Shown: positions 1-46,563 of the stretch, in pieces
Layout of the letters: every line of letters starts with the position of its first letter
Numbering within the stretch: position 1 is the first letter of the stretch
Source of the DNA: a virus
Lineage: Duplodnaviria > Heunggongvirae > Uroviricota > Caudoviricetes
Reading direction: 5' to 3' (one strand)
Virus record (IMG/VR): IMGVR_UViG_2861038214_000001
Coordinates: 1 to 46,563 of that record
Length of the DNA stretch: 46,563 nucleotides
Position numbers and translations under genes: made by a program
The notes under the pieces: generated by a model
Seen by the model: only the letters and a program-made list of their open reading frames with translations
Databases searched by the model: none
Told to the model about the DNA's origin: nothing

Positions 1-201
1 TTACCCATTGGCGCGGCTTAAGAGCTTATTTTTGAATTCACAATGGTCACGATATAACCATCTTGCTCGTCCGTGGATAACTTTGGCTTTAGGCAGGTCG
101 CCGGACTTAATCCGGTCATAGATGAAGGTCTTACCGAAGCCAGTATCGGCCATGATGAATTTCAAATCAACCAGTGAATCAGGCTGTAGTTCGTGTTGCA
201 T
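1..201 (-). CDS. torI: TorI/AlpA-family excisionase-like recombination directionality factor (66 aa)
   Basis: ORF track 1..201; small AlpA/Xis-like DNA-binding protein (…KFIMADTGFGKTFIYDRIKSGDLPKAK…); matches my recollection of KplE1 TorI; GGAG SD upstream. Confidence 0.75.
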   Translation of the reverse strand: MQHELQPDSLVDLKFIMADTGFGKTFIYDRIKSGDLPKAKVIHGRARWLYRDHCEFKNKLLSRANG

Positions 202-220
202 GAGTGCTATCTCCGAATAG

Positions 221-236
221 GGAATCGAACCTGCAA
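221..236. repeat. 16-bp exact copy (GGAATCGAACCTGCAA) of the argW T-arm segment found at 45495..45510; candidate att core duplicate
   Basis: exact 16-mer match read directly in sequence; flanks diverge on both sides. Confidence 0.5.
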
Positions 237-244
237 ATCAGGCA

Positions 245-266
245 ATAAAAAACCGCCATCAGGCGG
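245..266 (-). terminator. intrinsic terminator (GC hairpin CCGCC/GGCGG followed by U-run on minus strand)
   Basis: plus strand shows A-run then hairpin; sits at the end of the early-left operon, upstream of torI. Confidence 0.5.
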
Positions 267-426
267 CTTGGTGTTCTTTCAGTTCTTCAATTCGAATATT
301 GGTTACGTCTGCATGTGCTATCTGCGCCCATATCATCCAGTGGTTATAGCAGTCGTTGATGTCCTCTGCTTCGATAACCCTGTTGAATGGTTCTCCATTC
401 CATTCACCTGTGACTCGGAAGTGCAT
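259..426 (-). CDS. small hypothetical phage protein (55 aa, MHFRVTGEWNGEPFNRVIEAEDIN…)
   Basis: own translation of minus strand; GGAGAT SD 6-7 nt upstream of ATG; below ORF-track size cutoff. Confidence 0.45.
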   Translation of the reverse strand: MHFRVTGEWNGEPFNRVIEAEDINDCYNHWMIWAQIAHADVTNIRIEELKEHQAA

Positions 427-498
427 TTATCATCTCCATAAAACAAAACTCGCCGTAGCGAGTTCAGATAAAAGAAATCCCCGCGAGTGCGAGGATTG

Positions 499-783
499 TT
501 ATTCATTGCCGATATTTACCTTTATCGCGTAAACATTTACCGGTTTATCGCCGAAGTGCGGATGTGTGATTGTCTTGATTTCATATCCGTCATACGGGAC
601 GTCAATTCTGCGGCTGGAATCGTCGCGCTTCGGATATCCCTTTGTGATAATCAGGCGGTCATACTCCCGGAACATAATTCGCTTATTCCAATAGTCATTA
701 CACAGGCGATACTCTTCCGTTTTCTCCCCGCGAATCATGGCATCGAAGTATTCACCTTTGACGGCAAGTTGCAGGTTAGCCAC
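499..783 (-). CDS. hypothetical phage protein (94 aa); start refined to GTG at 783
   Basis: ORF track 499..921 trimmed to internal GTG preceded by GGAGG SD; N-terminal 46 aa of the long ORF overlap the upstream gene and look non-coding. Confidence 0.6.
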   Translation of the reverse strand: MANLQLAVKGEYFDAMIRGEKTEEYRLCNDYWNKRIMFREYDRLIITKGYPKRDDSSRRIDVPYDGYEIKTITHPHFGDKPVNVYAIKVNIGNE

Positions 784-1306
784 GGTTAACCTCCTGCTGC
801 GGTGCTGCTGGCATTTCACGCCAGTGCGTAACTGAGTGCGGATCCGGATATTCGGTGCCATCATCCCAGCGATTGCCATTCCACATTGCAGACCACATCT
901 CACCGTCTTCATACATGACAATTACCGGAATTAACTTATCCGGCATTCGCTCACTACAGCTTATCCAACCATCCGTAGTTACCGGAGAGTTGCCATTTAT
1001 ATCGAAGTTTGGCTCTGCGTCCTGAACCAGGAGGATGTAACCATTCTTGGCTGTATCAAGTTCTAACGCCTCGGTGACGGTGCCGAAATAGCGATTACCT
1101 AAATCAGCATCACAAGTGCTTACATCAATGGAAACTTCCATACCCTCGATTAATTCTGGCAAGTTGTAAGTTTGGCTTACAGGCTCTGCTTCCAGCGATG
1201 CCAGAGCAATTTCATAAGCCCGGCGCTCAATATTGTCTCGCACGTCCAGGCTGCCGATTCGCTCTTTGATTTCTTTAATCAGTTCTTTGTCGGTGAAAGT
1301 GGCCAT
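776..1306 (-). CDS. DUF551-domain phage protein
   Basis: ORF track 776..1339; C-terminal region (DGWISCSERMPDK…WDDGTEYPDPHSVTHWREMP) typical of DUF551; start refined to ATG after AAGGAGAG SD. Confidence 0.7.
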   Translation of the reverse strand: MATFTDKELIKEIKERIGSLDVRDNIERRAYEIALASLEAEPVSQTYNLPELIEGMEVSIDVSTCDADLGNRYFGTVTEALELDTAKNGYILLVQDAEPNFDINGNSPVTTDGWISCSERMPDKLIPVIVMYEDGEMWSAMWNGNRWDDGTEYPDPHSVTHWREMPAAPQQEVNRG

Positions 1307-1307
1307 C

Positions 1308-1799
1308 TCACTCTCCTTTGATGCGAATGCCTGTTGCAATGCTGTTTATGATGCTGTCAGTGCATGGGGTAGAAAGCTGGGCATCTCCAGCAATTTTCAT
1401 GACCTCAACATCTGCATATCGAATACCGAGGTGTATCAGACCGGCTATGCCTGACTTAAGCCGGGCATTTTCCATAAATAGAACTTTTGCCCGCTGTTTT
1501 TCTGCTTCAAGCTCAACGCGCAGCCTCCCAACCGTAAGCGCAATATCCTCGTTCTCCTGGTCGCGGGATTTGATGTATTGCTGGTTTCTTTCCCGTTCAT
1601 CCAGTAGTGCCAAAGCAATCTTGGGATTAAAGGCAGCAATAAATTCAGCGTTGTTTTTCAGAACGTGTTGCGCAATGGCCTGACTACTTAGTCGGACCTC
1701 ATAACCACGTGCGCCACGGTGTGGTTTATATGAGTCCCAGTCTCCCCACGTTGCTTTTTCTGCCGCTTCACGCAGTACCTGATAGTTAATTTTGGTCAT
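1308..1799 (-). CDS. Ead/Ea22-like early phage protein
   Basis: ORF track; coiled-coil-rich early-left operon protein typical of lambdoid ea22-type genes. Confidence 0.6.
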   Translation of the reverse strand: MTKINYQVLREAAEKATWGDWDSYKPHRGARGYEVRLSSQAIAQHVLKNNAEFIAAFNPKIALALLDERERNQQYIKSRDQENEDIALTVGRLRVELEAEKQRAKVLFMENARLKSGIAGLIHLGIRYADVEVMKIAGDAQLSTPCTDSIINSIATGIRIKGE

Positions 1800-1800
1800 A

Positions 1801-2100
1801 TCACATCACCCTGAAGCCGTTGCATTTACGTAAAAAATCGCAGATATAGCCCTTCATTTTTTCGTGCCAATCTCGATCATTCCCATTGCACCAACCATCA
1901 GGTGGAGTCCAGTTTTCTATCAGAGCAGCCATTTTCTTTGCTTTCGCCGGAGTAGCTGTTGCGGTATCGCAGTAATGACGAGTGTCAACCAACGCATCCA
2001 TTCCATCGATATCAAGTACGCAAAACCATGTGTGATTCGGAATTCCTACAGGTGGTATTTGTTGCCCACGTCGGCGTTTATCAATAAGATATACACTCAC
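1801..2100 (-). CDS. hypothetical early phage protein (99 aa)
   Basis: ORF track; GTG start preceded by GGAGGT SD; tight packing with neighbours. Confidence 0.6.
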   Translation of the reverse strand: MSVYLIDKRRRGQQIPPVGIPNHTWFCVLDIDGMDALVDTRHYCDTATATPAKAKKMAALIENWTPPDGWCNGNDRDWHEKMKGYICDFLRKCNGFRVM

Positions 2101-2644
2101 TGGTTACCTCCTTCTCTATTTGCTTAAGACCGTCTCTCACTGCATTAAGTACGCGTTCCAGATACTGGTATTTCGGGTTTGGTGCCGTTGGCCAGTCGGC
2201 ATACCACGGATCATCACCAAAGAGATTCAGCAGTTTGTTACCGACACCGAAACAACAGCAGCTTTCTTTTACGTCATCGGCGTTTTCCGCCTCGTCCCAC
2301 ATTTCTCGAGCCTGTACCGCGTCGATTTCTCTCTCTCTTCGTAACTTTATGATTTCTGACTTCACGAAAAGCAGATTTGCATCGTTGTCATCGTCGACCG
2401 TGCTTCGCAGTTGAGGGTCGAAATAGCCGATTAGATACTCGTTGCTGACCCGCTTAATGAACGTCTGCACATCATCACCGCCCATAGCAAACCAAGCCGC
2501 AGTCCACGCTTTTCCGTAGCAGGTGATGGTGATTCTTCCCTTACCAGGTTCGTAGTTTTCAATCATCACTCTAACCGGATCTAGTCGCTCTGCACCGGTT
2601 ATAACGAATGACAACACATCAATCTTTTCAACCGTTACACTCAC
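2081..2644 (-). CDS. hypothetical early phage protein (187 aa)
   Basis: ORF track; GTG start with AAAGGAGG SD; operon context. Confidence 0.6.
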   Translation of the reverse strand: MSVTVEKIDVLSFVITGAERLDPVRVMIENYEPGKGRITITCYGKAWTAAWFAMGGDDVQTFIKRVSNEYLIGYFDPQLRSTVDDDNDANLLFVKSEIIKLRREREIDAVQAREMWDEAENADDVKESCCCFGVGNKLLNLFGDDPWYADWPTAPNPKYQYLERVLNAVRDGLKQIEKEVTSECISY

Positions 2645-3186
2645 TGGTTGCCTCCTTTGCGAAGCTGGTCGGCGAACAAACGTACACCAGACGCTTCACT
2701 GCGTAGAAACTTAACGGCATCATCAAAACCACCTCGTTCTGCGTCGTCTGCTCCGTTGTCGAGGTTATCTGCGTACATCTCTACCCCCTGCGCCCGTACT
2801 TCAGCCAGAAAAGCATCGGTGGCTTGGGTGTCAACACGGATGCTGTCACGCAAGATGAAAAATGCATTGAGCATTCCAGTCTCTGGAACTTCATCCTGAT
2901 ACTTCTCATACGCATCAAGAGCCTTCATCATCTCATGTCCGAATGGTTGAGGGTGCGCAGCCTTCAGCCTTGCATTCTCAGCAGCCAGCGCCGCGCACTT
3001 GGCCTCAAGGTTATCAATCGTGATTCCAGCAGAACGACACTCCCGCAACGCCGTTTCCAGTTTTGATTCAAGTTCACCGAACTTACGGACAAGATATTCA
3101 GCGTTTGTTTCGTTAACCTTTAAATCACTTGGGATGCATTTACCTTTCAGAAAACCATCCATCTCAATTAGTGTAATTTGTTTCAT
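2641..3186 (-). CDS. hypothetical early phage protein (about 181 aa)
   Basis: ORF track 2641..3204; start refined to ATG at 3186 that overlaps upstream stop (ATGA coupling). Confidence 0.55.
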
Positions 3187-3347
3187 TTCTTCCCACTCCG
3201 CCACATCGCATTCAGATATTTGTTTTGATTTACTGACGGAAAAGAATTTCTCTTAAGCAATTCCTCTCTCGATGGCATTGGCTTTACGCGTTGGCGAATA
3301 ATCATTTCTGCCGGAAGAATGCCGGGATTGTATGCAAGTCCTCTCAT
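3183..3347 (-). CDS. small hypothetical protein (54 aa, [19 protein letters not shown]…)
   Basis: ORF track 3183..3497 trimmed to ATG preceded by AAGGA SD. Confidence 0.5.
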
Positions 3348-3357
3348 TGTAAATTCC

Positions 3358-3651
3358 TTAGTCATTACTGATAGCGCCATAGCGTGAGCGGTAATTACGC
3401 AGGCGCGGGTCAATTTCAGGGAAGTGGGTATATGTGGCTTTGCGGAATGGTCGGATTGATGTCTGGTAAATTCGCTCGCGTTCTTCTTTCTCTGCAAGCC
3501 ATATACAGTGGCGAAATTCCTTTTCCTCTTTCGTTTCCTGCGGTAGAGACATTATTCGATCGTAGTTTTTTCTGAATTTATCCAGCACCTCCGATACGGA
3601 ATTGCCGGAACAGCGGCGCGGGTCATCCGCACCATACAAAGGCGCTGGCAT
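3358..3651 (-). CDS. hypothetical early phage protein (97 aa)
   Basis: ORF track; operon context. Confidence 0.6.
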
Positions 3652-3674
3652 AATTAAATCCTTATTTTTCTAAA

Positions 3675-4058
3675 TCAGAATGGGATGGAATCGTCGTATA
3701 CAGGAGTGTTCTGCTGGTTACTACTTTGCTGCTGCGGGCCATTTCCTGAAGCTGCAAATCCAATCTTTGCATTCAGTAATTCAAGAGTGATTGATTGACC
3801 ATTTTGCCCCTGATAAATATCAACCCTGATGTTTTCTCCGGTAATTTCAACAATGCCACCTTCAACAAGAACACTACGGTAGTAATCCGCTTGCGCTCCC
3901 GGCTTGGCAAATACAACGGCGCTGTAGTTTGTCCATTCTTTCTTTTTTGTCTGGCGATCGTAATACTGAACTCCAGCACGGATGTTGAATCCGATATTTT
4001 CCCCGGCCTGAAACTCTCTTGCGGGCTTGTTTAGTCTTACAGTAATCGAATGTGCCAT
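3675..4058 (-). CDS. ssb: phage single-stranded DNA-binding protein-like (127 aa, acidic C-terminal tail …DDSIPF)
   Basis: ORF track 3675..4148 trimmed to ATG overlapping erf stop (TAATG); C-terminal DDSIPF is the SSB interaction tail motif. Confidence 0.6.
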   Translation of the reverse strand: MAHSITVRLNKPAREFQAGENIGFNIRAGVQYYDRQTKKKEWTNYSAVVFAKPGAQADYYRSVLVEGGIVEITGENIRVDIYQGQNGQSITLELLNAKIGFAASGNGPQQQSSNQQNTPVYDDSIPF

Positions 4059-4663
4059 TAAGCGGCCGCCCCTTCTAATTCGTCTCGTCTGATGTTGTAA
4101 ACGTCCTGCGCTTTTTGCTGCTCCGGTGTGCCTTCGAGCATCTTCCACGCTTTGGCGAACGCCTGTTTAAGCTCTTCCACGGTGTTTTTCTGCAATGCTG
4201 CGTCAGTGAATGCTTTTAGAACCTGTTCAGGTGTAGGTGATGGTTTTGATTGCTTTGCTGCTGCGTTCTGCTGATGTTTATGCTCGTCTGTATCTGCATC
4301 TTTCGCATCATCAATGCCGAACAAACCATTGAGGCAATACTTGCGTGCATAAGAGCTTGTAGCTCCCGTAACTTGTGCAGAATCCATTCCTTTCTTGCTT
4401 TCTTCCTCTCGTGCAAGAGCGGTTGCCGTATGGCTGTTTTCGCCATCGGTAATAGTTGCCGTGGCTTTCACGTAATACCGATCACCAATCAACACAACTT
4501 CATCGCTGATTGATAAAAACAGGCCATTCAGTAACGGCTTAACGCCTTCAAGAATGTCTTCGCAGCTTCTGTATTTATATTTACCGAATGAGTTGTACTG
4601 ATTCTTTGGCGCGTTCAAATTCTTCTGAATAGCTGCCAGTCTTGCGTAAAATTCTTTGCTCAT
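4058..4663 (-). CDS. erf: Erf-family single-strand annealing recombinase
   Basis: ORF track 4058..4693; MSKEFYARLAAIQKNLNAPKNQYNSFGKYKYRSCEDILEGVKPLL… matches Erf family (P22 Erf-like); start refined to ATG (MSKEF). Confidence 0.85.
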   Translation of the reverse strand: MSKEFYARLAAIQKNLNAPKNQYNSFGKYKYRSCEDILEGVKPLLNGLFLSISDEVVLIGDRYYVKATATITDGENSHTATALAREEESKKGMDSAQVTGATSSYARKYCLNGLFGIDDAKDADTDEHKHQQNAAAKQSKPSPTPEQVLKAFTDAALQKNTVEELKQAFAKAWKMLEGTPEQQKAQDVYNIRRDELEGAAA

Positions 4664-4673
4664 ATGATTGTTC

Positions 4674-4844
4674 TCAGAATGGACACGGCCCAAGGAAATA
4701 ACGCTGATTTAATACTTCGACTCGGGACAAATTAAGGCATACCCGCATTCCTTCGCGGTCGCCATTATGGCGATACCAGAGAGCTTTCTGCGTGTACATG
4801 CGTCTCTGTAACTTGCTCTCCTTCACTGTGGTTGCAAGTGACAT
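4674..4844 (-). CDS. small hypothetical protein (56 aa, MSLATTVKESKLQRRMYTQKALWYRHNGDREG…)
   Basis: own translation; GGAG SD 6 nt upstream; overlaps the next small ORF in another frame. Confidence 0.35.
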   Translation of the reverse strand: MSLATTVKESKLQRRMYTQKALWYRHNGDREGMRVCLNLSRVEVLNQRYFLGPCPF

Positions 4845-4923
4845 GAATATCTCCTTCGTTACCGATTAATTCTTTCATCTGACGAATGAATTCTTCGTCT
4901 GACCAGTTATCTGTAAAACTCAT
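4765..4923 (-). CDS. small hypothetical protein (52 aa, MSFTDNWSDEEFIRQMKELIGNEGDIH…)
   Basis: own translation; ATG overlaps kil stop (ATGA); C-terminal half overlaps previous ORF and may be non-coding. Confidence 0.3.
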   Translation of the reverse strand: MSFTDNWSDEEFIRQMKELIGNEGDIHVTCNHSEGEQVTETHVHAESSLVSP

Positions 4924-5072
4924 TTCCTGCGATACCATGGAAGGTTGATAGCTGATTTCATCTCTTTATTTGCTTCAAGCCACATTTTGGAATCACCAAT
5001 AAATCTGGCTATTACTGCTTTGTTTTGTGCCGCACGAAGCATCTGGTGATTGATGGCTATTTCATTGCGCAT
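4920..5072 (-). CDS. kil: Kil-like host-killing/FtsZ-inhibitor small protein (50 aa)
   Basis: own translation MRNEIAINHQMLRAAQNKAVIARFIGDSKMWLEANKEM…; FIGD-x-KM motif as in lambda Kil; GGAGG SD. Confidence 0.5.
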   Translation of the reverse strand: MRNEIAINHQMLRAAQNKAVIARFIGDSKMWLEANKEMKSAINLPWYRRK

Positions 5073-5191
5073 AACGCCTCCAGTTGTTTCTTTGCTGCTC
5101 TGATTAATTGTTTAACTCGGCGTGATAATTCAGATTCGTGCGGGTAGAAAGCGGACATGACGCCGCTACCCGCGAGCTGAAAGTGCATCAT
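5057..5191 (-). CDS. cIII: CIII-like FtsH-inhibitor small protein (44 aa)
   Basis: ORF track 5057..5296 trimmed to ATG with AAGGAG SD; …PHESELSRRVKQLIRAAKK… resembles the lambda CIII PSESLLERITRKLR core. Confidence 0.5.
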   Translation of the reverse strand: MMHFQLAGSGVMSAFYPHESELSRRVKQLIRAAKKQLEALCAMK

Positions 5192-5256
5192 GGGTAACTC
5201 CTTATATTTGATTGCATAACGAAAACGCCTCGAGTGAAGCGTTATTGGTATGCATA

Positions 5257-5281
5257 TAAAAAAGCCCTCACACTGGAGGGC
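5257..5281 (-). terminator. intrinsic terminator (GCCCTC/GAGGGC hairpin + U-run on minus strand)
   Basis: seen in sequence downstream of the 156-aa moron gene. Confidence 0.5.
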
Positions 5282-5385
5282 AAAGAAGATTTCCAATAAT
5301 CAGAACAAGTCGGCTCCTGTTTAGTTACGAGCGACATTGCTCCGTGTATTCACTCGTTGGAATGAATACACAGTGCTTATTTGTA

Positions 5386-5856
5386 CTAATAAAATACCCA
5401 ATTTTCTGTTTCTTGGTTGTGTCCAAAGTTATATTCAATATCTGGTGTTGATGTATCAATATTCTTCATCCCATCAACAAGAGTTGATACAACAGCCAAA
5501 TCTTGTTTGATTCTCATTAAATGGTATTTCTTCCGGCGCAATAAACTTTCAATGGCAAGTTTCTTCGTTGGGAATGCAAAAGATCTTTCTGCATTTTTTG
5601 CTACTTTCTTAATTGCATATCTATTTTTCCTTTGTTTCCATTCCTGTAACCACTGATTTGGTGCTGGTTTAAAATTAACAATCCAATGCGCAGGAACCAA
5701 CCATGCATAATGCTCTGTCTGATGAAAAGCTATATATTGAAGTGCGAATATTTTTATCCCATCTTCTTCAACTGTCGCCTGGAATCTCCAGAAAACAGGC
5801 ATTCCATCATGTTCAGTTTCTGATTCAGGAAAAGGTACGCTCCATGATTTTGTCAT
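5386..5856 (-). CDS. hypothetical protein (156 aa), AT-rich moron gene
   Basis: ORF track; GAGGTGAG SD; markedly AT-rich relative to flanking phage genes; no family recognised. Confidence 0.6.
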   Translation of the reverse strand: MTKSWSVPFPESETEHDGMPVFWRFQATVEEDGIKIFALQYIAFHQTEHYAWLVPAHWIVNFKPAPNQWLQEWKQRKNRYAIKKVAKNAERSFAFPTKKLAIESLLRRKKYHLMRIKQDLAVVSTLVDGMKNIDTSTPDIEYNFGHNQETENWVFY

Positions 5857-5910
5857 ATCTCACCTCAAATAAGTGGTTTGCTGCGAAAGTAAATACGCTT
5901 AAGTTACCTG

Positions 5911-6048
5911 TTATTTATCCCACCAAGTTCCGTATCTATCTATCCAGTTACACCAATCATCGACACTCCATTTTGTTGTGTCGCATTTTGGCAACTGGCA
6001 TGAATATCTACCTTCTTTGTAAAGTCGGCGTTTGACTTTCTTGAGCAT
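5911..6048 (-). CDS. small Cys-rich hypothetical protein (45 aa, MLKKVKRRLYKEGRYSCQLPKCDTTKWSVDDWCNW…)
   Basis: own translation; GAGGTGAG SD identical to the downstream gene; possible zinc-ribbon. Confidence 0.4.
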   Translation of the reverse strand: MLKKVKRRLYKEGRYSCQLPKCDTTKWSVDDWCNWIDRYGTWWDK

Positions 6049-6165
6049 GGCTCACCTCAATCGTAATAAGCCGGAATTGATTTTCCGCGTTGCTTCTGGC
6101 GGCCTGAGCAGTCAACTCTCATTTCACTGCGTGGCTTGCGGTAGTAAATTAGATTTGTTCAGACA

Positions 6166-6187
6166 ATAAAAAACCCACCGAAGTGGG
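6166..6187 (-). terminator. intrinsic terminator (tL1-like; CCCAC/GTGGG hairpin + U-run on minus strand)
   Basis: plus strand A-run then hairpin immediately after stop of 6188..6526 gene. Confidence 0.55.
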
Positions 6188-6526
6188 CTATGACCATTTT
6201 TTATTTGGATTTCGTTGGTGAGCGTGATTAACAACTCTGTGCATTACATCCTCATATTTTTCATCTTCAATTTTTTCGACATCGCGAGGAAATGGTGTTG
6301 CTAATGCTTTGTCAACTTTGTCCATTGGTTCTTCATTAATCTTATATTCAGGACCGTCATCTATAGCATTAAATCCAGGTGTTACACCGTTTTTTAATGC
6401 ATATGCTATCCTTTTTTCCCATCTCGCTATTCTCCTCCTGTCTCGAGATGTAAGACCTCTATCAGATACTTTTCTGTTTTGTCCGCGGTCAGGATTAACA
6501 TAAATAGTCTTTTTCACCATAAGCAT
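6188..6526 (-). CDS. hypothetical protein downstream of N (about 112 aa; Arg-rich N-terminus)
   Basis: ORF track 6188..6532 (TTG) with likely ATG start a few codons in; position equivalent to lambda ea10. Confidence 0.55.
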   Translation of the reverse strand: MLMVKKTIYVNPDRGQNRKVSDRGLTSRDRRRIARWEKRIAYALKNGVTPGFNAIDDGPEYKINEEPMDKVDKALATPFPRDVEKIEDEKYEDVMHRVVNHAHQRNPNKKWS

Positions 6527-6528
6527 AC

Positions 6529-6834
6529 TCAATAAGCACCGTACGGTAGTTTACTGTACAATTTTATTTTTTGGACTGCATGTATTTTGTTTCCTAACGG
6601 GTTTGAATCTTTGTAATAAATACTTCTATTTTTTCGAACGACTTCTTCTTTCTTCTTGCAGCAAAGGCTTCCTAGTGATGCTGCTTTGTCTGCTCTGACG
6701 CAACCAGAGAGCTTTAGCGCAATTTTTCGCGCCAGTGCTTCATTACTGCGTCGCTCGGCAATAAGTTCTGCTCTGCGAGCTTTGTAGCGGCTTTTTGCCG
6801 TACCTTTGGATTCTTTCCAGACAATGGTTACCAT
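6529..6834 (-). CDS. N: N transcription antiterminator, phage 21-type (arginine-rich motif GTAKSRYKARRAELIAERR)
   Basis: ORF track 6529..6864 trimmed to ATG with AAGGAG SD; ARM matches the phage 21 N peptide from memory. Confidence 0.8.
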   Translation of the reverse strand: MVTIVWKESKGTAKSRYKARRAELIAERRSNEALARKIALKLSGCVRADKAASLGSLCCKKKEEVVRKNRSIYYKDSNPLGNKIHAVQKIKLYSKLPYGAY

Positions 6835-6944
6835 GATGGTCTCCTTTAAGTGGCTTTGGCGCATGACGCGTCGAGGTGCTTATCTTCTCGATCGCTGTCT
6901 TGCAGCTGCAATTCGCGCCATCCCCAAAACCACTCAAGTTCTGG

Positions 6945-6984
6945 TCTCAACGGTTAGGTTGAGAGTCCGTCGATGTTAAAGAGC
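6945..6984 (-). promoter_or_regulatory. nutL (boxA GCTCTTTAACA and boxB hairpin TCTCAAC-CTAACC-GTTGAGA, minus strand)
   Basis: boxA near-consensus and boxB stem-loop between pL and N. Confidence 0.6.
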
Positions 6985-7029
6985 CTGCCAATCTGTTCCG
7001 TTTGGCTTCCAGCGTCCTGCTGATGGAAA

Positions 7030-7110
7030 TGATAGTCACATATTGTGATTTAATGGTCAATCACAAAATGTGTAAAATAAAGGTGTGACACGTTATGTGT
7101 ATGATTTTTT
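7030..7110 (-). promoter_or_regulatory. pL promoter (-35 TTGACC, -10 GACTAT on minus strand) with three TCACA-N3/4-TGTGA operator-like palindromes (OL)
   Basis: perfect palindrome TCACATATTGTGA plus two degenerate copies overlapping promoter hexamers. Confidence 0.5.
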
Positions 7111-7312
7111 TGTGTAAATAGTTTTACCCGCGATGGTTTTGCTTACTTAAGTCGGTGGCAACAGCAGGATGGGTGCTGAAAAGTTCGAAAAACGAGCGAA
7201 GGTGGTGGTGGCGAGATGGCGGGATATGGGAGTTGTATTAAGAATTATAGTAATTTAATCAATAGTTTGGACCGGCGGGCAGGTGCTGTCCTGATAGTGA
7301 TCGGCGGACAAT

Positions 7313-7336
7313 AAAAAACCCGGCTCGGTGGCCGGG
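7313..7336 (-). terminator. intrinsic terminator after rexB (tIMM-like; CCCGGC/GCCGGG hairpin + U-run)
   Basis: seen in sequence immediately after rexB stop. Confidence 0.6.
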
Positions 7337-7771
7337 TTATTCTTGTTCTCTGGTCAAATTATATAGTTGGAAAACAAGGATGCATATATGAATGAACGAT
7401 GCAGAGGCAATGCCGATGGCGATAGTGGGTATCATGTAGCCGCTTATGCTGGAAAGAAGCAATAACCCGCAGAAAAACAAAGCTCCAAGCTCAACAAAAC
7501 TAAGGGCATAGACAATAACTACCGATGTCATATACCCATACTCTCTAATCTTGGCCAGTCGGCGCGTTCTGCTTCCGATTAGAAACGTCAAGGCAGCAAT
7601 CAGGATTGCAATCATGGTTCCTGCATATGATGACAATGTCGCCCCAAGACCATCTCTATGAGCTGAAAAAGAAACACCAGGAATGTAGTGGCGGAAAAGG
7701 AGATAGCAAATGCTTACGATAACGTAAGGAATTATTACTATGTAAACACCAGGCATGATTCTGTTCCGCAT
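7337..7771 (-). CDS. rexB: RexB, membrane component of Rex abortive-infection/exclusion system (144 aa, about 4 TM helices)
   Basis: ORF track; size, hydrophobicity and sequence match lambda RexB as I recall it; position between cI and N. Confidence 0.8.
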   Translation of the reverse strand: MRNRIMPGVYIVIIPYVIVSICYLLFRHYIPGVSFSAHRDGLGATLSSYAGTMIAILIAALTFLIGSRTRRLAKIREYGYMTSVVIVYALSFVELGALFFCGLLLLSSISGYMIPTIAIGIASASFIHICILVFQLYNLTREQE

Positions 7772-7786
7772 AATTACTCCTGATAA

Positions 7787-8626
7787 TTAATCCTTAACTT
7801 TGCCCACCTGCCTTTTAAAACATTCCAGTATATCACTTTTCATTCTTGCGTAGCAATATGCCATCTCTTCAGCTATCTCAGCATTGGTGACCTTGTTCAG
7901 AGGCGCTGAGAGATGGCCTTTTTCTGATAGATAATGTTCTGTTAAAATATCTCCGGCCTCATCTTTTGCCCGCAGGCTAATGTCTGAAAATTGAGGTGAC
8001 GGGTTAAAAATAATATCCTTGGCAACCTTTTTTATATCCCTTTTAAATTTTGGCTTAATGACTATATCCAATGAGTCAAAAAGCTCCCCTTCAATATCTG
8101 TTGCCCCTAAGACCTTTAATATATCGCCAAATACAGGTAGCTTGGCTTCTACCTTCACCGTTGTTCGGCCGATGAAATGCATATGCATAACATCGTCTTT
8201 GGTGGTTCCCCTCATCAGTGGCTCTATCTGAACGCGCTCTCCACTGCTTAATGACATTCCTTTCCCGATTAAAAAATCTGTCAGATCGGATGTGGTCGGC
8301 CCGAAAACAGTTCTGGCAAAACCAATGGTGTCGCCTTCAACAAACAAAAAAGATGGGAATCCCAATGATTCGTCATCTGCGAGGCTGTTCTTAATATCTT
8401 CAACTGAAGCTTTAGAGCGATTTATCTTCTGAACCAGACTCTTGTCATTTGTTTTGGTAAAGAGAAAAGTTTTTCCATCGATTTTATGAATATACAAATA
8501 ATTGGAGCCAACCTGCAGGTGATGATTATCAGCCAGCAGAGAATTAAGGAAAACAGACAGGTTTATTGAGCACTTATCTTTCCCTTTATTTTTGCTGCGG
8601 TAAGTCGCATAAAAACCATTCTTCAT
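7787..8626 (-). CDS. rexA: RexA, sensor/activator of Rex exclusion system (279 aa)
   Basis: ORF track; length and sequence (MKNGFYATYRSKNKGKDK…) match lambda RexA as I recall it; AT-rich like lambda rex. Confidence 0.8.
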   Translation of the reverse strand: MKNGFYATYRSKNKGKDKCSINLSVFLNSLLADNHHLQVGSNYLYIHKIDGKTFLFTKTNDKSLVQKINRSKASVEDIKNSLADDESLGFPSFLFVEGDTIGFARTVFGPTTSDLTDFLIGKGMSLSSGERVQIEPLMRGTTKDDVMHMHFIGRTTVKVEAKLPVFGDILKVLGATDIEGELFDSLDIVIKPKFKRDIKKVAKDIIFNPSPQFSDISLRAKDEAGDILTEHYLSEKGHLSAPLNKVTNAEIAEEMAYCYARMKSDILECFKRQVGKVKD

Positions 8627-8738
8627 AATTCAATCCATTTACTATGTTATGTTCTGAGGGGAGTGAAAATTCCCCTAATTCGATGAAGATTCTTGCTCAA
8701 TTGTTATCAGCTATGCGCCGACCAGAACACCTTGCCGA

Positions 8739-9386
8739 TCAGCCAAACGTCTCTTCAGGCCACTGCGCCTTAACTACCTTGCCTATGATGCGGCAGCTAT
8801 GGTCGCAATCCAGTGTTCTATATGCCGGGTTTAAAGGTACCAGGTAACTAACCCCTGCATCCTTCTCATACTTCTTGAACGTTGCCTCTGAATCACCATT
8901 TGCAGAAGCCACGCAGAAATCCCCAGACTCTACCGGCTCAGCCGGATCAACGAGTATCAGCATGCCTTCCGGAAAACTTGGACGAACCCCCTGAGGCGCC
9001 GTCATTGAATGCCCCTTCACCTCAAGCCAGAAAGCTTTTTCGCTGGCTTTTGTGGTCGTTGGGACCCATGCCTTTGCATCGCTGGCTGTGTAGCTTCCCA
9101 CCTCCGAAAATGGCCCGGCCTGCACTGAAGAAAATAACGGGTATTCATATTGGCGAAATACGGCGTCTGAATCCTCGCCAAACATTATTTTTGCCGGAGA
9201 TACGCCGAGTGCCGCCCCAAGAACCAGCGCGTCATCCGCGCTAACCTTTCTTGTTCCTAACTCGTAGTTCCCCAGGCGTGAAGGCGCAGCCCAGCCGCAA
9301 AGCTTGGCCAATTGAGCCTGGCTAAGTCCTTTAGCTTCTCTAAGGGACTTGATCCTTTCCCCGATAATTTCATGCATCGTTTTCAT
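8739..9386 (-). CDS. cI: CI-type prophage repressor (HTH_XRE N-domain, S24 LexA-like autoprotease C-domain)
   Basis: ORF track; Ala-Gly cleavage site (VQAGPF), Ser (GHSM) and Lys (FKKY) dyad conserved; divergent from cro. Confidence 0.85.
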
Positions 9387-9394
9387 CCCTTAAA

Positions 9395-9480
9395 TGTAAC
9401 ACGCAACGTGATTGAACTCTGTACACGAATTGAGGTTGACTGTTAATCACAAATTGTGTGTAATGGGTGTGTGATTAATG
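9395..9480. promoter_or_regulatory. OR operator region with pR (-35 TTGACT 9436..9441, -10 TGTAAT 9459..9464) and TCACA-N-TGTGA-like operators
   Basis: promoter hexamers with 17-nt spacer overlapped by palindrome TCACAAATTGTGTG; between divergent cI and cro. Confidence 0.55.
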
Positions 9481-9494
9481 CTAGGGAGACCGCA

Positions 9495-9713
9495 ATGAAC
9501 AAAATTGCCCAGCAGCGAAAAAAAATCGGAGTTTCGCAAGCTGTACTAGCTTCAGCAATTGGTTGGGGGCAATCCCGCATCGCCAACTATGAGCTGAATA
9601 TCCGTACTCCTGGCCTTAACGATTGCCGAATGATCGTAGAAGGCCTCAGGAAGTTAGGGTGCCAATGTTCTTTGGATGATGTTTTCCCTCCATCCAGTAA
9701 CAAAGCCGCCTAA
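9495..9713 (+). CDS. cro: Cro-like HTH regulator (72 aa)
   Basis: ORF track 9456..9713 trimmed to ATG with GGGAGA SD; HTH motif; position. Confidence 0.75.
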   Translation: MNKIAQQRKKIGVSQAVLASAIGWGQSRIANYELNIRTPGLNDCRMIVEGLRKLGCQCSLDDVFPPSSNKAA

Positions 9714-9721
9714 GCAGTACC

Positions 9722-9762
9722 CGCTCTTTAACAGTCATGGCCTTTCACCTCTAACCGGGTGA
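9722..9762 (+). promoter_or_regulatory. nutR (boxA CGCTCTTTAACA; boxB hairpin TCACC-TCTAACC-GGTGA, phage 21-type)
   Basis: seen in sequence downstream of cro. Confidence 0.65.
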
Positions 9763-9830
9763 GCAAACATCAGCGGCAAATCCATTGGGTGTGCCGCTAT
9801 AACTCAATATCAATATAGGAAAATTAACAA

Positions 9831-10127
9831 ATGGCACAAGCAAGCTACAGCAAGCCAACACAGCGAGAAATTGATCGCGCTGAAACTGATTTACTCATCA
9901 ACCTGTCAACGCTTACCCAGCGCGGTCTGGCAAAGATGATTGGCTGTCATGAATCGAAGATAAGCAGAACGGACTGGAGATTTATTGCTTCGGTCTTGTG
10001 TGCTTTCGGAATGGCATCAGACATCAGTCCGATTAGCAGGGCTTTTAAGTATGCGCTTGATGAAATCACAAAGAAAAAATCCCCGGCCGCCACCGAGGAT
10101 TTTAAGCAAATTGATATGCAATTCTGA
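9831..10127 (+). CDS. cII: CII-like transcriptional activator
   Basis: ORF track; C-terminus KKKSPAATEDFKQIDMQF resembles lambda CII KKRPAATERSEQIQMEF. Confidence 0.75.
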   Translation: MAQASYSKPTQREIDRAETDLLINLSTLTQRGLAKMIGCHESKISRTDWRFIASVLCAFGMASDISPISRAFKYALDEITKKKSPAATEDFKQIDMQF

Positions 10128-10159
10128 GTGAATTACTGGATCAATCCACAGGAGTAATT

Positions 10160-10321
10160 ATGACAAAACGTCGTAAGAAATACCAGGAAAAAGAAGAGAT
10201 TCGACACCCTGATTCACCTGAGGGATTAGTGGTAGCCGCAGCAAATAACAGGGCGTTCGCAGAGCGCCTTGTTGGTGTTTACAGACTAGCCAAAGCAGGA
10301 GTGAAACATGGGCGTCGTTAA
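10160..10321 (+). CDS. small basic hypothetical protein (53 aa, MTKRRKKYQEKEEIRHPDSPEG…)
   Basis: own translation; GGAG SD; overlaps start of O-like gene by 14 nt. Confidence 0.4.
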   Translation: MTKRRKKYQEKEEIRHPDSPEGLVVAAANNRAFAERLVGVYRLAKAGVKHGRR

Positions 10322-11138
10322 GTTAGCTGATTACAGGCCTCAACTGGAGGTCGTGGAGCATCGCGTGGCAGAACTCGAAGATGGCTACACTCGGACTGCA
10401 AACACACTGTTAGAAGCCGCCATGCTTTCTGGACTTACTCTACATCAGTTACTGATTGTTATGGCTGTGTGGCGCAAGACATACGGTTACAACAAAAAAA
10501 TAGATTGGATCGGAAACGAACAGTTCGCTGAACTCACTGGCATGGCACCAACCAAATGCTCTACCGCCAAAAACGAGCTTATCAGAATGGGAGTTCTCAT
10601 TCAGGTTGGGCGTCAAGTTGGTATGAATACAAACATTTTCGAGTGGAAAACGAAAGTTAACGGATTCGGTAAAACATTTACCAATTCGGTAAAACAAACA
10701 TTCACCAAATCGGTAAAAAGCAATTTACCGAATCAGTCAAACACAAAAGACAATATACAAAAGACAATAAATACAAATACCCCCTTACCCCCTAACGGGG
10801 ATGGCGATGGGCAGGTTAAACCTGAACGTCGCAAGGCAGAACGAATCGACTACGAATCCTTCCTGAACGCCTACAACACCGAAGTCGGTGACAGACTTCC
10901 ACACGCTGTTGCGGTCAACGAGAAACGAAAACGCCGCCTGAAGAAAATCATTCCGCAACTGAAAACGCCAAACGTGGACGGTTTCAGAGCGTATGTCAGG
11001 GCGTTTGTGCATCAGGCCAAGCCGTTTTACTTCGGAGACAACGACACTGGCTGGACGGCAGATTTTGATTACCTGCTGAGGGAAGATTCGTTAACGGGAG
11101 TACGGGAAGGGAAGTTTGCAGACAGGGGGATTGCATGA
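10308..11138 (+). CDS. O: replication initiator, lambda O-like (Phage_rep_O N-domain)
   Basis: ORF track; N-terminal O-like HTH region; iterons inside gene. Confidence 0.8.
10666..10733. repeat. replication origin iterons (3 direct TCGGTAAAA(C) copies at about 20-24 bp spacing plus one inverted copy) inside O-like gene
   Basis: direct repeats seen in sequence; followed by A-rich stretch; analogous to lambda ori within O. Confidence 0.6.
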
Positions 11139-12511
11139 AACAGGATATCGAAGCGAGCGTTATCGGTGGCCTGCTGATTGGTGGATTAACTCCAACCGCC
11201 AGCGACGTTCTGGCAACGCTGGAGCCGGAAGCGTTTTCAATTCCGCTCTACCGGAAAGCCTTCGAGGTTATCCGCAAGCAGGCGAGAAACAGAAACCTAA
11301 TCGACGCACTGATGGTTGCCGAGGCGTGCGGAGAGGAGCATTTCACGTCAATCCTGATGACCAGTAAGAACTGCCCGAGTGCCGCAAACCTGAAGGGATA
11401 TGCCGGAATGGTCGCGGATAACTATCACCGCCGTCTGGTGCTGGAAATCATGGATGAAATGCGTGAACCAATTCAGAGCGGAACCATCGATACATCGAGT
11501 CAGGCGATGGACGAGCTTGTAAAGCGTCTCTCAGCCATCAGAAAGCCCCGTGACGAGGTTAAACCTGTACGGTTAGGGGAAATCATCACTGACTACACTG
11601 ACACGCTTGACAGGCGCCTGAGGAACGGAGAAGAGTCAGATACCCTGAAGACCGGAATCGAAGAACTTGATGTCATCACCGGAGGGATGAACGCGGAAGA
11701 CCTGGTGATAATCGCTGCCCGTCCTGGCATGGGGAAAACCGAACTGGCGCTGAAGATTGCCGAAGGCGTTGCAAGCCGCGTTATTCCTGGTTCTGACGTC
11801 CGGCGCGGAGTATTGATTTTCTCAATGGAAATGAGCGCATTGCAGATTGCAGAGCGAAGCATTGCCAACGCCGGGAGGATGTCGGTTAGCGCACTGCGAA
11901 ATCCTGCATCGATGGATGACGAAGGCTGGGCGCGTGTTGCTAACGGCATGAGTCAGCTTGCAGATTTGGATGTATGGGTAGTCGATGCCTCGCGGTTATC
12001 GGTCGAAGAAATACGCTCAATCGCAGAACGACACAAACAGGAAAATCCAAACCTGTCACTCATCATGGCGGATTATCTTGGCCTGATTGAGAAGCCGAAA
12101 GCAGACCGCAACGACCTCGCAATTGCTCACATCTCCGGAAGCCTGAAGGCGATGGCGAAAGACCTGAAAACGCCTGTTATCTCCCTAAGTCAGCTTTCGC
12201 GCGATGTTGAGAAGCGACCAAACAAACGCCCGACAAACGCAGATTTGCGTGATTCAGGAAGCATTGAGCAGGACGCAGACTCAATCATCATGCTCTATCG
12301 GGAAGCGGTATATGACGAGAACAGTAGCGCCGCGCCATTTGCTGAAATCATCGTGACGAAAAACCGTTTTGGCTCGCTTGGTACGGTTTACCAGCGGTTC
12401 TGTAACGGACACTTTGTTGCATGTGACCAGGATGAAGCCAGACAGATTTGCACAGCATCAAATGCACCTGCTGCGCGTGGCAGACGATATGCACAAGGGG
12501 CTGACGTATGA
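11135..12511 (+). CDS. DnaB-family replicative helicase
   Basis: ORF track; Walker A ([12 protein letters not shown]) and DnaB-like C-terminal RecA-fold motifs. Confidence 0.9.
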
Positions 12512-12583
12512 CCATCTACATCACTGAGCTGATAGCAGGCCTGCTGGTAATCGCAGGCCTTTTTATTTGGGGGAGGGTAAATC

Positions 12584-12790
12584 GTGGCTGAGTTAATTTT
12601 CTCTGCATTGAGGATTCTCGGTGCTATGTGGATGGTGGCGACGTTCATTGTTGTTGCCAGCAGTTTTGTCCGGTTGGTAGGCGAAGGTAAAGACCTGGTG
12701 GGTGTGCTTTTCGGTAGCATTTTCCTGTGGGTGATTATCGGTGTTATGCCTGTCGCTGTAGCAAAAATGGCGTGGCGTTTTGTGAGTTGA
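12584..12790 (+). CDS. small hydrophobic membrane protein (68 aa, 2 predicted TM segments)
   Basis: ORF track; GTG start with GGGGAGGG SD. Confidence 0.5.
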   Translation: MAELIFSALRILGAMWMVATFIVVASSFVRLVGEGKDLVGVLFGSIFLWVIIGVMPVAVAKMAWRFVS

Positions 12791-12807
12791 ACTGAGGGTA
12801 AGTATCG

Positions 12808-13128
12808 ATGGACGAATCAAGAAAGCAGTTTGAAGAAAGTTGGTTGCGACGTGGAGGCGAATCCTCAGACCTTATCCGTTACCCTGAAAATCACCATGAA
12901 ATTGGCAGTGGTAATATTGGTGGTCAATACGTGATGGACGATGTTCAAGGCCACTGGCAAACGTGGCAGGCATCGCGATCAGCTATTGAAATAACCGCGC
13001 CAAAGTTTATCGACAGCAGAGAAGCATTAGCCAAAGGGTTTACTGTTGATTATTCCTATGGCTTCGGCGATGGAATGGATGCTTATGAGGAAAACATCCG
13101 CGCTGCTGGAGTCAAAGTGAAGGAGTAA
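12808..13128 (+). CDS. hypothetical phage protein (106 aa)
   Basis: ORF track; nin-region context. Confidence 0.6.
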   Translation: MDESRKQFEESWLRRGGESSDLIRYPENHHEIGSGNIGGQYVMDDVQGHWQTWQASRSAIEITAPKFIDSREALAKGFTVDYSYGFGDGMDAYEENIRAAGVKVKE

Positions 13129-13130
13129 CG

Positions 13131-13541
13131 ATGAAGCAGACAATCTTCCTCCGAAGTAAGCAACAACAGCAAGCCGCAATAAATGCCATCCTCTCAACTC
13201 CTCTCGATAAAGACAAGCCAGTCACGATCCGCATTACTGACTACAAGCGAAATCTTGACCAGAACGCAAAATTTCACGCGATGCTGGCGGATATCGCTCG
13301 TCAGGTTCAATGGTGCGGAAAATGGTTAAAACCGGAACAATGGAAGGTTTTGTTGATCAGCGGTCATGCAGTGGCAACAAAGCAGGAAGCTGATGTTTTG
13401 CCCGGGCTTGAAGGCGAATACGTCAACATTCGCGAAAGTAGCGCGCAGATGAGCGTGAAGCGCATGGCAAGCCTGATTGAGTACACGACAGCATGGGCTA
13501 TTGGTCAGGGTGTCAGATTTACCGACAGGAGGTACGAATGA
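13131..13541 (+). CDS. ninB: NinB recombination protein
   Basis: ORF track; similarity to lambda NinB (…LDQN.K…W.GKWL…). Confidence 0.8.
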
Positions 13542-13714
13542 GACGACAGCGACGAAGCATCACCGACATCATCTGCGAAAACTGCAAATACCTTCCAACG
13601 AAACGCTCCAGAAATAAACGCAAGCCAATCCCAAAAGAATCTGACGTAAAAACCTTCAACTACACGGCTCACCTGTGGGATATCCGGTGGCTAAGACATC
13701 GTGCGAGGAAATGA
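13538..13714 (+). CDS. ninE: NinE-like protein (58 aa)
   Basis: ORF track 13493..13714 trimmed to ATG overlapping ninB stop (ATGA); [20 protein letters not shown]… as I recall NinE. Confidence 0.6.
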
Positions 13715-14118
13715 CAATGCTTTTAATTCAACCTGGATTTGGCCTTAGCATCAAAAAAGGGCACATGTTTGGCGAGAAAGAATCTCAACGAAAAATGGTG
13801 TCGATACAGTTGCCATTTATCAGTATTTATTGGCTAAACAGGGAGGCAACAAATTATTGGTATACATGCGCCAGAGCAGCATTTAACGACCCTGACTGGT
13901 TTGTGAAAAACCACCACGCAGTTCGTCAGGCAAAGAGAAAGGCCAATACGACATACATGAAGGCGTATCGAAAAGCATGGAAAGAACACCGCGATCGATA
14001 CCAGCAAGATATGGAAAAGCTTGAATCAGAAAACATGGAATTAAGACGAAAGCTTGGTGAAGCAAAACGAGACATTGATGCTTACAAGCGACTTTTTAAT
14101 GGTGAAAGCCATGCTTAG
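13711..14118 (+). CDS. hypothetical protein (135 aa) inserted between ninE and ninF
   Basis: ORF track 13675..14118 trimmed to ATG overlapping ninE stop; no family recognised; C-terminal coiled coil. Confidence 0.55.
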
Positions 14119-14287
14119 TCCATCCCAATCTCTTCAATACCAGAAAGAAAGCGTCGAGCGGGCTTTAACGTGCGCTAATTGCGGTCAGAGGCTGCATGTG
14201 CTGGAAGTTCACGTGTGTGAGCACTGCTGCGCAGAACTGATGAGCGATCCGAATAGCTCAATGCACGAGGAAGAAGATTATGGCTAA
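14111..14287 (+). CDS. ninF: NinF-like Cys-rich protein (58 aa)
   Basis: ORF track 14054..14287 trimmed; [26 protein letters not shown]… matches NinF as I recall. Confidence 0.65.
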
Positions 14288-14885
14288 ACCAGCGCGAAGG
14301 AAATGCAAAATATGCAAGGAATGGTTTCACCCGGCATTCTCAAATCAGTGGTGGTGCTGCCCGGAACACGGAACTCAATTAGCACTCAAACTACGAAGCA
14401 AACAGCGCAAAAAAGCGGAAAAAGCAGCAGAGAAGAAACGACGACGAGAGGAGCAGAAACAGAAAGATAAACTTAAGATTCGAAAACTCGCCTTAAAGCC
14501 CCGCAGTTACTGGATTAAACAAGCACAACAAGCCGTAAACGCCTTCATCAGAGAAAGAGACCGCGACTTACCATGTATCTCGTGCGGAACGCTCACGTCT
14601 GCTCAGTGGGATGCCGGGCATTACCGGACAACTGCTGCGGCACCTCAACTCCGATTTGATGAACGCAATATTCACAAGCAATGCGTGGTGTGCAACCAGC
14701 ACAAAAGCGGAAATCTCGTTCCGTATCGCGTCGAACTGATTAGCCGCATCGGGCAGGAAGCAGTAGACGAAATCGAATCAAACCATAACCGCCATCGCTG
14801 GACTGTCGAAGAGTGCAGGACCATCAAGGCGGAGTATCAACAGAAACTTAAAAAACTGCGAAACAGCAGAAGTGAGGCTGCATGA
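14280..14885 (+). CDS. ninG: NinG/Rap recombination-associated protein
   Basis: ORF track; Cys-rich N-terminus and conserved NinG core. Confidence 0.8.
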
Positions 14886-15553
14886 ATATCTACGAAAGAA
14901 TTGATGGCAGCAAATACCGAAATATTTGGGTAGTTGGCGATCTGCACGGATGCTACACGAACCTGATGAACAAACTGGATACGATTGGATTCGACAACAA
15001 AAAAGACCTGCTTATCTCGGTGGGAGATTTGGTTGATCGTGGTGCAGAGAACGTTGAATGCCTGGAATTAATCACATTCCCCTGGTTCAGAGCTGTACGT
15101 GGAAACCATGAGCAAATGATGATTGATGGCTTATCAGAGCGTGGAAACGTTAATCACTGGCTGCTTAATGGCGGTGGCTGGTTCTTCAATCTCGATTACG
15201 ACAAAGAGATTCTGGCTAAAGCTCTTGCCCATAAAGCAGAAGAACTTCCGTTAATCATCGAACTGGTGAGCAAAGGTAAAAAATATGTCATTTGCCACGC
15301 CGATTATCCTTGTGATGAATACGAGTTTGGAAATCCAGTTGATCATCAGCAGGTAATCTGGAACCGCGAACGAATCGGCAACTCACAAGACGGGATCGTG
15401 AAAGAAATCAAAGGCGCGGACACGTTCATCTTTGGTCATACGCCAGCAGTGAAACCACTCAAATTTGCCAACCAGATGTATATCGATACCGGCGCAGTGT
15501 TCTGCGGAAACCTCACATTGATTCAGGTACAGGGAGAAGGCGCGTGGGCATAA
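14882..15553 (+). CDS. Ser/Thr protein phosphatase (lambda PP / NinI-like metallophosphatase)
   Basis: ORF track; metallophosphatase motifs GDLHG, GDLVDRG, GNHE. Confidence 0.85.
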
Positions 15554-16062
15554 GAGAACTAAACCTCACCAAAGAACAGCATGAGTGGCTGAATGGCTGG
15601 CTTGAACTGTGGGGCGCATGGGTTTATTCAGGTCGTCTGGAAAAGCGCATGAGCAGCGTAATAGCGAAGTTCATGGAGAGCGTAGAGCCGGGAAGAGTTA
15701 TGACAAGGCCAATGTGTAATGATGATGATGGAATGTTGATTTCTCAGGTCGTCGATTCCGTCATGTACATTGACAAGAAAGCCTTTGGCATCCTCCTAAG
15801 CTACTACGCTCATGGTTCATCTAAGCGAGCAATTGCATCCTACTATCACGCGACTGCAAAGCCACGCAAGATGTGTGGACGTGGTGGCGAGGGATGGAGA
15901 AAACCTTCACTGGCAACCTGTAGAAACGAAATTGACGACATCCTGAAAGCGTCATTATTTGTTTTATACCAGCCAATGCAAAATGCTTTTAAAATGCGTA
16001 AACGTGTTGAGAAAGTTAAGCATGTTGCTGTTAAAAGACTTGACATGCAATTATCCATTTAG
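15544..16062 (+). CDS. Q: late-gene antiterminator Q-family protein
   Basis: ORF track; position upstream of lysis cassette; Q-like N-terminal region. Confidence 0.7.
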
Positions 16063-16079
16063 CCATAATTAGAAGGTAA

Positions 16080-16125
16080 GCTGCCGTTAGTGACTCTTAA
16101 GTTGCAACGGTGGCTTTTTTGTTTG
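16080..16125 (+). terminator. hairpin + T-run, candidate intrinsic terminator just after Q
   Basis: 9-bp stem (2 G-U pairs), 17-nt loop, TTTTTTGTTTG tail. Confidence 0.35.
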
Positions 16126-16415
16126 CACAACAGGTAAGAGCATTGAACCCGCAGACCTCGCGGAATTGGTGAAAGGTGCCGCGCAGTGCTCTTATCGTTG
16201 TGGTGAAGCTCAATGGCGAGCTAGCAGATAGGCGGCAGTGAAAATACTAGTCATGTAGCTGACCGCCGCGCGTACTGCAATCGGCAGCGCACCGATGGAA
16301 GCCGGTTCGATTCCGGCCGCCACAACCCAAACTGAGCCGTAGCCACTGGCTATCCTGAATTCATCAGTGACAGTTACGCTGCGGACTTCTACACATGACC
16401 TTCGTGAAAGCGGGT

Positions 16416-16450
16416 GGCAGGAGGTCGCGCTAACAACATCCTGCCGTTTT
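16416..16450 (+). terminator. candidate tR'-like terminator (GGCAGGA/TCCTGCC stem, then GTTTTG)
   Basis: seen in sequence about 120 nt upstream of S. Confidence 0.35.
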
Positions 16451-16570
16451 GCCCGTGCATATCGATCACGAACAAATCTGATTACTAAACACAGTAGCCT
16501 GGATTTGTTCTATCAGTAATCGACCTTATTCCTAATTAAATAGAGCAAATCCCCTTATTGGGGCTAAGAC

Positions 16571-16894
16571 ATGAAGATGCCAGAAAAACATGACCTGTTA
16601 GCCGCCATTCTCGCGGCAAAGGAACAAGGCATCGGGGCAATCCTTGCGTTTGCAATGGCGTACCTTCGCGGCAGATATAATGGCGGTGCGTTTACAAAAA
16701 CAGTAATCGACGCAACGATGTGCGCCATTATCGCCTGGTTCATTCGTGACCTTCTCGACTTCGCCGGACTAAGTAGCAATCTCGCTTATATAACGAGCGT
16801 GTTCATCGGCTACATCGGTACTGACTCGATTGGTTCGCTTATCAAACGCTTCGCTGCTAAAAAAGCCGGAATAGAAGATGGTGGAAATCAATAA
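16571..16894 (+). CDS. S: class I holin, lambda S-type (107 aa, dual-start MKMPEK…)
   Basis: ORF track; sequence matches lambda S as I recall. Confidence 0.9.
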
Positions 16895-17354
16895 TCAACG
16901 TAAGGCGTTCCTCGATATGCTGGCGTGGTCAGAGGGAACTGATAACGGACGTCAGAAAACCAGAAATCATGGTTATGACGTCATTGTTGGCGGAGAGCTA
17001 TTCACTGATTACTCCGATCACCCTCGCAAACTCGTCACGCTAAACCCCAAACTCAAATCAACAGCCGCCGGACGCTACCAGCTTCTTTCCCGTTGGTGGG
17101 ATGCCTATCGTAAGCAGCTTGGCCTGAAAGACTTCTCTCCGAAAAGCCAGGACGCTGTGGCACTGCAACAGATTAAAGAGCGTGGCGCTTTACCGATGAT
17201 TGACCACGGTGATATTCGTCAGGCAATCGACCGTTGCAGCAATATCTGGGCTTCACTGCCGGGGGCTGGTTATGGTCAGTTCGAGCATAAGGCTGACAGC
17301 CTGATTGCAAAATTCAAAGAAGCTGGCGGAACGGTCAGAGAGATTGAGGTATGA
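16878..17354 (+). CDS. R: endolysin, lambda R-type lytic transglycosylase
   Basis: ORF track; sequence matches lambda R. Confidence 0.9.
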
Positions 17355-17809
17355 GCAGAGTAACCGCGATTATCTCCGCTCTGGTTATCTGCATCATCGT
17401 TTGCCTGTCATGGGCTGTTAATCATTACCGTGATAACGCCATCGCCTACAAAGAGCAGCGCGATAACAAGGCCAGTGAACTGGAGCAGGCGACCGCCACC
17501 ATTACTGACATGCAGCAGCGCCAGCGTGATGCAGCAGAACTTGATGCCAGATATACAAAGGAGCTTGCTGATGCTAACGCGACTATCGAAAGTCTCCGTG
17601 CTGATGTTTCTGCTGGTCGTAAGCGCCTGCAAGTCGCCGCCACCTGTGCAAAGTCAACGACCGGAGCCGGCGGCATGGGCGATGGAGAAAGCCCAGGACT
17701 TACAGCAGATGCTGAACTCAATTATTACCGTCTCCGAAGTGGAATCGACAAGATAACCGCACAGGTCAACTACCTGCAGGAATACATCACCACGCAGTGC
17801 CTGAAATAA
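17351..17809 (+). CDS. Rz: i-spanin Rz
   Basis: ORF track; N-terminal TM segment, coiled-coil periplasmic domain. Confidence 0.85.
17571..17756 (+). CDS. Rz1: o-spanin Rz1 (lipoprotein, embedded in +1 frame of Rz)
   Basis: ORF track 17430..17756 trimmed to signal peptide [20 protein letters not shown] with lipobox Cys, Pro-rich mature part. Confidence 0.65.
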
Positions 17810-17811
17810 CA

Positions 17812-17835
17812 GCCTCGCAATAGCGGGGCTTTTTA
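17812..17835 (+). terminator. intrinsic terminator after Rz (GCCTCGC/GCGGGGC hairpin + TTTTT)
   Basis: seen in sequence. Confidence 0.45.
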
Positions 17836-17960
17836 ATGCGTATCGTACACGCAAACCATCGAGAGTCTTTCAGTCGTGAGCCTGAGGAGCGCCGTTAAAG
17901 GTGGCGACCTCTCTCGGGCGGCGTTCCTGTACGACAGGCTCACACCTAAAGGAAAACAGC

Positions 17961-18557
17961 ATGAAAGTTATCAAGTATTGGAAAGTTCAGCTTCTGCAGT
18001 TGTCTCAGCCCTCCAGCAATCTTTCCGGCATTATCAATGCCCGCACTCTGGTCGAAAGCCTGTTGTTTGAGGGGTACTCGAAAGATAAACCGAAAATTAA
18101 CCTCGGTTCCGGAGTAAATATTGAGTTATTTACAGCACCCGATTCGCTGGAAACCCGTATCTTTCGTGACCGCCTCGTTGACAGTGTGCGTTGCTTCCCG
18201 GTGTGTGAAGGTGATGGCGACAAAAGTGAGGGGGTAGACATTACCATCCACCTTGAGCCTCAGATTTCCAAATGCCGAGCCGTCATTGGTGGCGCGGGCG
18301 CAGCAAAGGCGCCAGAAAAAATCCATGACCATGCCTGTATTAACTGCTTCCTTGGTCGCGGTCCGTGCCTTGGTGACTGCCACGTTGCCGACGTTAATAA
18401 GGCTCGCAGCTCCTCCTTCGAAGACGTGGTGAAGCCCGTAATCAAATGGCTTAACGAAAACGCCAACCCTCATACATCAGTGAACATCGACGCAACCAGT
18501 GCTCAGCTGCTTACTGGTGAAATCGGCATTCACACGGAAGAGTTCATTAAGGACTGA
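17961..18557 (+). CDS. hypothetical Cys/His-rich protein (198 aa) between lysis and terminase genes
   Basis: ORF track 17901..18557 trimmed to ATG with AAAGGAAA SD; clusters CFPVC, HDHACINC, CLGDCH suggest metal binding. Confidence 0.6.
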   Translation: MKVIKYWKVQLLQLSQPSSNLSGIINARTLVESLLFEGYSKDKPKINLGSGVNIELFTAPDSLETRIFRDRLVDSVRCFPVCEGDGDKSEGVDITIHLEPQISKCRAVIGGAGAAKAPEKIHDHACINCFLGRGPCLGDCHVADVNKARSSSFEDVVKPVIKWLNENANPHTSVNIDATSAQLLTGEIGIHTEEFIKD

Positions 18558-18617
18558 TCGGGCATTACAGAGCCACTTCAAGAGGTGGCTCGATAATGTC
18601 ACAACGAGGTAAGGATT

Positions 18618-19358
18618 ATGGCAAAACCGGACTGGGGAGCACTGCAACACCAGTTCCTCGCCGAGCATGCCAAAACAGGAATATCCCCGAAAGACTGGTG
18701 CGCAGCGCAGGGACTGAATTACTCATCTGCGAAACGCTATATCAAAGTAACGACTTACGGTGCGAATTCGCAAAAAAAAAGTGCGAACAAATCTGCGAAT
18801 TCGCAGAAGGAGAAAGGCGGGGCTAATAAAAACGGGAAGGTGAAAAAAAACCAGCCCGACACAGGCGCCCACTCAAAATCTCCAGAAACGAAACCGATAC
18901 GCGGATCGCGCACTGCTCCGCCGACGAACGCCTTCCAGCCTGGCAACCAGAATGCATTAAAGCATGGTGGCTATGGTCGCCGGATGCTGCTCTCTGACGC
19001 CATCACCGAAGATGCCCAGATGCTCACGCTCGACGATGAGCTTTTCTGGCTGCGAGCGGCGAGCCTGACAGCGGCAGAGAATATCGGGCGCTGGCAGACA
19101 GAGCTGGAGACAGCCGCCAGCGAGCAGGCCAAAGATCTGCACGACCTCATCTCTCAGGCGCAGAAAGCCATGCATCGCAACACTGCGCGCATTGAGTCGC
19201 TGGAGTACACCAAGGCGGCGATTATCAAGCAGCGCGTTGATGCCGCTTACCGCGAAGCCGCGACCGAAAAGGTTGAGCTCGAAATTGATGTACTGAAAGA
19301 CGGCGACAAGGATAACGCGATCGTCGTGCATAACTCGCTGCCAATACCGGGAAGATAA
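18618..19358 (+). CDS. terminase small subunit
   Basis: ORF track; N-terminal HTH, conserved FQPGNQNALKHGGY motif, position upstream of large subunit. Confidence 0.75.
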   Translation: MAKPDWGALQHQFLAEHAKTGISPKDWCAAQGLNYSSAKRYIKVTTYGANSQKKSANKSANSQKEKGGANKNGKVKKNQPDTGAHSKSPETKPIRGSRTAPPTNAFQPGNQNALKHGGYGRRMLLSDAITEDAQMLTLDDELFWLRAASLTAAENIGRWQTELETAASEQAKDLHDLISQAQKAMHRNTARIESLEYTKAAIIKQRVDAAYREAATEKVELEIDVLKDGDKDNAIVVHNSLPIPGR

Positions 19359-19361
19359 ATC

Positions 19362-20693
19362 ATGGCCGACATTTACCTACCCACGCTACACAACGGGCAG
19401 TTAACGGTCTGGTCTGATTCCTGGGATCACCAGTTGAATGCGGTTCGCTGTGGTCGACGCTGGGGGAAAACCTTCATGCTGTCGAGCGCTGCGGTGACCT
19501 ACGCAACGTCGCAGTTCCGGCGCCCGGGCATGGATATCGAGCTGGGCGGTCGGGTCGGCATCTTCACTGCCGAGTATCGCCAGTACCAGGAGATCTACGA
19601 CAAGCTGGAAGAAATCCTGTTGCCGCTGAAAAAGAGCTTCAGCCGGCAGGAAAAGCGACTGCTGCTGAAGAACGGCGGGAAGATTGACTTCTGGGTCACC
19701 AACGACAACAAACTGGCCGGTCGTGGTCGTGAATATGAAATTATCCTGATCGATGAGGCGGCGTTTACCAAGTCGCCTGAAATGCTGAAGGAAATCTGGC
19801 CGAAGTCGATTAAGCCGACGCTACTGACGACAAAAGGCCGGGCCTACGTATTCTCAACGCCTGACGGTGTGGATGAAGAAAACTTCTTCTATGCCATCTG
19901 CCATAACAAAGACCTCGGCTTCCATGAGCATCACGCGCCGACGTCATCAAACCCCTTCGTTCCTCCCGAGGAGCTGGAGAAAGAGCGACAGAACAACGAT
20001 CCTCGCGTTTTCCGGCAGGAGTTCCTGGCCGAGTTCGTCGACTGGTCCGCTGCGTCGCTGTTCGACGTCCGCAAATGGTTCGAGGGTGAAAACCAGGATC
20101 AGCCTGTCGATTACCCTGAGATGTGTCAGGCCGTCTTCGCTGTCATGGATACCGCAGTTAAGGGCGGTACAGAGCACGACGGCACGGCGGTGATTTACTA
20201 CGCCGTCGACACCCGCCCCGGCATTCAGCGCCTGACTATTCTCGACTGGGATGTGGTGCAGATCGACGGCGCGCTGCTGGAAGAGTGGATTCCGTCTGTT
20301 TTCACCCGGCTGAATGAGCTATCCGGCCAGTGCGTCGCTGTAAATGGCAGCCTCGGCGTTTTCATCGAAGACGCCAGCATGGGAAGCATCCTCCTGCAGA
20401 AAGGTGAAAGCCTGGGATGGCCGGTCAACAAAATTGAATCCGCCCTGACCAGCAAAGGGAAGGACGAGCGCGCCATTATGGCCTCTGGGTATCACTACCG
20501 CGGGCTGGCGAAAATATCCCGATACGCCTACGAGAAGACGGCAGTCTTCAAGGGCGAAACAGCAAACCATCTGCATAAGCAGGTATCACGATTCCACCTT
20601 GCCGATAAGAACGCGCACAAGCGCGCCGACGATTTGCTGGATGATTACACCTACGGGCTGATCATCGCGTTCGGTAGCGGCGACGCACTCTAG
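19362..20693 (+). CDS. terminase large subunit
   Basis: ORF track; ATPase P-loop-like (GRRWGKT) and nuclease domain-sized C-terminus. Confidence 0.85.
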   Translation: MADIYLPTLHNGQLTVWSDSWDHQLNAVRCGRRWGKTFMLSSAAVTYATSQFRRPGMDIELGGRVGIFTAEYRQYQEIYDKLEEILLPLKKSFSRQEKRLLLKNGGKIDFWVTNDNKLAGRGREYEIILIDEAAFTKSPEMLKEIWPKSIKPTLLTTKGRAYVFSTPDGVDEENFFYAICHNKDLGFHEHHAPTSSNPFVPPEELEKERQNNDPRVFRQEFLAEFVDWSAASLFDVRKWFEGENQDQPVDYPEMCQAVFAVMDTAVKGGTEHDGTAVIYYAVDTRPGIQRLTILDWDVVQIDGALLEEWIPSVFTRLNELSGQCVAVNGSLGVFIEDASMGSILLQKGESLGWPVNKIESALTSKGKDERAIMASGYHYRGLAKISRYAYEKTAVFKGETANHLHKQVSRFHLADKNAHKRADDLLDDYTYGLIIAFGSGDAL

Positions 20694-20704
20694 CGAGAAA
20701 ACCA

Positions 20705-22120
20705 ATGAACGAAGATGATATCGCAATCGGCAGTTGCTCGCCGGAGCTGATCACGCTCCTGGACAGCGATGACATTCAGCCGGGTATGTCGGCTGGCTAT
20801 CAGACCTGCAAAACGATTTACCTCTTCCACCCGTTGGGCGGGAAAATGGTAGATCGCCCGATCAAGATGGCGATGAACGAGTCGCGCACGGTTCACATTT
20901 CGCAGGCGTATGGCATTGAGCAGCGTCTCCGCGATGCATTTGAGCGGGAGTGGAAAGCACTGGGCGCCGATAAGCACATCGCTAATGCGGCGCGCATCTC
21001 TCGCATTTACGGTGTTTCGGCGATCGCAATGCTGGTTGATAACCAGGAGCCGTCCTCTGCGGTGGACTACCGCACGCTGTATAAGCACAACGTGACATTC
21101 AACATTCTCGACCCGCTGAACACTGCCGGAAGCATCGTCCTGAACCAGGATCCGAACGCGCAGGACTTTCAGAAGGTCGACGGGATCAGAGTGGCGGGCA
21201 AGCCGTATCACAAATCCCGCTGTGTTGTGCAACAGAACGAGGACCCGATTTATCTGGCCTATAACTCTGCTGCCTTTGGCTTTACCGGTCGCAGCGTTTA
21301 CCAGCGCGCTCTGTTCCCGCTGAAATCCTTCATCCAGACCATGCGCACCGATGACATGGTTTCCGTGAAGGGTGGCTTGCTGGTAACGAAGATTCAGGGA
21401 CCGAGCTCAGTCGTCAACAACATGATGCAAAAGCTCAGCGGCATCAAACGAATGATGCTGAAGCGAGGGAAGACAGGCGAAGTCCTGCAGATCGGCGCAA
21501 ATGACAGCATCGAATCCATCGACCTGAGCAACCTGGAAAAGCCGCTCGACTCCTCCCGGAATCACATTCTGGAGAATATCGCTGCGGCAGCTGACATGCC
21601 GGCTATCATTCTGAACTCGGAAACATTCGCCCAGGGCTTCGGCGAGGGGACGGAAGACGCTCGATCTGTTGCAGTCTACATCGACAACATCCGCGAGTGG
21701 CTTGAGCCGCTGTATGACTATTTCATCCGTATTTGCCAGTATCGCGCCTGGAGCATTGAGTTTTTCAATTCTCTGCGTGCTGACTTCCCGGAGCTTAAAA
21801 ACACGTACAGCCTGTATTTCTCCTCATGGATTAACAACTTCGAATATCGCTGGCCGTCATCCCTGAAAGAGCCGGAAAGCGAAAAAGTGAAGGTCGACGA
21901 AATCCGCTTTAAGGCCATCGTCAGCATGCTGGAAGTCCTTCTCCCGCAGGTCAACACGGATGATGAGAACCGCGCTCTTCTTATCGAGTGGGCGCAGACC
22001 AACGCGAACGCTAACGAAAGCCTGTTCCCGCAGCGGCTCGATCTCGATATCGACTCTCTAAAGGCTAATCGGCCTGAACAGCCACGGGATGAAGAGCCCG
22101 GCGGCGAGATGATGCTATGA
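20705..22120 (+). CDS. portal protein (putative)
   Basis: ORF track; size and position after terminase. Confidence 0.7.
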   Translation: MNEDDIAIGSCSPELITLLDSDDIQPGMSAGYQTCKTIYLFHPLGGKMVDRPIKMAMNESRTVHISQAYGIEQRLRDAFEREWKALGADKHIANAARISRIYGVSAIAMLVDNQEPSSAVDYRTLYKHNVTFNILDPLNTAGSIVLNQDPNAQDFQKVDGIRVAGKPYHKSRCVVQQNEDPIYLAYNSAAFGFTGRSVYQRALFPLKSFIQTMRTDDMVSVKGGLLVTKIQGPSSVVNNMMQKLSGIKRMMLKRGKTGEVLQIGANDSIESIDLSNLEKPLDSSRNHILENIAAAADMPAIILNSETFAQGFGEGTEDARSVAVYIDNIREWLEPLYDYFIRICQYRAWSIEFFNSLRADFPELKNTYSLYFSSWINNFEYRWPSSLKEPESEKVKVDEIRFKAIVSMLEVLLPQVNTDDENRALLIEWAQTNANANESLFPQRLDLDIDSLKANRPEQPRDEEPGGEMML

Positions 22121-22938
22121 AGACTTTCACGCGCACCGTACGCGAGGCGGTGAAGTTCTTTCTGCGCAATGGCTACACCTCGCGGCAGGAGCTGGAGCAA
22201 TGGCAGGCCATTATCCGGCAGGCAGCCGAAAGCGAAACCGATGACGACTACATGAGCATGGTGTCGGATCGGTTGCGTAAGACCTATGACCTGCAGGTGA
22301 GCAAGGCTGGAGCGCTGGAGCGCCACAAGGGGCTTTCACGCTTCACGCTGAACTACATGGAGCCGAAGTTACGCAGCGAGCTGGATCGCCGCATCCTGGC
22401 CAGCGCTGACCTGATAAAGCTGAATCGCAAGAAAGCCATCGACACTACTCTGTCGCGGTTTAGCGGATGGGCCAGCAGCATTCCCTCAGCAGACAGCATT
22501 GCGCTGACCGGCATTCAGGGAACGATGCGGGAGACGGCGGCGCACATTCAGAAGGCCGCCGAGAAGGTGGACTATGAAGCGCGCCGCGTGATGATTGACC
22601 AGAGCCATAAGCTGATCGCCAATATCGACAACATCATCGCGACGGGCAACAACGCGATTGCTGCCGAGTGGCATAGCCACTGGCGCCAGCCAGGGTACGA
22701 CTACCGGGAAGATCACAAGGAGAGGGACAAGCTGATCTATCTCATCCGCGGGAACTGGGCGCAGAAAAATGGCTATGTCAAAGCTGGCCCTGCCGGCTAT
22801 CTCGACGAAATTACGCAGCCTGGCGAAGAGGTTTTCTGTCGGTGCTACGTCACCTATCTGTACAACCTCCGCAGCATTCCCGAGGACATGCTGACCCAGA
22901 AGGGCCGCAAGTTCCTGGAGTCCATGAAAGCAGCATAG
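22117..22938 (+). CDS. head morphogenesis protein (Mu F / SPP1 gp7-like)
   Basis: ORF track; position after portal, overlapping start (ATGA). Confidence 0.65.
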   Translation: MKTFTRTVREAVKFFLRNGYTSRQELEQWQAIIRQAAESETDDDYMSMVSDRLRKTYDLQVSKAGALERHKGLSRFTLNYMEPKLRSELDRRILASADLIKLNRKKAIDTTLSRFSGWASSIPSADSIALTGIQGTMRETAAHIQKAAEKVDYEARRVMIDQSHKLIANIDNIIATGNNAIAAEWHSHWRQPGYDYREDHKERDKLIYLIRGNWAQKNGYVKAGPAGYLDEITQPGEEVFCRCYVTYLYNLRSIPEDMLTQKGRKFLESMKAA

Positions 22939-22950
22939 GAGCATTAAAAC

Positions 22951-24564
22951 GTGGCTATTTTTGGCAGCGGGATAATGTTCCGTCAGGGGAAGTTCGTCTT
23001 CCTGATCCAGCGCTCGGATGATGGCACATGGTGCCAGCCGGGCGGGACGATAGAGCCGGGAGAGTTAGCCATAGACGCCGCACGGCGCGAGGTGCTGGAG
23101 GAAACAGGCTATCAGTACGATGGCCCGCTGACGCCGCACAGCGTACATGGTGACTACCTGACCTACCGCGCCGACGTGCCGGAGCAATTCGAAGCGAAGA
23201 TAAACGACGAATCGCTGGCCGCCGGATGGTTCCATATTGACGATCTGCCAAAGCCGCTTCATCAGCCATTCGCTGAAATGCTGGCGCAGCAGGCGCTCAA
23301 CGAAACCGACGTGGCCGCGCTCATCGCTGACGGAACGCTCAGCAGCCCGCAATATTTTTACAACATGTGGATGTTCGCCATCCGGGTGACCGGAACAGGG
23401 GTTGCCTGGCGATCTGCAGATCAGGAGATGACGTTCCGTAACCCGGACGACTATCTCACCCCTGAATTTCTCCAGCGGGTAGCTGGCGTACCACTTATCT
23501 GGCTTCACCCCGAAAAAAGAACACTTGATAGCGACGAGTTCTCAAAGCGCGTTATTGGCACCCTGACAAATGCCTGGGTTGCCGATAAGGGCGAAGTGTG
23601 GGCCGTTGCGCGTGTGTACGACGCCGAAGCTGCTGAAATTATGGCAACAAGGCAATTAAGCACCTCGCCAACTGTGAAGTTCTCAGAGGTTGCTCAATCA
23701 ATCATTGTCGACGGTCAGCCTCTACTGGTGGAGCCATCCCCCGAGCTGCTCGACCACGTTGCAATTTGTGAACAGGGCGTGTGGGACAAGCTCCTTGCCC
23801 CTACCGGTGTTAAATCTGATTCCATTCCTGAAGAGGCTGAAAAGATGGACGAGGAAAAAATCGTAGCGCTGATTAATAAGGCGATCGATGCGCGTTTGGC
23901 TAAGGCCGACGAAGAGAAGGAAGCGAAAGCCAAGGCTGACGCCGAAGAGGCCGCCAAGAAAGAAAAGGCTGACGCAGAAGACAAAGAAGCGGAAGAGGCG
24001 AAAGCTAAAGCCGACGCGGAAGAGAAAGCCGCGAAGGAAAAAGCTGATGCTGAAGCCAAAGAAAAGGCGGATGCCGAAGAGGCTGAGAAAATGGCAAAAG
24101 AAAAAGCCGACTCTCAAATCCTCCAGGAAATTGCTGAGCTTCGCTCCCGCATTCCTACCGAACTGAGCGACGAAGAGCGCAACGAAGTTGCAGAAGCGCA
24201 GGTGAAAGCCGATAGCGTCTTCTCCAGCTTTGGCAAACGCGCCCCGATCCCGCTGTCCGGTGAAAAACCGATGGCGTATCGCCGCCGTCTGATGATTCAA
24301 CTGCAGGAGCATTCTCCGGACTACAAAGCCGTCGATCTCTCTGCCATCGCTGATTCTCAACTGCTGAGCACTGCCGAAAAGCATATCTACGCTGATGCGC
24401 AGAAGGCGGCCAGCCTGTCAGTTGGTCCCGGTATGCTGCGCGAGATTAAGCGCGCCGATGCAACCGGTCGCCAGATCAGCACCTTTGAAGGCGATCCCGC
24501 CGTCACCTGGGCGCCGTTCCAGTCTGGCAAGCGTCAGGTCACCAGTTTTAACAACCAGGCTTAA
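22951..24564 (+). CDS. NUDIX hydrolase domain fused to head protease/scaffold-like protein (537 aa)
   Basis: ORF track; complete Nudix box G-x5-E-x7-REV-x-EE-x-GY ([24 protein letters not shown]) at residues about 30-53; central domain of unknown fold; KAKADAEE-type coiled-coil repeats; sits where protease/scaffold normally lies. Confidence 0.7.
23880..24125 (+). repeat. in-frame imperfect tandem repeats encoding (E/K)-A-K-A-D-A-E-E heptad-like units
   Basis: repeated GCnGAnGCnGAAGAG-type units seen in DNA and protein. Confidence 0.7.
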
Positions 24565-24579
24565 CGGGAGCTCTGAAGC

Positions 24580-25440
24580 ATGGCTAATTTATCTCTTAAC
24601 CCGATGGCGACCACGAATGCCGCTGGTTCCTTCGGTGTGCAGTCTGATGGCTTCATTCAGGGCGTTGCTCTGGATGATCCGGCAAATCGCTTTAACCTTG
24701 CGTCCGGCACTGTCGCCGCCACCGAAACCAAACCGCTGTGGGGTGGCCTGCCGGTTGCCGAGTTGCTGCCCGGCGTGAACTCCAGTCCTCGCGGGTCGAC
24801 TATTCGTCGCGCTGTGTCACTGGCTGAACTCGAAGGCTTCACCGTCTTCAACCAGGCCCACAACGGCCTTACCACTCCGCAATCACCGGTTCCGCTGTAT
24901 GCGTCCGGCATGAGCGTTTCATTCTACCGCCTTGGATCCAACATGCGCGTTCCGCTGAAAGCTTCAGCGCAGGTGGTAGCGCTCGGAACCGCTGGCGCAT
25001 CGGTGAAAACGCCGCTAGCGTGGGACTTCGTCAATAACCAGGTGACCACCGCAGCCGCGGCGGCTTTTGCCGGTGCTGACATTGACACGACCGCTGTTAC
25101 CTACTCGAACGGCGTGGCCACCGCCACCACTGCCTCTGCACATGGTCTGACTGCAGGCCAGTACGTGAAGATCAGCGGCGTAGCTCCGGCTGCCTATAAC
25201 GGCACCGTCGTTGTGCTGACCGTACCGAGTACGACAACCTTCACCTATGCGCCTGCCAGCGCGCCGGGAGGCTCCGCGACCACGCAGGGCGCTATCGGCG
25301 CTGTGGCTCAGGCAGACATCACCCTGCCGGTGAAAGTCATCTCCATCGAGAGTGGGAACTCTAAAACTGTCAGCTATGACAGCGCTACGGGCTTCCTTAC
25401 CTGGAACAACACCGACAGCTGCGCGCTGGTCTTACTTTAA
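24580..25440 (+). CDS. head-associated structural protein with Ig-like module (decoration-like)
   Basis: ORF track; Ala/Thr/Gly-rich; shares an about 60-aa module with the 28823 and 36296 proteins. Confidence 0.55.
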   Translation: MANLSLNPMATTNAAGSFGVQSDGFIQGVALDDPANRFNLASGTVAATETKPLWGGLPVAELLPGVNSSPRGSTIRRAVSLAELEGFTVFNQAHNGLTTPQSPVPLYASGMSVSFYRLGSNMRVPLKASAQVVALGTAGASVKTPLAWDFVNNQVTTAAAAAFAGADIDTTAVTYSNGVATATTASAHGLTAGQYVKISGVAPAAYNGTVVVLTVPSTTTFTYAPASAPGGSATTQGAIGAVAQADITLPVKVISIESGNSKTVSYDSATGFLTWNNTDSCALVLL

Positions 25441-25453
25441 TCGGGAGCTTTAA

Positions 25454-26485
25454 ATGGCTGCAATTACCCCCAGCTACACCATCGTCAACCCGTCGTATAT
25501 TGCGCCGGAGTTGATCATTGGTTACCAGCAGGCGTCCGGTGCGTTCGAAACCATCGCCAGCGGTAACCCGCAGGTCCGCCTTGGCGTAGGCGACCAGTAC
25601 GTTTATATGCGCCGCCTGGATATTCGTACCCAGGTAACCTCCAGCCAGTCCGGCAACGCCAACCAGCTGCCGAGCGTGGCGCTCGAGGCGCGCATGATCT
25701 CCACTCCAACCTACCTGTTCCGCTGCCGTGGTATCTACGATCACCACGACACCGCGGCGGCCGGTAACTGGAACGTGGCACTGCCAGAAGCTCAGCGTCT
25801 CGGCATGCGTCAGGGCATCTTCCAGCAGTTGCGTTCTGCGCTGCTGTACGGCATGAACCCGGCAGGCGGCGAAGGTCTGCTGAACACCGCAGGCGCGACC
25901 ACCGAAACCCTGCCGCCGGACAGCAACAGCAACACCACTGTGCTGACCTACGACCATGGACAGATGGCTGTCTATCTGCTGGGCCATGTACAGGCCGCGC
26001 TGACCCGCACCATGCAACTGGGTCGCCAGCAGCGTGTTGTTATCCTCGGGCCGCAGCGAGTGCTGGGCGCGATGGAGATTCAGCAGATCGTTCAGCTGAC
26101 ATCTTATCAGCGTCCTGGCGGCGGTACTGATACCGTCGGCGGCACCGTGAAAGAGGTTCTCCGTGGCGCGAATGTTCAGGTTGACTGGGTGTACGACGAC
26201 ACGCTGATCGGCGCCGGTGCCGGCGGTACTGACGCGGTGGTTATCACCATCCCGGAAGTTGAAGTGCCGATGGTTAACTCCACCGTGAACACCAACGAAT
26301 TCGCCAAACTGAGCCCGTCTCTGGCGGCTAATGCCCTGATGTTCACCGACATGGCGGCACCGATGGAAATCCCGACGCCAATCCCCGGGGGCGCTATCGA
26401 CGTGCTGTCAGAAATGCGCTCTACGGCTGGCTGGGCAGTCCGTCCGGAAGCTATCACCATCCTGTCGATGAAATACAGCGACTAA
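25454..26485 (+). CDS. major capsid protein (putative)
   Basis: ORF track; size, position, strong terminator immediately downstream. Confidence 0.7.
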   Translation: MAAITPSYTIVNPSYIAPELIIGYQQASGAFETIASGNPQVRLGVGDQYVYMRRLDIRTQVTSSQSGNANQLPSVALEARMISTPTYLFRCRGIYDHHDTAAAGNWNVALPEAQRLGMRQGIFQQLRSALLYGMNPAGGEGLLNTAGATTETLPPDSNSNTTVLTYDHGQMAVYLLGHVQAALTRTMQLGRQQRVVILGPQRVLGAMEIQQIVQLTSYQRPGGGTDTVGGTVKEVLRGANVQVDWVYDDTLIGAGAGGTDAVVITIPEVEVPMVNSTVNTNEFAKLSPSLAANALMFTDMAAPMEIPTPIPGGAIDVLSEMRSTAGWAVRPEAITILSMKYSD

Positions 26486-26509
26486 AACTCGAAATTGAGA
26501 AGTGCTTAA

Positions 26510-26543
26510 GCCTCTGCATGGTTCGCTGTGCAGGGGCTTTTTT
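26510..26543 (+). terminator. intrinsic terminator after major capsid gene
   Basis: 8-bp stem CCTCTGCA/TGCAGGGG + TTTTTT. Confidence 0.6.
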
Positions 26544-26557
26544 ACGAAGGGTAAACA

Positions 26558-27040
26558 ATGAAACTGTACATCGCCAACACTACCAAACAGCGCCACATCT
26601 TCACTTTCCGCCAGCTGGAAACCGGGCGCCTTCGCCAGATCCCCATTGAGCACGGCTCACAGATGCTGGTTCTGGATGGCTCGACCGAAGAAGTCGAAGC
26701 GGTTATTCAGCATCATCAGGTTTACGGTCTGGTTGACTCAACCAAAATCGACCAGAGCCAGGCATTTGTCGGCCTGTGCTACAGCATCAACAAACCCGTT
26801 TCCGCCAGCGTTATTGAGAAAACCATTCGCGATAACGATGGTCATCTGACCCGCGGGGCTCATAACCGCCGGCAGGCATCCGTCGCCGCGCTGGATAACA
26901 CACTGCGCGAAAGCGGTATCGGCTACGAAGGTGACATGGAATTCAGCGCAGAGCAGGCCAAGGGGCGCGATGACCATTCAGACGACCCGACCATCAACGA
27001 AAAAATTGTCACGCCGAAAGCCGGGAGCAAGAAGAAATGA
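26558..27040 (+). CDS. hypothetical virion protein (160 aa)
   Basis: ORF track; structural module context. Confidence 0.6.
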   Translation: MKLYIANTTKQRHIFTFRQLETGRLRQIPIEHGSQMLVLDGSTEEVEAVIQHHQVYGLVDSTKIDQSQAFVGLCYSINKPVSASVIEKTIRDNDGHLTRGAHNRRQASVAALDNTLRESGIGYEGDMEFSAEQAKGRDDHSDDPTINEKIVTPKAGSKKK

Positions 27041-27465
27041 CCACCAGTCTGTCGGGATTCATCGAATTCGTTCGATCTGATATGGGCATCACCCCCGACC
27101 AGGTTCCCGACGACTCGCCGTCTTTTTCTCTCGCCTATGGCGGCGCCATTGAATGGGTTAACCCGGACATCGCGTGCGTTATGCCTAACATGTACAGCAT
27201 CGCGGTTTATAACCTTGGGGCATCGTTTCTCATCAATTACGGGACAGAGGCTGTGTTTGCTGAGTTCCGTAAACAATATGGGCTGAATGACTTCAAAGCC
27301 GGGGTTATCACGGGAGCCGGGGATAACTCTACCAGCGCACAGCGCCTGGTCCCTGATTTCTTCAAAGACCTGTCGCTGGCAGATCTGCAGATGCTCCAGG
27401 ACCCGTGGGGCCGTCGCTACCTGATGTTCGCTCAGCAGTTCGGGAGCCTGTGGGGTCTGACATGA
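27037..27465 (+). CDS. hypothetical head-tail joining protein (142 aa)
   Basis: ORF track; overlapping start codons with neighbours. Confidence 0.6.
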   Translation: MTTSLSGFIEFVRSDMGITPDQVPDDSPSFSLAYGGAIEWVNPDIACVMPNMYSIAVYNLGASFLINYGTEAVFAEFRKQYGLNDFKAGVITGAGDNSTSAQRLVPDFFKDLSLADLQMLQDPWGRRYLMFAQQFGSLWGLT

Positions 27466-27896
27466 TCACCTTTCATCTGGGCGTTATCGATATCCCCTAC
27501 GAGGACGAGTACACCACGACGGGGAGCGTAGCGGAAGAGCTGGAAGCGAGGTATCAGATTATGCAGACGTTCTTTGACCGCTACGGGAACGACATCGCTG
27601 AGCTGATGAGCAAAGACCTGGCCGCAGCGCTTGAAAACATGTTCGCTGGCGCGCCGCCGGCAAAAGACCCGCTCGCTGAGTCAATGTCCAAAGTTCACGA
27701 TCTCTTTGTCGGCTTCCTCGATAACGCCGAGATGAACGGCCTCCCTGGCGTACCAACTCGCCGCGCGCTTGAGGGAATATCGAAGCGCTTTAAAGGCAAA
27801 AAGGGGCCGCCACGCCCTTCGTTCATTGACACAGGAACCTATCAGGCAGCTATGCGAGCCTGGGTAAGCGGGGTGCTGAATGCCTTCCCTGAGTGA
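27462..27896 (+). CDS. hypothetical virion protein (144 aa)
   Basis: ORF track 27405..27896 trimmed to ATG overlapping upstream stop. Confidence 0.55.
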   Translation: MITFHLGVIDIPYEDEYTTTGSVAEELEARYQIMQTFFDRYGNDIAELMSKDLAAALENMFAGAPPAKDPLAESMSKVHDLFVGFLDNAEMNGLPGVPTRRALEGISKRFKGKKGPPRPSFIDTGTYQAAMRAWVSGVLNAFPE

Positions 27897-28818
27897 GTTA
27901 CAGAACGCCAAAACCGAGCTTAACGCTACCCTGACACAGGGGCTGGATGATCTGAGCCGGTTCCAGGTGGTGACGTTCACGAAGTACATCAGAAAGGTAC
28001 TTCCGCTCGATGGCTTCGTGTTCTGGGTGAAAGCCTCGGTCCTGTCTGACGATCCGAACAATGAGCCGGATACGGTGGATGTGAAAGGTTATTTGCACCT
28101 GACGACAGAAACCATTCAGGACGACGAGCAACTTTACGATCGCAACGTGGTGACGTTCACCGCACAGGCGGACATCGACCCGTTTAACGACATCGGGTCA
28201 GAGGTGCTGTACATCGGCGAGTTTTTTGGCGTTCAGTTCTCGTTCTCCCGGCGTACCGGGCTGAATGAACCGGCGAACCTGTACCACTACACCGGAGAGG
28301 CTATTTTTCCGCACATGCGGTCGCAGATCATCAACTCTGCGGATGACATAGACCTCTCTGACGTGGTGGTGTCGAGCTCGTTGCCGATCTGGTTGGCCCT
28401 GAATCAGCACATGCCGATGTTCCCGGCGATGCTCTCAACGCAGAACCTTTCGCCGCCCTATGCGACAGTGAAATGCAGTAACACGTCACCGATCGCCGGC
28501 GCGTTCTATCTGGACGAGAAGCAAAACCAGTATCAGCTGGTATCGGAAGATGTGACGCTTTCGGTCACCGGCCTGCGTAACGCCAGCATTGAAGACTTTG
28601 TGCGGTATGTGCAGGACTACACGACCGGCGATGCCCCGGAGATGGGGATCATGAATATTCCCGTCGTGCAGGATGAGCGAGTCACTCAGAACGAGCTCAA
28701 CATCATCGCCATGCGTAAGACCATCAAATTTAAAATCAATTATTACCAGCAACGGATGCGTAACTTAGCGCGCCAGCTGATCACGTCTGCAATTCCGTCC
28801 ATTGACCCGGAGAAATAA
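27880..28818 (+). CDS. hypothetical virion protein (312 aa)
   Basis: ORF track. Confidence 0.6.
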   Translation: MPSLSELQNAKTELNATLTQGLDDLSRFQVVTFTKYIRKVLPLDGFVFWVKASVLSDDPNNEPDTVDVKGYLHLTTETIQDDEQLYDRNVVTFTAQADIDPFNDIGSEVLYIGEFFGVQFSFSRRTGLNEPANLYHYTGEAIFPHMRSQIINSADDIDLSDVVVSSSLPIWLALNQHMPMFPAMLSTQNLSPPYATVKCSNTSPIAGAFYLDEKQNQYQLVSEDVTLSVTGLRNASIEDFVRYVQDYTTGDAPEMGIMNIPVVQDERVTQNELNIIAMRKTIKFKINYYQQRMRNLARQLITSAIPSIDPEK

Positions 28819-28822
28819 GTAA

Positions 28823-30217
28823 ATGGCAATTGTTAATATTAACGTGTCGGTGACGAATCCGCCGAAGCCCTCGCAGTTGTTAAAGTCCGGGGCGATGATT
28901 TCTATGGGCGGCACGACGCTGAATGCCGGTGAATATCAGCTGCTGACCAGTGAAACCGACCTGGCCGACATCCTTGCACCGGCGAAAACCATCTCGACGC
29001 TCGCCTGGGCTACTGGCGTGGTAACCGTCACGCTGGCTGCCGCTCACGGATGGACTAACGGTTCACAGGTCCCGGTGATCATCTCCGGCGCGACTCCGGC
29101 GGGGTACAATGGCGCCTATACCGCTACGGTGACAGGTGCCAACACCTTCACCTATCCGCTGACGGCCAACCCCGGCAGCGCAACGGCAATGGGTACGGTA
29201 AAAACGGTAGCACAGACCGAAATTTCCCAGATGAATACCTCGTTCTGGGCCCAGGGGAAAACGCGGGCAGTTTATGTGCTGGAACTGGGCGATGTGTCCA
29301 TGGAGGCAGCTGTCGCAGCGCTGACAACCTTCATTGCTGAAGACGTCTCCCTGGGTAACACCTACCAGAAGTTTTTCTCCTATCTGGTGCCGCGCGAATG
29401 GGATTCGGTCGATGAATTTAAAACCCTGACCAGCCTCTATACTTCGCCGGGAAGTCTGGTTTACTTCTTTGTCACCACAACGATCGCGACCTATGAAGCG
29501 TGGACAGCGACGAAAAACAAAACTGTCTTTGCTGGCGTCGAGGCTCCGGATATTCCGGCTAGCGAGTTTTCCATGGCCGGCCCGTTCCAGTCATCCCTGG
29601 CAAACGACCCGGGGTCGAGCAACATGGTGCCGCCGATGTCGTACCGCTTTATGTACGGCCTGACTGAGTATCCGCTGGAAGGCAACAGCGCACTGCTGAA
29701 ATCGCTTCAGGACAGCAACATCAACTACATCGGTACCGGCGCCGAAGGTGGTCTCAGTAACAAAGTGCTGTTCACCGGCCGCATGCTCGACGGTAACCCG
29801 TTCAACTACTGGTATTCGGTGGCGTGGACGGCGATCAACCTTGAGCTCGACCTGGCGAATGAAATCATCAACGGCTCCAACACGACCGTTAACCCGCTGT
29901 ACTACGAGCAGAAGGGCATTGACCGCCTACAGCGTCGCGCTCTGAAAACCTTGCGTAATGGCATCAGCTACGGGCTGATCCTCGGTCGCGTCATTGACAC
30001 GCAACTGACGCAGGAAGATTTCAACACCGAGTATGACAAAGGCACTTACGCCGGCAACGCCGTGATCAACGCCGTTCCGTTCAGTAACTACAACAGCCTG
30101 AACCCCTCCGATTATCAGGAAGGAAAATACAACGGGCTGAGCGCAGTCATGACGCCGCGCCGCGGCTTCGAATCCATCACGTTTAACGTGAACGTAACGA
30201 ACTTTGTAGGGGCGTAA
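28823..30217 (+). CDS. major tail structural protein, sheath-like (putative), carrying Ig-like module
   Basis: ORF track; size and position before a 145-aa tube-like protein; assignment by synteny only. Confidence 0.5.
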   Translation: MAIVNINVSVTNPPKPSQLLKSGAMISMGGTTLNAGEYQLLTSETDLADILAPAKTISTLAWATGVVTVTLAAAHGWTNGSQVPVIISGATPAGYNGAYTATVTGANTFTYPLTANPGSATAMGTVKTVAQTEISQMNTSFWAQGKTRAVYVLELGDVSMEAAVAALTTFIAEDVSLGNTYQKFFSYLVPREWDSVDEFKTLTSLYTSPGSLVYFFVTTTIATYEAWTATKNKTVFAGVEAPDIPASEFSMAGPFQSSLANDPGSSNMVPPMSYRFMYGLTEYPLEGNSALLKSLQDSNINYIGTGAEGGLSNKVLFTGRMLDGNPFNYWYSVAWTAINLELDLANEIINGSNTTVNPLYYEQKGIDRLQRRALKTLRNGISYGLILGRVIDTQLTQEDFNTEYDKGTYAGNAVINAVPFSNYNSLNPSDYQEGKYNGLSAVMTPRRGFESITFNVNVTNFVGA

Positions 30218-30220
30218 AAA

Positions 30221-30658
30221 ATGGCGAACCCATTAGTACCGCAGGGCTTTCTTAACCGCGTACGCGGGGCTCTTTCCGTCACGGATACACCGGCGCTGAA
30301 CGTTTCGGCGTCGTACCTGGCAAAGGACGGCATTAGCCTGCGTCCTGACGGCCCGGCAACCGACATCATCCCTACGATGACCGGCACCGTCGGCAGCCAG
30401 GCACCGTATCAGCAGGTAACGCTGACCGTGCATCTTCTGAAAACTCAGGGGCTGGGCGAAAGCTACCGGCAGCGCTTTTTAACCGACACGTCGCTGGGTG
30501 AAATCGTGGTGACGCCGGATGCAACGACGTTCGGCAATATCACGCTGCTCAACTGCTACCTGGTCAACTTCAACGAGCTGGCTTTCAGCGGGATGGACCC
30601 GGCTTTTGTGGTAACCATCAGCGGCTACATGGTCACTAACGACAACATGTGGGTGTAA
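30221..30658 (+). CDS. tail tube-like protein (putative)
   Basis: ORF track; size and synteny. Confidence 0.45.
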   Translation: MANPLVPQGFLNRVRGALSVTDTPALNVSASYLAKDGISLRPDGPATDIIPTMTGTVGSQAPYQQVTLTVHLLKTQGLGESYRQRFLTDTSLGEIVVTPDATTFGNITLLNCYLVNFNELAFSGMDPAFVVTISGYMVTNDNMWV

Positions 30659-30661
30659 TGC

Positions 30662-31234
30662 ATGAAAATCGACAAGAAACTGAATCTGGTCACCAGCGTT
30701 ACCCGCGATGACGGCTCGATCGTTTACCTGCATGTGACGCCATTCCCCTATGAGGTGGTGGAAGAACACTGCATCCTGCTGGGGAACCTGTTCACAAAAT
30801 TCATCTCGCAGGTGGGTGGTCTTGGCGCCGCCAGAATCGCCGCGATGATGCTGAGGCAGAGCCTGAAAGCGGAAATCGATAACGGTCGGGCAGGCCCGAA
30901 CATCGTAGATGAAATTCAGCGACTGACGGTCGTTATCCATAACGTCGGCGGCCAGTGGAAAACCACACCCCTTGAGGTGGCATTTAATCAGGGGATTATC
31001 GACCCTGATGAGTATCGTGAGATCGAAGGCGAAGTGGTTTTTTTTATGGTTTCCTCTGCTATTCAGAAGGCAAACCTGATCGCACCGACCGTGGGAACGG
31101 TGATCAAAATGTACGATGGGCAACTAACCTCATCGAGCGTTACGGCGTTCCGCGATTCGTTGCAGACGTCGAAGCCGGTTACCGATACCCAGACCCAGAA
31201 TGCCCAGCCGGAAACATCATTTATACCCTCTTAG
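30662..31234 (+). CDS. tail assembly chaperone (putative), with possible -1 frameshift extension to about 31369
   Basis: ORF track; position before tape measure; -1 frame remains open and protein-like through 31369. Confidence 0.5.
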   Translation: MKIDKKLNLVTSVTRDDGSIVYLHVTPFPYEVVEEHCILLGNLFTKFISQVGGLGAARIAAMMLRQSLKAEIDNGRAGPNIVDEIQRLTVVIHNVGGQWKTTPLEVAFNQGIIDPDEYREIEGEVVFFMVSSAIQKANLIAPTVGTVIKMYDGQLTSSSVTAFRDSLQTSKPVTDTQTQNAQPETSFIPS

Positions 31235-31357
31235 ACTGGGCGTCTAATGAGGGCTTCTGGCAGGTGATAAGGGAGATCACCGGCGAGGAGTATGCCAGCC
31301 CGGCGCAGTACCGGCAGCGCTACCTTCTCGCCGCGCTCAAAGAAAGAGGTTTCTTCA

Positions 31358-33238
31358 ATGGTAGCTAAGTCGATCGTCGACATTGACGTAAATGACGACA
31401 AGTTTGTCGCGTTTATGGAAAGGTTTCGCGAGTACCAGAGCGCGCTGGATGATTTACCGGAAGCCTGGCGGGTAGCTGCCGTTGGTATTGGAGAAAGCAG
31501 CAAGCAGACCGAAAAGGCCAAAGGTGAGGCGAAGGAGTTAGGCGCGGAGTTTAATGCCGTGGCCGAGGCCATTCTGACCATCAACAGCGGTATCGATCGG
31601 CTCAATACCAACCTGGAAGACTCGAAGAAAAAGCAGGACGAATTCAACAAAAGTACTCGCTCTGCGAAGGGCTTCCTCAGCGATGCGACGAAAGACGCTA
31701 AATCGCTGGCAGGGCATATCAAGGAAGCGACGGCCAGCCTTCTGTCATGGGGTGGCATTGTCGGGATATTTACCGGCGTCCTTGGCGTTGGCGGCCTGTT
31801 CGGCATCAACCGGCTGGCTGCCACCACCGGTGCCCAGCGGTTTACTTCTCTCGGGCTTGGGACGAGTATCGGCGCACTTGATTCCACCGCCATAAACTAC
31901 CAGAAAGCACTCGGTAATCCGGCGGGTACGCTGGGCGCTATCCGCGATTCGCAAATGGACCTGTCGAAGCGCTGGACGTTTCAGGCGATGGGGATTAACA
32001 ACCCCGACCAGGACCCGGCCAAACTGCTCCCGCAGATGATCCGTAATGCGCGCGATATCTTCGTGCAGAACGGCAGCACGCTGCAGGGCGCACAGGCGCA
32101 CGGCCTGACAAACTTCTTTACGCTGGATGACCTGAACCGCTTCAAAAACATGAGCGATGAGGAGATCACCGCCATGGAGAAGCGCGCGCAGCAGGATGCG
32201 CGCATGTTGCAAATTACCGACCAGCAGGCGCGCCAGTGGCAGGATTTTAACGTTCAGCTCGACTACAGCAGCCAGAGCATCAGAAACACGTTTGTGCGCG
32301 GCCTGGGTCCACTCACGCCGCAGCTGAGCAAACTGTCTGATGCGCTGTCAGGCGCGATCGATACCGTCCTGAAATCCCCAGAACTCGGCAAGTGGATTGA
32401 TGGTCTGGCGCGCGGTATTGAAAGATTTGGCAACTACCTGTCTTCTCCTGAATTCACCAGTGATGTTCTCAGTTTCATGGATGGTGTTAAAAGGCTTGGA
32501 CAGTCTGTTTCTCGATTAATAGACCTATTCGCTGGAAAAATTAGCCTTTCAGAGTTTATGTCTGGCTCGTCCAGTATTCTTGGCAGTTCAACAAGGGAAG
32601 ATGCTGAAGGTAGTCAGCCCTACGTTCCGGGTAGTGAGAGTGATCCGCGCGTTTGGGGTGTTCTTAAATGGGGTAAAATGGCATCAGGTGTCGCCCCCAC
32701 GCAGTATGATGATTATTTTTCCGAGGCTGCTAAAAAGTACAATGTCGATCCTCGATGGCTAAAAGCCATCGCTGCGGGGGAATCCTCTTGGGATCAGAAC
32801 GCTGTTAGTAAAGCGGGCGCAAAAGGGTTAATGCAGGTGATGCCTGGCAACTTCCAGCCGGGAGAAAATCCATTTGACCCGCGGGACAACATCATGGCTG
32901 GCGCCCGAGTTTTCTCCTGGGCGATGCAGAGCGCGAATGGTGATCTCGACGAAGCGCTGCGTTATTACAACGGCGGAAGCCGCCGCGAGAGTGCAGAAAA
33001 TAGGGCTTATCCCGGCAGGATCAGGGAAAAGTATGCTGCGATGTATGGGGCGCCGAAGAACAATGACGCTTCTGGCGTCGATAGTTCAGAAATTGCCAAA
33101 AATACCTCGAAAACTAACCAACTCCTGCAGCAGATCGTTGATGGGAAAGGCGGCAGAGGCGGGAGCGGTGACGTTGTTATTTATAACAACACCGGCGGGA
33201 ATGCCGTGGTAACTTCAGCGCAATTGGGGGCGAGGTAA
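31358..33238 (+). CDS. tape measure-like protein with C-terminal lytic transglycosylase (SLT) domain
   Basis: ORF track 31292..33238 with start refined to ATG after AGAGG SD; hydrophobic Gly-rich segment; SLT motif AAGESSWDQNAVSKAGAKGLMQVMP. Confidence 0.7.
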   Translation: MVAKSIVDIDVNDDKFVAFMERFREYQSALDDLPEAWRVAAVGIGESSKQTEKAKGEAKELGAEFNAVAEAILTINSGIDRLNTNLEDSKKKQDEFNKSTRSAKGFLSDATKDAKSLAGHIKEATASLLSWGGIVGIFTGVLGVGGLFGINRLAATTGAQRFTSLGLGTSIGALDSTAINYQKALGNPAGTLGAIRDSQMDLSKRWTFQAMGINNPDQDPAKLLPQMIRNARDIFVQNGSTLQGAQAHGLTNFFTLDDLNRFKNMSDEEITAMEKRAQQDARMLQITDQQARQWQDFNVQLDYSSQSIRNTFVRGLGPLTPQLSKLSDALSGAIDTVLKSPELGKWIDGLARGIERFGNYLSSPEFTSDVLSFMDGVKRLGQSVSRLIDLFAGKISLSEFMSGSSSILGSSTREDAEGSQPYVPGSESDPRVWGVLKWGKMASGVAPTQYDDYFSEAAKKYNVDPRWLKAIAAGESSWDQNAVSKAGAKGLMQVMPGNFQPGENPFDPRDNIMAGARVFSWAMQSANGDLDEALRYYNGGSRRESAENRAYPGRIREKYAAMYGAPKNNDASGVDSSEIAKNTSKTNQLLQQIVDGKGGRGGSGDVVIYNNTGGNAVVTSAQLGAR

Positions 33239-33948
33239 TGGGATTCACACGTGAAATGTATAAGCTGGGTTTTGAAATATCCCCAGTAATACTTTGCGGA
33301 GGGATAGCGCAGGCCATTCCTGGAGGAATGCTCCCGATCGTCGCTTTGACGCAGAGCGCGAGCTTTGTTACGGGGCTGCTTGGAGGAGCCATAAACCTAA
33401 CCGATCTGGATAAATATTTCTGCCACTGGCGCCCGGTTCAGGGCGCCACAATGGTTGATTATGAAATTGCCAGATACCCTTTCGCCAACCAGGTAGTAGC
33501 TGCGAACGCCTTGCTTGCTCAGCCTTTGCGCGTTTCGTTGGTAATGGAGGCCCCGGTCAATGAAAACACCGGGGCGATGACAAAGCTCGTCACTATGAGT
33601 GCTTTGCAGTCTGTCCTTCAGGCGCATTCTAACTTAGGCGGCACGTTTATCGTCGCCACCCCATCCGTTATCTATAGCAACTGCATTTTGCGTGTCGTGA
33701 GGGACATCACTTCTGGTAATGATCCATTACCACAGCGTTCATGGATATGGGATTTCGAGCAGCCACTGATAACCGATAATGGTGCAGAGCAGGCTGTGAA
33801 CAATTTTTTAAACAAGATTGGCGCCGGGGATATGGTAACCGACCCATCCTGGACTAATACCGCCAATGCTCTTGGCAACACGCCACTCGGGAGCTCTGTA
33901 TCGGAAGCAATAACCGGCCTATTGGGTAAGTTGGGGGTAGGGCCATGA
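33238..33948 (+). CDS. tail/baseplate protein (hypothetical, 236 aa)
   Basis: ORF track; synteny. Confidence 0.55.
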   Translation: MGFTREMYKLGFEISPVILCGGIAQAIPGGMLPIVALTQSASFVTGLLGGAINLTDLDKYFCHWRPVQGATMVDYEIARYPFANQVVAANALLAQPLRVSLVMEAPVNENTGAMTKLVTMSALQSVLQAHSNLGGTFIVATPSVIYSNCILRVVRDITSGNDPLPQRSWIWDFEQPLITDNGAEQAVNNFLNKIGAGDMVTDPSWTNTANALGNTPLGSSVSEAITGLLGKLGVGP

Positions 33949-34223
33949 CAACCCAGAATTATCCGTTTACCGGCAATGATCGTCAAAGCATGACATTTAC
34001 ACCGATCCTTGATGGCACCGTCTATAACTGCCAGGTTAAATGGAACATTGCCGGGCTGAGGTGGTATGTCCTCATTACAGATGGCTCTGGGAATACCATT
34101 CTAAATACCCCGCTCGTTGGCTCCGAGCTTAACGGTGGAATAAATATTATCTCCGGAGTGTTTAATTCGTCCTCCATGTACTGGCGCGAACAGAATGGAC
34201 TGATTGAGGTAAACAGTTCATGA
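33945..34223 (+). CDS. small tail protein (92 aa)
   Basis: ORF track. Confidence 0.55.
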   Translation: MTTQNYPFTGNDRQSMTFTPILDGTVYNCQVKWNIAGLRWYVLITDGSGNTILNTPLVGSELNGGINIISGVFNSSSMYWREQNGLIEVNSS

Positions 34224-35257
34224 GATATTATGATATTGAGATAACCATTCCTGCTGAAGGTGCCTCTCCGGAAAGAACGATAAAATACAGTAGCCATAAG
34301 AACGGAGTTTACAACCCCGGCGCCCTGATGATTGAGTTTGATATCCTCAGGTACGGTGAATCGACTCCCCAGGGCGAAACTCACCTGACCATCTGGGGTA
34401 TTGGCCCAAAAGAAATGCAGCAGGCTCGCCAGAATTTTTTTGGCAAAAAAATTAAAATATTCCTTGGGATGAAAGACGGGCTGCCATTGGCTGGCAAGGT
34501 TACCGCACCAAAACTGGTATTGGATGGCGTGATAAATCAGGTATTTGGTAACTGGCAGGGTATTGAGTTACGACTTGACTTCATAATCGTGGTTGGTCCT
34601 GTCCAGAACGTGCCAAATAACAAACCCGTACCCCTTCCTTTAACCTTTGACTGGAAGGAGGGGCAGAAGCTTTCTGTAGCCCTCACGCAGTGTTTTATGA
34701 ACATCAGAGGGTATACGTTCAATATCAACATAAGCGACCGGCTAATCCTTAATCATTACCGGGGGCTGTTTTGTGATGACATTGTCACCCTGGCCAAGGA
34801 CCTTAATGCTTTTTCACGTTCCAGAATTCGCGATAGCGGGTACTCTGGTGTAGAGATCGCAATAGTGAATGGTAATGAGATCCGGGTATGGGATAACGAT
34901 TATGATAACCACCCGGATAAGACTTCTGTTTCCAGCGCCGTAGCCAGAAGTAACAGCCCAACCCAAATAGATTTCAAGGATTTGATAGGTCAGCCAACAT
35001 GGGTGGCATTTAACACAATCAGCATGGCGTGCGTAATGCGCGGTGATATTCAGGTTGGTGATCACATCCTGATGCCTAAAAAAAGCACTCCGTTGATACA
35101 GGCCTCTTCGTACTCTCAATACCGAGAAGACTCTGCCTTTACTGGCGACTTTATCGTGAACTCCGTTCGCCTGTTAGGAAATAGCAGGCAACCAACGGCA
35201 GAAGCATGGGTAACAATTATTGAAGCTTCACCTTTCATTAAGGCAGGTAATGCATGA
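34220..35257 (+). CDS. baseplate hub-like protein (putative, 345 aa)
   Basis: ORF track; synteny. Confidence 0.5.
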   Translation: MRYYDIEITIPAEGASPERTIKYSSHKNGVYNPGALMIEFDILRYGESTPQGETHLTIWGIGPKEMQQARQNFFGKKIKIFLGMKDGLPLAGKVTAPKLVLDGVINQVFGNWQGIELRLDFIIVVGPVQNVPNNKPVPLPLTFDWKEGQKLSVALTQCFMNIRGYTFNINISDRLILNHYRGLFCDDIVTLAKDLNAFSRSRIRDSGYSGVEIAIVNGNEIRVWDNDYDNHPDKTSVSSAVARSNSPTQIDFKDLIGQPTWVAFNTISMACVMRGDIQVGDHILMPKKSTPLIQASSYSQYREDSAFTGDFIVNSVRLLGNSRQPTAEAWVTIIEASPFIKAGNA

Positions 35258-35970
35258 GCATCGACAACAAGCTTAATTTTGCCTCAAGCATGAACAGGTT
35301 TACTGAAAGAAAGATTGAAAATGCGCTTCAAAAATCAGGGAAAGTTCTTCCGGCGAGCGTGGTTAAGCAAACTGGGAATATGATCACCGTCTCCTTCGAG
35401 CTAAGGGATATCCCATATGTTTTGCCGCAAGTGACTATCCCCTTATTTGGCCCTCAATATATTCGTTACCCTATGCAGCCGGGAGATAAGGGGATTGTTA
35501 TCCCCGCAGATACTTACATTGGCGGCGTTAGCGGTCAGGGAGGCGGCATTGCAGATATGACTCCGCCAGCAAACTTAAGCGCCCTCGTTTTCTTGCCGAT
35601 CAGTAATACCGAGTGGCAGGGTGTCGACGGACAGGTGGTGACGGTATACGGGCCGGAGGGTGTAACGCTGCGCGACAGTGGCAGCAACACGACGTTTCTC
35701 CTGAAGCCTGACAGCATCGCCATTTCCACACCTGACAGCTTCACCGTCACCGTTGGCGGGACAGTCATCTCACTAATCGGGACAAAATGGAGCATTTCAG
35801 GCGAGGCAGGGCATCTGCAGGACTCTGTGGCCAGCACCAGCCCGGCAATCATGCACGCCGGGTGGCAGTCGCTTCTGGCCTGGCTTAACAGCCATGAGCA
35901 TTCAAACGGCAACGATGGAAATGATACCGGGGGGCCGACTTCAACGTTTAACGGGAGTATCACCGAGTGA
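35254..35970 (+). CDS. baseplate protein (238 aa)
   Basis: ORF track; synteny. Confidence 0.5.
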   Translation: MSIDNKLNFASSMNRFTERKIENALQKSGKVLPASVVKQTGNMITVSFELRDIPYVLPQVTIPLFGPQYIRYPMQPGDKGIVIPADTYIGGVSGQGGGIADMTPPANLSALVFLPISNTEWQGVDGQVVTVYGPEGVTLRDSGSNTTFLLKPDSIAISTPDSFTVTVGGTVISLIGTKWSISGEAGHLQDSVASTSPAIMHAGWQSLLAWLNSHEHSNGNDGNDTGGPTSTFNGSITE

Positions 35971-36299
35971 GAACCTATGGCCGAAACTCTGAGGGGAAGT
36001 GGGTCCTGGTGGAAACCGACGAAAATGGGTTTAATGACTCGGTGTATTTGACCACCCTGATCCAGAATCTGAAACTGGCGCCTCAGGAGTCGCCATTTTA
36101 CGCCAATAACGGAATCCCGGCCGCCGGGTCGGTGATCCAGCAAATCCTGCCGACGTATTACGTAAACCGTATTCAGAAACAGTTCAGCCAGTATTTTTCC
36201 TCGCTGCAGATTGCGCTGATCAGCGACGACCCGCCTGTTTATAACATCTCGGCAATCACAAACGCAGGTTCAAAAATAATTACACAGGTGGCCGTATGA
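35967..36299 (+). CDS. small baseplate protein (110 aa)
   Basis: ORF track. Confidence 0.5.
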   Translation: MRTYGRNSEGKWVLVETDENGFNDSVYLTTLIQNLKLAPQESPFYANNGIPAAGSVIQQILPTYYVNRIQKQFSQYFSSLQIALISDDPPVYNISAITNAGSKIITQVAV

Positions 36300-37714
36300 G
36301 CGATTTACCAGTCAGCTATACGTCAGCAGGCCCGGTTCCTCTGACGCCGGAAGAGCTAAGAGCACAGCTCGTTTCTCAGGCAATTGCGTTATCTCCGGGA
36401 CTCACCACGGATTTGCCTGGCTCTCTGATTGAAGACGTGGCCAGCACTGATGTCGGCGCACTTATCGTCTGCGATCAGGCGAGGGTTGACCTTATTAACT
36501 CGGTGGGGCCGCTAAAGGCTAACCTGTCCATGCTGGAGCTTCTTGCACAGCAGGCTGGTATCCCTGGGCAGAAAACGGCTGGCACAACAACAGTCCCGGT
36601 TCAGTTTTCCGGCCCGGCGGGATTTGTTATCCCACAGGGGTTTATTGTTTCAGATGGGACCTATACCTATTCAGTCAGTGATGCGACGATTATCTCGTCG
36701 TCTGGAGTATCTGCCAGCGTATCATGCGAGGGAACGGAGACCGGAACCTGGGCGGTGCCGGTAAATACGGTTAACCAGATCATATCCAGTCTACCGTCTG
36801 ACGTCACCATCACCTGCACCAACCCGATCGCCGGCACTCCGGGTGCTGACCCGGAAACGAACTATCAGTTTCGTGATCGCGTATGGCAGGCGCAGATGGC
36901 CACCGTTCAGGGATATCCTGGATTTATCCGGCAATATCTCACCAGCCTTGATAACGTGCAGGCGCGCCTGGTTTCTGTCATTCAGGACGGGGATAAGTGG
37001 ATAGTCATGTGTGCCGGCGGTGATATTTACGATATTGCTGGCGCGCTCTATAAGTCTGCGGGGGATATCAGCAGGCTGAAAGGGTGTTCACTGAACGTAA
37101 CGGGGATCACGAATGCAAATCCTGGTGTCGTCAGCACAGACCTGACTCATGGTTACACTGACGGCCAGGTTATCCGGATCACTGGCGTTACCGGGATGAC
37201 GGGCATCAATGACGTTCCTCTGACCGTGACGGTGCTGTCTCCTCACACTTTTTCCATCGGGATTGATACCACTTCATCCGGGACTTGGGGAGGCGGCGGC
37301 GAGGTGACACCGAACGTCAGAAACAATACCGTGACGGTGAATGACTGGCCTGATAACTACGTGATCCCGTTCGTGACCCCATTGCTGCAGCGGGTCACAG
37401 TGACGTATCAGTGGGGCACTGAAAGCGTTAACTACCTGACTGATGCCACGGTCGCCTCTTTGGTCTCGGCGCCTACGATTCAGTATGTGAATGGCATATT
37501 CGCCGGTAAACCGCTGAACGTTAACAACCTGAAAGATGCATTCTTGCAGGCGATTAACTCGACAATCGACATGGGGCTGATCAGCACTCTAAACGTCGTG
37601 GTCACCGTCAATGGTGTGATAACGCCACCGGATGCCGGGACGAATATCATCAGCGGGGATAAGTTCAGTTATTTTTATATCGCGTCGGATGGCGTGATCG
37701 TAACAGGGGCGTAG
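36296..37714 (+). CDS. baseplate J-like protein (putative), contains Ig-like module
   Basis: ORF track; size/synteny; shares module with 24580 and 28823 proteins. Confidence 0.5.
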   Translation: MSDLPVSYTSAGPVPLTPEELRAQLVSQAIALSPGLTTDLPGSLIEDVASTDVGALIVCDQARVDLINSVGPLKANLSMLELLAQQAGIPGQKTAGTTTVPVQFSGPAGFVIPQGFIVSDGTYTYSVSDATIISSSGVSASVSCEGTETGTWAVPVNTVNQIISSLPSDVTITCTNPIAGTPGADPETNYQFRDRVWQAQMATVQGYPGFIRQYLTSLDNVQARLVSVIQDGDKWIVMCAGGDIYDIAGALYKSAGDISRLKGCSLNVTGITNANPGVVSTDLTHGYTDGQVIRITGVTGMTGINDVPLTVTVLSPHTFSIGIDTTSSGTWGGGGEVTPNVRNNTVTVNDWPDNYVIPFVTPLLQRVTVTYQWGTESVNYLTDATVASLVSAPTIQYVNGIFAGKPLNVNNLKDAFLQAINSTIDMGLISTLNVVVTVNGVITPPDAGTNIISGDKFSYFYIASDGVIVTGA

Positions 37715-37715
37715 C

Positions 37716-38420
37716 ATGCTGGACGATATCATCCGGTCGTATATGTATACGCAATACAACGACGATGACAATCTGCGGGCGTTTTTTACTGCGTATAACT
37801 CGATGGCGCAGGGCATTTATGACTGGATGGTTAATGCCAACCTGCCGATTTTCATCGGTGACTACAACACTGGAGACCAGCTCCGGTGGATTGCCCATGG
37901 CATCTATGGCGTGTTGCCGCCGGTGATTTCCAGCAGCGATCAGCAGGAGATAGGCCCATATAACACCTTCGAATTTAACCAGCTGGCATTCAATGAGTAC
38001 CGGGTGATTGACCAGTCGAACCAGGTTGTTGTCTCCGATGACCTTTTTAAGAGGATCATGACCTGGAATTTTTATAAAGGTGACGGCTTCTATTTCTCTA
38101 TCCCATGGATAAAGCGGCGTATTCTTCGGTTCCTGTTGGGAGTGAATGGCACTGACATTCTCAATGACCAGCGGTGGAGTATATCGATCCAGTTTGTGGA
38201 TGGCGGTATCGTGATATCCATCTATAAGGGGCGGCGTAGGTTCACGCGTAGCGCCATCTACAACGCATCGGCCTATAACTCCAGGAAGTACAACCAGAAG
38301 GATACGGCCTTTGTGATCACCGAGGATTTCGAGTTCGCCATTTTCTTCAAGCAGGCCATGGATAGCGGCCTGCTGCACATGCCGTTCTATCAGTCCATTT
38401 CGGTGGAAATTATTGATTGA
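37716..38420 (+). CDS. tail protein (234 aa), putative fiber attachment
   Basis: ORF track; synteny. Confidence 0.5.
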   Translation: MLDDIIRSYMYTQYNDDDNLRAFFTAYNSMAQGIYDWMVNANLPIFIGDYNTGDQLRWIAHGIYGVLPPVISSSDQQEIGPYNTFEFNQLAFNEYRVIDQSNQVVVSDDLFKRIMTWNFYKGDGFYFSIPWIKRRILRFLLGVNGTDILNDQRWSISIQFVDGGIVISIYKGRRRFTRSAIYNASAYNSRKYNQKDTAFVITEDFEFAIFFKQAMDSGLLHMPFYQSISVEIID

Positions 38421-38447
38421 AGCACAGTTCCTGTGGTGTAGAATTTA
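38416..38447 (+). promoter_or_regulatory. candidate sigma70 promoter (TTGATT … TGTAGAAT) flanked by 8-bp inverted repeat CTGTGGTG/CACCACAG
   Basis: hexamers and inverted repeat seen directly upstream of the moron ORF. Confidence 0.35.
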
Positions 38448-38478
38448 TCGCATCCACCACAGCAAGGTTATCATTAAA

Positions 38479-39180
38479 ATGAAAAAATTGGCCCTTCTCG
38501 GATTATTGTCAGTTTCACTATGCACGGGTACTTCCCTTGCAGCTTCATTTGATTGCTCTAAAGCAAAAAGCTTTGCTGAGAAAACAATATGTGAGAACCC
38601 TAAGCTTTCAAAGGATGATGATGACTTAAAATATTTATATGCAAACGCTAAGGCATACACCAAAGACCGGAAGGCGTTTTCTGAGATAACTAAAGCTCTT
38701 TTGGATTCAAGAGAGCGTTGCAGTGATCTCAAGTGTGTTGATGAATGGTATGATACTGCGTTCGCAATTTACGGTGCCATAAAGGAAACTGGCATACCAG
38801 AAACCAATGGCGTAAATGATATATTAAAGAATGAAGGTGCAACAAAACCTTCAGAAATTAAAGAAAAACCCACTGAGATTACAACGCCATCAGCCAAGAA
38901 GCCGAAGGAAAGCAAAAAAGATTTTAGCTTGTACGATTCAAAGGACAGAGCCGCTCCAGTTGAACATAACGCAATATTATACAAAGACACTCCAGAGGCA
39001 TTCGAGTTTATAGATACACTTGTTGGGTTTGTCAGACAAAGCTCTTACAAATGTGACTCTGTTAGCTCTTTCATACCGATGGTTTCATCGAATGGCTTTA
39101 CGCTCGCATGTAATAAATTTAGCTACAAATATGAAATTAAAAATAACGGCGGAAATGTCTCTGTTTCTGTAGATAATTAG
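38479..39180 (+). CDS. secreted DUF1311 (LprI-like N-domain) protein, AT-rich moron
   Basis: ORF track 38413..39180 trimmed to signal peptide MKKLALLGLLSVSLCTGTSLAAS; paired Cys pattern typical of DUF1311; low GC; own terminator. Confidence 0.65.
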   Translation: MKKLALLGLLSVSLCTGTSLAASFDCSKAKSFAEKTICENPKLSKDDDDLKYLYANAKAYTKDRKAFSEITKALLDSRERCSDLKCVDEWYDTAFAIYGAIKETGIPETNGVNDILKNEGATKPSEIKEKPTEITTPSAKKPKESKKDFSLYDSKDRAAPVEHNAILYKDTPEAFEFIDTLVGFVRQSSYKCDSVSSFIPMVSSNGFTLACNKFSYKYEIKNNGGNVSVSVDN

Positions 39181-39229
39181 ATCAAAGCCCACGCCAGTGG
39201 GATTTCATAAATAACACATTGATAACATC

Positions 39230-39254
39230 AAACCCGCTTCGGCGGGTTTTTTTT
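39230..39254 (+). terminator. intrinsic terminator (AAACCCGC-TTCG-GCGGG + T8)
   Basis: seen in sequence after moron. Confidence 0.7.
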
Positions 39255-39275
39255 ATGCCTAAATCCGGAGGAGAC

Positions 39276-41423
39276 ATGGCACTAACCCTTTTGGCTACAA
39301 ACAACGCAGAAAGCACGCTGGCTTCTGCTATCAGCGCAACCGACACGTCGCTGATCGTTAGCGCTGGAACTGGTGCCGAGTTCCCTGATGCTGTGGCAGG
39401 CGAGAGTTATTTTAAGCTCACTCTCACCGATGCCGCCACCGGCTCACAGGTTGAGATCGTGAACGTGACAGCTAAGGCTGGAGACATCTTCACGATTGAG
39501 CGTGCGCAGGAAGGAACGCTGGCGCGTGCGTGGGCGGCCAATGATATGGTTGCCAACATGATGACGGCGGACACGCTGAACATTATCGCTCAATATTCCC
39601 AGCAGGCAGCTGCATCAGCAGCACTGGCTGAAGAGTATGCAGATAACGCTTCTGACTACGCACAGAATAAGTTCACGTTCTATAAGACTGCCAGCGATCC
39701 TGATGGCACCATCGCAGGGCTGGCAGCAACTACTGACGGCCAGTCTTTCTGGGTAGCCCAGGGTCCGGATGCGCTTTCTTCTGCATGGCAGTATCAAAAC
39801 AAAGCAGGCGTGGCCGTATTGCAGGCGAAGCAGCCGGGTACAGCGGCCATAACAGGGACAACCCGCGAGTTTCCGACGCTGGCTGCGGCACAGGCTGATG
39901 CTGACGCAGGGAATATACAACCAGGAGCGAAATGCTGGGTGACAAGCGCGGATGATAGCTCTCTTGCAAATGAATATATAAACAACTCCGGAACTTTGCA
40001 GCCTACAGGAGTAATCTCTCCTTCTTCAAAAACAATCGATAATAAAATTAATGAACGCCTCGTCCCAGGTGAATACAGGCCTGGTTATTTCCCGGCCTTC
40101 TTTGACAGGAATGGTATGGTGCCAGCATGGTTTGATGGCGGCAAATTTGATGTGGCAGGACTGGGGCCAAATGTTACACAGGTTGTTTCTGAAATTCCAA
40201 ACGAATGGGCCCAGAAGTTTATCCCGCAAGGAGACTTTTCACCTTATTACTTTCCTTTTTTATATGACCAACAAGGGAACGTATATGCTTGGTTTAATGG
40301 TGGGCTATTCGATGCTCCAGGTCTTGGCCCGGTATTGCAGGAATATGTCAAAAACCTGGTGTCTGGTGGGGAAGTTGATGCGGTACGTTCCTTCATCGAA
40401 GGAGATCAGTACAAGTTCCTTTTCAAAAATAGCCGTATTTTTGCTGGCCAGTCTACCAGCCTAAACATTGCTTTTACCGGCGATTCGTGGACAGAGAAAA
40501 ACACCATTCCTCAGTCTTTAATTAATATTCTTGGTGGTACATACAAAGACCCTGGGTGGATTAGTTGTTCAAACAGAACAGATGGTGTCATGTCTGGAAT
40601 ATCACCAGTAACCGCAACAAACTTTACGAAATATGACGGTGGCAGCAATAACACGAACATTCCGCCGTATGGCTGTGGCCCTGATGGCAACGGATACTAC
40701 AACAACAACACTGTTGGTTCGCTCGTATGGACGGGCGTGACCGTAACAAATCTTTCGGTATTTTACTATGATGGGTCTGGAACGTTCACCATCACCATCG
40801 ACAGCAATGCACCTGTAACAATCACGGGAGGGAATACAGGGACTGCCAAGAAGTATGATTTCAGCGGACTTAGCGCTACTGCACATACGGTGACAATCCA
40901 AAGCACCGGTACTGGTGTTGTTTCCATTCTTGGTATGTATGGTAAAAATAACTCAATATCATCAGGGGTGACTGTATCCAGGATGGGTAATGGAGGAGCA
41001 TTTGCAAGTGACTATTTCAACTTTTCATCATGGATAAAGCCAGTAGCTCAATACCTTGATATAGACCTCCTTTTTATTATTCTTGGAACGAATGACTTCC
41101 GGATGAGTCAGGGGCTAGCTGAGTACAAATCTGGGATTATTGAAATAATTACTAAATATAGAAGCGCAACTCCTGATATTTGCATTTGCCTTATGTCCCC
41201 TGCACAGTGTAACGCCACAGGAACACCCGCACTGTCAGAATACGATAAAGCAATGAGGGAAATAGCGGTTGAATATAATGTAAATTTCATTAGTGGTTAT
41301 CAATTATTCCCCAAAGTGTATAGCAGTTCAGGAGGTGCGTGGGAAGATGCCTTGCATCTTAGCGCCTTGGGCGCATATGTACTAACGAGAAAGATCAAAA
41401 AAGAATTTTTCCTGGGAGCTTAA
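39276..41423 (+). CDS. tailspike/tail fiber with conserved N-terminal anchor domain and C-terminal SGNH/GDSL esterase domain
   Basis: ORF track 39219..41423 trimmed to ATG after GGAGGAG SD; GDS motif (IAFTGDSWTE) and DxxH (WEDALHL) near C-terminus. Confidence 0.75.
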   Translation: MALTLLATNNAESTLASAISATDTSLIVSAGTGAEFPDAVAGESYFKLTLTDAATGSQVEIVNVTAKAGDIFTIERAQEGTLARAWAANDMVANMMTADTLNIIAQYSQQAAASAALAEEYADNASDYAQNKFTFYKTASDPDGTIAGLAATTDGQSFWVAQGPDALSSAWQYQNKAGVAVLQAKQPGTAAITGTTREFPTLAAAQADADAGNIQPGAKCWVTSADDSSLANEYINNSGTLQPTGVISPSSKTIDNKINERLVPGEYRPGYFPAFFDRNGMVPAWFDGGKFDVAGLGPNVTQVVSEIPNEWAQKFIPQGDFSPYYFPFLYDQQGNVYAWFNGGLFDAPGLGPVLQEYVKNLVSGGEVDAVRSFIEGDQYKFLFKNSRIFAGQSTSLNIAFTGDSWTEKNTIPQSLINILGGTYKDPGWISCSNRTDGVMSGISPVTATNFTKYDGGSNNTNIPPYGCGPDGNGYYNNNTVGSLVWTGVTVTNLSVFYYDGSGTFTITIDSNAPVTITGGNTGTAKKYDFSGLSATAHTVTIQSTGTGVVSILGMYGKNNSISSGVTVSRMGNGGAFASDYFNFSSWIKPVAQYLDIDLLFIILGTNDFRMSQGLAEYKSGIIEIITKYRSATPDICICLMSPAQCNATGTPALSEYDKAMREIAVEYNVNFISGYQLFPKVYSSSGGAWEDALHLSALGAYVLTRKIKKEFFLGA

Positions 41424-41425
41424 TA

Positions 41426-42175
41426 ATGCCGATATCAGCTATTTATATAGACGCCACTCTTCCAGTTATCTCTGGAATGAAAACTTTATCTGACTTTGAT
41501 GTGTCAAACTGGTTTATTGGCCTGCCAACCACAGGTGCAACTCCTTATGCTGGTTTCTATTTCGGGGACCCGGTAACAGATATTACTTACGACTCATACG
41601 ATCAAAATAACCCGGCGGTGATTAACGGGACAGTGAATAACACTGGCGGGTTTATTACCGTTAATCCTAGTAACTATCTGGATACAAGGAAGAAAGCAAC
41701 ACTTAGTGTTACCATTTGCGGAGTGGTAAAAAGGAATGCCGCAGCTGGACTGAACTCTCATATGATTGCGGATTATGCAGGAAGCGGCTCTACGGCCAGT
41801 GGCTTTTCTATAGGCTTTGACACCACCGGGCGATTGTTCTGTGTAGCTCAAAATACCGGGCAGTCTGCTGTGTATGCTTATGCTGATTTTCCTTCATCGA
41901 TAGCTGCAGGAAGTCTATTTGCTTTTGTGGCCACTGTTAATCAGGGAGTGGTGGCAATCGATATTTTCAACGCCGCGACCTCCACACTGGTGTCAGCGAC
42001 ATCAACCCTGCCAGGGACAAGGGTTGCTGGCACAAATAACGTACTGATGGGTAGAAAGGTGGATAACAACGTAGAAACATCCAGCAAGTATATTAAGTCA
42101 ACATTGCTAATGAACGGCTCTTTAACTTCTGCTGAAAAAATATCTGTCTCTCAATTTTTACTGGCGATGCAATAA
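41426..42175 (+). CDS. hypothetical protein (249 aa) downstream of tailspike
   Basis: ORF track; Thr/Gly/Asn-rich; possible lectin-like beta-sandwich (weak). Confidence 0.5.
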   Translation: MPISAIYIDATLPVISGMKTLSDFDVSNWFIGLPTTGATPYAGFYFGDPVTDITYDSYDQNNPAVINGTVNNTGGFITVNPSNYLDTRKKATLSVTICGVVKRNAAAGLNSHMIADYAGSGSTASGFSIGFDTTGRLFCVAQNTGQSAVYAYADFPSSIAAGSLFAFVATVNQGVVAIDIFNAATSTLVSATSTLPGTRVAGTNNVLMGRKVDNNVETSSKYIKSTLLMNGSLTSAEKISVSQFLLAMQ

Positions 42176-42179
42176 AGGT

Positions 42180-42419
42180 CTATGCTCTCAGATGTTTGAC
42201 GCATAAGAAGAATTGCAACTTACCACCATCAGTAAGCTCCACCATTATCGTGTTAGTGCCATCTGAAATTTCAGTCCATCCATGTGACTGTAGGACCTCG
42301 TAGTCGATCCCAGGCTTGCTGAGCTTGAGGCCCAGGCCATCGGATTTACGTAGTATTCTGCGAACAAGAGTGTCACTTTTTGTACTCATTTTGGTGGCGG
42401 AGTGTCTTGGATAAAACAT
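42180..42419 (-). CDS. small basic hypothetical protein (70-79 aa), divergent from LexA-box operon
   Basis: ORF track; no convincing SD at either candidate start. Confidence 0.3.
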   Translation of the reverse strand: MFYPRHSATKMSTKSDTLVRRILRKSDGLGLKLSKPGIDYEVLQSHGWTEISDGTNTIMVELTDGGKLQFFLCVKHLRA

Positions 42420-42517
42420 GTATTGATATCAATTATTTGTGTGAAAAGCAATTTAAGAGGCTACCGGAAGATAAAACAAAGTCATCATCAAGTATTGATC
42501 CGACTCTTTGATGAAAC

Positions 42518-42537
42518 TACTGTATATAAAAACAGTA
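42518..42537 (+). promoter_or_regulatory. LexA (SOS) box TACTGTATATAAAAACAGTA
   Basis: perfect CTGT-N8-ACAG with AT-rich spacer, about 18 nt upstream of the 42555 ATG. Confidence 0.7.
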
Positions 42538-42554
42538 TCAATCAGAGGCAGATC

Positions 42555-42794
42555 ATGCACCGTCAGTCAGACATCGCCGCGGCTTTCCGCGAGTCCATTT
42601 TGCGCAGTTCCAAGGGGTTCCAGTACCTTCACACCCGAGACTTCGTTACCGCACTGCTCCTGCGCGGCATCCACTTATCCGAGGTGGAGGCGAACTCCTG
42701 GATCGCACGCGAGCAGACGTATTTCGTCGATAAGACGCCGGACCATAGCGAAAACAGGCTGTGGATGATGGCCAACATGGGGAGGGTTCTGTAA
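42555..42794 (+). CDS. hypothetical protein (79 aa), first gene of LexA-box operon
   Basis: ORF track 42402..42794 trimmed to ATG with AGAGG SD. Confidence 0.55.
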   Translation: MHRQSDIAAAFRESILRSSKGFQYLHTRDFVTALLLRGIHLSEVEANSWIAREQTYFVDKTPDHSENRLWMMANMGRVL

Positions 42795-43111
42795 TGGGCT
42801 TTCCATCACCCGCGACGGACTACACGGAACAGCGATTAACGGTTAACTCGATCTGCAATGTCGGGCCAAATACGCGCCTCTTCGAGCGATCAGGCGGTTA
42901 TGTTGTGCTGGATATCTCCCTGAAGCCATCACAAGGCAGTCAGGTTCTGATCCAGCACGGAGGCGGGACAGAGCTTGCCACGCTGAGAGGAAGGTCGCTG
43001 ATTACCGAAGATGGCGAGGCGATCGAGGGCGAAGCCCTGGACGATGTTGCGGTCATCGGGGTCGTGACATTTACTATCTGCGATGTTCGCTCTGATAATT
43101 CTATTATTTAA
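42794..43111 (+). CDS. UmuD'-like (S24 peptidase-fold) protein lacking N-terminal arm and catalytic Ser/Lys (105 aa)
   Basis: ORF track 42761..43111 trimmed to ATG (TAATG overlap, GGGGAGGG SD); GFPSPATDYTEQR aligns to UmuD GFPSPAADYVEQR; SGGYV replaces SGDSM. Confidence 0.6.
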   Translation: MGFPSPATDYTEQRLTVNSICNVGPNTRLFERSGGYVVLDISLKPSQGSQVLIQHGGGTELATLRGRSLITEDGEAIEGEALDDVAVIGVVTFTICDVRSDNSII

Positions 43112-43122
43112 CTGGGGTATAT

Positions 43123-44154
43123 ATGGCGCTGAAGCTATTAGCCAATAATAACGCAAAGAGTGTGCTCGCTGCGGGTATTAGCGCGTCCGCTACCGTTATT
43201 ACCGTGGGTACTGGAGCGGGGTCATTATTCCCTTCCCCTGTATCTGGGCAGAGTTATTTCAAATTAACGATAACCGACGCGGCCACGAAAACAATTTCTG
43301 AAATTATGCACGTCACGTCTGTATCCGGTGACGTGATGACAGTAATTCGTGGTCAGGAAGGAACTACGGCACGCGTATGGTCAACGAATGACATTGTCGC
43401 GAATTTAATGACCGCCGGATCATTGTTATCATTCCTGCAGATCAGCAATAACCTGTCAGAAATTAAAGATGCCGGTGAGGATGCGATAAATGAAGCCCGT
43501 TATAACCTCGGAATATCTGATTCCTCTGGTTTTGTCGGGCGTTCACTTGGCGCTCCAAAAGCTTTCTATGCAAACGGAACCTATACGCGATCTCCTCTGG
43601 CCCGTTATGCAAAAGTAACGTTGACCGGTGCCGGTGGCGGCGGTGGCGGCTGCCAGGCCTCCAACAATACAGAAACCTTCTCCGGTGCTGGCGGCGGCGC
43701 GGGCGCGACCATTATCGTATGGGTTGACCTGTCTGCTGCCAGTTCTTACGCGATTACTGTCGGCAAGGGTGGTAAGGGCGGAGTTGGCGCAGTAAGTGGT
43801 GCGGATGGTGGTGCTACCTCGTTTGCCAGCCTGTTCTCAGCTCCTGGCGGGAAAGGCGGCGTGAAGTCAGGCGTGTCCAATACCGCCGGCGGCGCCGGAG
43901 GTACGGCGGCGACCGGAGATATCAGGATCAACGGTGGTACCGGCTCAGATGGACAGACAGGCTCAAGCCTTCTGACGGGCAACGGCGGGGCGTCGTATTT
44001 TGGCGGCGGTGGCCGGGCGGGTTCTCAGGCCGGTATTGCTGGCGCAGCTCCCGGATCCGGTGGTGGTGGCGCGTATGACCTCGGGTTTACCGGTACGGCA
44101 TTTACCGGTGGTGATGGTGCTACTGGCATGGCGATCGTGGAAGAATTCGCGTAA
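43123..44154 (+). CDS. second tail fiber/receptor-binding protein: same N-terminal anchor domain, Gly-rich C-terminal domain
   Basis: ORF track; N-terminal about 100 aa align with the 39276 protein. Confidence 0.7.
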   Translation: MALKLLANNNAKSVLAAGISASATVITVGTGAGSLFPSPVSGQSYFKLTITDAATKTISEIMHVTSVSGDVMTVIRGQEGTTARVWSTNDIVANLMTAGSLLSFLQISNNLSEIKDAGEDAINEARYNLGISDSSGFVGRSLGAPKAFYANGTYTRSPLARYAKVTLTGAGGGGGGCQASNNTETFSGAGGGAGATIIVWVDLSAASSYAITVGKGGKGGVGAVSGADGGATSFASLFSAPGGKGGVKSGVSNTAGGAGGTAATGDIRINGGTGSDGQTGSSLLTGNGGASYFGGGGRAGSQAGIAGAAPGSGGGGAYDLGFTGTAFTGGDGATGMAIVEEFA

Positions 44155-44158
44155 TGGC

Positions 44159-45316
44159 TTACACTCCTGCACGACCATCGATGTAATCAGCCCACCACTG
44201 CATCATTTCTCTGCGCTTATCGAGATACTGCGCATGGTTGTAAATACCGCGCACAGATCCGCCGTTGGCATGTGCCAGTTGCACTTCAATAGCGTCAGCA
44301 GGCCATTCGTGCTCGTTCATAATTGTGCTGAATTCATGCCTGAATCCGTGACCGCTTTCCAGACCCTCATAGCCGATTTGTTTGATCACAAGCAATACCG
44401 CGTTCTCGCAGATTGGCTTCTTCTTATCGTTGCGACCGGCAAAAACAAACTCTGATACTGGTTTAGTGATTGAGCTTAGCGTAGTGAGAAGTTCAACCAC
44501 CTGGTCTGACATAGGAACCACATGAATTTTGCGACCCTTCATCACACTGGCGTCGATGGTGATAATCCTGTTTTCAAAATCGACGTTCTTCCATTGCATG
44601 GAACGAAGCTCTTTCGTTCTTAGGGCTGTATAGCGTAAAACCTTGGTCGCAATGAGCGATACGATGCTTCCTGAAAATGTTGCCAGTGCTTTGTTAAATG
44701 CCGGGATCTGGTCTGCAGGAAGAAACGGGAAGTTTTTCTTGCGGTATCCCTTCATGGCGTCAGCAAGGTCAGGTGCCGGGTTATATTTAGCCCTACCAGT
44801 GACAATAGCGTAACGGAAAACCTCGCCACATCTTCTGCGGGCTTTGTTGGCTCGCTCCATTGCACCGCGATCTTCAAATCTGCGGATTACTTCCAGCAGT
44901 TGCATCGGCTCAATATCCAGAATCTCGAGACCGCCGATGATGGGTAAAATGTCGTCATCAAACATTTTGGCAAGTTCAGTCGCATACCCTACAGACCACA
45001 CTTGCTTCTTGTGCTCGTACCATTCCTTGTAAATGGCACTAAAGGAGTTGTTGTTAGACGAAGCCTTTTTCGCTTTTACCGGATCTATGCCAACCGAGAT
45101 GTCTTTCCTCGCAGTCCATGCTTTATCCCTTGCCTCCTGCAAAGTCATAAGCGGATATTTTCCGACAGTCAGGATTTTCTCCTTACCGTCAATCTTGTAG
45201 CGAAGCTGCCATACCTTTTTCCCTGACACAGGGACATAAAGGTACAGGCCATTACCATCGAGAAGGCGGTATGGTTTTTCTTTCGGCTTTGCTGCTTCAA
45301 TCTGCTTAACGGTGAG
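44159..45316 (-). CDS. intS: tyrosine integrase, P4-type (IntS-like, 385 aa from MLTVKQ…)
   Basis: ORF track 44159..45355; DUF4102 arm-binding N-domain; catalytic R…HxxR…Y region; start chosen at internal ATG by analogy to IntS (GTG at 45355 is the alternative). Confidence 0.85.
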   Translation of the reverse strand, partial: LTVKQIEAAKPKEKPYRLLDGNGLYLYVPVSGKKVWQLRYKIDGKEKILTVGKYPLMTLQEARDKAWTARKDISVGIDPVKAKKASSNNNSFSAIYKEWYEHKKQVWSVGYATELAKMFDDDILPIIGGLEILDIEPMQLLEVIRRFEDRGAMERANKARRRCGEVFRYAIVTGRAKYNPAPDLADAMKGYRKKNFPFLPADQIPAFNKALATFSGSIVSLIATKVLRYTALRTKELRSMQWKNVDFENRIITIDASVMKGRKIHVVPMSDQVVELLTTLSSITKPVSEFVFAGRNDKKKPICENAVLLVIKQIGYEGLESGHGFRHEFSTIMNEHEWPADAIEVQLAHANGGSVRGIYNHAQYLDKRREMMQWWADYIDGRAGV

Positions 45317-45480
45317 CATGGGTAAAAATCCGGTGGGTAAAATTATTTTATCCACTTTTTACCCGTCATGGAGTGCGGCTGTCAACGATCTGACGCGAAC
45401 CATTACGAACTGTGAATCTATGGAAGGCTTGCTATTCAGGGGATTTTGCGGACTGGTACGGATGGGAGCGAACTGATAAA
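45317..45480. promoter_or_regulatory. att arm / intS promoter region with GGGTAAAA direct and inverted repeats
   Basis: three GGGTAAAA(A) copies around the int start; candidate integrase arm-type or RDF sites. Confidence 0.4.
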
Positions 45481-45556
45481 TGGTGTCCCCTGCAGGAATC
45501 GAACCTGCAATTAGCCCTTAGGAGGGGCTCGTTATATCCATTTAACTAAGAGGACA
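45481..45556 (-). tRNA. argW: tRNA-Arg (anticodon CCU)
   Basis: minus strand reads GTCCTCTTAGTTAAATGGATATAACGAGCCCCTCCTAAGGGCTAATTGCAGGTTCGATTCCTGCAGGGGACACCA; cloverleaf with CCU anticodon, encoded CCA. Confidence 0.9.
45495..45510. repeat. 16-bp segment of argW T-arm duplicated at 221..236 (candidate att core)
   Basis: exact match seen in sequence. Confidence 0.5.
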
Positions 45557-45630
45557 ATGCGGCATGAGTATACCCGCTAATGGAGTGCGGGGTAAGTACG
45601 CTGCCGCTCGATTGCTTAAACCCTCGCCAT

Positions 45631-46563
45631 TTATGCCGGGTTTTTATAATTTTTCTTAATGTTTTCCGCACGTTCTGCTTTTTGGCGTGCTTCTGCTTTA
45701 CGCTTATTGCTCATGTCGTTACGAATCTGTGCATGACTCATTAACGCGAAGATAAAGGTGCCGCCGCAGATGTTCCCCGCTAAAGTAGGTAGTGCGAAGG
45801 GCCAGATGAAATCGCTCCAGTGCAGCGTACCGTTAAACACCAGATAGAGGATTTCAACAGAACCGACCACGATATGGGTGGTGTCACCCAGGGCAATAAG
45901 CCAGGTCATCAATATAATCACCACAATCTTTGCCGCACCCGCTGCAGGAAACATCCAAACCATAGTGGCGATCAGCCAGCCGGAAATGATCGCGTTGGCA
46001 AACATCTCGCTGGGGGTGTTCTTCATCACATCCATGCCGATTTTGACAAATGCATCGCGAGTTTCTTCATTGAAGATAGGCATATATTCAAATGCCCACG
46101 CCGCAATACCTGTCCCGAGAATATTACCCAGCAGCACGACGCCCCATAACCGTATAAGTAAGCCGACGTTGCTCATTGTCGGTTTTTGCATGACGGGTAG
46201 TACCGCAGTCACGGTATTTTCGGTAAATAATTGCTGGCGGGCCATAATGACGATAATAAAACCAAAGGTATAACCGAGATTCTCCAGCAAGAAGCTGCCC
46301 GGCACACCTTCCAGTTCGACTTGAAATATCCCTTTTGCCAGTAACGAAGCGCCCATCGACAGACCCGCCGCAATGGCTGACCACAGTAGCGCCATTGCGT
46401 CGCGTTCCAGCTCTTTTTCACCATCCTGGCGGATATGCTCATGAATTGCCATCGCCCGGGAGGGGAGTCGGTCTTCATCTATTTCTATTTTTTTGCCGCG
46501 CTCTTTTTCTTCGCTCTCAACTTCAATTTCGTCGCTGTGTTGATCAATTTTGTCGTTGTCCAT
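45631..46563 (-). CDS. yfdC: formate/nitrite transporter (FNT) family inner-membrane protein (host gene)
   Basis: ORF track; multi-TM FNT-like protein; conserved position next to argW in E. coli. Confidence 0.8.
   Translation of the reverse strand: MDNDKIDQHSDEIEVESEEKERGKKIEIDEDRLPSRAMAIHEHIRQDGEKELERDAMALLWSAIAAGLSMGASLLAKGIFQVELEGVPGSFLLENLGYTFGFIIVIMARQQLFTENTVTAVLPVMQKPTMSNVGLLIRLWGVVLLGNILGTGIAAWAFEYMPIFNEETRDAFVKIGMDVMKNTPSEMFANAIISGWLIATMVWMFPAAGAAKIVVIILMTWLIALGDTTHIVVGSVEILYLVFNGTLHWSDFIWPFALPTLAGNICGGTFIFALMSHAQIRNDMSNKRKAEARQKAERAENIKKNYKNPA

Follow-up and report, generated by a model that had tools for sequence, protein, structure and literature searches.

In a 46,563-nt stretch of Caudoviricetes DNA (positions 1 to 46,563 of the IMG/VR record IMGVR_UViG_2861038214_000001, hereafter the window), a block of charged, alanine-rich repeats raises the question of what such a sequence contributes to the protein that bears it, and of whether it is stable or readily gains and loses units from one prophage to the next.

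Genomic context and distribution of the gene

The repeats lie in a gene of the head module, located between the portal and the major capsid genes:

20705-22120, plus strand: portal protein (PF06381, DUF1073/Phage_portal_3), from the annotation of phage Chronis
22117-22938, plus strand: MuF/SPP1 gp7-like head morphogenesis protein (phrog_324, E 4.4e-29)
22951-24564, plus strand: full-length gene of 537 aa, a 'NUDIX hydrolase' in RefSeq, where the CDS coordinates are identical
24580-25440, plus strand: 286-aa protein, located where Pa193 has its decoration protein (phrog_6268; Pa193 gene order)
25454-26485, plus strand: major capsid protein (DUF2184/PF09950), from domain and family matches and RefSeq

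This order, i.e., portal, MuF-like, protease-scaffold gene, 286-aa protein and major capsid, is the same in distant relatives, including the presence of a PF06381 gene. Residues 165-240 of the 286-aa protein have matches among families of virion structural proteins and of tail fibres. The first-pass annotation had called the region scaffold-like, and this description stands, the gene being a protease-scaffold gene of the head module and its family being named after the putative scaffolding protein Pa193 gp24. A search of 5,426 complete E. coli genomes found the gene in 48, and over 500 protein clusters at 50% identity are recovered at E<1e-30. Homologues carry labels as diverse as 'NUDIX hydrolase', 'glycosyl transferase' and 'TolA protein', the last in two phage records. 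Against isolated phages, tblastn returned only 14 records, which indicates that most of the diversity resides in prophages and metagenomes; with the distant member P0161 as query, a scan returned no more than 5 loci.

Domain organisation of the protein

The protein matches phrog_6216 over its full length (E 6.6e-246) and its AlphaFold model has a mean pLDDT of 87.5. It is composed of a NUDIX domain, an assemblin-fold prohead protease, a charged linker (~105 aa) and a C-terminal domain, in this order, with the following features:

22975-23286, plus strand: NUDIX domain, aa 9-112 (Pfam), with an intact Nudix box
23296-23826, plus strand: DUF2213/Pa193_gp24 domain, aa 116-292, putative capsid maturation protease (Pfam)
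23851-23898, plus strand: amphipathic helix, aa 301-316 (alignments A2 and A3; AlphaFold helix 301-336)
23902-24111, plus strand: seven K-A-D-(A-E-E) units, charged Ala-rich spacer, aa 318-387 of the 537-aa ORF
24142-24561, plus strand: conserved C-terminal domain, aa 398-537 (model, high pLDDT)

The NUDIX domain exhibits both the expected fold and the complete box (G32x5E38x7R46E47VxE50E51xG53Y), and 136 of 150 family representatives carry a fused NUDIX domain whose catalytic box is intact; this part is also matched by phrog_15528, a 'portal protein' family of the PHROG collection. In the second domain, PF09979 (DUF2213 / Pa193_gp24) scores 25.3 bits for a gathering cutoff of 22 over aa 159-276, and the same family is assigned to homologues in precomputed annotations. 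Residues H186, S237 and S239 are invariant and H269 is nearly so, in the order His..Ser..His, while the BFVD matches are prohead proteases and the fold is that of assemblins, i.e., of T4 gp21 and the herpesvirus protease. The DUF2213 domain is thus presented here as a putative capsid maturation protease of assemblin fold, as judged from motifs and modelled structure.

Immediately past the protease domain, the amphipathic helix fits the family consensus L..L..RMDAxE. The C-terminal domain is present in all 150 family representatives and is modelled as three helices (407-425, 440-454 and 469-489) plus a beta hairpin. PDB searches with the protein and with family profiles yielded no solved relative of the linker or of the C-terminal domain, and did not retrieve Pa193 gp24 (9B40); the search with profile A3 was swamped by NUDIX structures, and the NUDIX-free profile A6 gave only composition-driven matches with E values of at least 0.6. 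As regards the literature, no functional study was found for DUF2213 or XkdF, the NUDIX-DUF2213 fusion does not appear in the polyvalent-protein paper, and a Tn-seq paper merely records the existence of the NUDIX plus DUF2213 architecture.

Organisation and age of the repeat array

The region initially delineated, 23880-24125, corresponds to aa 310-392 of the ORF at 22951-24564 (plus strand). Within it, KAD motifs start at aa 318, 328, 339, 353, 364, 372 and 385, i.e., with successive spacings of 10, 11, 14, 11, 8 and 13 aa, which makes for an imperfect array without a single period. The repeats had been reported as in frame and imperfect, which agrees with KAD units set 8-14 codons apart in the frame of the gene; the unit proposed, (E/K)AKADAEE, comes close to the consensus observed, which is instead (A/E)K(A/E)KADAE(E/A/D). 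Tandem repeats finder (TRF) returned a period of 75 (23923-24063, 1.9 copies, 78% matches), a period of 33 (23910-23996, 2.6 copies, 64% matches) and a period of 9, all three divisible by 3. At the DNA level, the internal duplications are as follows:

23923-24072, plus strand: old duplication of a 75-nt (25-codon) double unit (TRF, pairwise alignment and repeat search)
23983-24004, plus strand: 9-nt micro-repeat (TRF period 9, 2.4 copies)
24076-24105, plus strand: 80% copy of 23830-23859 at the array end, with a second GAGG and ATG (M381, ATG at 24091) (repeat search)

At the protein level, the repeats exceed what composition gives: the five occurrences of KADAE are equalled in only 12 of 10,000 residue shuffles of the region and the seven occurrences of KAD in 216 of 10,000. 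At the DNA level, no exact direct repeat exceeds 11 nt, a length that codon shuffles typically reach as well (mode 10, commonly 9-12), and the two 75-nt double units are identical at 56 of 75 bases in pairwise alignment. Long near-identical copies fit for slippage or unequal recombination are thus absent from the array, given this 11-nt maximum and the divergence of the double unit. The repeats are real but old and degenerate, and amount to ordinary biology rather than to a hypervariable locus.

Overlapping reading frames

Three additional open reading frames overlap the array:

23722-24384, minus strand: antisense shadow ORF of 220 aa, non-coding (ORF listing, stop-codon map)
23715-24059, minus strand: antisense shadow ORF of 114 aa overlapping the 220-aa one, non-coding (ORF listing)
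23888-24166, plus strand: shadow ORF of 92 aa in the +1 frame, Lys/Arg-rich, non-coding (ORF listing, stop-codon map)

Thymine accounts for 4.7% of the bases in 23900-24110 versus 18.4% in the gene, and four of the six frames are open; the shadow ORFs result from this T-poor, low-complexity sequence. The repeats had been put forward as the explanation of the antisense ORFs, which is right as far as low T content and open frames are concerned but covers the 220-aa minus-strand ORF only partly, since it reaches well beyond the repeats. A coding role for the shadow ORFs was rejected, substitutions being concentrated at the third positions of the plus-strand gene frame.

Selection and unit number among relatives

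Compared with the closest relative (L003), the KAD core differs at 3, 5 and 28 sites of codon positions 1, 2 and 3, respectively, with a synonymous to non-synonymous ratio of 24:6; for two more distant relatives, the corresponding figures are 3/9/31 and 9/14/39, with ratios of 23:11 and 26:16. The core is under purifying selection in the gene frame; its strength is close to that seen in the folded domains when L003 is the reference, and a little lower with the two other relatives.

Seven units are found in 111 of the 118 scorable sequences among 120 cluster representatives at >=96% identity, the remaining 7 having six units through a point substitution in one of them, and the region spans 70-74 aa across these representatives. 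Of the 48 complete E. coli genomes with the gene, 42 carry the same 601 nt with length unchanged, and length differences among the 48 amount to only 3-12 nt. The 601-nt region is 99.4% identical in phage vB_Kpn_Chronis, and identical or near-identical sequence of equal length occurs in three isolated Klebsiella phages. At 54-92% identity, relatives have 5-7 units, and indels at the scale of the unit are confined to such more distant prophages. Among the relatives, 19 aa are absent from L029 relative to L019, JNQH497 has one extra Glu, and an extra AEE in P0005 and in L032 maps to the micro-repeat at 23983-24004. In IMG/VR relatives, linkers range from 98 to 135 aa. The array had been considered prone to copy-number variation; this finds weak support in the indels at 54-92% identity, whereas seven units are near-fixed at >=96% identity, and the comparison of repeat number across related prophages, which had been proposed as a check, did not reveal polymorphism among close relatives. 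Most likely, the units derive from ancient duplications whose copies later diverged at synonymous sites, the number of units changing at a slow pace.

In the wider family, where linkers range from 79 to 245 aa, [KR]xD[AS] occurs 0-14 times per linker, on average 6.5 times versus 0.93 in shuffles. In 146 of 150 diverse linkers, a motif of the [KR]-x-D-[AS]-E type is about 7 times as frequent as composition predicts; it is irregularly spaced, and its density is 4.77 per 100 aa in linkers versus 0.33 elsewhere in the same proteins.

Physical character of the repeat block

Charged residues make up 62.5% of the 72-aa core (aa 317-388) and Ala 35%; the net charge is -9, and M381 is the sole strongly hydrophobic residue. 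No apolar periodicity of 3.5 or 7 residues was detected in this segment (spectral power 0.12 and 0.38, versus a shuffle mean maximum of 1.06). With one hydrophobic residue in 72 aa and heptad periodicity absent, the coiled coil announced by the first-pass annotation finds no support in the sequence. Opposite charges are instead arranged along the chain, with 27 i,i+4 pairs versus 12.9 +/- 2.7 in shuffles (z about 5) and 6 i,i+3 pairs versus 13.1; the i,i+4 excess is found family-wide (mean z 2.46), and Pro plus Gly represent only 6.4% of the family linkers. In the AlphaFold model, helices at 301-336 and 376-400 both include KAD units, and aa 337-375 are of low confidence (pLDDT 42-52) with no secondary structure. 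Low pLDDT in this stretch may reflect a poorly alignable MSA. Judging from residue pattern, the block most likely forms a single helix stabilised by salt bridges, or else an acidic tether that is flexible, and not a coiled coil with a hydrophobic seam.

Such a character is reminiscent of charged single alpha-helix (SAH, ER/K) domains, whose properties have been described (PMC5812594; PMC5347031), and of TolA domain II, which are alike in richness in charge and Ala, in i,i+4 excess and in the missing hydrophobic seam. The KAD block, though, is rich in Asp and Ala, whereas classic SAHs are rich in Glu, Arg and Lys. The TolA domain II model TIGR02794 matches below threshold (E 8.4e-11, 41.7 bits for a cutoff of 59.45); the match being sub-threshold and compositional, a true relationship with TolA was rejected.

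A predicted nested start

Just upstream of the amphipathic helix, the gene contains a candidate internal start:

23833-23836, plus strand: GAGG, Shine-Dalgarno (SD)-like, 8 nt before the internal ATG, conserved in relatives
23845-24564, plus strand: predicted nested in-frame gene, M299 to stop, 239 aa (conservation of Met and SD)

The GAGG lies 8-9 nt upstream of the internal ATG in 26 of 26 distinct DNA contexts of relatives, and the predicted anti-SD duplex energy averages -6.0 kcal/mol versus -1.0 for other in-frame ATGs. In distant relatives, an SD-like motif is present in 11 of 12, with L095 weak (-2.9). The codon of Glu295 is GAG in 62 of 62 unique genes, an invariance seen for only 2 of 42 conserved Glu codons. 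The M299 column itself holds Met in 88 and Val in 13 of 107 family members, for an overall Met frequency of 2.7%, with columns 288-298 being variable. This pattern of conservation suggests that the M299 start most likely yields a separate 239-aa scaffold protein, predicted to consist of the amphipathic helix, the KAD array and the C-terminal domain. A further in-frame ATG of the window has an energy of -5.8 kcal/mol and would be M381, within the repeated GAGG..ATG sequence at the array end; this second occurrence indicates that such motifs can arise by duplication within the sequence. M381 was rejected as a conserved second start, being replaced or absent in L048, L054, L056 and L067.

Possible roles of the repeat block

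The explanation considered probable is a four-part protease-scaffold polyprotein in which the KAD array is a charged Ala-rich scaffold spacer, likely combined with a nested scaffold. The internal ribosome-binding site and ATG (M299) located after the protease domain would give a separate scaffold starting with the amphipathic helix and the repeats; many copies of this scaffold and fewer copies of the scaffold-tethered protease, along with its NUDIX domain, would then co-assemble within the procapsid, on the model of HSV UL26/UL26.5, lambda C/Nu3 and Mu I/Z. In its presumed spacer role, the repeat block would set the oligomerising helix apart from the C-terminal domain.

Several other explanations have to be weighed against this one. 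That the repeats form a low-complexity coiled coil and an unstable tandem array, the copy number of which varies readily between related prophages, would be in keeping with the elongated helical oligomers that scaffolding proteins often form (phi29, P22; PMC11456595), with the unit-scale indels of L029, P0005 and L032 and linkers of 98-135 aa, and with the range of 0-14 motifs per linker in the wider family; it is nonetheless decidedly unlikely considering the absence of heptad periodicity, exact DNA repeats no longer than in codon shuffles, the constancy of seven units in 111 of 118 sequences and of length in 42 of 48 E. coli genomes, and a core in which, for the closest relative, purifying selection is comparable to that of folded domains. 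That the repeat is an artefact of assembly or sequencing is effectively refuted, because independent assemblies agree: dozens of complete genomes, as well as three Klebsiella phage isolates, have the sequence at the same length and identical or nearly so. It is possible, if only tentatively so, that the block is a disordered acidic tether with an entropic, space-filling or DNA-excluding function in the procapsid, collapsing or being expelled on maturation. The low-confidence segment devoid of secondary structure at aa 337-375, the net charge of -9 and the wide variation of linker length and sequence in the family point in that direction; against it, the excess of i,i+4 and depletion of i,i+3 pairs constitute a helix-stabilising salt-bridge pattern, Ala is abundant in the core and Pro plus Gly scarce in family linkers, the two modelled helices include KAD units, and the low pLDDT may stem from the alignment.

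Rather doubtful, though compatible with the spacer model, is the proposal that [KR]-x-D-[AS]-E is a functional short linear motif, perhaps the sites at which the fused protease cleaves the scaffold. Its enrichment and its density in linkers speak for it, as does the irregular spacing, expected of a motif rather than of a structural repeat; moreover, T4 gp21 cleaves behind the Glu of small-x-Glu sequences and breaks down gp22, the charged scaffold of the T4 core. Conversely, the translated sequence of the major capsid protein lacks the motif in its first ~60 residues, and the enrichment could equally stem from unit duplication plus selection for salt bridges. An extension of this proposal, itself unlikely, views the polyprotein as a delivery device, where the NUDIX domain is carried into the procapsid through the protease-scaffold fusion and the [KR]xD[AS]E array is the cleavage ladder of the protease. 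If so, cutting would free the NUDIX domain inside the head while dismantling the scaffold, and NUDIX ejected with the DNA could act as soon as infection begins, its targets being nucleotide signals of the host or molecules capped with NAD or nucleotides. The NUDIX fusion with intact box in 136 of 150 representatives, the phrog_15528 match and the roughly 7-fold motif enrichment in linkers are compatible with this view.

Returning to the protease-scaffold polyprotein with its spacer, the repeat itself is ordinary, as scaffolding proteins frequently contain helical spacers that are charged and repetitive, and the KAD spacer is stable. The practical value is one of re-annotation: in a widespread group of prophages, this gene supplies the scaffold together with the presumed head maturation protease, and probably includes a nested scaffold gene that escapes gene callers. 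The fused NUDIX domain further raises the question of whether enzymes are routinely packaged into heads this way.

Comparison with known systems

The herpesvirus gene UL26 encodes an assemblin protease together with scaffold, and the scaffold gene UL26.5 is nested in frame within it, which is the arrangement predicted here. In herpesviruses, though, the short product comes from its own transcript, whereas here it would come from an internal SD and ATG on the same mRNA; sequence similarity to UL26 is undetectable, and herpesviruses have neither the NUDIX domain nor the K-A-D-A-E array. T4 gp21 is the closest structural match, at 9% sequence identity, but in T4 the gp21 protease and the gp22 core scaffold are encoded by separate genes, which are here fused, with a predicted nested start. 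In lambda C/Nu3 and Mu I/Z, translation from an internal start in the protease frame gives a scaffold that corresponds to its C-terminal part; this genetic logic matches that of the predicted nested gene, while the sequences are unrelated and lambda C belongs to a different protease fold family.

Pa193 gp24, the namesake of PF09979, shares with the present protein its Pfam family and the gene order, i.e., gp24-type gene, decoration gene and major capsid gene. It is described as a putative scaffolding protein, with residues 286-326 located under the capsid five-fold vertex, where the amphipathic helix of its linker pentamerises (PMC11456595). By eye, the amphipathic helix at aa 301-316 appears to resemble this pentamerising 'interior helix'; the stretch of Pa193 gp24 used in the comparison was residues 306-326. 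The overall match between the two proteins is weak (hhalign probability 49%, E 1.7e-4), with the His/Ser/His motifs aligning. Pa193 gp24 has no NUDIX domain, and its acidic linker contains Gly, Ser and Pro without K-A-D-A-E repeats. Its M195, just past the protease domain, is preceded by an SD-like GAGGG. While the Pa193 paper does not mention a protease (PMC11456595), the RefSeq name of gp24 is head maturation protease. Taken together, the comparison suggests that the 'scaffolding proteins' of the Pa193 gp24 type are protease-scaffold fusions of the assemblin lineage.

Gene Identity and Genomic Context

The repeat stretch at 23880-24125 (aa 310-392) lies within a single long ORF, 22951-24564 (+), which encodes 537 aa from a GTG start and is labelled "NUDIX hydrolase" for the same CDS in RefSeq. 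Two domains are recognised in Pfam, namely NUDIX (aa 9-112, 60.1 bits) and DUF2213 (PF09979, currently named Pa193_gp24; aa 159-276, 25.3 bits vs. a cutoff of 22); in PHROGs, phrog_6216 (function unknown) matches the full-length protein and "head maturation protease" families match aa 160-418 more weakly. In the family alignment of the protease domain, H186, S237, and S239 are invariant and H269 nearly so, and because these conserved residues occur in the order His..Ser..His they are regarded as a putative serine protease centre. The head module comprises, in order, terminase, portal (DUF1073/Phage_portal_3), a MuF-like morphogenesis protein, the 537-aa gene, a 286-aa protein and a DUF2184 major capsid protein, an arrangement retained in relatives at 37-47% identity. 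The Pa193 protein is a putative scaffolding protein, of which residues 286-326 form a helix-turn-helix pentamer beneath the capsid five-fold vertex, and the decoration and capsid genes come after its own (PMC11456595); in RefSeq it is annotated as a head maturation protease, and its His/Ser/His motifs align with those of the present family. Gene identity, head-module context and kinship with Pa193 gp24 thus justify the "scaffold-like" label given to this region in the first-pass annotation.

The NUDIX domain (22951-23295), with its Nudix box intact, is fused N-terminally to the prohead protease-scaffold in 136 of 150 family representatives, and its sequence is also matched by phrog_15528, a PHROG "portal protein" family. 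Such a fusion suggests an enzyme directed to the capsid interior. Already on record as a Pfam architecture (PMC8770471), the fusion is the side observation of greatest interest.

Elsewhere in the prophage, the gene at the portal position (20705-22120, PF06381) bears the RefSeq name "anti-CBASS protein Acb1 family protein," which seems to be a name carried over from elsewhere, the protein not being a genuine Acb1. The 286-aa protein (24580-25440), at the position of the Pa193 decoration protein, has a stretch (aa 165-240) similar to parts of virion structural proteins and tail fibre proteins (PHROGs). Orthologues of the 537-aa protein are labelled "glycosyl transferase" or "TolA protein" in Yersinia phage vB_YenM_29.18 (L005, 3001-4632), Escherichia phage Rac-SA53 and Actinobacillus phage vB_Apl-pPE4, the latter label arising because the linker is Ala/Lys/Glu-rich. 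In the tail region, the gene at 36296-37714 carries the annotation "ubiquitin-activating E1 FCCH domain-containing protein" and that at 39219-41423 "SGNH/GDSL hydrolase family protein." The structural module is of the type of phage vB_Kpn_Chronis and is joined to a lambdoid early region (7337-8626 and overall layout: rexB, rexA, cI-like repressor, cII, nin region, Q, lambda-type lysis genes), with the integrase gene intS at the right end.

The Repeat Array

KAD tripeptides start at aa 318, 328, 339, 353, 364, 372, and 385 (nt 23902-24111), i.e., at spacings of 10, 11, 14, 11, 8, and 13 residues (unit sequences: [48 protein letters not shown] plus KEKADSQ). Tandem Repeats Finder reported three mutually overlapping arrays in the window:

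23923-24063, period 75, 1.9 copies, 78% matches
23910-23996, period 33, 2.6 copies, 64% matches
23983-24004, period 9

Pairwise alignment of the two 75-nt units gives 56 identical bases out of 75. From the KAD positions, these arrays and the unit comparison, the repeats are real, in frame and imperfect, as first described. An assembly artefact is ruled out, since dozens of complete genomes assembled independently, as well as isolated phages, contain the same sequence. In the protein, five occurrences of KADAE exceed what composition provides (matched by 12 of 10,000 residue shuffles); in the DNA, no repeat excess was found, the longest exact repeat (11 nt) being typical of same-codon shuffles. 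The array is an old duplication that has since drifted at synonymous sites.

Against three relatives, differences in the core (aa 317-388) at codon positions 1/2/3 number 3/5/28, 3/9/31, and 9/14/39, with synonymous to non-synonymous codon changes of 24:6, 23:11, and 26:16, respectively. Set beside the folded domains, the core gives similar figures in the comparison with L003, the closest relative, and is somewhat more relaxed in those with the two more distant ones. As read from these sequences, the selected frame is that of the gene. T makes up 4.7% of bases in 23900-24110 vs. 18.4% across the gene, and since any stop codon on either strand requires a plus-strand T, no stop interrupts four of the six frames within the block, hence the following overlapping ORFs:

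23715-24059 (-), shadow ORF overlapping the KAD block
23722-24384 (-), shadow ORF of 220 aa
23888-24166 (+), shadow ORF overlapping the KAD block

The repeat block therefore explains these shadow ORFs, as had been proposed; the 220-aa ORF also extends well past it, and is explained by the repeats only in part.

A Predicted Nested Scaffold

Nineteen residues ahead of the first KAD, the M299 column of a 107-member alignment holds Met in 88 members and Val in 13; the ten columns before it vary, and overall Met accounts for 2.7% of residues. GAGG (23833-23836) lies 8 nt upstream of the ATG at 23845, and 8-9 nt upstream in all 26 distinct DNA contexts from relatives at 54-100% identity, with differing encoded residues. 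Predicted anti-SD pairing energy averages -6.0 kcal/mol at M299 vs. -1.0 at other in-frame ATGs. All 62 unique genes encode Glu295, source of the "GAG," with the GAG codon; of 42 conserved Glu codons, only 2 are invariant. In distant metagenomic relatives, a GGAGG, AGGAG or GAGGT-type motif (-6.2 to -10.8 kcal/mol) precedes the equivalent ATG at 11 of 12 loci. These data are most simply read as a conserved internal start yielding a predicted 239-aa protein (aa 299-537), in which an amphipathic helix (aa 301-316, [16 protein letters not shown]) would be followed by the KAD array and then by the C-terminal domain.

At the array's distal end, 24076-24105 is an 80% copy of 23830-23859, duplicating the internal SD and ATG; M381 (ATG 24091) is probably not a functional start, since it is unconserved among relatives. 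Pa193 gp24 (L101, 12595-14031) keeps the protease-domain His/Ser/His motifs and has an SD-like GAGGG upstream of M195; the cryo-EM paper makes no mention of a protease (PMC11456595). Pa193 gp24 too may combine protease and scaffold in one fusion with a nested start.

Nature and Variation of the Repeat Block

The 72-residue core (aa 317-388) is 62.5% charged and 35% Ala, with a net charge of -9, and M381 is its only strongly hydrophobic residue. Apolar periodicity, whether of 3.5 or of 7 residues, is absent from it, and opposite-charge pairs are in excess at i,i+4 (27 vs. 12.9 +/- 2.7 in shuffles) and depleted at i,i+3 (6 vs. 13.1). Together these features are typical, at the level of sequence, of salt bridges that stabilise a helix, of the kind reported for charged single alpha-helices (PMC5812594, PMC5347031), and not of the coiled coil originally suggested. 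The likeness to TolA domain II, whose model matches the block below threshold, is an analogy of composition.

Of 120 cluster representatives sharing >=96% identity, 118 could be scored: 111 have seven KAD units and the remaining seven have six, one unit being lost through point substitution. Their repeat region is 70-74 aa long throughout; the differences comprise one of 1 aa, a duplicated AEE (3 aa) where the period-9 array lies, and a patch of 4 aa. The gene is carried by 48 of 5,426 complete E. coli genomes, in 42 of which the region is exactly as long as in the window, the others deviating by 3-12 nt. In IMG/VR relatives (54-100% identity), the linker, taken from the P.GV anchor to the "P..SD" anchor, spans 98-135 aa (114 in the window) and contains 5-7 KAD units, and one clear unit-scale deletion was seen (19 aa of locus L019 missing from L029). 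Across 150 wider-family representatives, the linker, here bounded by query aa 292 and 398, measures 79-245 aa (105 in the window) and holds 0-14 irregularly spaced [KR]xD[AS] (mean 6.5 vs. 0.93 in shuffles). The anticipated copy-number variation does occur, but slowly, and this is not a contingency-type locus. In a sub-lineage of related loci (L022, L034, L036, L037, L073, L062, and L005), KAD units 5-6 are replaced by another charged insert, ELKKLE(H/N)EAKGEDD(R/K/H)LE(R/K)ERKER, which suggests patchwise recombination within the linker.

Interpretation

The preferred account sees in the KAD block a scaffold protein's spacer. The protein would be made in two forms, alone and tethered to the protease and NUDIX domain, and the block would hold the oligomerising helix apart from the C-terminal domain inside the procapsid. 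A coiled coil readily changing copy number is largely contradicted by the charge pattern and the stability of unit number. A flexible, disordered acidic tether is a live alternative because, of the region modelled by AlphaFold with helices at 301-336 and 376-400, residues 337-375 have pLDDT <50; the salt-bridge pattern favours a helix. The strong enrichment of [KR]xD[AS]E across the family also leaves room for a functional motif, e.g., putative protease cleavage sites.

A protease gene with a nested scaffold is likewise found in lambda C/Nu3 and Mu I/Z. Herpesvirus UL26/UL26.5 shows the same arrangement as the nested scaffold predicted here (PMC11565193). Charged repeat spacers in scaffolds, fusions of protease with scaffold, and nested scaffold genes all have precedents; what is new is a widespread further member of these known kinds, under misleading annotation.

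Follow-up and report, generated by a model that had tools for sequence, protein, structure and literature searches.

The window, that is, the whole stretch of 46,563 nucleotides analysed here, contains an E. coli prophage of the Felixvirales type, resembling Chronis and RothC, with lambdoid regulation and integrated at tRNA-Arg. The Felixvirales have been recognised only recently; they are temperate phages that occur widely in gut Enterobacteriaceae. The prophage encodes a Q antiterminator, an SLT-domain tail protein and an endolysin; the tail protein, of 648 aa, is encoded at 31292-33238 with its SLT domain at aa 470-610, and the endolysin at 16878-17354. A low-GC insert (38421-39254) lies between a gene of the baseplate cluster and the tailspike gene. 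Its left boundary is exactly the upstream stop codon, and its right boundary is a conserved hairpin; the ATG of the tailspike gene follows at 39276, about 20 nt past the terminator. The insert carries the gene for a two-domain periplasmic protein together with the signals collected in Table 1. A 100 %-identical copy is found in the chromosome of E. coli WI1.

The base composition sets the cassette apart from its surroundings. GC is 0.39-0.41 along 38350-39250, versus 0.48-0.56 in the flanks. The cassette gene itself has a GC of 0.383 and a GC3 of 0.342; the two tail genes upstream have 0.49-0.54 and 0.61-0.68, respectively. These values bear out the preliminary description of the locus as an AT-rich insertion before the tailspike gene.

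The open reading frame listing (38413..39180) lets the gene begin at 38413. The frame is right, and the start has to be moved. Translation from the TTG at 38413, which overlaps the stop of the preceding gene, would bury the signal peptide. The sensible start is the ATG at 38479, which is also the one chosen by PGAP in E. coli WI1.

Table 1. Features of the cassette, in coordinates of the window
Feature	Position	Strand	Remarks
Candidate sigma-70 promoter	38417..38444	+	-35 TTGAAG (38417-38422), 16-nt spacer, -10 TAGAAT (38439-38444); 9/12 consensus
Inverted repeat TTCCTGTGGTG / CACCACAGCAA	38428..38465		16 nt between arms; arms identical in Chronis and STEC346
Weak Shine-Dalgarno sequence AAGG	38464..38467	+	11 nt ahead of ATG; read off the sequence
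CDS, periplasmic two-domain protein	38479..39180	+	233 aa + stop; WP_142262418.1 in E. coli WI1
Sec signal peptide, aa 1-21/22	38479..38544	+	predicted cleavage SLA|A or LAA|S, just ahead of SFDC
N-domain, aa 23-105	38545..38793	+	four-helix, four-Cys, divergent DUF1311/LprI-type; pLDDT 85-91
Disordered linker, aa 106-147	38794..38919	+	K/E/P/T-rich; pLDDT <50 for aa 110-146
C-domain, aa 148-233	38920..39177	+	beta-alpha-beta4 fold, conserved C192 and C211; large unnamed family
Small GC hairpin CCCACGCCAGTGGG	39188..39201		immediately past stop codon; shared by alleles A and B
Intrinsic terminator AAACCCGC-TTCG-GCGGGTTT + T-run	39230..39254	+	8 bp stem, -12.8 kcal/mol, z = -3.0

The encoded protein

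The protein matches phrog_33858 (E 5.8e-112), and 43 homologues were collected. Its N-terminus opens with a K/R-rich n-region, followed by a hydrophobic core and by small residues at -3 and -1, which form an AxA-type motif of the kind cleaved by SPase I. Although their sequences vary, 40 of 41 homologues retain this n-h-c pattern, and the claim of a signal-peptide protein is confirmed by it. A Pfam match to Dr_adhesin (aa 1-19) was discarded as an artefact of the signal peptide, and one to GapR as noise. A lipobox is absent from the protein: Leu occupies position -1 of Cys15, and Cys15 itself is missing from most homologues. A lipoprotein was rejected for this reason; predicted instead is a Sec-exported protein that stays soluble in the periplasm. 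Its conserved cysteines, six in total, are predicted to form disulfide bonds.

Four of these cysteines (C26, C38, C81 and C86), invariant across 23 homologues, belong to the N-domain, in which the preliminary description had recognised a paired-Cys DUF1311 pattern. Even at E <= 10, neither the full protein nor the N-domain on its own matches PF07007, the DUF1311/LprI family of Pfam with a gathering threshold of 22 bits, and sub-threshold matches occur in only 3 of 16 family members (best E 0.0085). The distant homologue P0043 clears the threshold with 24.5 bits. When the N-domain profile A7 is compared by hhalign with the domain of P0043, the two align over 74 columns (98.1 %, E 9.5e-14); the comparison with the domain of P0060, a protein with a PF07007 E-value of 2.6e-12, covers 54 columns (95.4 %, E 2e-8). 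The pattern stands as profile homology with four invariant cysteines and not as a direct PF07007 match, and the DUF1311 resemblance of the N-domain holds only at the level of the profile and, probably, of the fold. Pfam, NCBIfam and PADLOC assign nothing to the protein above threshold. Profiles of the full length, the N-domain and the C-domain found no match by sequence in the PDB, and a word-indexed search for canonical PF07007 proteins with the LprI domain of P0060 as query returned none.

The linker represents the recombination junction between alleles, with 27 % amino acid identity there. The C-domain that follows is more conserved than the rest of the protein. It is a cystatin/PepSY-like domain from a large uncharacterised family. 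The preliminary description had overlooked this second, C-terminal domain. An LprI domain paired with this C-domain appears again in P0060, an unrelated Sel1 protein, which suggests that the two domains are functionally coupled. No partner gene is conserved around stand-alone C-domain proteins.

PGAP calls the identical protein and many of its homologues 'lysozyme inhibitor LprI family protein'. The name implies that the protein shields the peptidoglycan of the lysogen from host (C-type) lysozyme, and the relation of the N-domain to PF07007 and the predicted periplasmic location would agree with such a role. However, the name was inherited from the domain label and not from any test. The protein lacks MliC (PF09864), an established lysozyme-inhibitor fold that Pfam does not match to it even at E <= 10, and ScwA, a DUF1311-only periplasmic protein of Salmonella, confers no protection against lysozyme (PMC7933661). 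Lysozyme protection, which the preliminary description had proposed from the family name only, is therefore not upheld, and inhibition of host lysozyme is quite unlikely to be the function of the protein.

ScwA could serve as a model in another way. It is a low-GC, horizontally acquired, periplasmic and DsbA-dependent DUF1311 protein that controls the levels of the lytic enzyme MltD (PMC7933661). By analogy, the prophage protein might change the amount or activity of the host's own lytic transglycosylases or peptidases, such as MltD, and so alter envelope homeostasis, antibiotic tolerance or virulence of the lysogen. A DUF1311 (YecT) gene turned up in a beta-lactam Tn-seq screen of P. aeruginosa (PMC7038268), and the N-domain is weakly similar to the family of A1S_1983, a 'putative colistin resistance' protein. 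The latter match (NCBIfam NF049887) reaches only 18.5 bits against a cutoff of 150 bits and covers only aa 3-92; P0043 matches the same model end to end with 59.7 bits, likewise under the cutoff. ScwA, moreover, is a 275-aa all-helical protein of different architecture, with its LprI domain at the C-terminus, and the prophage family is tied tightly to prophage tail modules, not to chromosomal loci. A ScwA-like modulator is thus an unlikely description of the protein.

The slot before the tailspike gene and its signals

The position before the tailspike gene is a slot for which about 42 E. coli genomes show at least six states, between flanks that are 95-97 % identical. RothC, RothD and about 35 E. 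coli genomes carry other cargos between such flanks. The alternative occupants are all signal-peptide, lipoprotein or membrane proteins, two of them lipoproteins. Chronis, which was isolated as a plaque-forming phage, carries the gene described here. The protein family is also found at other positions of the tail module in prophages of Yersinia, Serratia and Salmonella. The virion can do without the gene, which is interchangeable with other genes for envelope proteins. Judged from these comparisons, the cassette is a horizontally acquired accessory moron in a recombination-prone slot and not a structural gene of the tail.

A structural protein of the tail or baseplate, or a tail-assembly factor, might be expected from the location inside the tail gene cluster and on the same strand. 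Such a role is extremely improbable and was rejected: the signal peptide is cleavable, the GC content is foreign, and neither RothC/RothD nor most related E. coli prophages, whose flanking tail genes are 95-97 % identical, have the gene.

The neighbourhood of the receptor-binding protein suggests yet another role. In several backbones the gene adjoins a tailspike or tail-fibre gene, an arrangement also seen for llp and cor in the phages that carry them (PMC9586334 for T5 Llp), and the two lipoproteins among the alternative cargos would fit a superinfection-exclusion factor of the Cor/Llp type that masks the receptor and is linked to the adjacent receptor-binding protein. The lack of a lipobox and of a conserved Cys15, with the solubility predicted from it, speaks against this role. 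Furthermore, the cargo and the receptor-binding domain of the tailspike assort independently, the identical tailspike WP_001229353.1 being found with another cargo. Receptor masking is very improbable.

The preliminary description had viewed the cassette as a self-contained moron closed by a strong intrinsic terminator of its own. The terminator (hairpin 39230..39249, T-run up to 39254) is real as judged by its z-score, and it directly follows the family gene in four of four lineages. In RothC and Yersinia the stem is the same and the loop differs (CTCG and ATAA, respectively); locus L021 has another stem. As the terminator is kept beside unrelated cargos and even beside those on the opposite strand, it provides no evidence for a self-contained unit. 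Conservation in all states of the slot indicates that the predicted terminator is the right-hand boundary of the slot and not a private part of the gene. The accessory nature of the gene, apparent from its foreign composition and its replacement by other cargos, is retained from the earlier proposal; its self-containment is less certain, given the shared terminator and the weak promoter match. When the cassette was scanned against Rfam, the only matches were driven by the terminator and lay far under threshold (rsmX, 26.6 bits versus a gathering score of 56, and Leu_leader).

The promoter first suggested, TTGATT...TGTAGAAT, has a spacer of 20 nt. It can be replaced by the nearby consensus-compatible pair TTGAAG/TAGAAT, whose -35 element shares bases with the stop codon of the preceding gene. 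An extended -10 TG in register is absent from this candidate. A scan of 2.5 kb found 2 such 9/12 matches versus 3.7 expected from shuffles, so the candidate alone is not above chance. It is conserved in Chronis and STEC346, where the -10 reads TAGTAT. Analogous 9/12 matches occur in the short upstream gap of the Yersinia and Salmonella loci; the match in Serratia is doubtful because it overlaps the ATG. Overall, three of four lineages have a promoter-like match within the roughly 60-nt upstream gap, and the joint chance of this, calculated from shuffle densities, is roughly 1e-3. One family copy lies antisense inside a baseplate cluster and would thus need its own promoter; the antisense Salmonella locus has no 9/12 match within about 240 nt upstream.

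The 8-bp inverted repeat, said earlier to bracket the promoter, exists and encloses just the -10 hexamer and the likely start region. Its perfect core, CTGTGGTG (38431-38438) and CACCACAG (38455-38462), extends to 11 nt with one mismatch. The fold has an energy of -10.9 kcal/mol (z = -1.7), which is not significant alone. The repeat could be an operator or a 5' hairpin.

The gene may, alternatively, be expressed mainly from Q-antiterminated late transcripts as an accessory of the lytic cycle and not as a factor of lysogenic conversion. Its product, in the periplasm of the infected cell, could for example block superinfection or lysis-from-without at a late stage, or modulate the endolysin or the SLT tail protein of the phage itself. 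The gene points the same way as the late operon, with no terminator between it and the tail genes upstream. The Q antiterminator of the prophage, the weak promoter evidence and the presence of the gene in plaque-forming Chronis point in the same direction. On the other hand, independent promoter-like sites are found upstream in three lineages, one homologue is antisense to its late operon, and the combination of foreign composition with presence/absence polymorphism is typical of prophage-expressed morons. A mainly lytic role thus appears improbable.

Proposed function and significance

Most likely, by analogy with the periplasmic proteins compared below, the protein would bind and neutralise a peptidoglycan hydrolase that comes from outside and acts in the periplasm. 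In the lysogen, the gene would be transcribed from the weak sigma-70 promoter of the cassette, possibly controlled via the inverted repeat over the -10 hexamer. The slot terminator would then halt transcription, and the tailspike gene would stay silent. During lytic growth, Q-modified late transcripts would pass through both the gene and the terminator. The target might be a T6SS effector of the muramidase type, in which case the protein would have the role of an orphan immunity protein. Possibly, it is instead the tail-associated lytic transglycosylase of a superinfecting phage, and the protein would exclude that phage in the manner of Spackle. The lysogen would benefit in either case.

Taken as a whole, this explanation, a moron of an exchange slot that is expressed in the lysogen and neutralises an external hydrolase in the periplasm, is tentative, and its chance of being correct is put somewhat below even. 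Several observations count against it. The promoter match by itself does not exceed chance, and the cargo varies independently of the tailspike type. PADLOC has no match for the protein. Since the gene has the orientation of the late operon, it may act mainly in lytic growth. ScwA, the only DUF1311 protein characterised in an enterobacterium, modulates the levels of endogenous hydrolases (PMC7933661). No T6SS effector gene adjoins the family or its N-domain homologues in the window and in loci L001-L004, L011-L017 and L024-L028 (roughly 10), so the gene could at most be an orphan immunity gene.

A broader proposal, which is speculative and rather doubtful, goes further. The gap before the tailspike gene of Felixvirales prophages might be a terminator-insulated exchange site for envelope protection genes, and the LprI-like protein might represent a new class of two-domain periplasmic inhibitors, in which the DUF1311 domain and the C-domain jointly capture an incoming peptidoglycan hydrolase (a tail lytic transglycosylase or a T6SS muramidase). 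If true, this would be the first function for the C-domain family, which has >600 representative clusters.

Which genes the Felixvirales contribute matters for the fitness of lysogens of E. coli and Klebsiella, for the host range of therapeutic phages through superinfection exclusion, and for interbacterial competition. The analysis yields a small candidate that lends itself to testing, a periplasmic protein of two domains whose alleles can replace each other, and draws attention to a widely distributed C-terminal domain family. Exclusion or immunity functions could be sought in the hypervariable slot for envelope proteins. The label "lysozyme inhibitor" in the databases is not to be trusted as it stands.

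Comparison with known systems

Classical morons of lambdoid phages include those of HK97 and HK022 and the bor and lom genes of lambda. Like these, the cassette is an extra gene between conserved late genes, with deviant composition, a promoter-like site, a terminator and an envelope protein as its product. Unlike them, it has a terminator that is fixed in the slot and common to unrelated and opposite-strand cargos, and its expression in the prophage is predicted only.

Known PF07007 proteins include PP0307 (structure 3gi7), the Burkholderia protein 6ar7 and YecT of E. coli and P. aeruginosa. In contrast to these, the prophage protein falls below the Pfam detection limit, forms a distinctive 'SFDCxKAKSFAEKTIC' subgroup and has its N-domain fused to an unrelated C-terminal domain. 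According to Sethi et al. 2016, as cited in PMC7933661 and PMC8914354, LprI of M. tuberculosis is a lysozyme inhibitor. It carries an MliC domain. The prophage protein shares with it a DUF1311-type domain and export to the cell envelope; LprI is a lipoprotein, whereas here the lipobox and MliC are absent and a cystatin/PepSY-like domain is found instead. ScwA (SL1344_0490), which has two disulfides, is likewise a low-GC, horizontally acquired, periplasmic DUF1311 protein; it differs in being chromosomal (ybaP-copA locus) and has no detectable full-length homology to the prophage protein.

DUF1311/LprI proteins act as periplasmic T6SS immunity proteins against cell-wall effectors (PMC12981562, PMC12135965, bioRxiv 10.64898/2026.08.01.741415). 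Examples are Etsi4 of EHEC (PMC12981562), Psi15 of Pantoea (bioRxiv 10.64898/2026.08.01.741415) and the neighbours of WHIX effectors (PMC12135965). The mechanism suggested here is the same as that proposed or shown for these proteins against cell-wall-degrading effectors. Their genes adjoin the cognate effector genes, unlike the prophage gene, which has no adjacent effector in any of the loci covered here.

T4 Spackle (gp61.3), to which the protein has no sequence or fold similarity, is a periplasmic inhibitor of the tail lysozyme (PMC7677548, PMC7650644). It is a small phage protein with a signal peptide that blocks superinfection by way of the tail-associated muramidase, and the SLT-domain tail protein of the prophage is of the kind that such an inhibitor would target.

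The cassette and its prophage

The window is a complete prophage, identical (100 %) over the cassette to the chromosome of E. coli WI1 (NZ_LT838196.1). Its regulation and lysis genes are lambdoid and its tail module is of the contractile type (see the table). In phages of this type, the SLT-domain protein of this module is the peptidoglycan hydrolase carried by the virion. At the prophage end, an IntS-type integrase adjoins tRNA-Arg(CCT), the site of integration, beside a formate/nitrite-transporter-family gene (44159-46563). The integrase of a related Yersinia prophage (L012, 8702-11204) likewise adjoins a Form_Nir_trans gene, and the STEC346 relative adjoins torT instead, so that the integration sites are partly conserved across genera. 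The nearest cultured relatives are the Klebsiella phages vB_Kpn_Chronis and RothC/RothD; phages of this type are temperate and gut-associated and form the proposed order Felixvirales (bioRxiv 10.1101/2024.12.02.626457).

The preliminary description placed an AT-rich cassette at 38413-39260. This description is right for the most part: a genuine cassette is present there, beginning at the stop codon of a baseplate-cluster gene and followed by the tailspike gene. Its GC content is 0.39-0.41 compared with 0.48-0.56 in both flanks, and the GC3 of the moron gene is 0.34 compared with 0.61-0.68 in the two genes upstream. The coding sequence starts at ATG 38479 (233 aa), in agreement with PGAP; an in-frame TTG at 38413 was rejected, as it overlaps the upstream gene and would put 22 residues before the signal peptide.

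Features of the prophage and of the protein encoded by the cassette
Feature	Position	Strand	Remarks
CI-like S24 repressor	8739-9386	-	lambdoid regulation
Q antiterminator	15544-16062
S holin	16571
Endolysin	16878
Rz	17351
Sheath	28823-30217		contractile tail module
648-aa tail protein	31292-33238		SLT lytic-transglycosylase domain (aa 474-571)
Baseplate hub	34220
Baseplate-J protein	36296-37714
234-aa baseplate-cluster gene	37716-38420		phrog_8212; left neighbour of cassette
Terminator-like hairpin	39230-39249		followed by eight T
Tailspike	39276-41423		SGNH/GDSL esterase C-terminus; right neighbour of cassette
249-aa ORF	between tailspike and integrase		phrog_34046 (function category: unknown); low GC
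79-aa ORF	between tailspike and integrase	-	low GC
ORF	42402-42794		between tailspike and integrase; low GC
Glycine-rich-domain protein	43123-44154		after low-GC ORFs
N-domain	aa 23-105		four-helix, four invariant Cys, pLDDT 85-91
Linker	aa 106-147		disordered, K/E/P/T
C-domain	aa 148-233		beta-alpha-beta4, two conserved Cys

Several other features were observed. The low-GC ORFs at 41426-42800 are likely to be additional accessory genes. The Baseplate-J protein also has a clear match to the eukaryotic-type "ubiquitin-activating enzyme E1 FCCH" domain (PF16190, E 4e-14), from which its PGAP name is taken. A tRNA-Ala(CGC) called by ARAGORN at 9106-9188 on the minus strand, within the repressor ORF, is probably a false positive.

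Architecture and relatives of the protein

The 43 homologues all come from Enterobacterales or metagenomes, and none of the 43 carries a precomputed Pfam domain; the architecture was derived from their alignment and AlphaFold2 models. The signal peptide claimed previously is borne out, since the n-h-c order and small residues at -3/-1 are kept in 40 of 41 homologues; the sequence itself varies. A lipoprotein reading was rejected: Cys15 is not conserved and Leu occupies -1, which points to SPase I cleavage. The C-domain, modelled by itself with 43 sequences, reached a pLDDT of 94 and a pTM of 0.84. In other proteins, the N-module is joined to at least four different C-terminal domains.

The assignment of the N-domain to DUF1311/LprI holds in part. 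The Pfam profile PF07007 does not match the protein even at E ≤ 10, and only 3 of 16 family members match it, all below threshold. However, P0043, which is the most distant homologue, exceeds the gathering score (24.5 vs 22 bits) with a match that begins at the SFDC cysteine, and in another protein, P0060, LprI is matched over its full length (E 2.6e-12), opening with the same SFDCAKA motif. The N-domain profile aligns to these two domains in hhalign at 98.1 % (E 9.5e-14) and 95.4 % (E 2e-8), respectively. Judged by sequence profiles, the N-domain is not PF07007 by Pfam's own criterion, yet its superfamily relationship to DUF1311/LprI holds. The PGAP name "lysozyme inhibitor LprI family protein" therefore reflects a domain label. 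This argues against an inhibitor of host lysozyme, as does the Salmonella DUF1311 protein ScwA, which gives no lysozyme protection (PMC7933661); such a role is improbable, and the earlier lysozyme reading is not supported.

A C-domain profile search of 1.84 billion representative proteins (E ≤ 1e-3) matched 643 clusters. The domain is always C-terminal; often it is the sole domain, preceded by a signal peptide, and the protein is then 95-100 aa long. None of the relatives has a name or an assignment in Pfam or NCBIfam. P0060 combines LprI, Sel1 repeats and the same C-domain, and the two domains therefore co-occur in unrelated contexts. Sel1-repeat proteins P0048 and P0068 also carry the C-domain family. 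The last 30 profile positions match 15 times in one 4040-aa protein (P0086), which may be a repeat artefact. In an integrase-bearing island of A. baumannii (L009, 4001-4468), the gene for a stand-alone C-domain protein has as neighbours an HTH regulator gene and a pair of genes, SIR2_2 and HerA/DUF87, an arrangement resembling a defence system.

The gene has two alleles: A in the window, and B in Chronis, STEC346 and five other E. coli genomes. Their C-domains differ by 5 % of nucleotides and by one residue only (pS 0.245, pN 0.005), but identity falls to 49 % in the N-domain and 27 % in the linker, with synonymous sites saturated. The gene is thus mosaic by recombination, and its C-domain is under strong constraint.

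The slot ahead of the tailspike gene

Comparison of 38421-39275 with about 42 E. coli genomes having both flanks, and with the Klebsiella phages, gave at least six slot states: LprI-like allele A (1 E. coli genome), allele B (6 E. coli genomes), a 210-aa lipoprotein, an unrelated 172-aa lipoprotein, a 133-aa secreted protein (minus strand), and a 300-nt version carrying a hydrophobic 92-aa ORF that is unannotated (minus strand). In RothC, flanks about 97 % identical to the window enclose an unrelated ORF of 133 aa, which has a signal peptide and lies on the opposite strand. No slot cargo matched Pfam or PADLOC. The slot is hypervariable, and all its occupants are envelope-targeted and without a known family. 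The cassette is foreign, dispensable and swap-prone, and its product is an exported protein of two domains with predicted disulfide bonds, which supports the moron reading; a structural tail protein is extremely improbable.

The left boundary is the upstream stop codon in every case, and the right boundary is always a hairpin with a T-run, about 20 nt ahead of the tailspike ATG. The window, RothC and Yersinia share one stem, with loops TTCG, CTCG and ATAA, respectively; the stem of locus L021 differs. The strong terminator of the preliminary description is a stable terminator-like hairpin (-12.8 kcal/mol, z = -3.0) that, being present at every right boundary, belongs to the slot and is not private to the gene. 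A second small GC hairpin, CCCACGCCAGTGGG (39188-39201), lies 8 nt past the stop codon; both alleles, A and B, keep it, and read on the minus strand it scored as terminator-like.

The gene's own candidate promoter was said to be bracketed by an 8-bp inverted repeat. The repeat is real, but it flanks the -10 hexamer only and is not significant as a fold (z = -1.7), and in the proposed pair, TTGATT...TGTAGAAT, the spacer measures 20 nt. The pair that does fit the consensus is TTGAAG-16-TAGAAT (38417-38444) with 9/12 matches, a score not commoner in the scan than in shuffled sequence (2 found vs 3.7 expected).

In Yersinia phages and prophages, full-length homologues are found in this same slot. 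In Serratia and Salmonella prophages, their place is at the end of the prophage, following the genes for the tail fibre and its chaperone. In another Salmonella prophage (L027/L028, 6001-6603), a full-length homologue of 38 % identity has been inserted in antisense orientation between Baseplate_J and the baseplate gene before it. Only 18 nt separate it from the divergent start codon. Its promoter has to sit within the coding sequence of Baseplate_J, but the nearest 240 nt or so gave no 9/12 match. A terminator directly follows the gene in every lineage examined, and three of four lineages have a 9/12 promoter-like match within the upstream gap of about 60 nt.

An identical tailspike protein (WP_001229353.1) accompanies a different cargo in E. 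coli JNQH497, and tailspikes of at least three kinds accompany LprI-like cargos. The cargo is therefore not tied to receptor specificity, which makes exclusion by receptor masking quite improbable. The tailspike itself is mosaic: its N-terminal adaptor is conserved (GC 0.56), and its C-terminal esterase domain has been swapped (GC 0.435; PF13472, E 2e-10).

Possible function and known systems

It is possible to outline how the cassette might operate. The moron gene would be expressed autonomously in the lysogen, where the slot terminator would probably shield the tailspike gene from transcription out of the cargo or from upstream; in lytic growth, Q-modified polymerase would read through this terminator. 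That the protein is an accessory of the lytic cycle is unlikely. The encoded periplasmic protein would bind a peptidoglycan hydrolase.

RefSeq already contains an automatic annotation of the gene, and the gene falls within the existing categories of moron and DUF1311 protein; its moderate interest comes from a C-domain family that is undescribed and from the slot in which genes for envelope proteins are exchanged.

Three precedents underlie the functional proposal. DUF1311 proteins have been proposed or shown to give periplasmic T6SS immunity against cell-wall effectors (PMC12981562, PMC12135965, bioRxiv 10.64898/2026.08.01.741415); no T6SS effector neighbours the gene at any locus examined. 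ScwA, a periplasmic protein, has an effect on the lytic transglycosylase MltD (PMC7933661), and a similar modulator of host enzymes is a doubtful alternative here. The explanation ranked first, though tentatively, is that the protein may be an immunity-like binder of an incoming peptidoglycan hydrolase. The T4 exclusion protein Spackle, a periplasmic inhibitor of the tail muramidase, lets the phage exclude superinfection (PMC7677548). The SLT-domain tail protein of this prophage is of just such a kind as the Spackle target, and is a candidate for the target class of periplasmic exclusion proteins.

Follow-up and report, generated by a model that had tools for sequence, protein, structure and literature searches.

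Two candidate receptor-binding proteins with paralogous N-terminal anchors in a Felixviridae-like prophage of Escherichia coli WI1

Why does a phage with a compact baseplate encode two proteins that begin with related domains and end in unrelated ones? The window, which is the whole stretch of 46,563 nucleotides that was analysed, is the complete prophage of a temperate, Felixviridae-like phage. It sits at argW in E. coli WI1, its tail is contractile and its baseplate compact, and its right end lies at a tRNA-Arg beside the integrase gene. Felixviridae, a family named only recently, are temperate and infect Enterobacteriaceae of the gut. Matches to phrog families and profiles show sheath, hub and wedge proteins in the window. 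The identity of its structural genes to those of the phages RothC and Chronis reaches 100%, and both of these phages also encode the two proteins that are here called P1 and P2. The features of the tail region that the argument requires are as follows.

36296..38420, + strand: baseplate wedge genes, for a 472-residue Baseplate_J-like protein and its 234-residue partner (PF04865, phrog_6)
39230..39249, + strand: strong intrinsic-terminator hairpin directly 5' of P1, closing an LprI-like moron
39276..41423, + strand: P1, putative tailspike of 715 residues (open reading frame; RefSeq WP_001229353.1; PF13472; phrog tail-fibre families)
39276..39605, + strand: P1-type N-terminal anchor, 55% identical to the P2 N-terminus and matching PDB 8jov_1
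40479..41357, + strand: SGNH catalytic blocks of P1, with Ser404 (GDS), Gly571/Asn572, Asn606 (GTND) and Asp691/His694 (DALH)
41426..42175, + strand: 249-residue protein (phrog_34046), open reading frame 2 nt after the P1 stop
43123..44154, + strand: P2, putative tail fibre of 343 residues (glycine-rich domain-containing protein in the RefSeq annotation of E. coli WI1)
44159..45355, - strand: IntS integrase, convergent with P2, stop codons 4 nt apart

An earlier note on this DNA had proposed that P1 and P2 have in common an N-terminal domain of about 100 residues, followed by unrelated C-terminal domains. Alignment tools bear out both parts of this proposal, since BLASTP aligns only residues 1-110 of the two proteins (60/110 identities, 72% positives, no gaps, E 7e-33) and a search of the window with an HMM of the domain yields two copies and no more. 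A search with the anchor profile matched 16,464 representative proteins; in all but two of the best 150 of these, which range from 85 to 1039 residues, the domain is N-terminal, and the C-termini of 87 of the best 150 include Gly_rich_2, Gp53-like_C, Collar, pectate lyase and endosialidase domains. Judged by sequence, the shared domain is an N-terminal anchor that occurs very widely among the receptor-binding proteins of phages. The sole solved structure with sequence-detectable homology to it is the tail fibre of Ralstonia phage GP4 (PDB 8jov chain 1, E 7e-10 and 5e-7), in which 18 chains form six trimers in the portal-tail complex. GP4 is a podophage, in contrast to the contractile-tailed phage studied here, and the C-terminal parts of the proteins are unrelated. 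The GP4 fibre is reported to attach to the nozzle. Across 26 genomes the P1-type and P2-type anchors form distinct, separately conserved paralogue clades, with identities of 52-64% between clades within a genome and 86-90% inside each clade, and the P1 anchor is identical in RothC gp28 and Chronis gp23.

Downstream of its anchor (residues 1-110), P1 consists of a conserved neck or junction (residues ~111-260) and an SGNH module with an inserted domain (residues 261-715); its RefSeq label in E. coli WI1 is SGNH/GDSL hydrolase family protein. The GDS and DxxH esterase motifs noticed earlier are indeed present, at residues 402-404 (GDS) and 691-694 (DALH), together with GNGG at 571-574 and GTND at 604-607, such that all four conserved SGNH blocks can be assigned. 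With 41.9 bits PF13472 exceeds its cut-off of 32.9, and because about 165 residues are inserted between blocks I and II, this match spans blocks II/III-V alone. In 24 homologues, with identities down to 29%, Ser404, Gly571/Asn572, Asn606 and His694 never vary, and Asp691 is kept in the consensus. Profile searches further match P1 to Ape1-type O-acetylesterases (8gld, 8gkd and 4k3u, E 1.5e-5 to 6e-4); among the phage esterases of the PDB they detect none similar to it in sequence. Proteins annotated as tail fibres of lytic Klebsiella phages contain the same esterase module, and Klebsiella prophage proteins are homologues at 55-73% identity. These matches support the assignment of P1 as a predicted SGNH esterase of the carbohydrate O-acetylesterase type.

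P2 comprises an anchor (residues 1-106), a short helical linker (residues ~107-135) and a TNF-like plus glycine-rich domain (residues ~140-343). The glycine-rich C-terminus described in the earlier note is confirmed by a match to PF21722 (Gly_rich_2) over residues 153-340, at 52.5 bits against a cut-off of 24.3, and by a glycine content of 29% in residues 136-343. The predicted structure has a pLDDT of 81, moderate in the anchor part (54-81), and the family profile match is accompanied by a glycine-rich-motif lattice fold like that of Pam3 gp24. Moreover, the fibre tip of Goslar is 57% identical to P2, and a Gly_rich_2 protein occupies the tail-fibre slot of a Mu-like prophage. Among relatives, tips are swapped on a constant P2 anchor, giving proteins of 234 to 377 residues with glycine-rich and other C-termini. 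No Tfa-like chaperone open reading frame was found in the window, RothC or Chronis, and the position next to P2 is taken by IntS, whereas the fibres of single-fibre relatives (class B) and of the Mu-like prophage do have a Tfa-like gene.

To what do these anchors attach? Thirty-one relatives have a single fibre. In these, no other tail gene stands between the homologue of the 234-residue wedge protein and the gene of the anchor-bearing fibre, which lies 0.3-3.6 kb downstream, and for this reason the anchor most likely docks on this baseplate; the wedge genes at 36296..38420 are the likely docking platform here. The single-fibre anchor is intermediate, being 64% identical to the P1 type and 70% identical to the P2 type. 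However, the suggestion that both proteins sit on the same baseplate adaptor is weakened: the anchors belong to two separate clades, P2 has no chaperone gene beside it, and P2-type anchors up to 100% identical to that of the window (mean 93%) occur in 22 IMG/VR loci and in PDP110P1 and PDP110P2, whose baseplate genes have no sequence similarity to those of the window. What is credible is that P1 and P2 both bind receptors as parts of the virion; their anchors are homologous and their receptor-binding modules unrelated, which would confer dual receptor specificity.

A further question is how P2 would be expressed, since it had been suggested that an SOS cassette between the two genes might place it under different regulation. 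The cassette is real, and consists of the following elements.

42495..42537, + strand: promoter-like sequence TTGATC-17 nt-TACTGT, overlapping the LexA box (read from sequence)
42518-42537, + strand: putative LexA box TACTGTATATAAAAACAGTA, matching the consensus at 18/20 positions
42555..42794, + strand: 79-residue protein (phrog_3893), first gene of the cassette
42794..43111, + strand: 105-residue UmuD'/HumD-like protein (phrog_3469)

The box is a near-consensus palindrome and the sole AT-rich CTGT-N8-ACAG site in the window; in 41 box-bearing related sequences (window included) its arms are conserved and its spacer is variable, all of which is consistent with a LexA operator. The 79-residue gene is also present in HK140, HK225, mEp390, RothC and others. 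BLASTP aligns the 105-residue protein with UmuD from Gly25 onward, with a Tyr at the position of Ser60, and NCBIfam HumD scores 43 bits, below its 120-bit cut-off. By its sequence the protein therefore falls outside UmuD'/HumD proper, being UmuD'-like in the N-terminus only and missing the catalytic serine of the Ser-Lys dyad. P2 begins 11 nt after this gene with no terminator between, and its position behind a LexA-boxed promoter-like site makes separate regulation plausible. Yet Chronis and about 40% of related P2 loci lack the cassette or have a shortened one, so that P2 cannot depend on it in general and late read-through must also suffice. Late transcription must also read through the strong hairpin directly 5' of P1, and the prophage encodes a Q-family antiterminator.

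Building on these domains, homologies, patterns of conservation and gene order, we propose a two-fibre adsorption apparatus with paralogous anchors in which P2 is doubly reachable by transcription, a reading that we hold, taken whole, to be probable by a modest degree. The apparatus would consist of two trimeric receptor-binding proteins, P1 and P2, both incorporated into the virion, each holding the tail by an N-terminal anchor of its own, and the two anchors would descend from one ancestral domain. [quoted passage not shown] The split of the anchors into two stable paralogues probably prevents mixed trimers and would let the two proteins occupy separate wedge positions. P1 would be expressed from the Q-antiterminated late transcript, and P2 could be reached by the same late read-through and, in this prophage, also from the LexA-repressed promoter of the small SOS cassette inserted just upstream.

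Could P2 instead be merely carried along, as part of a mobile right-arm module (SOS cassette, fibre gene and integrase side) with little or no assembly onto virions here? A near-identical cassette and an identical P2 (about 95% nucleotide identity) are found in the unrelated PDP110P1 and PDP110P2, adjoining a different integrase, where the main spikes are without the anchor; the same pattern is seen in the 22 IMG/VR loci, P2 has no accompanying chaperone gene, and a few copies are disrupted (L031, L032 and L056). Nevertheless, most copies are intact, with 797 member sequences in the closest 90%-identity cluster alone, and P2-type anchors have a dN/dS of about 0.05 (0.04-0.06) at dS 0.6-0.9 in both genome classes. 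Moreover, Chronis, which is plaque-forming, has lost the SOS promoter and the 79-residue gene and kept P2, and tip swapping on a constant anchor is the signature of an active host-range gene, which together make passive carriage rather unlikely. A bolder reading, in which the LexA-boxed cassette and P2 are one SOS-inducible, horizontally mobile unit that adds a second receptor specificity to unrelated contractile-tail phages, is in our judgement unlikely. If it were true, virions induced by DNA damage would carry a fibre, or more of it, controlled apart from the late operon, and the P2 anchor would dock on something common to several baseplate lineages.

The two remaining alternatives concern where P2 sits. 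P1 alone might occupy the baseplate with P2 docked on it, for example on the neck, as gp63.1 of coliphage G7C docks on the T4 gp10-like branching domain of gp66. Besides the cassette and P2, the P1 neck or junction (residues ~111-255) is the one tail-region element common to the window, PDP110P1 and PDP110P2, and the large spikes of 14 of the 22 non-Felix P2-bearing loci contain it too. We consider such a branched complex quite improbable, as eight P2 loci (L043, L047, L050, L055, L053, L066, L072 and L088) have no neck-bearing spike, what most non-Felix spikes share with P1 is just a ~50-residue junction motif directly before the variable module, a motif that looks more like a recombination joint, and the paralogy of the P2 anchor with those of P1 and of the single-fibre relatives argues for direct docking on the baseplate. 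Nor did Pfam detect a T4 gp10-like or TSP N-terminal branching domain in P1; the branching domains PF18668 and PF21939 match some other anchor-bearing proteins and neither P1 nor P2. Alternatively, the homologous anchors could make P1 and P2 rivals for one set of six or twelve sites on the wedge, giving mosaic virions whose P1:P2 ratio is set by relative expression, including early SOS-driven P2. The LexA-controlled promoter-like site, the 11-nt gap and the lack of a terminator would allow this, and Pam3 has twelve fibres on two platforms per wedge (PMC9942802), but the stable divergence of the anchor clades suggests specialised docking and some 40% of P2 loci have no cassette, which leaves competition a doubtful reading.

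How does the proposed pair of separately anchored fibres compare with known systems? Coliphage G7C, an N4-like phage, carries two receptor-binding proteins per virion, one of them an SGNH esterase that deacetylates surface polysaccharide and leaves it uncut, as cited in PMC13123978. P1 and P2 resemble gp63.1 and gp66 of G7C in that one of two receptor-binding proteins is an SGNH esterase; unlike those of this podophage, they share a paralogous anchor. SGNH receptor-binding proteins of Klebsiella prophages, shown to be esterases (PLoS Biol 2026, PMC13123978; see also Viruses 2025, PMC12115436), have the same module type as P1, and the similarity to Ape1-type O-acetylesterases found for P1 has been reported for them too. 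Those two studies do not describe a paired glycine-rich fibre or a shared anchor, and the host here is E. coli. Pam3 has a single fibre type, gp24, whose N-terminus is helical and disulfide-linked and which is served by a dedicated chaperone, gp25 (PDB 7ypx, 7yfw; PMC9608196, PMC9942802); the tip of P2 is built like this fibre, but the anchor of P2 is beta-rich and of the GP4 type, and P2 is without a chaperone gene. The Pam3 authors liken gp24 to the gp38 adhesin of Salmonella phage S16, which is absent among the matches listed for the P2 model and which caps a long fibre, whereas P2 carries its own anchor. Similarity of P2 to the ALK/LTK glycine-rich domain is one of fold only.

Dual-fibre phages, SGNH spikes and modular receptor-binding proteins are already well described; the second fibre of Felixviridae had not been pointed out before, and host range in this family has so far been discussed for one candidate spike only. 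The KlebPhaCol preprint (10.1101/2024.12.02.626457) singles out gp28 of RothC alone as a candidate for receptor binding. The tail and baseplate genes of RothC and Chronis match those of the window (47-100% amino-acid identity, most above 95%); both phages also have the two anchor genes (gp28 and gp33 in RothC, gp23 and gp26 in Chronis), and they differ from the window in the central modules of the large spike. If these phages adsorb with the help of a second fibre that can be swapped independently, host range cannot be predicted from capsule or O-type alone, and engineering and typing of Felixviridae prophages would have to weigh both genes. Paralogous anchors combined with a minimal baseplate like that of Pam3 would moreover offer a simple setting in which to study how two different fibres are sorted onto one wedge.

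The 249-residue protein encoded directly after P1 has no Pfam or NCBIfam match. Its gene follows the closest P1 alleles in three other loci (L016, L024 and L033), and the protein is possibly an accessory of P1.

The window carries the entire prophage of E. coli WI1 (NZ_LT838196.1, 100% identity), which extends from torI beside dsdC to intS, tRNA-Arg and yfdC. Its early region is lambdoid, with a cI-like repressor of the LexA family, a Q antiterminator and lysis genes, and most of its tail and baseplate proteins are 95–100% identical to those of RothC and Chronis, the kind of phage by which the family Felixviridae is defined (PMC12451628; preprint 10.1101/2024.12.02.626457). The prophage encodes a sheath (phrog_205, E 3e-51), a hub (phrog_196) and a Baseplate_J wedge protein, and its tail is of the contractile type. 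The features discussed below are as follows.

Features of the baseplate, spike and fibre region
33238–38420: baseplate gene run, in order tape measure, 236 aa, 92 aa, 345 aa (hub), 238 aa, 110 aa, 472 aa (Baseplate_J-like), 234 aa, fibre
38413–39249: gene for an LprI-family lipoprotein (signal peptide, lipobox), between the baseplate genes and P1
38417–38444: promoter-like site of the LprI-like gene
39230–39249: strong hairpin terminator, directly before P1
39276–41423 (+): P1, the predicted SGNH esterase tailspike, 715 aa
41426–42175: 249-aa protein, no family assignment
42180–42419 (−): 79-aa ORF without annotation, convergent with the tail operon
42518–42537: putative LexA box (18 of 20 consensus positions), overlapped by the promoter-like TTGATC-17-TACTGT
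42518–43111: cassette with a 79-aa gene (+), then a 105-aa UmuD'-like gene
43123–44154 (+): P2, the glycine-rich fibre, 343 aa

Both P1 and P2 are real open reading frames, each annotated in RefSeq, and the observation in the earlier note that they share an N-terminal domain and have unrelated C-termini is correct. The first 110 residues are 55% identical in an ungapped alignment (E 7e-33), no alignment between the two proteins extends beyond residues 1–110, and the window holds exactly two copies of the domain. Searching by word index with the 106-aa anchor gave fragments only; an exhaustive profile search, used in its place, retrieved 16,464 representative proteins (E ≤ 1e-3). In all but two of the best 150 of these 16,464, which are 85–1039 aa long, the domain is N-terminal, and the C-termini assigned in 87 of the best 150 include Gly_rich_2 (23), Gp53-like_C (13), Collar (6), TSP N-terminal, pectate-lyase or beta-helix, endosialidase and other domains. 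The occurrence of one N-terminal domain with many different C-termini therefore identifies it as a common modular anchor of receptor-binding proteins; judged from these sequences, the anchor is widespread and modular and no peculiarity of this phage.

The proposal that P1 is an SGNH esterase is supported by a match to PF13472 above threshold and by four SGNH blocks, GDS (aa 402–404), GNGG (aa 571–574), GTND (aa 604–607) and DALH (aa 691–694), with an insertion of ~165 residues separating blocks I and II. Across 24 homologues, reaching down to 29% identity, the residues of blocks I, II and III and His694 do not vary, and the module profile matches Ape1-type peptidoglycan O-acetylesterases and sialate O-acetylesterase in the PDB. 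At 47–73% identity, the 455-aa module forms the C-terminus of annotated tail fibres in lytic Klebsiella phages of several types (Sin4, K59PH2, KYP); it is also C-terminal in an unnamed protein of VLCpiM5b, and its prophage versions are joined to several different N-termini. Among the receptor-binding proteins of Klebsiella prophages, those with an SGNH domain are reportedly some of the most prevalent, and esterase activity was demonstrated for two (PMC13123978; see also PMC12115436). P1 thus falls into a known class as an ordinary member, and is predicted to be a typical SGNH esterase spike. The 249-aa protein begins 2 nt past the P1 stop codon and has homologues only behind the closest P1 alleles (loci L016, L024 and L033); its role may be that of an accessory to the spike or a factor in spike assembly.

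The glycine-rich C-terminal domain described for P2 corresponds to Pfam Gly_rich_2 at aa 153–340. An AF2 model built without an alignment (pLDDT 36) was discarded, and the model built with a 61-sequence alignment reached a pLDDT of 81, mostly >90 in the glycine-rich part and 54–81 in the anchor; the ALK/LTK glycine-rich domain is a more distant fold match of this model. The last 219 residues of the 1324-aa tail fibre of coliphage Goslar share 57% identity with the P2 tip, long P2-like fibres terminate in tips homologous to it, and a Mu-like E. coli prophage encodes a 308-aa Gly_rich_2 protein in the tail-fibre slot, with a Caudo_TAP chaperone behind it. By these matches P2 counts as a genuine tail-fibre protein and a typical glycine-rich fibre of the type of Pam3 gp24, which is a virion fibre. 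No Tfa-like ORF was found in the window, RothC or Chronis, whose P2-type fibres thus stand without a chaperone gene, and the stop codon of P2 is followed 4 nt on by that of the integrase. A literature search found no published virion proteomics for Chronis, RothC or PdC23.

For comparison, 80 IMG/VR loci encoding the anchor were sorted into three classes. Class A (n = 27) resembles the window, combining Felix-type wedge genes, an anchor-bearing large spike and a P2-type fibre adjoining the integrase or contig end. Class B (n = 31) has Felix-type wedge genes and a single anchor-bearing fibre, which is the next tail gene past the 234-aa wedge protein, 0.3–3.6 kb downstream and sometimes with a small inserted gene between; a Tfa-like ORF follows this fibre in at least 17 of the 31 loci. 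In class C (n = 22, plus the unrelated phages PDP110P1 and PDP110P2) a Felix-type wedge homologue is undetectable, with upstream sequence too short to show a baseplate in 4 of the 22 loci, and every member also has an anchor-bearing P2-type fibre adjoining the integrase or contig end. Anchor identity is 87% within the spike (P1) type and 86–90% within the P2 type, and falls to 58% (52–64%) between the two types across class A genomes; the single class B anchor is 64% identical to the spike type and 70% to the P2 type. These values fit duplication of one ancestral anchor followed by divergence into two stable paralogues. Moreover, NG86 dN/dS of P2-type anchors in classes A and C is ~0.04–0.06 at dS 0.6–0.9, with similar values in class B, the pairs not being independent; such low ratios argue that P2 has been kept as a working protein. 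Several class C phages (L003, L004, L015, L022, L055 and others) maintain these Felix-type-anchor fibres under strong purifying selection despite unrelated baseplate genes, and already own a Gly_rich_2 fibre and a large spike; L055, for example, encodes an E217-like hub, Baseplate_J, DUF2612, its own Gly_rich_2 fibre and a beta-helix spike.

How would two anchored proteins be mounted on one baseplate? The gene order from tape measure to fibre parallels gp17–gp24 of Pam3, which has a six-component baseplate (PMC9942802), and a weak match, slightly under threshold, links the 92-aa protein to the Pam3 plug gp18 (PF22479, 22.3 bits; cut-off 24.2); this analogy suggests a Pam3-like minimal baseplate. 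No virion structure was found among the PDB sequence matches of either wedge protein. The arrangement of class B loci indicates that the anchor would dock on the Felix-type baseplate. The further claim of the earlier note, whose interpretation we otherwise judge largely reasonable, that both proteins use the same baseplate adaptor is not demonstrated. The two anchors are stably diverged, and P2-type anchors also accompany unrelated class C baseplates. The class C baseplate genes have no similarity to those of the window, though P2-type anchors are conserved there, and comparing the 234-aa wedge protein with DUF2612 of non-Felix phages by hhalign gave only P = 0.016 over 138 columns. Stable anchor divergence suggests separate sites or avoidance of mixed trimers. 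A single wedge unit of Pam3 can provide two platforms for fibres (PMC9942802); this comparison is no more than an analogy, because the Pam3 fibre N-terminus is unrelated to the anchor. Docking of P2 on the neck of P1 is weakened as an alternative by the absence of the neck from several P2-bearing loci; what most class C spikes have of the neck is a ~50-aa junction motif directly ahead of the variable module, which is more probably a joint left by recombination than a docking site. Phages with two fibres, spikes with esterase domains and modular anchors are well known already; particular to this case are the presence of two diverged anchor paralogues with a compact, Pam3-like baseplate, a second fibre unmentioned in the published Felixviridae description, and the position of P2 behind a moron predicted to be LexA-controlled.

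The earlier note also held that P2 may be differently regulated, and this stands insofar as a predicted SOS promoter site lies ahead of P2, but not as a general dependence on that site. The terminator directly before P1 closes the LprI-like moron, and for this reason P1 needs Q-mediated read-through. With its own promoter-like site and terminator, the LprI-like gene is a typical moron; its homologue in Chronis is 64% identical, and RothC has small reverse-strand ORFs at the same position. No terminator-like site was found between the UmuD'-like gene and P2, which are 11 nt apart, and in the window prophage P2 can probably be transcribed from the predicted SOS promoter. The LexA box of the window is identical to the E. 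coli umuDC operator. One box of this kind occurs in each of 41 sequences (the window, RothC, PDP110P1, PDP110P2, HK140 and 36 IMG/VR loci), nearly always just upstream of the cassette, with its arms retained and its spacer variable. However, Chronis and ~40% of P2-bearing loci either lack the cassette or keep just a 3' remnant of its UmuD'-like gene, so P2 cannot depend on the SOS promoter in general, and late read-through is therefore the common route. In HK140 the cassette lies beside attP with no fibre gene.

Within the cassette, the 79-aa protein is phrog_3893. The 105-aa protein starts precisely where UmuD' does (GFPSPA), with Tyr replacing the catalytic Ser60, and for these reasons looks like a pre-processed, protease-dead UmuD' mimic. 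A resemblance of the cassette to the lxr-humD operon of phage P1 was considered, but it is not given that name because the HumD profile match is below cut-off and tblastn of the 79-aa protein gave no phage P1 record among the 30 matches listed, sampled across the ranking of 43. The 79-aa minus-strand ORF, with no PHROG or Pfam match, may be spurious.

Elsewhere in the window, the Baseplate_J-like wedge protein (36296–37714) carries an insertion at aa 275–338 with similarity to the FCCH domain found in ubiquitin-activating E1 enzymes (PF16190, E 4e-14), with UBA1 and UBA6 as its PDB matches. Two head-module proteins bear RefSeq names that look doubtful given their position, namely 'anti-CBASS protein Acb1 family' (20705–22120, 471 aa, directly after the large terminase gene) and 'NUDIX hydrolase' (22951–24564, 537 aa).

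What the first reader, a model, noticed from the sequence alone, without database searches (positions are those of the whole stretch)
42390..43111. SOS-box-controlled two-gene cassette encoding a pre-truncated, catalytically dead UmuD'-like protein, between the two receptor-binding-protein genes
A perfect LexA box (TACTGTATATAAAAACAGTA, 42518..42537) sits just upstream of a translationally coupled gene pair. Gene A (42555..42794, 79 aa) matches no family I recognise. Gene B (42794..43111, 105 aa) aligns to UmuD starting exactly at the residue after the RecA-mediated cleavage site (GFPSPATDYTEQR vs UmuD C|GFPSPAADYVEQR), so it is born as the processed UmuD' form. It has SGGYV where UmuD has SGDSM and Arg where the catalytic Lys should be, so it cannot self-cleave. 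No umuC-like polymerase gene follows; the cassette ends 12 nt before the Gly-rich tail fiber gene. A divergent small basic ORF and a 10-bp palindrome (TTGATATCAA) lie upstream. This looks like a DNA-damage-inducible regulatory or mimicry module (UmuD' mimic that could titrate UmuD, Pol V, RecA filament or LexA/CI), or an impC-impA-like remnant repurposed by the phage, possibly coupling SOS to expression of the second fiber.
Basis: partly seen in the sequence, partly recalled or inferred. Interest (0 to 1): 0.8.

Follow-up and report, generated by a model that had tools for sequence, protein, structure and literature searches.

The report
SOS-controlled phage UmuD'-like gene pair
A prophage carries a DNA-damage-inducible two-gene cassette, copied from the host's umuDC control region, that makes a ready-processed, protease-dead cousin of the mutagenesis protein UmuD' plus a small unknown partner; the kind is known from phage P1 HumD, but this shortened two-gene form is common in Klebsiella and E. 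coli prophages and has not been studied.

Summary
The 20-bp LexA box at 42518-42537 is identical to the E. coli K-12 umuDC operator and sits in the same promoter frame (TTGATC, 17 nt, TACTGT). It precedes two coupled genes.

The cassette is not unique:
- It occurs in 158 of 5426 complete E. coli genomes and in at least 576 IMG/VR contigs.
- It is in many Klebsiella, Enterobacter and Erwinia phages, nearly always at the end of the tail-fibre region.
- It usually keeps the LexA box and never has a umuC.

Its closest known relatives are P1 HumD and N15 gp26, which are LexA-controlled, born-processed UmuD' homologues. Gene B scores well below the NCBIfam HumD cut-off, so it is a diverged short subclass.

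Most likely it acts on host UmuC (Pol V) through its invariant N-terminal arm during SOS. Whether it activates or blocks Pol V, and what gene A does, remain untested. I rate it a new variant of a known kind, of moderate interest.

The parts
42495..42523 (+). Inferred sigma-70 promoter: -35 TTGATC (42495-42500), 17-nt spacer, -10 TACTGT (42518-42523, the left half of the LexA box)
   Evidence: The same hexamers and spacing occur upstream of K-12 umuD and of the cassettes in RothC, HK140, mEp390, phiES15 and BTP1. The generic promoter scan did not call it, because TACTGT matches only 3 of 6 positions of TATAAT. The promoter is inferred, not shown.
42518..42537 (+). LexA (SOS) box TACTGTATATAAAAACAGTA
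   Evidence: It is identical to the E. coli K-12 umuDC operator and matches the palindromic consensus at 18 of 20 positions. A box at the same place is kept in all 10 reference loci and in 60 of 80 IMG/VR loci.
42544..42548 (+). Ribosome-binding site (AGAGG) of gene A
   Evidence: Read directly from the sequence, 6 nt before the ATG. The region resembles the umuD leader AGGCAGAT.
42555..42794 (+). Gene A: 79-aa winged-helix protein of unknown function (PHROG 3893)
42781..42785 (+). GGAGG Shine-Dalgarno of gene B, inside the end of gene A; stop and start overlap as TAATG (42792-42796)
   Evidence: Read directly from the sequence. HK140 has the same TAATG junction, and the gap is at most 4 nt in distant pairs.
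42794..43111 (+). Gene B: 105-aa born-processed UmuD'/HumD-like protein with an S24 fold, the Ser60 loop deleted and no Ser-Lys dyad
   Evidence: Substitutions against two 85%-identical relatives fall 10, 4 and 35 on codon positions 1, 2 and 3, which indicates purifying selection.
43123..44154 (+). Glycine-rich tail-fibre gene 12 nt downstream; no terminator in between, so it is probably co-transcribed (context only, not part of the conserved cassette)
   Evidence: Pfam Gly_rich_2 and tail-fibre PHROGs. No terminator was called between B and this gene. RothC has the same arrangement, while most other phages lack this gene after B.
42180..42389 (-). Divergent small ORF (69 aa from Met11), lineage-specific and not part of the conserved cassette
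   Evidence: It stays open from Met11 in two relatives, with substitutions of 5/2/7 and 4/1/9 by codon position. PGAP does not annotate it. No homologue was found in the phage collection. DNA similarity to Klebsiella phages starts only at about 42510.

Best explanation
This is a phage accessory cassette descended from a umuD(C) operon. In the lysogen, LexA sits on a box that overlaps the -10 of a umuDC-type promoter and keeps the cassette off. DNA damage (RecA*, then LexA cleavage) turns it on at the same time as the SOS regulon. Transcription from the late operon, which runs in the same direction, may also read into it; that was not tested. Gene B is made directly in the UmuD' form. It therefore needs neither RecA*-mediated cleavage nor its own protease site, which has decayed. 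Through its invariant N-terminal arm (GFPSPAxDYxE) and its preserved dimer core, B most likely engages the host's UmuC polymerase, as P1 HumD does. That would change the timing or activity of Pol V translesion synthesis while the damaged prophage is being induced. Gene A is a small, non-basic winged-helix protein translated in step with B. It most likely works as B's protein partner (stabiliser, adaptor or regulator) rather than as a DNA-binding regulator. Shown here: the box and promoter homology, the fold, the loss of the active site, the conservation of the pair, and the absence of umuC. Inferred: LexA control in vivo, binding to UmuC, the direction of the effect (activation or inhibition), and any A-B contact.
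Against: The short class has lost features that UmuD' uses. First, the Ser60 loop, Lys97 and Glu93 are gone; in the Pol V model these hold the UmuC C-terminal carboxylate. Second, the residues that contact the RecA filament (Y52, V54, F94, D91, E93; PMC9926225) are lost, whereas the long class (HK140_028) keeps them. B scores 43 bits against a 120-bit HumD cut-off and gets no Pfam Peptidase_S24 hit. Nothing here shows binding to UmuC, and nothing explains gene A. A few loci have B without A (L068, L090, L093), and eight have the LexA box replaced.
Confidence: 0.5

Rival explanations
1. Decoy or dominant-negative. B keeps the UmuC-binding arm and the dimer core but lacks the cleft and the RecA surface. 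It would therefore form dead-end complexes with UmuC, or heterodimers with UmuD/UmuD', and damp Pol V mutagenesis or the UmuD2C replication checkpoint so that phage replication proceeds.
For: The S60, K97 and E93 cleft residues and the RecA-contact residues are lost only in the short class, while the arm stays invariant.
Against: The only tested relative, HumD, supports mutagenesis rather than blocking it (P1 record; the paper's abstract is recalled from memory). In the model, docking of the UmuC tail is by beta-sheet edge addition, which may not need those side chains.
Confidence: 0.17
2. Modulator of RecA* or of an S24-family repressor. The A-B pair would bind activated RecA filaments, or LexA or CI C-terminal domains, and tune the speed or reversibility of induction, as DinI, Hex or an antirepressor does.
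Against: The UmuD residues that contact RecA are not kept. The window's CI and RothC's CI look self-cleaving, so no antirepressor is needed. The cassette occurs with both cleavable and non-cleavable repressor types (P1, N15). A and B match no named antirepressor family in Pfam, PHROGs, NCBIfam or PADLOC.
Confidence: 0.13
3. Split LexA-like regulator. A (winged helix) and B (S24 dimerisation core) would assemble non-covalently into a DNA-binding factor made only during SOS, for example to control the downstream fibre gene or host genes.
For: The domain order of winged helix followed by an S24 core, split exactly at the cleavage-site glycine, mirrors LexA. The two genes are translationally coupled. 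UmuDAb with DdrR is a precedent for a UmuD-family protein working with a small partner on DNA (title of PMC11332147).
Against: A's helix 3 and wing are neutral to acidic in most members. A shows no profile similarity to the LexA N-terminal domain. No DNA motif other than the LexA box is conserved around the cassette, since similarity starts at the -35. A is dispensable in some loci. B's arm is the UmuC-specific motif.
Confidence: 0.1
4. Decaying remnant with no current function.
For: The catalytic site is lost and the protein is shortened. Some loci carry truncated B, replaced promoters or fusions of A to invertase fragments.
Against: Third-position-biased substitution; invariant motifs across genera; confident folds; hundreds of intact copies.
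Confidence: 0.03

Closest known systems
Bacteriophage P1 HumD (with N15 gp26, phiKO2 gp23 and HK140_028; NCBIfam NF051876 'HumD family')
   Same: It starts M-GFPSPA, the UmuD' N-terminus. A LexA box lies just upstream. It has no umuC partner. It sits in a temperate phage. It shares a C-terminal extension beyond the end of UmuD.
   Different: HumD-type proteins are about 129 aa. They keep the Ser60-region loop (Ser in P1, Thr in N15 and HK140), Lys97, Asp91, Glu93, Phe94 and Tyr52. The window protein is 105 aa, lacks all of these, and scores 43 bits against the 120-bit cut-off. P1 and N15 have no gene A.
E. coli UmuD / UmuD' (Pol V accessory subunit; S24 peptidase)
   Same: Identical operator and homologous promoter and leader. 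Same fold. The N-terminal arm motif is near-identical (GFPSPATDYTEQR against GFPSPAADYVEQR).
   Different: There is no 24-residue pro-peptide, no Cys-Gly cleavage site, no Ser-Lys dyad and no umuC downstream. An unrelated gene sits between the promoter and the umuD'-like reading frame.
Plasmid impCAB / mucAB / rumAB operons
   Same: Mobile-element copies of umuDC under LexA control. impCAB also has a small first gene.
   Different: ImpC is DinI-like (from memory), whereas gene A has a winged-helix fold. Those operons keep a cleavable UmuD homologue and the polymerase gene; neither is present here.
LexA-controlled antirepressor operons of temperate phages (186 Tum, N15 AntC, Gifsy dinI-gfoA)
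   Same: Small phage genes placed directly under a LexA box and lying outside the immunity region (PMC3121763).
   Different: Those serve phages whose repressors cannot self-cleave. This prophage's CI has the cleavage site and the dyad. No sequence-family link was found.
Acinetobacter UmuDAb with DdrR
   Same: A UmuD-family protein that works together with a small protein encoded next to it (PMC11332147, listed).
   Different: UmuDAb is a full-length, self-cleaving, DNA-binding repressor. Homology between DdrR and gene A was not compared here.

Membership tests
S24 LexA/UmuD-type self-cleaving peptidases (Pfam PF00717) | S24 beta-barrel fold | tested here: met
S24 LexA/UmuD-type self-cleaving peptidases (Pfam PF00717) | Ser-Lys catalytic dyad | tested here: not met
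   The loop carrying Ser60 is deleted, and the column aligned to Lys97 is Ala or Thr and not conserved.
S24 LexA/UmuD-type self-cleaving peptidases (Pfam PF00717) | Ala/Cys-Gly cleavage site preceded by an N-terminal segment | tested here: not met
   The protein starts Met-Gly, with Gly aligned to UmuD Gly25.
S24 LexA/UmuD-type self-cleaving peptidases (Pfam PF00717) | Score above the Pfam gathering threshold | tested here: not met
   No Pfam family matched even at E up to 1.
HumD family (NCBIfam NF051876, equivalog) | Born-processed N-terminus M-GFPSPA, LexA box upstream, no cognate umuC | tested here: met
HumD family (NCBIfam NF051876, equivalog) | Model score at or above the curated cut-off (120 bits) | tested here: not met
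   43.4 bits for the window protein against 221.8 bits for HK140_028.
HumD family (NCBIfam NF051876, equivalog) | Complements UmuD'; dimerises; binds UmuC and RecA filaments | not testable with these tools
   This needs genetics and biochemistry. The residues that contact RecA in UmuD are not conserved in the short class.
umuDC / impCAB operon remnant | umuC/impB gene or pseudogene adjacent | tested here: not met
   tblastn with K-12 UmuC finds nothing in the window or in 87 related loci.
umuDC / impCAB operon remnant | First gene is DinI/ImpC-like | tested here: not met
   Gene A has winged-helix topology and its best structural neighbours are winged-helix proteins. No DinI family hit appeared.
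SOS (LexA) regulon member | High-quality LexA box overlapping the promoter | tested here: met
   The box is identical to the umuDC operator, matches the consensus at 18 of 20 positions and overlaps the inferred -10.
SOS (LexA) regulon member | LexA binding and damage-induced transcription | not testable with these tools
   This needs EMSA, a reporter or RT-qPCR in lexA(Ind-) and wild type.
LexA-controlled phage antirepressor module | Cognate repressor that cannot self-cleave | tested here: not met
   The window's CI has a QAG site, GHSM and a Lys. RothC's CI has GDSM and a Lys.

The most novel reading that the evidence does not exclude
The A-B pair would be a distinct SOS-triggered effector that evolved from HumD. 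In this reading, the emptied substrate cleft of the UmuD' core no longer holds the UmuC C-terminal tail (LLRVK-COOH). Instead it holds the conserved C-terminal tail of the winged-helix partner (NMGRV[LI]-COOH, disordered in the model). The pair would then use the intact arm to capture or re-programme host UmuC, or another partner. Prophages of Klebsiella and E. coli would thereby gain control over SOS mutagenesis, and so over the rate at which their hosts evolve antibiotic resistance.
Probability: 0.15. Interest if true: 0.7.

Novelty: new variant of a known kind. Interest (0 to 1): 0.45.

Why it matters
Pol V is a major source of damage-induced mutations. UmuD cleavage is the slow step that gates it: Pol V forms about 45 min after SOS induction (abstract of PMC6375631). 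A prophage gene that supplies a ready-made UmuD'-like subunit under LexA control could remove or reverse that delay. This short two-gene form is carried by hundreds of prophages in clinical Klebsiella pneumoniae and E. coli. If it alters Pol V activity, lysogeny would change mutation supply under fluoroquinolones and other SOS-inducing drugs. It could also help damaged phage genomes survive induction. The natural deletion of the Ser60 loop with an intact arm is a ready-made separation-of-function variant for testing current structural models of Pol V. The kind itself (phage HumD) has been known since 1999, so this is an extension, not a discovery of principle.

Tried and rejected
- The Gifsy-1 and RtcR paper (PMC9879122) was read because it mentions UmuD, LexA and antirepressors. 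It concerns unrelated genes.
- The HumD paper (PMC94175) is not held, so statements about its results rest on the P1 GenBank note and on memory of the abstract.
- No solved Pol V complex exists in the PDB copy, so UmuC-contact residues could be taken only from a published AlphaFold model.
- Gene A against UmuC and against LexA by profile comparison showed no similarity.
- Pfam, NCBIfam and PADLOC give nothing for gene A. BFVD gives only its own homologue.
- The afdb50 fold library was unavailable.
- The divergent ORF has no phage homologue.
- Rfam finds only tRNA-Arg in the window. The inverted-repeat tool finds nothing in the region.
- The generic promoter scan does not call the umuDC-type promoter.

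Full report
**What the window is.** The window is a complete lambdoid prophage at the argW tRNA site of E. coli WI2 (NZ_LT838200.1). It runs from torI to intS, tRNA-Arg and yfdC. The immunity region encodes a CI repressor next to rexA and rexB. That CI has a QAG cleavage site, a GHSM serine motif and a lysine, so it looks like a normal RecA-cleavable repressor. The finding lies at the far end of the late region. Upstream are a 734-aa tailspike with an SGNH/GDSL esterase domain and a 249-aa gene. Downstream is a 343-aa glycine-rich fibre gene, followed by int.

**The observation.** The sequence is as described.
- TACTGTATATAAAAACAGTA lies at 42518-42537. The core pattern CTGT-N8-ACAG occurs three times in the window against 0.46 expected, and only this copy has the AT-rich centre and TA flanks.
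- The 20-mer is identical to the operator of the E. coli K-12 umuDC operon. The surrounding DNA is homologous too: TTGATC, a 17-nt spacer, then TACTGT, and a similar AGGCAGAT leader before the start codon. The cassette therefore carries a umuDC-type promoter-operator, not just a chance LexA box.
- The generic promoter scan does not call this promoter, because TACTGT matches TATAAT poorly. The promoter is inferred from homology.
- Gene A (42555-42794) has an AGAGG ribosome-binding site. Gene B (42794-43111) starts inside the stop codon of A (TAATG), behind a GGAGG.

**Gene B.**
- phmmer aligns B to UmuD and UmuD' starting exactly at Gly25, the residue after the RecA-mediated cleavage site (E 1.7e-4).
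- PHROGs places it in phrog_3469 'UmuD-like protein' (E 3.7e-46) and more weakly in phrog_811.
- Pfam gives no hit at all.
- Multiple alignments and the strand order of the model show that the first strand (residues 27-32) joins the second (35-40) through a two-residue turn. The UmuD segment S57-G69, which carries the nucleophile Ser60, is therefore deleted, not substituted. The column aligned with Lys97 is Ala or Thr and is not conserved.

**Gene A.**
- A belongs to phrog_3893, of unknown function (E 2.7e-38).
- An exhaustive search of 1.84 billion representative proteins finds only 72 clusters, almost all about 79 aa.
- The model is confident (pLDDT 91) and has the canonical winged-helix order helix-strand-helix-helix-strand-strand.
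- The third helix and the wing, which bind DNA in classical members, are neutral or acidic in most family members. Whole-protein charge is only about -3 to +5. I therefore think A binds protein rather than DNA.
- A shows no profile similarity to UmuC or to the LexA N-terminal domain.

**Distribution and context.**
- The cassette is common. Megablast finds it in 158 of 5426 complete E. coli genomes and in about 30 phage records, mostly Klebsiella.
- The protein database holds hundreds of 90%-identity clusters of B, some with thousands of members.
- IMG/VR holds at least 576 contigs encoding a relative.
- In annotated phages the pair sits after the last tail-fibre gene and before int, attP or the end of the late region. 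Examples are HK140 (genes 027 and 028, back-to-back with a dinI homologue), mEp390, phiES15, Erwinia phage Midgardsormr38 and Klebsiella phage RothC.
- P1 (humD) and N15 (gene 26) have a B-type gene alone, again with a LexA box. The P1 record annotates that site and notes that HumD functionally complements UmuD'.
- Every one of ten reference loci has exactly one CTGT-N8-ACAG, just upstream of the cassette.
- Among the 80 best IMG/VR loci, 60 have a strict box. It lies about 35 bp before A, or about 36 bp before B in three loci that lack A. About 70 loci have A directly upstream of B.
- tblastn with UmuC finds nothing in the window or in 87 related loci.
- The most distant A homologues I could place (33-35% identical) are still followed within 1-3 nt by a 106-107-aa B-type gene.
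- Pairwise identities of A and B across 53 distinct pairs correlate (r = 0.84). A and B are inherited and kept as a unit.
- B is under purifying selection: 10, 4 and 35 substitutions at codon positions 1, 2 and 3 against two relatives.

**Two classes of B.**
- The long class is about 129 aa (P1 HumD, N15 gp26, HK140_028). It keeps the Ser60-region loop (Ser in P1, Thr in N15 and HK140), Lys97, and Tyr52, Asp91, Glu93 and Phe94.
- The short class is 104-109 aa (this window, Klebsiella phages, mEp390, phiES15, Erwinia phages). It has lost all of these.
- NCBIfam's HumD equivalog model scores HK140_028 at 222 bits and the window protein at 43 bits, against a cut-off of 120.
- Gene A occurs with both classes, so it predates the deletion or was exchanged between classes.

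**What the lost and kept residues mean.**
- The RecA-UmuD cryo-EM study names Y52, residue 54, F94, D91 and E93 as the UmuD surface that binds the RecA filament (PMC9926225). The short class does not keep them.
- A published AlphaFold model of Pol V places the C-terminal strand of UmuC (LLRVK-COOH, confirmed) on the edge of the UmuD' sheet. Its carboxylate contacts S36, T71, K73 and E69 in UmuD' numbering, which are Ser60, Thr95, Lys97 and Glu93 of UmuD. The same model places one UmuD' N-terminal arm next to the UmuC active site. The paper recalls that an armless UmuD' dimerises but does not support mutagenesis (PMC11791011).
- In the short class the arm is the best-conserved part of the protein: M1 G2 F3 P4 S5 P6 A7 D9 Y10 E12 R14 are at least 95% conserved. 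The cleft residues are gone.
- The simplest reading is that B still addresses a UmuC-type polymerase through its arm. The host supplies that polymerase, since umuC is in 5423 of 5426 complete E. coli genomes. The rest of the interaction has changed.

**Most likely mechanism (confidence about 0.5).**
- LexA represses the cassette in the lysogen, and DNA damage induces it together with the SOS regulon.
- B is made already 'processed'. It skips the slow RecA-dependent UmuD cleavage that delays Pol V, and it acts on host UmuC while the damaged prophage is being induced.
- A is its co-translated protein partner.
- I cannot decide between activation (the HumD precedent) and inhibition (suggested by the lost cleft and RecA surface). 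I list the decoy version as the main rival (0.17).
- Other rivals are a modulator of RecA* or of S24-family repressors (0.13), a split LexA-like DNA-binding factor (0.10) and a decaying remnant (0.03).
- An antirepressor role for this prophage is unlikely, because its CI and RothC's CI look self-cleaving.
- An impCAB remnant is excluded by A's fold and by the absence of any umuC trace.

**An untested idea.** The A family ends in a conserved tail, NMGRV followed by one hydrophobic residue. This tail is disordered in the model. It resembles the UmuC tail LLRVK in having Arg-Val-x at the C-terminus. If it docks on B where the UmuC tail docks on UmuD', A would compete with or hand over to UmuC. 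Complex prediction could test this quickly, but I could not run it.

**The second fibre gene.** The glycine-rich fibre gene starts 12 nt after B, and no terminator was called between them. In this lineage and in RothC it is probably co-transcribed from the SOS promoter. Most other carriers of the cassette lack that gene, so this cannot be the cassette's general purpose.

**Verdict.** The kind is known: a phage-borne, LexA-controlled, born-processed UmuD' homologue without umuC (HumD). This locus is a diverged short subclass with a conserved, uncharacterised winged-helix partner. It is widespread in clinically relevant Enterobacterales prophages, and I found no study of it in the searchable literature. 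I rate it a new variant of a known kind, interest 0.45.

Noticed in passing
window 42180-42389 (minus strand): An unannotated divergent ORF (69 aa from Met11) stays open in two 92-96%-identical relatives and shows third-position-biased substitutions (5/2/7 and 4/1/9). It has no homologue in the phage collection and no family hit. It starts about 130 bp from the LexA box, so the two may share a regulatory region.
   Followed up: partly
window 42422-42433: A perfect 12-bp palindrome ATTGATATCAAT lies in the intergenic region between the divergent ORF and the LexA box. It is kept in close E. coli relatives but lies outside the part shared with Klebsiella phages. About 11 such palindromes are expected by chance in the window.
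   Followed up: partly
L029, L031, L032, L039, L062, L081, L084, L087 (about 300-230 bp upstream of B): In eight related viral loci the LexA box and promoter are replaced, right up to the ribosome-binding site of gene A, by one GC-rich hairpin-containing element (GCCCGGTGCGTAAATCGCGCACGCCGGG...GGTATCCCTACCGCGAC). These cassettes have presumably lost SOS control.
   Followed up: no
L038 and L069 (upstream of gene A); proteins P0140, P0224, P0235: Only the right half of the LexA box remains in these two loci. It abuts a 26-bp inverted repeat, GTCTTCCCACCATGATCGGGGAAGAC, that looks like a DNA-invertase crossover site. In other genomes gene A is fused at its C-terminus to fragments of a resolvase/invertase (Pfam PF00239, PF02796). 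Invertible tail-fibre segments seem to recombine next to this cassette.
   Followed up: no
window 39219-41423 and 43123-44154: The two receptor-binding-protein genes that flank the cassette share a similar N-terminal anchor region of about 110 aa but have different distal domains: an SGNH/GDSL esterase and a glycine-rich domain (PF21722). This suggests a dual or branched fibre set.
   Followed up: partly
window 42555-43111 compared with L012 and L013: The cassette is mosaic. Against the same two relatives, gene A differs at 4-9 nucleotides but gene B at 49. A recombination breakpoint therefore lies near the A/B junction, even though the pair is co-inherited overall.
   Followed up: partly
L011 (Salmonella phage BTP1) 2966-3228: BTP1 has a good LexA box (TACTGTATTAATATACAGTA) followed by a truncated B-type reading frame (MEFPSPAA...). 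That frame is not annotated on that strand and lies between gtrA and int.
   Followed up: no
window 20705-22120 and 22951-24564: RefSeq labels a gene just after the large terminase as 'anti-CBASS protein Acb1 family' and a 537-aa gene in the head-module region as 'NUDIX hydrolase'. These are unusual labels for those positions, and I did not check them.
   Followed up: no
window 1-201, 7337-9386 and 44159-45555: The prophage uses the KplE1/CPS-53 attachment arrangement (torI at one end, intS and tRNA-Arg argW at the other). Its body is a full lambdoid genome with CI, rexA and rexB.
   Followed up: no
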